Shown: piece after piece, positions 1 through 34,194 of the stretch
Layout of the letters: the number at the start of each line of letters is the position of its first letter
Position numbering within the stretch: position 1 is the first letter of the stretch
DNA from: Granulicella sp.
GTDB lineage: Bacteria > Acidobacteriota > Terriglobia > Terriglobales > Acidobacteriaceae
DNA length: 34,194 nucleotides
Assembly: GCA_027339965.1 (NCBI GenBank)
Contig: DAHWNL010000025.1
Location: 1-34,194 of the forward strand
Direction of reading: 5' to 3'
Program-made: the position numbers and the translations under genes
Notes under the pieces: generated by a model
What the model was told of the DNA's origin: nothing
The model's input: only the letters and a program-made list of their open reading frames with translations
Database searches by the model: none

Positions 1-1
1 C

Positions 2-2302
2 GATCTTTACGCAGTGAACAGAAACAACAAGCTGACTGTTACGGCTCAGTTCGGAAAACAGACACCGACTGGCACCATCTTCAACGGTGGAACCATGCTG
101 CCGCTTCCTTACGCGAGCACCAGATTCTCGCCCTCGGATACCCATCTAGCGCAAGCTCAAGATACGCAGATCATAACCCCAAATCTGGTGAATGTCGTTG
201 GCTATCAATATGAACGTTATGGCAACGGACTCGACAACTACACCACTTCGGGTGACTGGGCCACGAAGGCTGGTCTTACAGGACTTCCTACCGACGGAAT
301 TGCAGCCGACGATTTTCCTCCTGTCGCCTTTAGCGGAGCTAATTCGCCGACGAGCTGGGCACTCTATGGTTTTTCAGCCCAACAGGATAACGTGGTCGCA
401 TCCAATGAATTCCAGGACAACGTCCAATGGGTCCATCGTAACTCCAATTTCACCTTCGGCGGGTTTGTCCAGTTTGCCAAGAACGACACGACAACTCCCA
501 CCCAGCTCACCGCATTCAATTTCAGTGCCTTGCAGACAACAGGCTACTCCCCAACAGGTGTGCCGTTGGCAGCTGAAGGTAACAGCTACGCAAGCTATCT
601 GCTTGGTGAAGTCGACTCTGGAAGTTTGGCTGACACCACCGTTCCTGAAGTCGAAGGGCGTTACGCAGCTTACGCGCTCTACGCTCAGGATAACTGGAAG
701 CTGACCAATGAGCTTACAGTGAATCTGGGCTTGCGGTACATCATCGACACGCCTTTCGTAGAAGCACACAACAAGCTGTCCTTCATGAACGCGAGCCTCC
801 CAAATGCGGAGGTGGACAACTTCCCAGGCATCCTGCAATTTGCGGGTAGCGGCGCAGATAGTTGCAATTGCAGGACTCCGGTGCAGACCAAGTTCAATAC
901 CTTTGAGCCACGAGTTGGATTTGCGTACAGCCCCAAGCTAGGCACTGTTCTTCGCGGATCCTATAGCATCGTAAGCTTCCGGTCTGCGGGTCTTGGTGGT
1001 ACCACTCCAGACTTTGGACAGTTGGGATACACCGCTAACCCGTCTTTTGTTCCTCCCAACAACAATGGTGTGGAGGCCTTCAACTGGAACAACGGCATAC
1101 CAGCGTATACGCATGCTCCGTTCCTTGAGCCAACTCTCAACACAGGTTTCAATACCACCACGGGTCCAACAGGCGGCGGCATTGTCTACCCAGATCCAGG
1201 CCACGCTGGATATCCTTCCTATACGGAATACTGGAATCTGACTGTGCAGCAGCAGATTACACCAAGCACCGCCCTTTCTTTGAGTTATGCGGGCAGCAAG
1301 ACGAGTCGTCTGGCTCTGAGCGGTGGATACCAGGCATTTTCAAACCAGCTCAATCCAAAGTATCTCGCCTTGGGTGAACTATTGAACCTGCCCGCCACTC
1401 CGTCGAATATTGCAGCGGCGCAGGCAATTATGCCAGGAGTTGGCCCTCAATATGCCAACTTTGATGGATCGATTGCGCAGATGCTGAGGCCATTTCCGCA
1501 GTATGCGGGCATCGATGATCGGGTCGCCGATTATGCCACCGGACAATATAACTCGATGCAGGTGCTCGCTGAGCATTTGATGGGCCATCACGTCTTCTTC
1601 CTGGTTGACTATACCTGGAGCCGAGAGATTGATGATAACGGTGGTGAGAGTTCACGCGGTGGAACCGATCGCACCGCGTGGGACATACGGCTGGATCGAT
1701 CCATCGCGAACCTCCCGACCCAGGTCTTCAGTGGCTCTGCCAGCTATCAGCTTCCGATCGGGCAAGGGCAGGCGCTATCCTTCCACAGTCACCTTCTCAA
1801 CAATCTCGCCGGCAATTGGACCTTGTCGGCCATCGTGGGCTACAACAACGGTTCCTACCTTGGCCCATTCGGCTCTGTATGCGTCCTGCCGGATGCTGGC
1901 AGCTGCTACGCGGATTACAATCCGTCGTTCACGGGACCAGCTCGCATCAATGGACCTTATGGCAAGGATGCGTCGACAGGCGGACCCAAGGTAAATCCAG
2001 TACCGTATATCAACATAAACGCCTTCCAGAACGCAGCGCCCTTCACCTACGGTACAACGCCAAGGGATGGAGCTTACGGAATCCGTTCCGATGGCGGCAA
2101 GAATGAAGAGGTGGCGATGGATAAGACGTTTACCCTTGTCAACCGCATATCGCTCGACCTGAGAGCCGATGCATTCAACCTCTTCAACCGTACGATCTGG
2201 TCCGCACCAGTCACAAATATCAACAGTCCCGCTTTTGGTCACATCACCGGACAAGCCAATGCGCCTCGTCAACTGCAGTTTGAGGCGTATATCAGATTCT
2301 AA
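2..2302 (+). CDS. TonB-dependent outer-membrane receptor (Oar-like, Acidobacteria type), 5'-truncated by the window edge
   Basis: Frame is open from base 2, so the GTG at 14 is not the true start. Typical barrel motifs: YALYAQDNWKLTNELTVNLGLRY, FEPRVGFAY, WNLTVQQQI, LRADAFNLFN. Ends PRQLQFEAYIRF with a C-terminal Phe. Confidence 0.93.
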   Translation, partial: DLYAVNRNNKLTVTAQFGKQTPTGTIFNGGTMLPLPYASTRFSPSDTHLAQAQDTQIITPNLVNVVGYQYERYGNGLDNYTTSGDWATKAGLTGLPTDGIAADDFPPVAFSGANSPTSWALYGFSAQQDNVVASNEFQDNVQWVHRNSNFTFGGFVQFAKNDTTTPTQLTAFNFSALQTTGYSPTGVPLAAEGNSYASYLLGEVDSGSLADTTVPEVEGRYAAYALYAQDNWKLTNELTVNLGLRYIIDTPFVEAHNKLSFMNASLPNAEVDNFPGILQFAGSGADSCNCRTPVQTKFNTFEPRVGFAYSPKLGTVLRGSYSIVSFRSAGLGGTTPDFGQLGYTANPSFVPPNNNGVEAFNWNNGIPAYTHAPFLEPTLNTGFNTTTGPTGGGIVYPDPGHAGYPSYTEYWNLTVQQQITPSTALSLSYAGSKTSRLALSGGYQAFSNQLNPKYLALGELLNLPATPSNIAAAQAIMPGVGPQYANFDGSIAQMLRPFPQYAGIDDRVADYATGQYNSMQVLAEHLMGHHVFFLVDYTWSREIDDNGGESSRGGTDRTAWDIRLDRSIANLPTQVFSGSASYQLPIGQGQALSFHSHLLNNLAGNWTLSAIVGYNNGSYLGPFGSVCVLPDAGSCYADYNPSFTGPARINGPYGKDASTGGPKVNPVPYININAFQNAAPFTYGTTPRDGAYGIRSDGGKNEEVAMDKTFTLVNRISLDLRADAFNLFNRTIWSAPVTNINSPAFGHITGQANAPRQLQFEAYIRF

Positions 2303-2308
2303 CCTGGC

Positions 2309-2361
2309 GGGGGGGATGAGCTTCTTAGACAGCAAAAGCTCGCCCCCCCCCAACATCTTTT
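2309..2361 (+). terminator. Probable intrinsic terminator hairpin after the TonB receptor gene
   Basis: GGGGGGGATGAGCTT (2309-2323) pairs with AAGCTCGCCCCCCCCC (2336-2351), 6 nt after the stop codon, and is followed by AACATCTTTT. Confidence 0.7.
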
Positions 2362-2936
2362 AGCTGCCAGACCACCCTCGGCCGCTCCTCAGCCATCGCT
2401 CAGCAGCTTGCCCTCAACCGCTCGCGTCTCCGGGAAGGAAGCCAGCGTAGCGAAGGGGAATGGGAGGTTTTCTTATTTCAGTCTCGATCACCCTTTAAAC
2501 GTCGAGGTTCTTGTTCCAGCAAGGCGAACCGATCGAATCCTTACGGTGGCGATCCTGCCATTGCTGCTGCATGATTCCTAGAGAGCGGTTGCCTGTCGGT
2601 CTTGTCCCCGGCGTGTTGACTCTGCCGTGCGGCATAGCCCGCAAGGAGAACATTTCATCAGCGCCAGGATCTCTGGACTGGGTGAAGAAGCAGGCGACAG
2701 GTTTCTTGACTGGAGCACCATAGGTGCAAGGAGCAAGCGCATTAAGACGAGGTTTACGAACGAAGGAGAAGGTTCGTATGGCTTATTGATTCTGCGTCGC
2801 GGCAGCCTGGAGGTCTGGGTAGAATTCAGTGGCAGGCTACGTCAAGCAGGTTTACTCCGGCTTTGCCGTGATGTCCGGATGGTTGGCCAGCCAGATGTGC
2901 TCGCATCCGGCTAGATCAAGGGAGCAAAAACAGGCA

Positions 2937-4463
2937 ATGAAGAGACGCACCGTATTGAAGGGGATTGGAGGCGCAATCGCGGCTGCTACCGTCCAGCCAA
3001 AGCGCTCGCTGGCTGAGCTGGCGTCCAGTCCACCGAACGTAGTCTTTGTGATTGCGGATCAATGGCGAGCCCAAGCATTGGGTTGCATGGGCAACGCCGA
3101 CATACGAACACCGAACCTCGACAAGCTGGCCTCTGAGGGTGTTCTGATGCGCCACACCTTTGCGAACACCCCGGTGTGTTGCCCGGCAAGGTCGTGCATG
3201 CTTACAGGTAATTATGTGAGCAAAACGGGCATGGTGGCCAACGATCTTCGGCTGCGGGAGTCAGAGATCACCTTGGGAGACCTGTTTTCTAAGGCGGGCT
3301 ACAGCACCGGTTATATCGGCAAGTGGCATCTGGACGGAGGGCCTCGTCTTCCCGGGTTCGTCCCTCCGGGCCGGCGGAGGCATGGCTTCCAGCACTGGGC
3401 AGCCAATGAGTGCAATCATAACTATTTTTACAACTGGTACTTCCGAGACGACAATGTTCCGATCGTCAAGGAAGAGTATGAGCCTGAGATGTGGACGCGT
3501 CTGGCCATCGAATTTCTCTATGAATCGCAAGACAAGCCTTTCTTCCTTACCGTGTCCTATGCTGCTCCGCACGATCCGTACGTAGCGCCAGAAAAGTACA
3601 TGAAAATGTACGATGCTGAGAAGTTGAAGATGCGGGAAAACTGGGTAGAGGATGTCCCGCATGGAGAGCGCAAGGACATTGCAGGCTATTATGCCGGCTG
3701 TACTGCTATCGATGACCAGTTGGGTCTTCTGTTCCGTGCAATCGAGGAGCTTGGGTTGAAGGACAATACCATTGTGATGTTCACATCCGACCACGGAGAC
3801 ATGCTCGGTTCCCAGGGGATGATTCTCAAGCGCAAGCCGTGGGAGGAATCGATTCGCGTCCCAGGTATCATTCGCTACCCCAGGCGTATTCCTGCCGGGC
3901 GTGAGTCGGATGCTTTGTTCTCGCAGGTGGATTACGCGGCCACTCTGCTTGGGCTGTGTGGCCTGCCGGTTCCTGGCAGCATGCAGGGCACAGACCAGTC
4001 CGAGGTGCTGACGGGGGCAAAATCGAGTGGGCCGGAGGCCGTGCATTTCCAAATATTTGGGCCTTACGAACACTCCAAACTCAAGGCGGGGTGGCGCGGA
4101 ATCCGTACAGAGCAATATATGTATGCGCGATGGCAGAAGGGTGCGTGGCTGCTTTACGATCTAAAGCAAGATCCTTACGAGATGAGGAATCTGGTCTCCG
4201 ACCCGGCCTATTCCTCCGTGAAAGATGATCTTGATACGAGGCTGCAGAAGTGGATGCAGGAGATCGGCGATTCATGGGAGATGAACTGGACGTTTCCCAT
4301 CGAGGATGGCCCGGAGCTGTGGAGTTACAAGACGTTTTACACCGTGCCGGAATATCTGGAGTGGGCGAAGCGAAATCCCAACCTAGCGCCGGGTGTTGAA
4401 GACTGGCTCACCAAGCACCCTTCCGACCCTGAAGATTGGGTAGCAGTGCATGGTTCGAGCTAG
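2937..4463 (+). CDS. Tat-exported formylglycine-dependent (S1, Cys-type) sulfatase
   Basis: Start moved to ATG 2937, giving MKRRTVLKG (twin-arginine signal). Motifs PNVVFVIADQ, TPVCCPARSCMLTG (CxPxR), GYSTGYIGKWHL, PHDPY, FTSDHG, LYDLKQDPYEMRNL. Confidence 0.95.
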   Translation: MKRRTVLKGIGGAIAAATVQPKRSLAELASSPPNVVFVIADQWRAQALGCMGNADIRTPNLDKLASEGVLMRHTFANTPVCCPARSCMLTGNYVSKTGMVANDLRLRESEITLGDLFSKAGYSTGYIGKWHLDGGPRLPGFVPPGRRRHGFQHWAANECNHNYFYNWYFRDDNVPIVKEEYEPEMWTRLAIEFLYESQDKPFFLTVSYAAPHDPYVAPEKYMKMYDAEKLKMRENWVEDVPHGERKDIAGYYAGCTAIDDQLGLLFRAIEELGLKDNTIVMFTSDHGDMLGSQGMILKRKPWEESIRVPGIIRYPRRIPAGRESDALFSQVDYAATLLGLCGLPVPGSMQGTDQSEVLTGAKSSGPEAVHFQIFGPYEHSKLKAGWRGIRTEQYMYARWQKGAWLLYDLKQDPYEMRNLVSDPAYSSVKDDLDTRLQKWMQEIGDSWEMNWTFPIEDGPELWSYKTFYTVPEYLEWAKRNPNLAPGVEDWLTKHPSDPEDWVAVHGSS

Positions 4464-4751
4464 ACGCTTTATGCCTCCCGATGAAGAAGATCCTCTCCAC
4501 ACCGTGCCGCCGCTCGAAACGGACGCGCGCGCTGGAGTCTGGGACGCTTCCGATCAGGGAGAAGTGCTTGCCTCCGGGACGGAAGTTCTTGTCCGGATTC
4601 TCAGTGTGGAGCGCAGGGAGGATCTGTTGAAGAAGGAGCACAGGCCAGCCTCCAGCGTTCGGCCAGGATTGTTGGCGTGGCGGGTTGTAGATGAAAGATG
4701 GCGAAAGACTGTTGACGTTCCCGTAAGATCCCAACGAGATTTGGAGCGTAT

Positions 4752-7700
4752 GTGAGCATGTTCAGTCGAACCCGCAGAGGCTTTCTGAAGCTGCTGGGCG
4801 CAAGTGCGGCTTTCAACGGAGCCGCGCCTTTGCCAGGCCGGCTGGCAAAGCTTCTGGCGCCAAAAGCGCCAGGGCAGGATACAGTCTCCAGAGTCCCGAC
4901 AGAGGAGGAGTTGCTGGAGGGTTGGATGGGTGCGAACAGAACGTACCGTCCGCACACTCGCTGGTGGTGGCCGGGGAATGCCGTTACCCGGGATGGCATC
5001 AGGTGGGAGTTGGATCAGATGCGCTCTCAGGGTATCGGAGGGGTGGAACTGATGACCCCGTGGCGGATGTATGAGTCGGGGAACATCGACTACCTCTCCC
5101 AAGGGCACCTGGAGATGATCCGGTTTGCCATCCGAGAAGCCGAACTCCGGGACATGGAGGTGTCAATCAGTTTCTGCCCCGGTTGGAAGTTTGGGGGCGA
5201 CTGGGTTCCTCCAACTCAGAGGAGCAAAGTATTGACCCATGGCTGGACGGATGTGACCGGGCCAGCCCTTTATGACGAGGCTCTGCCGGCCTTTGTTGCG
5301 CCCCCCAGTGGCAATGGTGAACTGAACCCGCAGTTTCTCTCTGATGCGCCAGATGAAAACCAGATTGTTGCCGTACTGGCCGGAGCCGTGGTTGACCGAA
5401 GGATCGACCCATTCTCGGTGATCGATCTAAGCTCCCATGTGACGGGGAACCACTTGCAGTGGTCGGTTCCGAGCGGCGACTGGAAGTTGATGGTGTTTCG
5501 CCTTAAATATACAGGAGAGTTATGCGCCACAACTCAGAACTGGCCGAAGCGCCAGTGGGTATTGGACCACTTTAGCCGAGCCGCAGTGAGCAATTACTGC
5601 AACTTTCTCGGTGGAACGTTCTTTGAGAGCTTTGGAGAGGACTTTGGGAAAACGGTAAACAGTCTATTCTCTGACAGCTTTGAAGTGATGGTCATCCCCG
5701 GAACCGTTCACTGGACGAACCATGCTCTGGCTGAATTTCAGCTCAGGAAAGGCTATGACCTGACGCGCTACCTGCCTGCGATATGGTGGGATATGGGCGA
5801 GATAACGCCGAAGATTCGATACGACGTCAACGACTTCCTTGGATGGATCGGCATGGAGGCCTTCTTCAAGCCTTTTATCGAATGGAGCAGATCGCATGAC
5901 GTCGATGCGAGAATTCAGCCTTATTACAGATTCACGGAGGAGCTGATAGAAGGGGCTGGATCGTCGCCGAGGCCCGAAATGGAGGTGACCACGCCCAGCT
6001 TTGATGTGGTGACAGACCCGAGGAAGGCCGTAGCGTCGGGAGCCCATTTCTACGGTCGGGAGATCATATCCGCCGAGGCCTATACCTTCCTCCATCCAGA
6101 AAGATACCGGACGACCCTTGAAGAGATGAAGATCGCATCCGATGCGTTTCTCCGAGACGGTGTTACCCAGTTTTATAACCATGGTTATATCTATTCTCCG
6201 GAGATGCATGTTGCGCCCTCTCGCGATATGCCGTGGGCAAATCGTATCAGCCACTGGAATCCATGGTGGAAGCATTACAACCAGTTGACCGCGTACTTGA
6301 CGCGATGCTGCTTTCTTCTGCGGCAGGGCCAGTTTGCGGGTGATGTCCTCGTGTATACGCCGCAAGCCAATGTATGGACGCAGCGTGTGCTTTTCAACAA
6401 CAGACGGCGCACGATGCCGTATGGAAATTTAGGGCAACTGCTGGTGGCCAATGGATACGATTTCGATCTTGTCAATGACGATCTTCTTCAGAATCACTCT
6501 CGCGTGCAGGACGGAGAGATTCGGATTCGAAATCTGAAGTATCGGCTGCTGATCCTTCCGAACACCAAAGCGGTGCCGTTGAAAACCATGCAGGCAATTG
6601 AGAGATTTGTCGAGGCCGGCGGTGTGGTGATGGCACTGGGCGAGAGACCATCCCAGTCTGTGGGGCTGGAAGACTATAAACGCCGCGATGCCGAGGTGCT
6701 CCGAATATCAGACAGGCTATTCAATAAGAAGAGCGGCGGAAACGATCCTTTGGGGAGTGGTAAGGCCTATTCTCTTCCGGGGTATCGGATTCCGGACTTT
6801 GAGACAGCGGAGGAAGCCTTCAATCCCACTGCCGCCGCGAAGGTACCGCAGTACAGCTCGAAGGACGTTGAGCAATGTCTGTTCGGAGCGACGCCCGCTC
6901 CTGCGATGGAGATGACCAGAGACGAAGAGGAGCTGATACAGGTGCTTTCTTCGCATCTCCTGCCAGATGTCAGCCTTGGCAAAGGGAAGACGAGCGCTGG
7001 GATCACGTTTCTCCATCGCAGGATCGGGCCAGACGATCTGTACTTCATCACCAATCTTTCTGCGCTGCCGGTCGCCACAGACATCTCATTCCGGATTCAG
7101 GGGAAGACGCCTCAGGCATGGGATCCGATGACGGGAGGCATCAACCCGGTTTACATTTATAAGACTGATTCAGTTACCACCACCATCCCTCTGAAGTTGA
7201 TGCCCTACGAGTCTCGCTTTTATCTCTTCAAGCCTGGTGAGCCTTCTCTCCGCCTGAGCGAATGCAACCTCGATGAGATACGAATCTTTACGAGGGATGA
7301 AGTGACAGGGCTTAGCTCTAAAGGCGGGGAAGAGCGTATCCAGGCGATCGATGGAACCTCCACAATCAGGGGTCACGTTATCGTCAAGCCGCCTCCTCCG
7401 CCTTTCACAATCGCGGGCAAGTGGAAGCTGACGCTGGAAGCCCATGACTTTGAGAAAGTCGTTGCAGAGACTCAGATCTTGAGATCGTGGACCGAGGTCG
7501 CTGCGTATGAAAGGTTCTCAGGAACGGGGAGATACAACATCAGTTTTGTGCTCCCAGATGCTTTCGCTGAAGAAGATATGGATCTGACCTTGGATCTTGG
7601 CGTGGTGGGTGATATCGCCGAGGTGTTTGTCAATGGAAAGCCTGGAGGCATTGCGTGGAGGAGGCCATATCATTTGAACGTTACAGCGCTCGTTCAGCAG

Positions 7701-7943
7701 GGAACAAATCTCCTCGATGTTCATGTGACGAATACGCTCATCAACGTTGTTTCAAAGATGCAGAAGCCACCCGGTGTGCCGGCGGAGTTAGTTCCACATT
7801 ACGGCAACACCGCAGACATTTATCACGAAGGGTTTGGGGTATGGTCACAGCGGGAAAAGGGTTTCACGCCATTGCCTCCTTCCGGGCTGCTGGGCCCCGT
7901 TAGGCTTCTGGGGAGGCGGATTGTGGAGGTGAAGCTATCCTAA
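4752..7943 (+). CDS. Tat-exported GH106-like glycoside hydrolase (alpha-L-rhamnosidase family) with C-terminal beta-sandwich domain
   Basis: TRRGFLK Tat motif. GH106-type motifs RPHTRWWWPGNAVTRDGIRWELDQM..GIGGVEL, FSDSFE, SAEAYT. C-terminal LDLGVVGDIAEVFVNG...VTNTLIN...PSGLLGPV. Start is GTG 4752 or ATG 4758. Substrate is not determinable from sequence. Confidence 0.85.
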   Translation: MSMFSRTRRGFLKLLGASAAFNGAAPLPGRLAKLLAPKAPGQDTVSRVPTEEELLEGWMGANRTYRPHTRWWWPGNAVTRDGIRWELDQMRSQGIGGVELMTPWRMYESGNIDYLSQGHLEMIRFAIREAELRDMEVSISFCPGWKFGGDWVPPTQRSKVLTHGWTDVTGPALYDEALPAFVAPPSGNGELNPQFLSDAPDENQIVAVLAGAVVDRRIDPFSVIDLSSHVTGNHLQWSVPSGDWKLMVFRLKYTGELCATTQNWPKRQWVLDHFSRAAVSNYCNFLGGTFFESFGEDFGKTVNSLFSDSFEVMVIPGTVHWTNHALAEFQLRKGYDLTRYLPAIWWDMGEITPKIRYDVNDFLGWIGMEAFFKPFIEWSRSHDVDARIQPYYRFTEELIEGAGSSPRPEMEVTTPSFDVVTDPRKAVASGAHFYGREIISAEAYTFLHPERYRTTLEEMKIASDAFLRDGVTQFYNHGYIYSPEMHVAPSRDMPWANRISHWNPWWKHYNQLTAYLTRCCFLLRQGQFAGDVLVYTPQANVWTQRVLFNNRRRTMPYGNLGQLLVANGYDFDLVNDDLLQNHSRVQDGEIRIRNLKYRLLILPNTKAVPLKTMQAIERFVEAGGVVMALGERPSQSVGLEDYKRRDAEVLRISDRLFNKKSGGNDPLGSGKAYSLPGYRIPDFETAEEAFNPTAAAKVPQYSSKDVEQCLFGATPAPAMEMTRDEEELIQVLSSHLLPDVSLGKGKTSAGITFLHRRIGPDDLYFITNLSALPVATDISFRIQGKTPQAWDPMTGGINPVYIYKTDSVTTTIPLKLMPYESRFYLFKPGEPSLRLSECNLDEIRIFTRDEVTGLSSKGGEERIQAIDGTSTIRGHVIVKPPPPPFTIAGKWKLTLEAHDFEKVVAETQILRSWTEVAAYERFSGTGRYNISFVLPDAFAEEDMDLTLDLGVVGDIAEVFVNGKPGGIAWRRPYHLNVTALVQQGTNLLDVHVTNTLINVVSKMQKPPGVPAELVPHYGNTADIYHEGFGVWSQREKGFTPLPPSGLLGPVRLLGRRIVEVKLS

Positions 7944-8472
7944 TTCGACTGTGTGATGGAAGATAAGGCGGCTAGTGCATGCCGCTCTCGGAACGTGTAT
8001 CGATTTGGAGGATGGCTTTGCAAGTGGTATTCAAGGATGCATTGCCGCGATAGTGGAGGGTGAAGATGTTGCTCTCCGAATCTCAAGTGTGAGCGACGTG
8101 GAGCGCTTGAAGCTGCATTCGACTGAGTGAAGATGGAGGGCAAGCGCAAAGGGGATGAGAACGAACTGCGTCGTCCCCGGGATGCGTGGCAAGGGACGGA
8201 TGCCGCTTGGATGCGCGAAGGAGCAAAGCGGCTGTGGCATGCTGCGTCTGAGAGCAGTTTCTTCGAGTGTTGTTATCAAGGTTATTTGGCGGTAAGTGGT
8301 GACGGAGCGTGGCGTCAGCGAGCGAAGCAACGATGGAAGCTGAACCATTAAGATCAAAAGAGAGTGTCTTAGTGGCTGCGACTGAAGAGAGACTCCACAA
8401 GGACCAGGTTTCAAGACTAATGAACCTGGACGGAAAGCGCACAGAGAGTGCGGGGAAGTTGAGGTACACGTT

Positions 8473-9501
8473 ATGAAGGGTCAAGCATTGAAGAGATGGA
8501 TGAGAGGTATGCTCGCGGCGGGCATCTTGTGCGGCTTGCACCAGATGGTGGCCCATGCACAGCAGTCAATCTTCCCTCATCCTCCAGCAAACCGAAATGT
8601 GACTATCTCGAATGGAAGTCTGTCGATCACCTTCAACATAGCCTGGGGTGGTGTCGTGGTGGCGATCCGTAATGCGCAGGTTGCAAATGGCTTGAACATT
8701 GTGGATGTTCATGACGTAGGGCGTGAGTTCCAGGTGGATCAGTTCCTGCATCTGATGATGGACGGAAAGAGGAGCCTGATGATCAATCCCACGCAAGCGG
8801 GCGCGCTTGGAAGGCAGGCTTATTATATGCACCCCAGAGGCGTGGCGATACCTCAGGTCGGCAGTAAGGTGGAGAAGTGGACTGCCGGACCAAGTGAGTT
8901 TCATGCCACCATCGACCCGCTGGACTACGATACAGGGAATCCCACGAACTGGGTGTATGTTGAGGACGTAAAGATCGATTCTCAGGGAGTAGCGAGGTTC
9001 CATTTCACTTTCTACAATCATGAGAAGACGACCTATCTTCTAGAGTCCGAGGTGCCGACGTTATACTCCGATTCAACAGATGCGTTCCTCTTTCCGTTGA
9101 CGTCGCCCTACGAGCGCTCAAATGCCGCCGCTCAGCCTCTGAAGAGTCAAGAGTGGCCGGTCAAGATGGTCCACGGAGAGAAGTGGCCTCAGGGCCATCT
9201 GAAGTCGCTGGGCTGGATTGCCAACATTGATACAAAAGATGACTTCGGGATCTTTTACACAACGCCAGTGGGATATCCAGAGACATACGGAACTTTTCCC
9301 AATTCAACCTATCCTGGGCTGGGACCGCTTGGGAAGACAAACGTTTCAACTGGCAGGCTGACGTCTTATCCGGGAGAGATCTATTCAATCGATTACTCCG
9401 TTGTGGTGAGCTCCATCAAGAGCGGCCCCAGTTTGATTTCGAAGCAACCACCGGCCATTCTGAAAATTCTGAGAGACGTACCACCGGGCAGTACGAAGTG
9501 A
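8473..9501 (+). CDS. Secreted protein of unknown function (GRxFQxD / NPTQAG domain)
   Basis: 342-aa ORF with GAGGT RBS, a Sec signal peptide ending AHA-Q, and a beta-strand-rich mature part. Confidence 0.85.
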   Translation: MKGQALKRWMRGMLAAGILCGLHQMVAHAQQSIFPHPPANRNVTISNGSLSITFNIAWGGVVVAIRNAQVANGLNIVDVHDVGREFQVDQFLHLMMDGKRSLMINPTQAGALGRQAYYMHPRGVAIPQVGSKVEKWTAGPSEFHATIDPLDYDTGNPTNWVYVEDVKIDSQGVARFHFTFYNHEKTTYLLESEVPTLYSDSTDAFLFPLTSPYERSNAAAQPLKSQEWPVKMVHGEKWPQGHLKSLGWIANIDTKDDFGIFYTTPVGYPETYGTFPNSTYPGLGPLGKTNVSTGRLTSYPGEIYSIDYSVVVSSIKSGPSLISKQPPAILKILRDVPPGSTK

Positions 9502-9774
9502 GGAATATGCCGGCAAGGGATAAAGACGTCGGGTGTTGAATCGGAGGGTACCGCTTGAGCCGGCGCAGCCTTATCCTGAGTTCGATTTCGGTGCCCATGG
9601 ATTGTAAGGAGTTGACGCTTCGGGTTTAGAAAAGACCGCTGAGAGGATGAAGAGCGAGTTGGCGGCATCCGGCCTTGTCGCACCGATCCGACAGAAGTAG
9701 CTTTCGAAGAAAGGCTTACTCCAGGAGGCAATGCGGAAATGATGATGAAAGATGGGTTATCGACGGAAGGATCT

Positions 9775-12168
9775 ATGCATCGTGAGAGGAGGTGCTGTTT
9801 GCGGTCCTGCGTGGACGTAGCGCTTCCAGGTGTGATCATCCTGGCTTGTCTCAGTTTGACTGCCTGCAATGGCTCAAGCTACAGCAGCCAATCATCGCCT
9901 CCGACGTCGTCTCAAGCCACCCAGACAACGCTAACAGCCACACCGGCAAAGGCAGCGTATGGGGCTAGTGTTGCGCTGACGGCGACGGTAATGGATACGG
10001 GCAGTAGCCCGGCGTCTGCGGTGTCGTCCGGCTCAGTGACGTTTTACAACGGAAGCACGTCGCTGGGGACGGGGACATTGAGCAGTTCTGGATCGACGAC
10101 TTTGACTGTACAGACACTGCCGGCAGGGACGGACAGCCTCACGGCGGCTTTTGCGGCGGAGGGCAACTACGCGGCTTCAACCTCCGCTCCGGTAACCGAG
10201 ACGATCACGGGGGCATCTACGACAACAACGCTAACTGCATCACCGACCAGCGTGGCTCAGGGGGCCAGCGTGACCTTGACGGCGACGGTGACCAGCAGTG
10301 ACGGCACGCCCACGGGCACGGTGACCTTCTCTGATGCAAGCGGATCAGTGGGTACGGCGACACTCAATGCCGGCGGCATGGCGACCCTTGTTCTGGCAAC
10401 ACTGCCGGCGGGAACCGACAGCCTGACGGCTACCTTTGCCGCGCAGGGCAACTATGCAGCTTCTACCTCGGCGGTGGTTACGGTGTCGGTGACGGCTGGA
10501 AACGCAGTAAGTGCGCCTGTGATCTCGCCGACCGGCTCGACGATCTCCGGGACAACCCCCGTGTATATTACTGATTCTGCAACCGGCACAACCGTCTACT
10601 ATACTCTAGACGGATCCAATCCTTCGGCTACAAATGGCGCCAGTTGCGAGCCGAGTTCTACGACGCCATGCTTCAGTCTTCTGGGTGCAGCTACGGTGAA
10701 GGCGGTGGCTATCAGTTCGAGTGGCAGCGCCTCCAGTGTTGTCTCTCAGGCCTATACAGCTCCTTCGAGCAGCAATGAGTGTACTGGCTGGAACCCACAA
10801 AACATATTCGAGACCAGTGACTTCACGGCCGATCAGGCGACGATTACCAGCAACGGAGCCACGTTAGGTGTGGACTGCAACGGTGGCGGCTACGTGAATT
10901 ATTTGAATACGGGATACGGAAGTTTCGGGAATACCATCGCTGTGGCCTACGGGCGCGGGTTCCAGGCAGATATCCGCGATTCTTTGCACAGTGGACTTTA
11001 TAATCCAACAGAAGCCGGTATAAACGACGGAGATGGAACGCCTGTAACACTGGCGCTTACCAACTCGTCTGAGGGCGCCGGCGGCCGAATTAACATTGTG
11101 CCATATAATATGGGTCTCTTCCTGAATCCTGGCTTCTGCTTTTTCCCACTGAGTTATTATTATCCAACAGATAACAATGCTTTAGCGAGCTGTACGAGCG
11201 ACTCGAACACAGATGGCATCTGGACTCAGGAGCTGGCAGCGAAAATCTCTCCCACGCAGCAGTTATCGAGCGAATTTCAAATGCAAGGTTACTACCAGGA
11301 TGCAGGAGAACTTGGCAATAACGCCGCCTCCATCTTTGAATACAACTGGACGATGACCTACGCTGAAGACCCTGGAGCGCCAGGCGACCCCGGTGGTCTC
11401 CTATGGGAATCGCCCCAGAATAGCTCTGATTACAGCCCCATCTACAAGTTCGGTCCGTCGGCAACTTATATTGACAATGGCTCATCGACAGGTGTGCTGG
11501 ATACCTCTTATGAAGGCAGTACTTATGACGTTAAAGCCTATAGTGACGTTACCAACACGAGCTCGTTGACGTCTGTGACTCCCACAAATACAGATCTTGT
11601 CATTGCGCAGGTAGATACGGGCCTGAGAGTTCGATTGGATGCAAACTATACGGATTCTATGGCGCTGAATGCAAGCTGCACCGGCTGGACGGCTCCTCAG
11701 TCTGTGAATCTGCAATCGAGCACCACGACCTACTCCATGATATACCCCGTGCCGGCTACTTCTCCCTGTGAGTCGGTTCTCGCGCTGGAGGATCCGAGCG
11801 ATTCAAATGCTCCGATTGTTGCCATGTACTTCCCGCAGACTGATCCGGTGAATGTGCAGCAGGTGACTGAAACGAACGTAGATAGCGGCGCGAGCATCAG
11901 CCTGGACCGGAGGTACCATTCTTATATCGGATGGAATACAAACATCAATGCGAACAATCCGAATATCGTGACGAATGGAATTACCTATGTCAATCAATTC
12001 ACACAGTTAATACCGCTGTTACGCGTAACCGGTCTATTGGCGCCGAACCATGCCGGCGCAAATATCGATGAGAGCCTTCATATGGATATTTATGTTCTCA
12101 TTGGATCGCCCACGCAAGTTCTCACGGCCCTGCAGAACATGAATAAGAATCAGGGCTGGAACTGGTGA
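9775..12168 (+). CDS. Lipoprotein: two bacterial Ig-like (Big_3-type) domains, one CHB_HEX_C/Fn3-associated domain and a ~460-aa C-terminal domain of unknown function
   Basis: Lipobox LSLTA-C followed by a Ser/Pro linker. Two TTTLTA.P....GASV.LTATV...G.VTF...L.AGTDSLTA.F...GNY..STS repeats. APVISP...VYYTLDGSNP domain. Start uncertain: ATG 9775 gives a 30-aa signal, ATG 9739 is the alternative. Confidence 0.85.
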   Translation: MHRERRCCLRSCVDVALPGVIILACLSLTACNGSSYSSQSSPPTSSQATQTTLTATPAKAAYGASVALTATVMDTGSSPASAVSSGSVTFYNGSTSLGTGTLSSSGSTTLTVQTLPAGTDSLTAAFAAEGNYAASTSAPVTETITGASTTTTLTASPTSVAQGASVTLTATVTSSDGTPTGTVTFSDASGSVGTATLNAGGMATLVLATLPAGTDSLTATFAAQGNYAASTSAVVTVSVTAGNAVSAPVISPTGSTISGTTPVYITDSATGTTVYYTLDGSNPSATNGASCEPSSTTPCFSLLGAATVKAVAISSSGSASSVVSQAYTAPSSSNECTGWNPQNIFETSDFTADQATITSNGATLGVDCNGGGYVNYLNTGYGSFGNTIAVAYGRGFQADIRDSLHSGLYNPTEAGINDGDGTPVTLALTNSSEGAGGRINIVPYNMGLFLNPGFCFFPLSYYYPTDNNALASCTSDSNTDGIWTQELAAKISPTQQLSSEFQMQGYYQDAGELGNNAASIFEYNWTMTYAEDPGAPGDPGGLLWESPQNSSDYSPIYKFGPSATYIDNGSSTGVLDTSYEGSTYDVKAYSDVTNTSSLTSVTPTNTDLVIAQVDTGLRVRLDANYTDSMALNASCTGWTAPQSVNLQSSTTTYSMIYPVPATSPCESVLALEDPSDSNAPIVAMYFPQTDPVNVQQVTETNVDSGASISLDRRYHSYIGWNTNINANNPNIVTNGITYVNQFTQLIPLLRVTGLLAPNHAGANIDESLHMDIYVLIGSPTQVLTALQNMNKNQGWNW
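9925..10494 (+). repeat. Intragenic tandem duplication encoding the two Ig-like domains (~300-bp unit)
   Basis: ACAACGCTAAC at 9925 and 10225. ACACTGCCGGC..GACAGCCT.ACGGC....TTTGC.GCG.AGGGCAACTA.GC.GCTTC.ACCTC occurs in both copies. Confidence 0.8.
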
Positions 12169-12223
12169 GGTACTGGAGGGAGTCAAGGGTCTGGGAGCGG
12201 CACATCCGGCGCAATCATGATGA

Positions 12224-15200
12224 TCACATGTTGCGCCTGTATTGGCCGCCAACGGCATAAAGCGCATCGGTGATCTGCCCCAGCGAGCAGACTCGCACCG
12301 CGTCCATGAGGACGCAGAAGGTGTTCTCTCCAGCGATCACGGTCTGTTGCAGCCGGGTGAGCATGGCCGGCGATTGAGAGGTGTGGCGGGCTTGAAAAGC
12401 GGCCAATCGTCTTAACTGCGATTGCTTCTCGTGCTCGGTGGAGCGAGCAGGATTCATGCCGGGCTGGGGTCGGGATGTCTCGCCCAGAAAGGTGTTCACG
12501 CCGATGATGGGCAGCGTGCCGTCATGCTTCTTCTGCTCGTACAGCATCGACTCGTCCTGGATCCTGCTCCGCTGGTATCCGGTTTCCATGGCGCCCAGAA
12601 CTCCGCCGCGCTCGGAGAGGCGATCGAACTCATCCAAGACCGCTGCCTCCACGAGGTTGGTCAGTTCTTCCAGGATGAAGCTTCCCTGGTTGGGATTCTC
12701 GTTTTTCGCCAGACCCCATTCGCGATTGATGATGAGCTGAATGGCCAGCGCGTGGCGGACGGATTCAGCGGTGGGCGTGGTGATCGCTTCGTCGTAGGCG
12801 TTGGTGTGCAGCGAGTTGCAGTTGTCGTAGACGGCGATGAGCGCCTCCAGGGTGGTGCGAATGTCGTTGAAGCTGATCTCCTGCGCGTGTAGGGAGCGGC
12901 CAGAGGTTTGCACGTGGTACTTCAGCTTCTGAGCGCGCTCGCCGGCGCCGTACCGCTGCCGCATGGCCAGCGCCCAGATGCGCCGAGCCACCCGGCCCAG
13001 CACGGTGTACTCGGGATCCATTCCGCTGGAAAAGAAGAAGGAGAAGTTGGGCGCAAAGTCATCAACCTGCATGCCCCGGGCCAGATACGCTTCGACATAG
13101 GTAAAGCCGTTGGCTAGAGTGAAGGCCAACTGAGTGATGGGATTGGCCCCGGCTTCCGCAATGTGATAGCCAGAGATGGATACCGAGTAGAAGTTGCGCA
13201 CCCGGTGCTGGATAAAGTACTCCTGGACGTCGCCCATCAGCTTCAAGGCGAACTCCGTGGAGAAGATACACGTGTTCTGGCCTTGATCTTCCTTGAGGAT
13301 GTCAGCCTGCACGGTGCCGCGCAGACGTTGCAGGACACTTGCGCGAATCTCTTCCATCTCGGCAGGGGTGAGAGCACGCCCTACCTGATCGCGTCGCGCT
13401 TCCAGCTGCTGATCGATAGCCGTATTTAAAAACATGGCAAGAATCGCCGGCGCCGGTCCGTTGATCGTCATGGAGACGGAAGTGGTGGGATCGCAGAGGT
13501 CAAAGCCATCGTAGAGGGCCTTCATGTCATCCAGCGTGGCCACGGAAACGCCGGCGTTGCCGATTTTGCCGTAGATGTCCGGACGTAGGTCAGGGTCAGC
13601 GCCATAGAGGGTGACGGAGTCGAAGGCGGTGGAGAGCCGTTTGGCCGTCATCCCCTCGGACAAGAGTTTGAAGCGGCGGTTGGTCCGGAAGGGATCGCCT
13701 TCTCCGGCGAACATGCGGGTGGGATCCTCGTCGGCACGTTTGAACGGGAAGACGCCGGCGGTGAACGGAAACGATCCGGGCAGGTTTTCCAGCATCCTCC
13801 AGCGAAGGATCTCGCCATGGTCCTCGAAGTGCGGCAGCGCGACCCGAGGAATGCGGGTTCCGGACGGCGTGGTCAACGGCTGGAGAGATTCCGAATCTTC
13901 GTTTGAAGGAGTCCGCTGTGGCGGCCATTCTGCAAGCAGCTTTCGCGCTTCAGGAGCAAGTCCGGCGTCGTGTTCGCCAATCAGGCGGTCCAAGGCGTGC
14001 TGAGCAGCAACGCAACCCGGGTCGCGATCGCTTCCCGGGCGCGCAGCCAACATGCGCTTGGATTCCTGCAACTGCTGGCGTTCCCGCGCCAGTCGCACCT
14101 GCTCCTGGGTGAACGCATGGTAGCCGCGAACGGCGGCGGAGATCTCAGCCAGGTAACGTTCTCGTCCAGCCGGGAGCAGGGAGTCTCTTTTGGTGGAGAG
14201 CTTTCCCGCAACGGGCGTGAGTCTTCCCGGCCGCAGCTTCAGGCCGAGTGCCGCGAGCCTGGGCAGCAATCCGTGATAGAGCGCCGTCACTCCGTCGTCG
14301 TTGAAGCGTGCGGCCTGGGTGCCATATACGGGCATATCTTCCGGCGCCAGATTCCAATGTTCCCGATTGCGCTGCACCTGTTTGGCCACGGCCCGCAGAG
14401 CGTCCTGTGCGCCCCGGCGATCGAACTTGTTGATGGCAACAAAGTCGGCGTAGTCCAACATGCCGATCTTCTCCAACTGGGAGAGTGCTCCAAACTCCGG
14501 CGTCATGACATAGAGACTCAGATCGACCAGGGGCACGATATCCGCATCACCTTGTCCGATGCCTGCGGTCTCCACCAGGATCAAGTCAAAGCCGGCCACC
14601 TTACAGGCGGCGATGATATCGGGCAGATCGGAGGCGAGCCCGGAGGTGGAGGGTGCACCTGAACGAGCAGCGCGAGAGGCCAGGGATCGCATAAAGATGC
14701 TGCGTCTGCCTTGCCATGGGGCGATGGCATTCATGCGGATGCGATCGCCGAGGAGCGCGCCTCCTGTCTTGCGGCGCGTGGGATCCATCGCGATGACGGC
14801 GATCTGCAAGGCGTCGCTCTGGTCAAATCGGAGACGCCGGATCAGCTCGTCGGTGAGCGACGACTTCCCCGAGCCGCCGGTTCCGGTGATGCCGAGGACA
14901 GGCACAGTCGCTTTTCGGGCAGCCTGAGCGAGCGCGGTTCTTGCCGCAGGGCCGATCTGGCCTTCTTCCAGGGCGGTGATGCACTTGGCCAGATTGCGGC
15001 GGTCGCTCAGGATCTCCCTTGCGGTCTGAGATTCCATCAAGGCGGACCAATCCGCGGCAGTGTCCGCAGCCAGGTCAGTGGCGCAGAGAGCCAGCATCGC
15101 GCGGATCATTCCGGCTAGGCCCATCCTCTGGCCATCGTCCGGGCTGAAGATGCGAGTCACGCCGTAGGCATGCAACTGCTCGATTTCGGCTGGAAGAATG

Positions 15201-15559
15201 ACTCCTCCTCCGCCTCCGAAGACTCGAATCGAGGCTCCGTCGCGCTCGCGGAGCAGGTCCATCATGTATTGGAAGAACTCCATGTGCCCGCCCTGGTAGC
15301 TGGAGACGGCAATCGCCTGGGCGTCTTCTTCCAGAGCGGCGGTCACCACCTCATCGACGGAGCGGTTGTGCCCCAGGTGAATCACCTCAGCGCCCTGCGC
15401 CACCAGGATGCGACGCATGATGTTGATGGCGGCATCGTGACCGTCGAAGACAGCAGCTGCGGTCACGACGCGAATCTTGCGGAGAGAGGCTTGGGCGGCC
15501 TGCGCAGGTTCCAGGCTCTGGCCGGAGAGCCACGTGATCGGCATGGGTGCGCTTTGCAT
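12224..15559 (-). CDS. icmF: Fused isobutyryl-CoA mutase / MeaI GTPase (AdoCbl-dependent)
   Basis: N-terminal B12-binding domain (FDGHDAAINIMRR, SSYQGGH), P-loop GTGGSGKS with ETAGIGQ and NKFD, and mutase barrel (PTRMFAGEG, RLSTAFDSVTLYG, TVQADILKE, SISGYHIAEAG). Ends GGQYRRNM. Confidence 0.96.
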   Translation of the reverse strand: MQSAPMPITWLSGQSLEPAQAAQASLRKIRVVTAAAVFDGHDAAINIMRRILVAQGAEVIHLGHNRSVDEVVTAALEEDAQAIAVSSYQGGHMEFFQYMMDLLRERDGASIRVFGGGGGVILPAEIEQLHAYGVTRIFSPDDGQRMGLAGMIRAMLALCATDLAADTAADWSALMESQTAREILSDRRNLAKCITALEEGQIGPAARTALAQAARKATVPVLGITGTGGSGKSSLTDELIRRLRFDQSDALQIAVIAMDPTRRKTGGALLGDRIRMNAIAPWQGRRSIFMRSLASRAARSGAPSTSGLASDLPDIIAACKVAGFDLILVETAGIGQGDADIVPLVDLSLYVMTPEFGALSQLEKIGMLDYADFVAINKFDRRGAQDALRAVAKQVQRNREHWNLAPEDMPVYGTQAARFNDDGVTALYHGLLPRLAALGLKLRPGRLTPVAGKLSTKRDSLLPAGRERYLAEISAAVRGYHAFTQEQVRLARERQQLQESKRMLAARPGSDRDPGCVAAQHALDRLIGEHDAGLAPEARKLLAEWPPQRTPSNEDSESLQPLTTPSGTRIPRVALPHFEDHGEILRWRMLENLPGSFPFTAGVFPFKRADEDPTRMFAGEGDPFRTNRRFKLLSEGMTAKRLSTAFDSVTLYGADPDLRPDIYGKIGNAGVSVATLDDMKALYDGFDLCDPTTSVSMTINGPAPAILAMFLNTAIDQQLEARRDQVGRALTPAEMEEIRASVLQRLRGTVQADILKEDQGQNTCIFSTEFALKLMGDVQEYFIQHRVRNFYSVSISGYHIAEAGANPITQLAFTLANGFTYVEAYLARGMQVDDFAPNFSFFFSSGMDPEYTVLGRVARRIWALAMRQRYGAGERAQKLKYHVQTSGRSLHAQEISFNDIRTTLEALIAVYDNCNSLHTNAYDEAITTPTAESVRHALAIQLIINREWGLAKNENPNQGSFILEELTNLVEAAVLDEFDRLSERGGVLGAMETGYQRSRIQDESMLYEQKKHDGTLPIIGVNTFLGETSRPQPGMNPARSTEHEKQSQLRRLAAFQARHTSQSPAMLTRLQQTVIAGENTFCVLMDAVRVCSLGQITDALYAVGGQYRRNM

Positions 15560-15708
15560 GATGATCGCTGTTCACAGGGCTTGGAGGATCCGTCCCTTGT
15601 GATTCCAATCCCTCTGAAAATATACGCTTTCCTGCCCGGAGCGCATCGCGCGCCGGCCGCGGGCGGTTGGGTTGTCCACGGTGCGCTAGAAGAGCCCTGG
15701 CGGGTCAC

Positions 15709-15797
15709 GGTGGGGCTCATCGGTGGGGCTCGTGTGGGGCTCATCCATGGAACTCGTCCATGGAACTGATCGATGGAACTCAACCATGGAAGTTGTC
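15709..15797. repeat. Seven degenerate 12-13 bp tandem repeats upstream of icmF
   Basis: GGTGGGGCTCATC / GGTGGGGCTCGT / GTGGGGCTCATC / CATGGAACTCGTC / CATGGAACTGATC / GATGGAACTCAAC / CATGGAAGTTGTC. Confidence 0.85.
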
Positions 15798-16014
15798 CTG
15801 GCCTCCTCGCCACCGGCCTCACCAGCGTGCGGAGAAGATCCTGGCGATGTCTGGCCCAGTTGTGAGCCGGCGATGGCTCTCATGTCGAGCCTCGCGTGAA
15901 TCGCGAGCCTCCAGCGCCGCGAGCAACACCCGCAACCAAGCCGCCCACGGTTCGGATCGACGCAGGCACGACCCTGTGCGTGACTTACGCGGGGCGCAGG
16001 GCTTGCCTGCCGGG

Positions 16015-16920
16015 TCAAGAATGGTTGTTGCTGGCGCGAATCCAGCTTGCCAGGAGAGAGGCGGCTGTGCGGAGGTTATCGAGGTCCAGGGGGTAGGTCG
16101 CTACAGCTCGTGCGGCGCTCAAGAGAGCGGCTCCGGTTTTCCCCTGCGCCTTGAGGGCATCGGCGCGCTGCTTATAGATGCGAGCGTACGCCACCTGACG
16201 AGGAATGAGGCCACAGCCCGGGGCGCCATAGTGTTTGCGGACAAATCGCTTTTGCGCATCCATCATCCGCTGCGTATCTCTGGACATGGAGCCTGCAGAC
16301 CAGCGATAGTACGCAATCACCTGGGGGATAAATGCCACCTCATGGCTTAGAGCGATCCGCAGCCAAAGATCGCGATCCTCGGTAGCGCGCATGCTCTCAT
16401 CAAAGGCGCCAATCTCCTCAGTGCATCGCCGGCGGAAGGTGATGGTGGGGCAGGGAAGATCCACCTTCCGCATATAAATCTGCGCCGCAATCCGCCCCTC
16501 AGCATGATGGCGATTGCCTAGAAATGTGCTTTGTGGAATGCCATCGGCATCGATGTGGGTGACCAGGCCATAGGCGAGGCCGGCATCGGGCCGTTCCCGG
16601 AGGATACGCACTGACTCGGAAAGTCTGCACGGAAGCCATACGTCGTCCGCGTCCAGGAGGGCCAAAAATTCCGAGTCTGAGGCCCGGATGGCGGCGTTTC
16701 TTGCCGCCGGGAGCCCTCGGTTGTCTTGACGGATGTAGCGAAGCTTTGTCCCAAGCCGATCCATGAATGGGGCGACAATCTCCGAGGTGTTATCGGTACT
16801 TCCGTCGTCCACCAGCACAATTCGCCAATCGGAGAACGATTGCGAGGCCACGCTTTCCAAGGCGGCCGGAAGATAGCGGGCCGCATTGAACGCCGGAATG
16901 ATCACATCCACAGTAGCCAT
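16015..16920 (-). CDS. Glycosyltransferase family 2 (GT-A fold)
   Basis: VDVIIPAFN, VDDGSTD, NRGLPAARN, LLDADD (DxD), EDRDLWLR. Confidence 0.95.
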   Translation of the reverse strand: MATVDVIIPAFNAARYLPAALESVASQSFSDWRIVLVDDGSTDNTSEIVAPFMDRLGTKLRYIRQDNRGLPAARNAAIRASDSEFLALLDADDVWLPCRLSESVRILRERPDAGLAYGLVTHIDADGIPQSTFLGNRHHAEGRIAAQIYMRKVDLPCPTITFRRRCTEEIGAFDESMRATEDRDLWLRIALSHEVAFIPQVIAYYRWSAGSMSRDTQRMMDAQKRFVRKHYGAPGCGLIPRQVAYARIYKQRADALKAQGKTGAALLSAARAVATYPLDLDNLRTAASLLASWIRASNNHS

Positions 16921-17041
16921 GGAATCTATCGCTGGGAGAGCATGCCAGCCTTTGTTGGTAGCTCCGGATTACCGAATATTTTTCTGGAGTTGACGGCTCC
17001 GGGTGGAAATCGTGCGATCGGGTAAGGCGCAAAGCAGACCG

Positions 17042-18817
17042 TTATTCAAAGAACGTGACGGTTCGCCCGAGGGACTGGAGGTGCTCATAGTCGTAGTTCG
17101 AGGTTTCGGAAGCCTCGCTGAGGTAACGAGCCTTGAGGGACAGAGCATGGGGCAGACTGATCTCAGTATACGGCTGAATGTCCTCCAGCCGATGCAGGAT
17201 GTCATTGCGTATCCAGAAGAAGTTATCGTGATAGATCGCTGGGCTGTAACGATCGACAAACTGCGGAATCCGGTAGATGTTTCCAGCGCGGGACCATGGA
17301 ATATGGGTTTCAATCACGTCTGGATTTTCCGTGGTCAGGACGCGTGTCAAGGCCGCATATCCATCGTGGGCCAAGACGGTATTGGTCAGTAGTCCGGCAT
17401 CCACGATACGAATGTCCTCGCAGCACAGAGAGGCTCCGCCAACATCTGGAACCATGAAAGAGATCGTTGGCATATCCAGTTGTTTGCGAATATCATCCAC
17501 GGCTCGTCCCGTCATCGCGAACTGATGAGGGGTGATTCCGTACATGTTTGGTCCGTAGGGAACGCGATATCGGAGCAGCAACCTCTCTACGAAGCCGGAT
17601 GGAGGAGCGGTGGTTCCCAGACCGTCGGAACGAAGGGCGAGGGCCCAGGCCTCGTGAAAGTCGAGATATCGATAGTGGATAGTAAATGTTGAAGCCCACC
17701 ATAGGATGAGGACCACGGCGGTCCATGCCGCCGGCAATCTGCGTCGGTAGGACAGGAACAGATAAAAGACGAGAAGAATGGCCGGAATGAAGCAGGAAAA
17801 GTACATGCGGCCGCGGTATCCGGAGTTGGCGCCAATGATGAAATTAAAGAAGGTAACGCCAACGGTATAGCCGACGCAAAAGCGCAGGGAGTCATTGGAA
17901 AGCCAGGAGGGCGGCTCGCCTGTCTCTTTGTCATCCGGGCGGAAATTCGCGACATCTTGCGTAAAGTAGAGCCACAGAACGCCTGCGATCAGCACGGCGA
18001 GGCAATCGTAGAGACCAAGCAGGCCGGCCAGATGGCTCCAGACGGCCGCCATGCCGTGGCGGGTGTAGGGAGCCCAGCGCTTGGCGAAGATCGTATTGGG
18101 CATAAAGGCATGAAAGGCGACGAGCCGCCATAGCTCAACTCCAAGCCAGGCCAGGACAGTGGAGGTTGCAACTTGAACTCCGATTCGCTTGGAGCGGGGA
18201 TTCGCAGAGAGAAAGATGGCGACTCCCGCGCACCAGAGATAAAAAGCCGCCTCGAAGCGTACTGTGGTTGCGAGAAGGGTTGTCAGGATCAGAAGGGAGG
18301 AGTTCCGGCGCTGCAAGGCTACGATGCAGAGGGCAACGAGCAGACTGAGCAGGCTCATCTCCATGCCATTGGCGTCCTCGTAGAGAAACATGCTGCTAAG
18401 CCCAAGCGCAAGGCCGGCAAGAAGGGCGAGCGGAGCGCCGATCCGCCTGTAGAGCAAAAGATAGAAGACACCGCAGGACAGAGCGGAACAGACAGAGGCC
18501 AGCACCTGGCTGACTTGCAGCATGCCAAGGAATCCAGGGAGGGCTAGCTTGTAACACGCCGCCAAAAGCCAGAACCAAGCCGGCGATGAAAATCCCTCCA
18601 CCTGTTCAGAGACGGGTGTCAGAGCCGTTCGCCCGGTCTCAGCATAGGTGCGCGCATAGGCCACGGTGATACTGCCATCGTCCCAGCCGAAGTCGCGAAC
18701 AAAGTGAACCTGCAGGAGATTGACGGCGAGGATGGTGAGAACCAGCGCAGAGAGCAAAAGGATGTGTTTGCGCTGGATGGATAGGCACTTGGAATCAGGT
18801 GGCGACGCGTCAGACAC
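17042..18817 (-). CDS. Polytopic membrane protein, putative GT-C glycosyltransferase (AftB/ArnT-like)
   Basis: After the first TM helix: WDDGSITVAYARTYAETG...EQVEGFSSPAWFWLLA. Also NGME, RFEA, PNTIFAK, roughly 10 or more hydrophobic segments and a soluble C-terminal domain (VDAGLLT..LA, NPDVI). GTG start is uncertain. Confidence 0.7.
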   Translation of the reverse strand: MSDASPPDSKCLSIQRKHILLLSALVLTILAVNLLQVHFVRDFGWDDGSITVAYARTYAETGRTALTPVSEQVEGFSSPAWFWLLAACYKLALPGFLGMLQVSQVLASVCSALSCGVFYLLLYRRIGAPLALLAGLALGLSSMFLYEDANGMEMSLLSLLVALCIVALQRRNSSLLILTTLLATTVRFEAAFYLWCAGVAIFLSANPRSKRIGVQVATSTVLAWLGVELWRLVAFHAFMPNTIFAKRWAPYTRHGMAAVWSHLAGLLGLYDCLAVLIAGVLWLYFTQDVANFRPDDKETGEPPSWLSNDSLRFCVGYTVGVTFFNFIIGANSGYRGRMYFSCFIPAILLVFYLFLSYRRRLPAAWTAVVLILWWASTFTIHYRYLDFHEAWALALRSDGLGTTAPPSGFVERLLLRYRVPYGPNMYGITPHQFAMTGRAVDDIRKQLDMPTISFMVPDVGGASLCCEDIRIVDAGLLTNTVLAHDGYAALTRVLTTENPDVIETHIPWSRAGNIYRIPQFVDRYSPAIYHDNFFWIRNDILHRLEDIQPYTEISLPHALSLKARYLSEASETSNYDYEHLQSLGRTVTFFE

Positions 18818-19088
18818 CGGGCAAACTCCTGGGAATCAGAATCCTGCAGAGGAGATGCCTGGGCCTCTGCGCGACCTCGGCCCTGAAGACCATCTTGCGC
18901 CAACACAGGGCCCGAGAGATGGTCCTCTCATCATCCAGGCCGGGATCAGATGGCGGAAGGATCAGGCTCCTGACCACCATGACTATTGGGCCCGTGGCTA
19001 GGATATCAAAGTAGCTGTGATCCCCGAGTCTAACGAGGATCTGGTTGCAGGCTCAGCGTCGCAATATGTGGCGCTCAACACGTGTCGC

Positions 19089-19682
19089 TCAGGGGGTCGG
19101 CAGGCCGTTGCTTGGGGGTGGTTCGTTGGCGCTCGCATCCAGAGCCACCTTCCACTTGCCATGAACCTTCTTCCAGAAGGTGATGTAGCGGCCGGAGGTG
19201 GTGGTGGACTTGCCGTCCTTGCCGACGGCAGTGGCGTCATAATGTCCCCAGGTGAAGCCGGACTGGTTGTCGGGGTCCATCTGCGCTCCCTCCGCGTACC
19301 AGCTAAGTTTGTAGGTCGCGGGATCCCAGTTAGCGACCGCGGCGATGGCCGAGCGGCCCTGGACGGCCGGTTGGCCGTTGTTCAGCGTGATGCCGTCGTC
19401 GGCGAACCAGGAGCTGAAGGCTTTGCCGCCACCGGCCACCACGGCTGCGGAGAACTCCCCTTCCAGCTTGAGCAACTCAAGCACTCCGGCAGAGAGATGG
19501 GGCACCTTGAGGGGCGTGTAGGTGAAAGCGGACTTGGTGGAGTTGGCGAAGGGTGCGACGGATGGAGCGGCGGACGGGTTGGCCGTGCGGGGCGGGGGAA
19601 TGCTGGGAGAAATGGATTGAGCGCACAGAGCAGACGGAGCGCCGATGGCGCCGAGCAGAAGAGCTGCGGCAAGTGATTTCAT
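19089..19682 (-). CDS. Secreted NTF2/SnoaL-like (DUF4440/YybH-type) protein
   Basis: ATG at 19682, signal peptide MKSLAAALLLGAIGAPSALCA, Pro-rich linker, then WFADDG...GRSAI...GFTWGHY...GRYITFWKKVHGKWKVALD. Confidence 0.88.
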   Translation of the reverse strand: MKSLAAALLLGAIGAPSALCAQSISPSIPPPRTANPSAAPSVAPFANSTKSAFTYTPLKVPHLSAGVLELLKLEGEFSAAVVAGGGKAFSSWFADDGITLNNGQPAVQGRSAIAAVANWDPATYKLSWYAEGAQMDPDNQSGFTWGHYDATAVGKDGKSTTTSGRYITFWKKVHGKWKVALDASANEPPPSNGLPTP

Positions 19683-19689
19683 GAGCAAG

Positions 19690-19695
19690 ATTGTA
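19690..19695 (-). promoter_or_regulatory. -10 element TACAAT, 7 nt before the ATG (candidate leaderless promoter)
   Basis: Minus strand reads TACAAT-CTTGCTC-ATG with no Shine-Dalgarno sequence. Confidence 0.5.
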
Positions 19696-19724
19696 CGTCC
19701 GGAAGGCGGCCGGGATAATCTCCT

Positions 19725-20819
19725 CTATGGCTGCGAATGCCAGCAGTTTGGATAGGGACTGGGGGTCTGGTTCTCGATGGTGGGAGAGTTGGCCGGATTG
19801 GTAGTGTTGGGAGGGTTGGTGCCGGGCATCTCCGGGTTGACCTGACGGCCGTTGGGATTGAGAGGCTCCGGCATCATGCAAGGATCAGGAACTGAGTTGG
19901 GTCCATAGGCGCGCTTCTCCGGGGATGAAAGAACGTTGATGGTGCGAAGCCAATCGGCGGCCAGTTTGGACCAATGTTCTTCCGGTGTGCCGGGTGGATT
20001 CATGCCGAAGCCGTGACCGCCGGTGGCGTAGTAGTGGAGCTCTGCCGGGATGTGTGCATGCATGAGAGCGCGGTAGTAGGCCAGGGCGTTGAATCCGTAA
20101 CCGTGGTCATTCTCCGCCTGGATCAGGAAGGTCGCCGGTGTGTATTGATTGGGTTGGTAGGCGGGGAAGATCTCGGTATGGTCAGGCGGCATGGCGAGGT
20201 AAGCGGGGTAGGCGATGATAGCGAAGTTGGCGCGGGCGCTGATCTTTGTCTGGTCTTGAGAGGCCGCTGGGGCAAAGTCAGCCGGACTGTACTCGGGGTG
20301 GGTGCAGAGGAGGACGGCCAGGTTGGCTCCCGCGGAGAAGCCCATGACGCCTATGTGCGCCGGGTTGAGCCCCCACTGGGCAGCGTGGGCGCGAGTGATG
20401 CGCATGGCTTGCTGCGCGTCCTGCAGATCCATGGGATCGGCGGGATAGTGACCGGCCTCGCCCCGTGGCTGCGGGACCCGGTATTTGACCAGGATGCAGG
20501 TGATGCCGAGGGAGTTAAGCCAGTGGCATGGAGCCAGGCCCTCCTTATCCCAAGCCAGAATCTGGTAGCCTCCGCCGGGGAACACAAGCGCAGCCGCACC
20601 ATTGCCACGGCCGCTGGGGAAGTAGACGCTAAGGGTGGGCACGGTCACGTTGCTGATCACGCCTGGAGGCAGATGGGCGACCCGGTTCGCTGGGAGGAGG
20701 GTCTGGGGCGATTGGGGAACCCCTTTCGGCCAGAGCGGCAGGACAGTTTGAGCGTTCGAGGAGCCGCAGACCGAGGCAACTGCGAGGAGGATCGAGGCAA
20801 AGAGCTGGTTACGCATCAT
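19725..20819 (-). CDS. Secreted alpha/beta-hydrolase (acetyl/carbohydrate-esterase-like)
   Basis: Start moved to ATG 20819 (MMRNQLFASILLAVASV, signal peptide). Motifs PGGGY, KYRVP, D.QQAMR, nucleophile GFSAG, acid AEND, His GGHG. Confidence 0.9.
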   Translation of the reverse strand: MMRNQLFASILLAVASVCGSSNAQTVLPLWPKGVPQSPQTLLPANRVAHLPPGVISNVTVPTLSVYFPSGRGNGAAALVFPGGGYQILAWDKEGLAPCHWLNSLGITCILVKYRVPQPRGEAGHYPADPMDLQDAQQAMRITRAHAAQWGLNPAHIGVMGFSAGANLAVLLCTHPEYSPADFAPAASQDQTKISARANFAIIAYPAYLAMPPDHTEIFPAYQPNQYTPATFLIQAENDHGYGFNALAYYRALMHAHIPAELHYYATGGHGFGMNPPGTPEEHWSKLAADWLRTINVLSSPEKRAYGPNSVPDPCMMPEPLNPNGRQVNPEMPGTNPPNTTNPANSPTIENQTPSPYPNCWHSQP

Positions 20820-20826
20820 GGCGTTT

Positions 20827-20853
20827 ATAGTACGCTGACGGCCAGAAGTGCAA
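20827..20853 (-). promoter_or_regulatory. Candidate sigma70 promoter for the esterase gene, -10 lying 7 nt before the ATG
   Basis: Minus strand reads TTGCAC-N15-TACTAT-AAACGCC-ATG. The 15-nt spacer is short, so the -35 call is weak. Confidence 0.4.
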
Positions 20854-20991
20854 GTCTCGATGGTGAATGATGATTGAAGATTGGCCGAAGTGAGGAGGGG
20901 AATCGGCTTTGCCGCAGGGTGCGCGAGGGAACCAAGACATGAAGGGGGGAGAGCGGCCGAACGGCTTCTCCTGCTTGGTCTGTACCCGGGT

Positions 20992-21000
20992 TGGTACACT
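20992..21000 (+). promoter_or_regulatory. Candidate extended -10 promoter for dxs
   Basis: TG-G-TACACT about 70 nt upstream of the dxs ATG in the divergent intergenic region. Confidence 0.35.
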
Positions 21001-21071
21001 GGGGGGATGGGTTATCCGTCTCAACACAGAAGAGTTCTACCGCAGTTGTTTCGGAGGCACAGGTCCCCAGC

Positions 21072-22943
21072 ATGAGTGATTTTCTTAGCCGGATTCAATC
21101 CCCGGCCGACATCAAGAAGCTCAACATCACCCAGCTTGAAGAGTTGGCCGAGGAGATCAGGGAACGTCTGATCGTGAGTGTGGCCAAGACGGGCGGGCAC
21201 ATCGGGCCGAACCTGGGCGTGGTGGAGTTGACTCTCGCCATGCATTACGTCTTTGAGACGCCGCGCGACAGCTTTGTGTTCGATGTGAGCCACCAAAGCT
21301 ACGTGCATAAGTTGTTGACCGGACGCGAGAACCGCTTTAGCACCATCCGTCAGCCGGGCGGGCTGAACGGCTTTATGCTGCGCAGTGAGAGCGAGCACGA
21401 CAGCTTTGGCGCGGGACATGCAGGGACTGCGCTGAGCGCAGCCCTGGGCATGGCCGTGGCGCGGGATATGAGCGGAGGGGATGAGCATATTGTGGCGCTG
21501 GCCGGCGATGCCGCTTTCACCAACGGCATCAGCTTTGAGGCGCTGAACAACATGGCCTCTACCCGGCGGCTGATTGTGGTCCTCAATGACAATGAGTGGT
21601 CGATCGACAAGAATGTTGGCGCTATTGCGCAGTATCTGCACAAGATCGCCACCAACCCGGCTTATGCGAGCCTGCATGACCGCGCGGCCTTGCTGCTGGA
21701 GAGGTTTGGCGGCAAGGCGGCCAGACATATCGCGCGCAAGGCGGAGGAGGCGGCCAAGGGAATCGTGGGCCGAGGCATGATCTTCGAAGAGTTCGGCCTG
21801 ACCTACTATGGGCCGGTGGATGGGCATAATCTGCCCCTGCTGATAGAGACCTTCGAGTTTTTGAAGAAGCAGCAACGGCCGGTGATGCTGCACGCACTGA
21901 CCCAAAAGGGGCGCGGATTCCCACCGGCGATGGAAAAGCGGAAGAAGTTTCATGGGTTGGGGCCCTACGATCCGGAGACCGGGGAGACCAAGGCGGTGGG
22001 GCAGAAGACCTACTCGGAGGTCTTTGCCGAGAGCCTGATCCGGCTGGCGGATGCCAATGACAAAGTGGTTGCGATTACGGCGGCCATGCCCAATGGCACG
22101 GCGCTGGATGTGTTCCGGCCGCATCACCCGGAACGATACTTCGATGTTGGAATCGCGGAAGAGCATGCGGTGCTTTTTGCCGCGGGGATGGCCACCAAGG
22201 GGTATCGCCCGTTTTGCGCCATTTACTCGACCTTTTTGCAAAGGGCGTTCGACCAGGTGGTGCATGATGTAGCCTTGCAGCGGCTTCCGGTGGTTTTTTG
22301 CATGGATCGAGGTGGACTGAGCGGAGACGATGGGCCCACCCACCATGGGCTTTTTGATATCAGTTATCTGCGCGGCGTGCCGAACCTGATCCACATGGAC
22401 CCCAAGGACGAGGATGAGTTGCAAGACATGATGTTCACCGCGCTCCTGCATGATGGTCCAAGCGCCATACGCTACCCGCGCGGCACCGGCCCGGGAGCGC
22501 TGGTCAAGCAGCGGCCCCGGGCGCTGGAGATTGGCAAAGCTGAAGTGCTGCAGGACGGAGACGAGGTTGCGATCTTCGCGCTGGGCAACATGGTGGCTGA
22601 GGCCAAGCGTCTGGCTGCGTTGCTGCGGGAGGAGGGATATAGCGCGGCGATCATCAACGCGCGTTTTGCCAAGCCTGTGGATGCGGACTGCCTGGCTCGA
22701 TATGGGGTGCGCTGTGAGCTGCTGGTGACCATGGAGGACCATGTGCTTGCGGGCGGATTTGGCTCGGCCGTGCTGGAGGTGATGAATGCGCTGGAGATGG
22801 ATCTGCCCGTGGTGCGGGTGGGCTGGCCGGATACATTCATCGAGCACGGCAAGGTGGAGTTTCTGCGCGCCAAGTACGGACTGACGGCGGAGGCCGCCAT
22901 GTCCAGAATTCGTCCCTCTCTGAGAAAGCCGGTGGGGGTTTGA
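21072..22943 (+). CDS. dxs: 1-deoxy-D-xylulose-5-phosphate synthase
   Basis: GGHIGPNLGVVEL, FDVSHQSYVHK, GHAGTA, ThDP motif GDAA...LNDN, YYGPVDGH, DVGIAEEHA, AIYSTFLQRAFDQ, DGPTHHG, IRYPRG. Start at ATG 21072. Confidence 0.97.
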   Translation: MSDFLSRIQSPADIKKLNITQLEELAEEIRERLIVSVAKTGGHIGPNLGVVELTLAMHYVFETPRDSFVFDVSHQSYVHKLLTGRENRFSTIRQPGGLNGFMLRSESEHDSFGAGHAGTALSAALGMAVARDMSGGDEHIVALAGDAAFTNGISFEALNNMASTRRLIVVLNDNEWSIDKNVGAIAQYLHKIATNPAYASLHDRAALLLERFGGKAARHIARKAEEAAKGIVGRGMIFEEFGLTYYGPVDGHNLPLLIETFEFLKKQQRPVMLHALTQKGRGFPPAMEKRKKFHGLGPYDPETGETKAVGQKTYSEVFAESLIRLADANDKVVAITAAMPNGTALDVFRPHHPERYFDVGIAEEHAVLFAAGMATKGYRPFCAIYSTFLQRAFDQVVHDVALQRLPVVFCMDRGGLSGDDGPTHHGLFDISYLRGVPNLIHMDPKDEDELQDMMFTALLHDGPSAIRYPRGTGPGALVKQRPRALEIGKAEVLQDGDEVAIFALGNMVAEAKRLAALLREEGYSAAIINARFAKPVDADCLARYGVRCELLVTMEDHVLAGGFGSAVLEVMNALEMDLPVVRVGWPDTFIEHGKVEFLRAKYGLTAEAAMSRIRPSLRKPVGV

Positions 22944-23115
22944 GGACGAAAGTTCCGTGGATGGCCGGGCCGCGCCCAAGGCCGCGCCGAAACAGGATGT
23001 AGCTTGCAGCCTCTCCCGTAGTTCTCGAGATCAAGGAGATCCCGAGGTGGGAGGTGAGCCCTTGGGTTCCGCGTGTTTGACAAAGCCAAAAAGCGGCCTT
23101 CCACTGGCGCTAGGG

Positions 23116-23661
23116 ATGGGAGAGCCGACGAGAGTGCCGGGGCAAACAAACGAATGGGGCGAAGCGCCAAGCGAGGAGCGGGCTCGGACGCAGCCAAGCC
23201 GGCAGCGTGGTCTTTTGCTGGTGGGGTTGTTCAAACTTGGCAAGGCGATCTTCTTCGCTGCCGTGGGCGCCGGAGCGCTGCATCTGGTCAACCGGAATAT
23301 GAGCAGCGTGCTGACGCATGGGGTCGATATTCTGGGAATCGATCCGGAGAGACACTTTGTCTCCGTTCTGCTGCAGCACGTTCAATTCATTGACCCGCAT
23401 GAGATGCGGAAAGCCGGCCTGCTTTCTTTCCTGTACGCAGCCGTCTGCGTGGTGGAGGGCGCTGGACTGGTGTTGAAGAAGCGCTGGGCCGGCTACCTGA
23501 CGGTGATTCTCACCGCGCTGGGGCTGCCTTGGGAGGGATTTGAGCTGCTGGTGAAGTTCTCCACCTACAAGCTGGCGCTGCTGGCGATCAACTTTGGGGT
23601 CTTGCTGTACCTGCTCTGGATTTTGAAGAGGAGAGAAGCAGACGCGAGCCTGACTCTTTGA
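23116..23661 (+). CDS. DUF2127 family membrane protein
   Basis: GLLLVGLFKLGKA...YAAVCVVEGAGL..KRWAGYLTV..T...LPWE.FEL...LAINFGVLLYL, about 4 TM helices. Start uncertain; the ORF is open from 22957. Confidence 0.82.
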   Translation: MGEPTRVPGQTNEWGEAPSEERARTQPSRQRGLLLVGLFKLGKAIFFAAVGAGALHLVNRNMSSVLTHGVDILGIDPERHFVSVLLQHVQFIDPHEMRKAGLLSFLYAAVCVVEGAGLVLKKRWAGYLTVILTALGLPWEGFELLVKFSTYKLALLAINFGVLLYLLWILKRREADASLTL

Positions 23662-23959
23662 GGTGGGCCAAGGTCCAGACGCGGGCCCGAACTCCCGCAA
23701 CGGCCCTTGGGCCCTGCCGCCTGCGCCGACCGAAGGGCAAAACCCCGTCAGAGGCTGGGCCGGCGGTCTCATCCAAGGCCTGGGCGAGCCGCTTGAAGCT
23801 GGCCCTGGAAGGGCTTCTGCCGAAGGACAGATGACTCGTCTCGGAGAGGATCAAGACGGGGATCCTCTGGTCGCGGCGACAGGCTTTCGCTTTTAATTCG
23901 CCTACATCAGGCCAGATACGGCTGACAAGTAGCCAGGCAGGGGCGAATCAATGAGGGCA

Positions 23960-24006
23960 ACACAATATGTTGTGGTGGAGTAGCAGAAAATCGCTACAGG
24001 ATGGAT
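23960..24006. promoter_or_regulatory. NrdR-box-like palindrome with a degenerate second copy at 31-bp spacing
   Basis: ACACAATATGTTGTGG (23960-23975) matches the NrdR consensus acaCwAtATaTwGtgt at 14 of 16 positions. TCGCTACAGGATGGAT (23991-24006) is a weak match. Confidence 0.5.
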
Positions 24007-24082
24007 TTTCCACATTTCCGAAGGAAAACAGGGCAGAAAGCCGAGAGATTTTGCTTGCTATCCGCCGCCGGACACTCCATTC

Positions 24083-24120
24083 TTAGTGGAAAGAAGTGGA
24101 AGAAAGTGGTCTAAAAGGGC
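24083..24120 (+). promoter_or_regulatory. MraZ-binding repeats (dcw operator)
   Basis: AGTGG at 10-bp period (GTGG at 24086, 24096, 24106; degenerate AGGG at 24116) upstream of mraZ. This is the known arrangement of MraZ boxes. Confidence 0.85.
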
Positions 24121-24263
24121 AAAACAACACCGACTAACGACGATAGTAAGGCAGATTGGCCCTGAATGGAAGCCGAAGGGTTGCAGGAAAGCGGGAGGGA
24201 GTCGAGGCGGATACCTCTCGCGGCCAGGAAGTTGTGATTCGAGATCTGGAGTGAGGTTTTGGA

Positions 24264-24701
24264 ATGTTTCGCGGCAATCACCCAACGCGTGTGGACGAGA
24301 AGGGCCGGCTGAAGGTCCCGGCCGAGTTCAAGCGCAGGGTGGATGAACTTTACGGCCCGCAGTTTTTTATTACCAGCAAGGATGGCAAGCGGGCCGAGCT
24401 CTACCCGATGAAGGAGTGGGAGCGGATTGAGGACGCGCTGGCCAAAGCGCCCTCCAGCGGGGCAAAGAAGAAGTTTCTGGATGTGACCAACTACTACGGC
24501 CAGGTGGTGGAGATGGATGCGCAGGGAAGGTTGTTGCTTCCGCAGTTGCTGCGCGAAGACGCGACGCTGGCTGGAGATGTGGCTGTGCTGGGAATGCAGA
24601 CGTACCTGGTGGTTGCCAACGATGCCCAGCATCGGGCGCAACTGGCTGAGAGTCCGCTCACCGATGCGGATATCGACGCTCTGGGTGTGGTTGGAATTTA
24701 G
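24264..24701 (+). CDS. mraZ: Division/cell-wall cluster transcriptional repressor MraZ
   Basis: MFRGNHPTRVDEKGRLKVPA...MDAQGRLLLP (two DxxGR repeats), first gene of the dcw cluster. Confidence 0.97.
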   Translation: MFRGNHPTRVDEKGRLKVPAEFKRRVDELYGPQFFITSKDGKRAELYPMKEWERIEDALAKAPSSGAKKKFLDVTNYYGQVVEMDAQGRLLLPQLLREDATLAGDVAVLGMQTYLVVANDAQHRAQLAESPLTDADIDALGVVGI

Positions 24702-24737
24702 TTCGGGTCCCTGAGTGGGACGCATGAGGCGGAACGT

Positions 24738-25673
24738 ATGACGAAACCGCAACATGTACCGGTTCTTTTAGAAGAAAGTCTGAACTTTCTGAATGTGCGC
24801 GAAGGCGGCGTGATGGTGGATGCGACGCTTGGGCTGGGCGGTCACTCAGAGGCGATCGCCCGCAGGCTGGGAGCGGGTGGAAGACTGATCTGCCTGGATC
24901 GTGATGCGCAGGCGATGGAGCTGGCCAAAGCCCGGCTGGAGGAGTTGGCCAGCGAGTTGGGGAATCGGATGCCGCGGGTGGAGTTTGTGGAGCGGCCTTT
25001 CTCTGAGATTGCCTCCATCCTTGAGTCTGGGACGCTGGACGGATTGCTGGCGGACCTTGGCGTCAGCAGCCTGCAGTTGGACGAAGCGCACAGAGGATTC
25101 AGTTTCCGGCAGGAGGGCCCCTTGGATATGCGCATGGACAGGCGCGGGGGCCTGACGGCCGAACAAGTGGTAAATCAGGCCGACGAAGAAGAGCTCGCCA
25201 ACCTGATTTACGAATTCGGAGAGGAAAGGAGGTCGCGGAGAATCGCCAGAGCTATTGTGCGGGCGCGGCCGATTTCGACAACAGCGGAACTTGCTCGGGT
25301 CGTATCGGCCGTCGCCTCGCCAATAAAGCGATCGGAGCGAGGCCACGGAGAGGGTGGCCGGATTCATCCTGCGACAAGAACCTTTCAGGCGCTGCGAATT
25401 CGAGTGAATGATGAGCTGGGCGAGATTCAGGCGCTGCTCCGGGCGGTCAGCGGAGACGAATCTCTGCTCAAGCGGGGAGGACGAGTGGTGATGATCAGCT
25501 TCCACTCCTTGGAGGACCGGCTGGTGAAGGACGCCTTGCGTGAGGCTGCAAGGCAGGGAGAGATGGAGATTCTGACCCGGAAGCCGGTGACAGCGGGCGA
25601 AGAAGAGGCATTGAGAAACCCCCGAGCCAGGAGCGCAAAGCTCCGGGCGGCGGAGAGATTTTTGAAGCGCTGA
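24738..25673 (+). CDS. rsmH: 16S rRNA C1402 N4-methyltransferase
   Basis: HVPVLLEE, DATLGLGGHS, DLGVSSLQLD..RGFSF..GPLDMRMD, HPATRTFQALRI.VNDEL, ISFHSLEDR, NPRARSAKLR. Confidence 0.98.
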   Translation: MTKPQHVPVLLEESLNFLNVREGGVMVDATLGLGGHSEAIARRLGAGGRLICLDRDAQAMELAKARLEELASELGNRMPRVEFVERPFSEIASILESGTLDGLLADLGVSSLQLDEAHRGFSFRQEGPLDMRMDRRGGLTAEQVVNQADEEELANLIYEFGEERRSRRIARAIVRARPISTTAELARVVSAVASPIKRSERGHGEGGRIHPATRTFQALRIRVNDELGEIQALLRAVSGDESLLKRGGRVVMISFHSLEDRLVKDALREAARQGEMEILTRKPVTAGEEEALRNPRARSAKLRAAERFLKR

Positions 25674-25755
25674 AGAGATTGAAACCGAGATCGGGCCGAG
25701 GTTGTCCAGCCGTACTTTCAGGCGAAAGACACCAGCAACAAAAAGTCCCTTCCCC

Positions 25756-25802
25756 CATCCGCAACCCCGGCCCGGGTTGTAACGCGTTTGGGGTTGTGGA
25801 TG
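25756..25802 (+). other. Stem-loop in the rsmH-ftsL spacer
   Basis: CATCCGCAACCCC (25756-25768) pairs with GGGGTTGTGGATG (25790-25802), 13 bp with one G-U pair. Confidence 0.5.
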
Positions 25803-25864
25803 TTGCGTGATTCCCAAAAGACGGGGTTGAAGGACGGAAGACGAGTTCAGTGTGAGGTGTCGCG

Positions 25865-26398
25865 ATGGCGGCGATGGTGATGGTAGGGCAGCAGATAACG
25901 GAGACGCAGAGCGGGAGCGGCGCGCGCCGTGGTTGGAGCGTGGCGGAGAGGAACCGCGCTCTGTTTGAGCGGCAGCGAGCGCGGCGCCGTGGGCCGACGC
26001 CGGAGATGTTCTTCGCCAAACACATCGACAACAGCCGTCTGGTCAAGGAGGATGATCCGGAGAGGCGGCGGGAGGTGCGCAGTTTCACCATTGCGATGAT
26101 CGTGTTATTTTCGCTCACGATGGTCTATGTCTGGCAGCACTTCTCCGCCATTGAGGTGGGCTATCGGGTGGAGGCGCAGAAGACGCAGGTGGAGCAGTTG
26201 CAGGAGAAAAACAGGCAGTTGGAACTCACCGAGGCGCAGTTGAGCGACCCGGAGCGGATTGACCGGATTGCGAAGCAGTTGGGGATGGAATTCCCGCAGC
26301 CTGGCCAGGTGGTGCGGCCGGACGGCATGAGTGGAACCGCCGCGGTGATGGCCCAGGCCCACGTGCCGGCGCTTGCAGGTCCGCGAGTCGGAAATTGA
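25865..26398 (+). CDS. ftsL: Cell division protein FtsL
   Basis: Lies between rsmH and ftsI. Cytoplasmic N-terminus, one TM helix, coiled coil, LSDPERIDRIAKQLGMEFPQPGQV. Confidence 0.9.
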   Translation: MAAMVMVGQQITETQSGSGARRGWSVAERNRALFERQRARRRGPTPEMFFAKHIDNSRLVKEDDPERRREVRSFTIAMIVLFSLTMVYVWQHFSAIEVGYRVEAQKTQVEQLQEKNRQLELTEAQLSDPERIDRIAKQLGMEFPQPGQVVRPDGMSGTAAVMAQAHVPALAGPRVGN

Positions 26399-26575
26399 AG
26401 AGCGTCCAGGGGTAGGAGAGCGGCGATCTTCGAGCTGCTTTTCAGGACGAATTCGATCCATCGGTGCGAGAAGATAGGAACTGGCAGCCAGCGAAACGAG
26501 GAAGAGACAGAGCCTGGCGAGAAATCAATCGATTTGAAGTAGCAGGGAGCTTTGCACGGGAATAGGGATTCAAGG

Positions 26576-28915
26576 ATGAATCAGACGCCACGGCAGAAGC
26601 TGACCGCACCCATCCGCAGGGTGCGGTTTGCTTACGTTGCGTTGTTCTTTTGCGCCTGGTCGGCGGCCATTGCGCTGCGGCTGATCTGGCTCCAGGTGAT
26701 TCAGCACGGCGAGTGGGTGGAGCGCGCCAAGCAACAGCAGCAAAGGACCTTTGAGGTTGCGCCGCATCGTGGCGTGCTCTATGACCGCCAGATGCACGCT
26801 TTGGCGATGACGGTGCTGGTGGACAGCATCTATGCGGTGCCCAGCGAGCTGGGGTCCAATCGCGCCGAGGATGCCATGCTGCTCTCCCGGATCGTCCACA
26901 CCGATCCGTTGGACCGTTTTACGACGGAGAAGCAGATCGATGCGCGGTTCAACGCCTCCCGGAACTTTGCCTGGGTAGCGCGCAAGGTGACGCCGGAGAT
27001 TGCCACGCGGGTGCGTCAGCTCAATCTGAAGGGGATTTACTTCCAAAAGGAGTTCAAGCGCTTCTATCCCAATGGGGAGATGGCCTCCCATGTGCTGGGG
27101 TATGTGGGTACGGATGACACCGGGCTGGGCGGTCTGGAGGAAGAGTTTGATCAGGATCTGCATGGGGAGCCGGGCCATGAGCTGACGGCGATTGACGCCA
27201 AAAGGCATGTGCTGGGCTCCGATGAGAGCGATCCGATACCCGGAGAGAATCTGGTGCTGACGATCGACGCCAACATTCAATACATGGCCGAACAGGCGCT
27301 GGACGCTCAGATGGCCAAGGTAAAGGCGCTGCACGGGACCGTAGTGGTGCAGGATCCCAACACGGGGCAGATTCTGGCGCTGGCGGTGAGTCCGCGATTC
27401 AATCCCAACGATCCGCTGCATGTGGATGCGAGGGATCTGACTGATCTGGCCGTGAGCGATGTGTATGAGCCGGGCTCGACGTTCAAGCTGGTGACGTACT
27501 CGGCGGCGATCGACGCAGCGGGGGTGAAGCCGACCGACATGGTGGACTGCCAAGGCGGCGAGATGACCATGTACGGGCGCACGCTGCATGACGATGAGGA
27601 GGATCGGCGGCATCACTACGGATTGGTGACGGTGGAGAAGGCGCTGGAGATCTCCAGCGATGTGGCGGCGGCGAAGATGGCCCTGAAAGTTGGGCCGGAG
27701 ACCTTTTACAAGTACATTCGAGCCTTTGGCTTTGGCGAGAGAACAGGGATCGAACTGCCCAGCGAGACACGTGGCCTGCTGCGGCCGCCGCGCCGCTGGG
27801 GCTCGACCAGCATTCTTTCCCTCGCCATTGGGCAGGAGGTCGCGGTGACGCCGGTTCAATTGGTCACCATGGTCTCGGCGATCGCCAACGGAGGCGTCTA
27901 CCTGCCGCCGCATATTCTGTTGCAATCCTCGGATCGGCAGAGCCAGGACAATCAGGGCTCGGAGGCCAAACTGGTTGCCGAGCCGTTCCATCCCGAGGAG
28001 GGACTGCCCGCGAAGTTGCCCGACGGAGGGCACAGGATCATCAGCGAGCAGACGGCGGCCGAGATGCGCCAGATGATGCAGGCCGTGGTGCTGGATGGAA
28101 CCGGCAAGCCGGCCCAGTTGAATGGATACAGTTCCGCAGGCAAGACGGGAACGGCGCAGAAGGTGGATCCAGTGACGCATGCCTACTCTCACACCAATGT
28201 GGTGGCGAGCTTCGCGGGCTTTGCTCCGGTGAATCATCCTGCGATCTCCATTGCGGTGGTGATTGACAATCCCACCGTGGGCAGCCGCTACGGCACCGCG
28301 GTTTCTGCCCCGGTCTTCCGTGAGGTGGCCCAGGAGGTGCTGGAGTATCTTGGCGTGCCCCACGATGAGCCTTTGCAGACCGAGCAGCAGATGGAAGAGG
28401 TGCGGAATACGGAGGAGCCGGACGATGACCCGGATCAGCATATTGGGGATCTGAACGCCATCTACGACGAGGTGAATAGCCTGCCGGCGGACGACCCGCT
28501 GCGGCAGTCGCAGGCCGAAGCGGGGGGCGGTTCTGAGGAGACGTTGGCGGCGGAGAAGCCGGCGCGTTCCGCCTCTGGGTCGGCAGCGCTCCCCGAGCCA
28601 GTCGTAGAAGCTTTTCAGAAGAACGGAGACACAGCCTTGCCATTGAGAGACGCAGACTCCGACGCACAGGTCAAGACTCCCGTGATTCCGCCCCCAGTGC
28701 AGATGAAGGGCAATGGAGAGGTAGTCATCGATGCCGACAAGCGCGTTGCGGTGCCTGACTTCCATGGAGACAACCTGCGCGCCGTGGTGGAGAAAGCTGA
28801 GGGCATAGGGTTGCGTCTGAGGATGCTGGGCAGCGGGCTGGCGCAGGATCAGGCGCCGGCAGCCGGGACCATGGTGCCGCAGGGAACGCAGATTGTGGTT
28901 CGGTTCGCTCGTTGA
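26576..28915 (+). CDS. ftsI: Class B penicillin-binding protein (FtsI) with C-terminal PASTA domain
   Basis: RGVLYDR, RFYPNG, GLGGLE, LTIDANIQ, YEPGSTFK (SxxK), SSD (SxN position), GKTGTAQK, PASTA VPDFHG...QAPAAG. ATG at 26576. Confidence 0.93.
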   Translation: MNQTPRQKLTAPIRRVRFAYVALFFCAWSAAIALRLIWLQVIQHGEWVERAKQQQQRTFEVAPHRGVLYDRQMHALAMTVLVDSIYAVPSELGSNRAEDAMLLSRIVHTDPLDRFTTEKQIDARFNASRNFAWVARKVTPEIATRVRQLNLKGIYFQKEFKRFYPNGEMASHVLGYVGTDDTGLGGLEEEFDQDLHGEPGHELTAIDAKRHVLGSDESDPIPGENLVLTIDANIQYMAEQALDAQMAKVKALHGTVVVQDPNTGQILALAVSPRFNPNDPLHVDARDLTDLAVSDVYEPGSTFKLVTYSAAIDAAGVKPTDMVDCQGGEMTMYGRTLHDDEEDRRHHYGLVTVEKALEISSDVAAAKMALKVGPETFYKYIRAFGFGERTGIELPSETRGLLRPPRRWGSTSILSLAIGQEVAVTPVQLVTMVSAIANGGVYLPPHILLQSSDRQSQDNQGSEAKLVAEPFHPEEGLPAKLPDGGHRIISEQTAAEMRQMMQAVVLDGTGKPAQLNGYSSAGKTGTAQKVDPVTHAYSHTNVVASFAGFAPVNHPAISIAVVIDNPTVGSRYGTAVSAPVFREVAQEVLEYLGVPHDEPLQTEQQMEEVRNTEEPDDDPDQHIGDLNAIYDEVNSLPADDPLRQSQAEAGGGSEETLAAEKPARSASGSAALPEPVVEAFQKNGDTALPLRDADSDAQVKTPVIPPPVQMKGNGEVVIDADKRVAVPDFHGDNLRAVVEKAEGIGLRLRMLGSGLAQDQAPAAGTMVPQGTQIVVRFAR

Positions 28916-28998
28916 AGGGTGAAGGGGCTTGAAGAGTCGGGAGCGCTGGTCCGGCGTTCGGCCCCAGGCTGGCAGATGCAGGCGCAAGAAGGACGGAT

Positions 28999-30549
28999 AT
29001 GCAGTGGAGCCAGGCGATCACGGAGATGTGCGCGGTAGAGACCGCGGGGCGGCCCGATGTGCAGGTGAGCGGGGTGCAGTATGATTCGCGGAGGGTGACC
29101 CCTGGCGATGTGTTCGTCGCCATGCAGGGAGGCGTCACGGATGGGAACAGCTACGTCGGCGCGGCAATCGAGAAGGGCGCGGTGGCGATTGTGACGGACT
29201 CGGCGGAGGTCTTCGCCGGCCTGCGGACCCGGCAGCCGGAGCTGGGGCTTGCGCGGGTGGATCGCAGCGCCAATGGTGGACGGAGGGCGCTTTCGGAGTT
29301 GAGCTCGGCGGTCTTTGGAGCTCCGGAGAAGAGGTTGAAGATCAGCGCCGTTACCGGGACCAACGGCAAGACGACGACCGCATTCCTCCTCGAGCAGATG
29401 CTGGGTTGGGCTGGGCGGAGCTGCATTCTGCTGGGGACCATCGAGACCCATCTGGCCGGCAGGGTGCGGGCGAGTGAACATACCACTCCGGAGAGCCGCG
29501 ATCTGCTGGCGGTCTTTGCCGAGGGTGTGGAGGCGGGTTGCAGCGAGGCGGTGATGGAGATGAGCTCGCATTCGCTTGCGCAGGAGCGGGTGTGGGGCAT
29601 TCCAGTGGATGTAGCGATCTTCACCAATCTGACCCAGGATCACCTGGACTACCACGGGAGCATGGAGCAATACAGGAAGGCGAAGCAGCGGCTGTTTGAA
29701 GGAGTCGGCGCCGCGCCGCCACGGGTTGCGGTAATCAATGCGGAGGATGCGGCCGCCGGACAGATGCTCTCCGCGGCCGCGGGTTGCCAGAGAGTGACCT
29801 ATGGCCTCGAGCGCGGCGACTGGCGGGCTGAGGATCTGGTGCTGGACGCAGGGCGGATGCGGTTCCGGATGCGGACGCCGGCGGGCGCTGTGCTGGTGGA
29901 ATCTCCGCTGACGGGGCGCGTGAACGTCTTCAACCTCATGGCGGCTTCGTGTGCAGCCCATGCGCGTGGTCTGACATTGGAAGAGATTGTCGGGGCGGCG
30001 CGACAACTGCGCCCGGCTCCGGGCAGATTTGAGGTGGTGAACGGCTCTGCGGCCGCGGGCTTTTTGGTGGTGGTGGACTACGCCCATACGGAGGATGCTC
30101 TGGCAAACCTGATTGCGCTGGCCAGAGATCTGGCGCGGGATGGGAATGGGCGGGTGATTACCTTGTTCGGTTGCGGAGGGGACAGAGACCGAGGCAAGCG
30201 GCCCCGGATGGGCAGGGTGGCCGCCCAGGGCAGCGAAGTGGTGGTGGTGACCAGCGATAATCCGCGCAGTGAGGATCCGGAGAGGATCATCGCAGAGATT
30301 CTTCCCGGCATTCATGAGGTCCAGGCCTCGTCTGCGAGCCGAGCTCCGGCGCAGTGCCTGGTGGAAGCAGACCGCAGAGCGGCGATTGCGAGAGCCATTG
30401 GCGTGGCGCGGCGGGGAGACATTGTGTTGCTGGCCGGCAAGGGACATGAGAAGACGCAGACCTTTGCGCACGGAGTTGTGGCCTTTGACGACGTGGCGGA
30501 GGCCGAGGCTGTGCTGCGGGCGCTGCAGATGAGTGAAAAGGAAGGCTGA
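28999..30549 (+). CDS. murE: UDP-MurNAc-L-Ala-D-Glu:meso-diaminopimelate ligase
   Basis: YDSRRV, VTGTNGKTTT, HTTPES, MEMSSH, FTNLTQDHLDYH, VDYAHT, FGCGGDRD, SDNPR (DAP-type motif), AGKGHE. Confidence 0.97.
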   Translation: MQWSQAITEMCAVETAGRPDVQVSGVQYDSRRVTPGDVFVAMQGGVTDGNSYVGAAIEKGAVAIVTDSAEVFAGLRTRQPELGLARVDRSANGGRRALSELSSAVFGAPEKRLKISAVTGTNGKTTTAFLLEQMLGWAGRSCILLGTIETHLAGRVRASEHTTPESRDLLAVFAEGVEAGCSEAVMEMSSHSLAQERVWGIPVDVAIFTNLTQDHLDYHGSMEQYRKAKQRLFEGVGAAPPRVAVINAEDAAAGQMLSAAAGCQRVTYGLERGDWRAEDLVLDAGRMRFRMRTPAGAVLVESPLTGRVNVFNLMAASCAAHARGLTLEEIVGAARQLRPAPGRFEVVNGSAAAGFLVVVDYAHTEDALANLIALARDLARDGNGRVITLFGCGGDRDRGKRPRMGRVAAQGSEVVVVTSDNPRSEDPERIIAEILPGIHEVQASSASRAPAQCLVEADRRAAIARAIGVARRGDIVLLAGKGHEKTQTFAHGVVAFDDVAEAEAVLRALQMSEKEG

Positions 30550-30614
30550 GCCGGCGCGGGGCGTGGGATTGAAATGAGGGAGACGATGGGTTGGAGGAAG
30601 GCTGAGGTGAGTGC

Positions 30615-32060
30615 GTGAGACTGACGCTGGGGCAGATTGAGGTTTGGATGCAGGCGCGGGGAGGGTTTGATCGCGGCGCTGAGGCCGTGGGGTACGCGAT
30701 CGATTCCCGGACGATTGGCTCCGGGGAGCTATTCTTCGCGGTGCGCGGCGAACGGCTGGATGGGCATGATTTTGTGGAGTCTGCCCTGGACAGGGGCGCT
30801 GTGGCTGCCGTAGTGGGTGAACACTGGAAGGCTCCGCTGGGCGTTGCGGAGGAGCGCCTGATGCGGGTGCCGGTGGTCAGCAGCGGAGGAGAGGATGCCG
30901 TGCTGGTGGCGATGCAGCGGCTGGCTCGGGAGGTGCGGAGGGTCTGGGGAGGGATCCTGATCGGCGTGACGGGATCGGCTGGAAAGACCACCACCAAAGA
31001 GTGCATTGCCGCCGTGCTGGAGACAAAGTTTCTGGTGTTGAAGACGGAAGGGAACTTGAATAACCACTTTGGCGTGCCGCTGACGCTGTTGCGCCTGCAG
31101 AAGCAGCATGCAGCGGCGGTGTTGGAGATGGGGATGAATCACGGGGGAGAGATCCGGGCGCTGGCGGCGATGGCCGAACCGGACTGGGGGGTGGTGAGCA
31201 ACGTGGGGCCCGTGCATCTGGAGTTCTTTGCCGACGGAATCCAAGGGATTGCGCGCGCCAAGTATGAGCTGGTGGAGGCGCTGCCGGCGAATGGAATCGC
31301 CTTCCTGAATGGAGATGACGCGTTGGTGCGGGGCTTTGCCCGGGGCATCGAGGACCGCGCCGTGATGTATGGGACCAGCGAAGGCTGCGCGGTGCGGGCG
31401 GAAGCGATCAAGGATCAGGGTCTGGTAGGAATTGAGTTTGAGCTGGTGGCGGAGCCCGGGGCCGATTCGGCGAAGCTCTGTTGGACTGGGATGCAGCCGG
31501 CCCGCAGGCGAGTGAAGCTCTCCCTGGCGGGGCGGCACAATGTGATGAATGCGTTGGCGGCAGTGGCTGTAGGCTGCATTCGTGGCGTGGAACTGGAGGT
31601 GGCCTGCCGAGCTTTGGAGCAGATGCGGCCGACGGAGAAGCGCGGCAATGTGATCGCCTGGCGCGGAGCCGAGCTGGTGAATGACACATACAACTCCAAC
31701 CCCCTGGCGCTCAAGTCCATGGTGGAGGCGCTGCGCAGAACCAAAGCCAGGCGGCGGATTGTGGTGGTGGGAGAGATGCTGGAGCTGGGGCCGGAGGGTG
31801 CACGGCTGCACGCCGCCTGTGGCGAGGCGATGCAGGGAATCGACGTGGTGCTGGGTGTTCGCGGGCTGGCGCGGGAGTTAGTGAACGGAGCTCGAACCCT
31901 GCCGCAGGGATCCGGACCAGCGCAGGCGGAGTTCGTTGAGACGCCCGAGCAGGCCGGGGATTGGCTGCGCCAGCATCTGCGCGAGGGAGATGTGGCGCTG
32001 CTCAAGGCATCGCGTGGGGTTAGGCTGGAGCGGGCCCTGGAGTCGCTGGGTTCTGCATGA
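30615..32060 (+). CDS. murF: UDP-MurNAc-tripeptide:D-Ala-D-Ala ligase
   Basis: IDSR, GERLDGHDF, VTGSAGKTTTKE, GNLNNHFGVP, LEMGMNH.GEI, NDTYNSNP, GEMLELG, KASRG. GTG start. Confidence 0.97.
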   Translation: MRLTLGQIEVWMQARGGFDRGAEAVGYAIDSRTIGSGELFFAVRGERLDGHDFVESALDRGAVAAVVGEHWKAPLGVAEERLMRVPVVSSGGEDAVLVAMQRLAREVRRVWGGILIGVTGSAGKTTTKECIAAVLETKFLVLKTEGNLNNHFGVPLTLLRLQKQHAAAVLEMGMNHGGEIRALAAMAEPDWGVVSNVGPVHLEFFADGIQGIARAKYELVEALPANGIAFLNGDDALVRGFARGIEDRAVMYGTSEGCAVRAEAIKDQGLVGIEFELVAEPGADSAKLCWTGMQPARRRVKLSLAGRHNVMNALAAVAVGCIRGVELEVACRALEQMRPTEKRGNVIAWRGAELVNDTYNSNPLALKSMVEALRRTKARRRIVVVGEMLELGPEGARLHAACGEAMQGIDVVLGVRGLARELVNGARTLPQGSGPAQAEFVETPEQAGDWLRQHLREGDVALLKASRGVRLERALESLGSA

Positions 32061-32218
32061 GCTGGCACCGGGCCAGGTTGGGCATCCATGCTCTTGCATC
32101 CACACTCTTGAAGCGGGAAGAACAGATACGCAAGAGAGGGCATGCGAGAGAGGTTAAGATGGGCCCAGAACCGCGATTTGGATGATCTGATTCGAAGATA
32201 CTGACGAGGCGAGATCCG

Positions 32219-33355
32219 TTGCTCTACTGGCTGCTTTACCAGAGGTTGTTTCCGTATATTCCGGTCTTCCGGATCTTTCGCTACGTCACCTTCCGCTGCG
32301 CCTTTGCCAGCATGACGGCGATGCTGATCGGGCTGCTGATCGGTCCGTTTGTGATTGACCGGCTGCGGCAGTTTCAGATTGGCCAGTACATCCGCGAGGA
32401 AGGCCCGAAGAGCCACCAGAAAAAAGGTGGAACGCCCACCATGGGCGGGGTGCTGATCTGCATCTCCATCCTGGTGCCTACTCTGTTGTGGGCCAACCTG
32501 ACCAATCCCTACATATGGATCGTGATGTTCGCCACCATGGCCTTTGGGGCGATCGGCTTTGCCGACGATTACATCAAAGTGGTGAAGAAGAGAAACCTGG
32601 GGCTGCGGTCTTTGCAGAAGCTGTTGCTGCAGTTCATCGCCAGCGGAGTGATCGCCGTGGCGCTGGTGGTGATGCGCAGCGAGCATGCGTACTCCACGCG
32701 GCTGATGGTTCCCTTCATCAAGCGCTTCCGTCCGGACCTGATTCTGACGCCGCTGTTGGTCCATCCGCATCTTTGGCCGCTGGCTTTTTTGCCGTTTGTG
32801 GTCTTTGTGATGCTGGTGATCACAGGTTCCAGCAACGCCGTGAATCTGACCGATGGTCTGGACGGGCTGGCGATCGGCTGCACGATTATTGCAGCAGGAG
32901 CCCTGACGGTGTTGACTTATGTGAGCGGGCATGTGGTCTTTGCCGACTATCTCGAACTGCAACGCATGCCGATGGTCAGCGAGCTGACCATCTTCTGCGG
33001 GGCGATGGTGGGAGCCAGCATCGGCTTTCTCTGGTACAACGCGCATCCAGCGGAGGTTTTCATGGGCGACGTAGGGTCGCTGGCGCTGGGCGGGGTGATT
33101 GGCACCGTGGCCGTGATTATCAAGCAGGAGCTGCTTTTGCCGTTTATCGGCGGTGTGTTTGTGCTGGAAATTCTGAGCGTCATTCTGCAGGTGGGGAGTT
33201 ACAAGCTGCGCAATGGCAAGAGGATCTTCAAGATGGCGCCGTTGCATCACCACTTTGAATTGCTGGGGTGGTCGGAGTCGAAAGTGATCACGCGCTTCTG
33301 GATCATGGCGCTGGTCTTTGCCCTGTTTGCGCTGACCACGCTCAAGCTACGATGA
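32219..33355 (+). CDS. mraY: Phospho-N-acetylmuramoyl-pentapeptide transferase
   Basis: KKGGTPTMGG, GFADDY, SNAVNLTDGLDGLA, PAEVFMGDVGS, FKMAPLHHHFE. TTG start. Confidence 0.98.
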   Translation: MLYWLLYQRLFPYIPVFRIFRYVTFRCAFASMTAMLIGLLIGPFVIDRLRQFQIGQYIREEGPKSHQKKGGTPTMGGVLICISILVPTLLWANLTNPYIWIVMFATMAFGAIGFADDYIKVVKKRNLGLRSLQKLLLQFIASGVIAVALVVMRSEHAYSTRLMVPFIKRFRPDLILTPLLVHPHLWPLAFLPFVVFVMLVITGSSNAVNLTDGLDGLAIGCTIIAAGALTVLTYVSGHVVFADYLELQRMPMVSELTIFCGAMVGASIGFLWYNAHPAEVFMGDVGSLALGGVIGTVAVIIKQELLLPFIGGVFVLEILSVILQVGSYKLRNGKRIFKMAPLHHHFELLGWSESKVITRFWIMALVFALFALTTLKLR

Positions 33356-33451
33356 TGGACAGAGACCGGCTGCCAACCTCCTGGGCGCGAATGCCTGCCT
33401 GAACCGGGCGATCTGGAGAAAAAGGGGTGATCGCCGGCAGGAGAATCCGCA

Positions 33452-34153
33452 ATGAAGCATGCGCTTCCCATTGTCTGTATCCCCGGTCTTCTCTTTACCC
33501 CCAGACTCTATGCGGAGCAGCTTCCGTCGCTATGGAGGTTCGGGCCGGTGACGGTCGCGCAACATAGTCTCCAGGAGAGTGTGGAGACGATCGCCCGCTC
33601 CATTCTGGCCACAGCGCCAGAGCGGTTCGCGCTGCTGGGTCTCTCCATGGGTGGTTACGTCAGCTTTGAGATTCTGCGTCAGGCCCCGCGGCGGGTAGCG
33701 AAGCTGGCGCTGCTGGATACCACGGCCCGGCCCGATTCGCCGGAGAAGGCAGCCGACCGGCGCGCTCTGATCAGCCGGGCGCGCAGCGTTCCCATTCAAG
33801 AGATCTCCGACGAACTTTTCCCGCGGCTGGTGGACCGCTCGCGCCGGCAGGATGAGTCTTTGCGCGACCTCTTTCGGCAGATGGCGGAGGAGACGGGAGC
33901 GGAGGGGTTCATTCATCAGCAGACTTCGATCATGAACCGCCCGGACTCGCGGCCTGGGCTTAAGGAGATTCGCTGTCCAACGCTGGTTCTGGTTGGGGAG
34001 GGCGATGAACTGACGCCGCCCGAGTTGGCTGCGGAGATTGCTGCCGGAGTTGCCGGGTCTCGCCTGGTGAAGGTTCCTGACTGTGGCCACGCCTCCACCC
34101 TGGAGCAGCCACAGAAGGTTAGCCGCGCGCTGGTGGAGTGGCTGGAGGGCTGA
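33452..34153 (+). CDS. Alpha/beta-fold hydrolase (Abhydrolase_6-like)
   Basis: AGGAG RBS, nucleophile GLSMGG, acid GEGD, His CGH, PTLVLVG. No signal peptide. Confidence 0.92.
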   Translation: MKHALPIVCIPGLLFTPRLYAEQLPSLWRFGPVTVAQHSLQESVETIARSILATAPERFALLGLSMGGYVSFEILRQAPRRVAKLALLDTTARPDSPEKAADRRALISRARSVPIQEISDELFPRLVDRSRRQDESLRDLFRQMAEETGAEGFIHQQTSIMNRPDSRPGLKEIRCPTLVLVGEGDELTPPELAAEIAAGVAGSRLVKVPDCGHASTLEQPQKVSRALVEWLEG

Positions 34154-34194
34154 GCCGTTCGTCCCGGACGATTCCTCCGCCGATTTGGCCGGCG

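Follow-up and report, generated by a model that had tools for sequence, protein, structure and literature searches.

The closest described counterparts of the two proteins considered here are the GH174 endo-alpha-1,3-L-fucanases (Fun174A, PDB 8jd7; Fun174Sb, 9k1g), stand-alone beta-sandwich domains whose substrate is a sulfated 6-deoxy-L-sugar polymer; D119 and H154 were reportedly proposed as catalytic in the GH174 structure paper. Endo-1,3-fucanase activity on this fold, with D119, E120, and E218 as key residues, is described in the accessible text of PMC11943901. A stand-alone beta-sandwich with a C-terminal helix is also seen in the finger protein P19 of PBCV-1 (8h2i; we infer that the matched chain is P19 from its 292-residue length and a range ending at 339), an algal-virus virion protein whose activity is only proposed and for which the available part of PMC9617893 describes ligand-like density in a trench. 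The exo-rhamnogalacturonan lyase PL26 (5xq3) and PL4 (1nkg) contain supersandwich domains within multi-domain enzymes and act on rhamnose-containing glycans. In PL4, the groove of this domain uses His, Lys, or Tyr. The overall fold is shared by galactose mutarotases and aldose 1-epimerases (PF01263), whose substrates are monosaccharides, and by non-catalytic accessory supersandwich domains in GH38, GH36, GH2, and YidC.

The window analysed here—the whole stretch of 34,194 nucleotides—carries a row of carbohydrate-related genes that includes two genes for proteins with unnamed domains, A and B:

14..2302, plus strand: TonB-dependent receptor of the acidobacterial type, 5′ part missing (PF25183, E 1.3e-111, profile positions 171–838)
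2829..4463, plus strand: sulfatase (PF00884, E 2e-61) with a weak Tat-signal match (formate_TAT, E 0.19, residues 30–55)
4752..7943, plus strand: GH106 alpha-L-rhamnosidase family protein (PF17132, E 2e-81; NF049897 below cut-off) with a twin-arginine N-terminus (RRGFLK)
8473..9501, plus strand: gene A, 342 aa, one unnamed, predicted beta-supersandwich domain (AlphaFold; no Pfam match) after residues 1–29, which resemble a signal peptide and end in AHA
8602..8802, plus strand: shared motif segment of A (D81 at 8713, R84 at 8722, Q87 at 8731, N105 at 8785)
9049..9066, plus strand: ExPxxY motif of A with the second superfamily-conserved acid, E193, which co-varies with K288 (9334)
9739..12168, plus strand: gene B, 809 aa, with lipobox-like LTAC (C43 at 9865), two Big_3_5 Ig domains, Fn3_assoc, and an unnamed domain
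10780..12165, plus strand: C-terminal domain of B, 462 aa, a remote superfamily member with insertions (motif segment 10840–11019)

The window begins at contig base 1, so the contig end removes the 5′ part of the receptor. With a TonB-dependent receptor and co-oriented carbohydrate-active genes, the region qualifies as a polysaccharide utilisation locus; promoter and terminator scans across it returned signals at or below chance. The Pfam matches of B are confined to PF16640 (two stretches) and PF13287. A locus with receptor, B, GH106, A, and sulfatase recurs in L007, and the exact A–B adjacency of this window was otherwise observed only in the near-identical locus L005. Codon comparison with the L005 counterparts gave 52 synonymous against 36 non-synonymous changes for A, and 72 against 26 for the C-terminal domain of B.

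As the earlier note had supposed, no named family claims either protein: A and the C-terminal domain of B lack Pfam, NCBIfam, and PDB sequence matches. Neither phmmer with A and B nor hmmsearch with profiles A1, A3, A6, A7, A8, and A9 linked them to a GH174 chain in the PDB at E up to 10, and since 8jd7 and 9k1g are PDB entries, the missing match counts against membership. CAZy families are defined by sequence, and by sequence neither A nor B is a GH174 protein. PL26 and PL4 gave no Pfam or PDB sequence match either, A being a single domain rather than multi-domain, and A has no sequence match to P19. An Atlas search with A returned 30 of 30 unnamed clusters (0.96–0.97), and one with B nothing above 0.79. 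No description of either family was found in a word-based, not sequence-based, search of literature that included few subscription journals.

Structure prediction was more informative. The suggestion of a galactose-mutarotase-like beta-supersandwich, made from the opening strand pattern, agrees with the AlphaFold models and fold searches as to fold class, but the closest characterised fold is that of the GH174 endo-fucanases (Z 23 vs 14.8 for mutarotase). The model of A (pLDDT 86) matches the two GH174 structures over its whole domain at Z 23.2 (rmsd 3.2, 264 aligned) and 23.1, with the next protein at 17.6; among 48,161 representatives GH174 again leads (Z 22.9 and 22.2 vs 17.1 for the next), and it ranks first in Foldseek (E 2.2e-9). 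Identity in these alignments is only 8–10%, and A's activity is a prediction. Its scores for other relatives of the fold are lower: 16.8–17.6 for P19, 17 and 13.6 for PL26 and PL4 (7–9% identity), and 12–16 for mutarotases, epimerases, and accessory supersandwich domains taken together (13–16 for the accessory domains alone). For B, the weaker model (pLDDT 70) falls into the same fold class and also has 8jd7 as its top Foldseek match (E 5.4e-5); a galactosaminidase domain (16.0) comes close behind its GH174 score of 17.1, and the other GH174 entry is in 17th place. Range arithmetic (30–334 on 62–382) would place GH174 D119/E120 near A residues 71–88, around D78–D81–E85, a hint only, as it compares ranges rather than superposed residues.

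How A and B relate to each other proved less direct than their shared motifs imply. The two translations quoted in the earlier note are exact at 8602–8802 and 10840–11019, and SNG, GGxV, GxxI, GRxFQxD, and NPT[QE]AG do occur in the same order in both; a pattern built post hoc from the pair matches just these 2 of 34,776 genome ORFs. Compared directly, the proteins gave a non-significant BLASTP score (23.1 bits, E 0.025), and the family-against-family profile comparison proposed as a check failed to join them (hhalign probability 0.45%, E 0.13). The pair by itself is thus weak evidence, and the likeness goes beyond chance because intermediates link both, through a wider superfamily defined here by the signature DxGRxxQ...NPxQxG...ExPxxY (alignment A7). 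Against a superfamily profile of 29 sequences from which all A- and B-family members had been left out, A scored 76.9 bits over profile positions 24–247, a whole-domain match, and 11 B-family proteins scored 3.1–14.4 bits over the same segment, ten of them higher than any of 2004 shuffled or reversed decoys (maximum 5.1 bits). Newly found B proteins reached 19–22 bits; the window's own B, at 7.4 bits (E 2.8 among 34,776 genome ORFs), is weak alone. Local hhalign matches place family B in the superfamily at 81% (E 1.2e-5) and, in a second comparison, 78% (E 1.9e-5; score 48 vs 34 for the best of 60 shuffled or reversed alignments). On this sequence evidence A and B are likely distant relatives, as proposed, and a recent duplication was rejected as their origin.

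The further idea of one enzyme in soluble and surface-tethered forms was likewise rejected. A and B fall into separate families, about 300 residues long in one case and 460 in the other, and soluble as well as tethered members occur in both. The Asp that precedes GR in the superfamily is missing from B, where Ala takes its place in 17 of 22 and an acidic residue in none. Nor was ExPxxY found in B in the global alignment; its invariant acids are D430, D521, D619, and E778.

Taken together, we favour a reading, at a probability of roughly 0.5, in which A is an exported glycan-cleaving enzyme with a GH174-like predicted fold that partners the receptor, sulfatase, and GH106, while B contributes a remotely related domain, anchored by lipid and raised on an Ig stalk, whose site differs. 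Glycan cleavage by A seems slightly better than an even bet, with hydrolysis likelier than elimination; a rhamnose-containing substrate for A is about half as probable as cleavage itself.

The residues conserved across the superfamily (mean column identity 16%) bear on this directly. D81, R84, Q87, N105, and E193 are kept in 31, 32, 33, 31, and 28 of 34 superfamily rows. Of the motifs first proposed, the GG, GRxxQ, and NPT[QE]xG core held up, and the emphasis on the final Asp of GRxFQxD did not: 91 of 121 A proteins carry it and 10 of 12 B rows have S there, and the conserved acids of A are instead D81 and E193. The latter is E in 102 of 121 A proteins and replaced in 19, and all 14 with I193 have Q288.

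Such a pattern also leaves room for A and B as non-catalytic glycan-binding proteins that capture polysaccharide or fragments for the receptor, with the lipoprotein B doing so on the surface and A in either the periplasm or the medium, an alternative we consider possible though unlikely. It would suit a lipoprotein on an Ig stalk without the superfamily Asp, the position of the soluble B clade in L007 and L121, directly behind the receptor and sulfatase, invariant residues that are mostly Arg, Gln, Asn, or aromatic, the loss of E193 in an A subgroup, and a fold that is non-catalytic in many glycosidases. It fits poorly with two acids conserved superfamily-wide, with an enzyme leading the structural matches of A by more than 5 Z units, and with the frequent fusion of A to DUF642 (in 14 of the 120 A proteins listed), an accessory beta-sandwich of the kind often joined to catalytic domains.

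Two further residues, H120 (117 of 121 A proteins) and K288 (98 of 121), raise the prospect of a polysaccharide lyase whose groove, like that of the PL4 domain, works through His, Lys, or Tyr. PL26 and PL4 match A at Z 17.1–17.3 and 13.6, a lyase role has been proposed for P19 (Z 16.8–17.6) in the accessible part of PMC9617893, and an alginate lyase adjoins one B locus. However, GH174 is ahead by about 6 Z units, H120 falls within an insertion that only family A has, and K288 shows no conservation across the superfamily, leaving this explanation improbable.

Genomic neighbourhoods supported the expected enrichment in carbohydrate loci for family A and not for the wider superfamily, in which a glycosidase or sulfatase was nearby in just 2 of 20 loci. 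Within 6 kb, 19 of 40 A loci have a glycosidase, lyase-like gene, or sulfatase, and seven, the full set of acidobacterial loci with such a neighbour, an alpha-L-rhamnosidase; the own-genome background of rhamnosidases is 1.6% and that of this set of families 16.9%, the latter understating all-glycosidase density because its exemplars came from A loci, and related genomes are not independent. The other 21 A loci lack such a neighbour, several lying in a housekeeping context. A neighbour of these kinds was found at 7 of 13 B loci, and the fucosidase family GH29 is near one only. A superfamily role outside polysaccharide breakdown, its placement here being a gene order that a few related genomes inherited, would account for the bare loci, for a lipoprotein B clade that usually lies elsewhere, and for an exact A–B adjacency limited to a near-identical locus. 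Inherited order does not explain why the glycosidase neighbours of A vary by lineage (GH106, GH78, GH3, GH92, GH116, GH127, GH27, and GH5), and the fold is a sugar-handling one; we regard this explanation as improbable too, by a shade more than the lyase. The least credible option, A as an exported mutarotase or epimerase for beta-L-rhamnose from GH106 and GH78 (both inverting, according to the available text of PMC13706346), draws on aldose 1-epimerase matches to A at Z 14–15 and on L022, where two A genes lie among enolase-superfamily dehydratases and a short-chain dehydrogenase, but its structural scores fall below GH174, the Aldose_epim family (PF01263) has no Pfam match in A, B, or 34 superfamily members, and surface-sorting tails and accessory domains better suit polymers.

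Returning to A as a glycan-cleaving enzyme, the locus likely targets a rhamnose-containing, possibly sulfated polysaccharide. Given the observed gene order, domains, families, residues, and neighbourhood counts, and the predicted fold, B would cut or hold the polymer at the cell surface and the receptor would import fragments; the Tat-exported sulfatase would take off sulfate and the Tat-exported GH106 terminal rhamnose, while A would cut the backbone within the concave face of its sandwich, where D81 and E193 are the candidate acid pair and R84, Q87, N105, and Q108 would grip the sugar. GH174 acts on a sulfated 6-deoxy-L-sugar polymer, and A adjoins sulfatases and 6-deoxy-L-sugar glycosidases; as differences from GH174, these neighbours are rhamnosidases rather than fucosidases and the A and B hosts are Acidobacteria, Phycisphaerae, and Acidithiobacillus.

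A bolder version, which we hold to be speculative and rather unlikely, would make family A a new GH family of endo-alpha-L-rhamnanases for sulfated rhamnans, founding a large unannotated superfamily that would join GH174 and the chlorovirus finger protein in one structural clan, and B a second new family of that clan, first-acting at the cell surface with a rebuilt active site. As far as the available text of PMC13706346 goes, endo-rhamnosidases are confined to GH39 and GH90 and characterised rhamnosidases are scarce. Finding new candidate glycosidase families is nothing unusual. Should A or B prove to cleave a glycan, a new CAZy family would start with each, and a superfamily without a Pfam or NCBIfam model would gain its first handle in that activity. 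The locus narrows both the substrates (rhamnose-rich, possibly sulfated polysaccharides) and the residues to mutate, making the idea directly testable.

As to distribution, the superfamily was seen in Acidobacteriota, Planctomycetota, Proteobacteria, and viral contigs, and chlorovirus entries head the viral fold search. Family B was not found in 401 Planctomycetota genomes, the superfamily profile recovered known members only in a search for GH174-like proteins in five planctomycete genomes, and one superfamily member had no plasmid match. In one search with an alignment, 12 of the 16 genomes matched shared just an Ig domain with it and were dropped. Long forms of A end in a PEP-CTERM-like tail in 17 of 28 cases, and one B protein is fused to a BD-FAE esterase.

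The adjacent proteins A and B, both with putative export signals, belong to real, unnamed families that are likely carbohydrate-active. Their genes lie downstream of, and on the same strand as, genes for a TonB-dependent receptor, a sulfatase, and a GH106 protein (Pfam assignments), and a convergent gene closes the cluster:

8473–9501 (+), gene A: 342 aa; signal-peptide-like start ending in AHA; no Pfam domain
9739–12168 (+), gene B: 809 aa; lipobox-like LTAC, two Big_3_5 Ig domains, Fn3_assoc, and a 462-residue C-terminal domain without assignment
12224–15559 (−), fused B12-binding, MeaB GTPase, and methylmalonyl-CoA mutase gene, convergent with B (Pfam); IcmF-like

The putative signal peptide (A) and lipobox (B) were assigned by eye. 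Both peptides and all five motifs quoted in the earlier note were located where it had placed them. Compared with a near relative (L005), A differs by 52 synonymous and 36 non-synonymous codon changes, the C-terminal domain of B by 72 and 26. Elsewhere in the window, a 591-aa ORF without Pfam match (17042–18817, −) adjoins a family-2 glycosyltransferase (16015–16920), and 20991–33355 (+) carries housekeeping genes (dxs, then mraZ, mraW, ftsL, a penicillin-binding protein, two Mur ligases, and mraY).

Among 1035 candidates we found 124 relatives of A, with 45–89% identity among the 120 matches listed. Where carriers of A are named, they are Acidobacteria, Phycisphaerae, Acidithiobacillus, and a few others; the close relatives of A and B with a named source are Acidobacteria. 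DUF642 occurs on 14 of the 120 listed proteins, and a PEP-CTERM-like tail terminates 17 of 28 long forms. For B, 8000 scored candidates yielded 27 matches—three of them the window's own and seven short stand-alone proteins of about 35% identity—and metagenomes added three remoter relatives. B is present in 4/250 genomes of the host's family and in none of 401 Planctomycetota genomes searched, and an A gene accompanies it in two of five B-carrying genomes tested, the remaining three being only 70–81% complete. The B tree joins the window's protein to the lipoprotein forms, on a branch that is long and has full support; soluble forms fall outside it, with lower support for their own grouping. 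Each family thus has its own soluble and tethered members, and A and B are not the soluble (A) and tethered (B) forms of one family that had been proposed.

Direct A–B homology went undetected (BLASTP E 0.025; family-versus-family hhalign 0.45%). The A profile gave 28 matches among 1.84 billion representatives, and from four remote ones we reached a wider superfamily (DxGRxxQ, NPxQxG, and ExPxxY motifs). Of 301 Planctomycetota genomes, 20 carry it; in the host phylum, counting matches that cover the domain, 4 of 301 do. In the 34-row superfamily alignment, the domain has no Pfam or NCBIfam match. A profile built without A or B members scored A at 76.9 bits, with a match that spans most of the domain, and we firmly assign A to this superfamily. 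The same profile matched 11 B proteins at 3–14 bits on the segment singled out in the earlier note, ten of them scoring higher than any of 2004 decoys. In most cases the C-terminal strand and helix gave a second, weak match. Two profile–profile comparisons of superfamily and B family gave 81% and 78% (the latter scoring 48, where the highest of 60 null alignments reached 34); a forced global alignment gave 96%, the null set covering the local mode alone. The window's own B scores poorly (E 2.8 among the 34,776 ORFs of its genome). B is likely a remote superfamily member, and the suggestion that A and B are old homologs is supported by way of these intermediates, not by direct comparison. Superfamily members are also encoded on two viral-collection contigs (L149, L150), one being 52% identical to a planctomycete member.

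Persistent superfamily residues include D81 (31/34), R84 (32/34), Q87 (33/34), N105 (31/34), Q108 (30/34), and E193 (28/34), as well as G83, P106, and G110. In 121 A proteins, E164, N105, and Q108 are invariant, with H120 in 117, D81 in 109, and E193 in 102; 14 carry I193, all with Q288, and probably form one lineage. The Asp of GRxFQxD (D89), previously listed as conserved, fares worse, being kept in 91/121 A proteins and replaced by Ser in 10/12 B rows. B retains GRxxQ and NPT; since its D81 position is Ala in 17/22 and it has invariant charged or polar residues of its own (including Y404, H417, D430, D521, D619, R630, R725, and E778), a chemistry common to A and B appears doubtful.

AlphaFold gave a good model for A (pLDDT 86, pTM 0.82) and a moderate one for B (pLDDT 70, pTM 0.80). 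The best matches of A among 48,161 representatives were the two GH174 endo-1,3-fucanases (8jd7, 9k1g), with Z 22.9 and 22.2 versus 17.1 for the next; a second comparison gave 23.2 and 23.1 versus 17.6, and Foldseek E 2.2e-9. Next came the PBCV-1 finger protein, PL26, and supersandwich domains of GH38, GH2, YidC, and mutarotases (Z 12–17). The B model has the same fold class; Foldseek ranked 8jd7 first (E 5.4e-5), while VIA placed 9k1g (17.1) barely ahead of a galactosaminidase domain (16.0) and 8jd7 17th. The anticipated galactose-mutarotase-like beta-supersandwich is thus the predicted fold class of both, GH174 being closest for A. Identity with GH174 is 7–11% in structural alignments, and no A, B, or superfamily profile reached GH174 among PDB sequences. 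By sequence, then, neither protein is GH174; A may at best work like one. A review tabulates D119, E120, and E218 as key Fun174A residues (PMC11943901), and beta-sheets are described as dominating GH174 (PMC12534559). Aligned end points—range arithmetic, not a residue alignment—place D119/E120 near A residues 71–88, which include D81. Literature searches returned no description of the A, B, or superfamily families. The A model also strongly matches the chlorovirus finger protein (8h2i), which has unexplained density inside its trench (PMC9617893), and four viral models (BFVD M1H8F2, A7RAY6, A7K9Q9, and M1HE97), one named chlorovirus.

Excluding five duplicates and one 267-base fragment from 46 left 40 A loci, whose counts rest on selected ORFs (86/88, and 96, mostly from a list of 130) and a median covered flank of 8.4 of 12 kb. 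Within 6 kb of A, glycosidase, lyase-like, or sulfatase genes occur at 19/40 loci, an alpha-L-rhamnosidase at seven (six by a stricter test that misses a contig-end fragment), and a sulfatase at four; all seven acidobacterial loci have such a neighbor, GH106 in five. In the genome that carries the window, 1.6% of random 13-kb stretches contain a rhamnosidase, 5.4% a sulfatase, and 16.9% any exemplar-set family, the last figure being biased low; related genomes are not independent. One locus (L007) combines receptor, soluble B, GH106, A, and sulfatase, its receptor and GH106 being 57–60% identical to the window's; another (L121) has receptor, sulfatase, and soluble B. Besides the window and L005, 7/13 B loci likewise have a neighbor of these kinds. 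The enrichment in carbohydrate loci expected in the earlier note applies to A loci, but a glycosidase or sulfatase lies close by at only 2/20 loci of the wider superfamily (Pfam scan of superfamily and B loci covering 88/166 ORFs), which counts against a general rule.

A polysaccharide utilization locus is the most economical reading of the cluster. Lipid-anchored B would work at the cell surface, the TonB-dependent receptor would take up fragments, the putatively Tat-exported sulfatase and GH106 would remove sulfate and terminal rhamnose, and A may cleave glycosidic bonds in its sandwich groove, with D81 and E193 as candidate acids. The rhamnosidase and sulfatase neighbors and the preference of GH174 for a sulfated 6-deoxy-L-sugar polymer tentatively suggest a rhamnose-containing, possibly sulfated substrate. 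Since the neighbors of A vary among other lineages, the family may act on several substrates. That A and B are instead non-catalytic glycan-binding proteins is the foremost alternative, at a minority probability, to be weighed between the persistence of D81 and E193 in A and the Ala of B. It is improbable that A is a polysaccharide lyase, PL26 being among its matches but below GH174, and marginally more so that the superfamily serves a role unrelated to polysaccharide breakdown, which the 2/20 would fit and the A loci would not. A mutarotase function for A is the least probable.

Several minor observations concern relatives of these genes. A B-type domain is fused behind a BD-FAE esterase, with a GH78-like gene upstream (L003:1571–3778). 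The 3′ end is what remains of a second A gene (G000:C39:1680–1814, −; L052/L148); it follows a GH127-like and another GH106 gene, with a transposase-like insertion sequence next, and is a second, decayed A–GH106 linkage in the genome that carries the window. Further long ORFs without Pfam match (E 0.001) lie beside A in carbohydrate loci (L011:6860–9952, L024:10930–13287, L017:3407–4795, L018:11168–12583, and L019:1512–2906). Finally, L022:8749–15592 holds a tandem A pair and, close to it, two remote superfamily genes, one clear and the other probable. The genes around them encode two enolase-superfamily enzymes and a short-chain dehydrogenase, as well as IclR and LysR regulators and two TonB-dependent receptors; GH106 lies at a distance of 6.2 kb, and the set resembles a non-phosphorylative L-rhamnose pathway.
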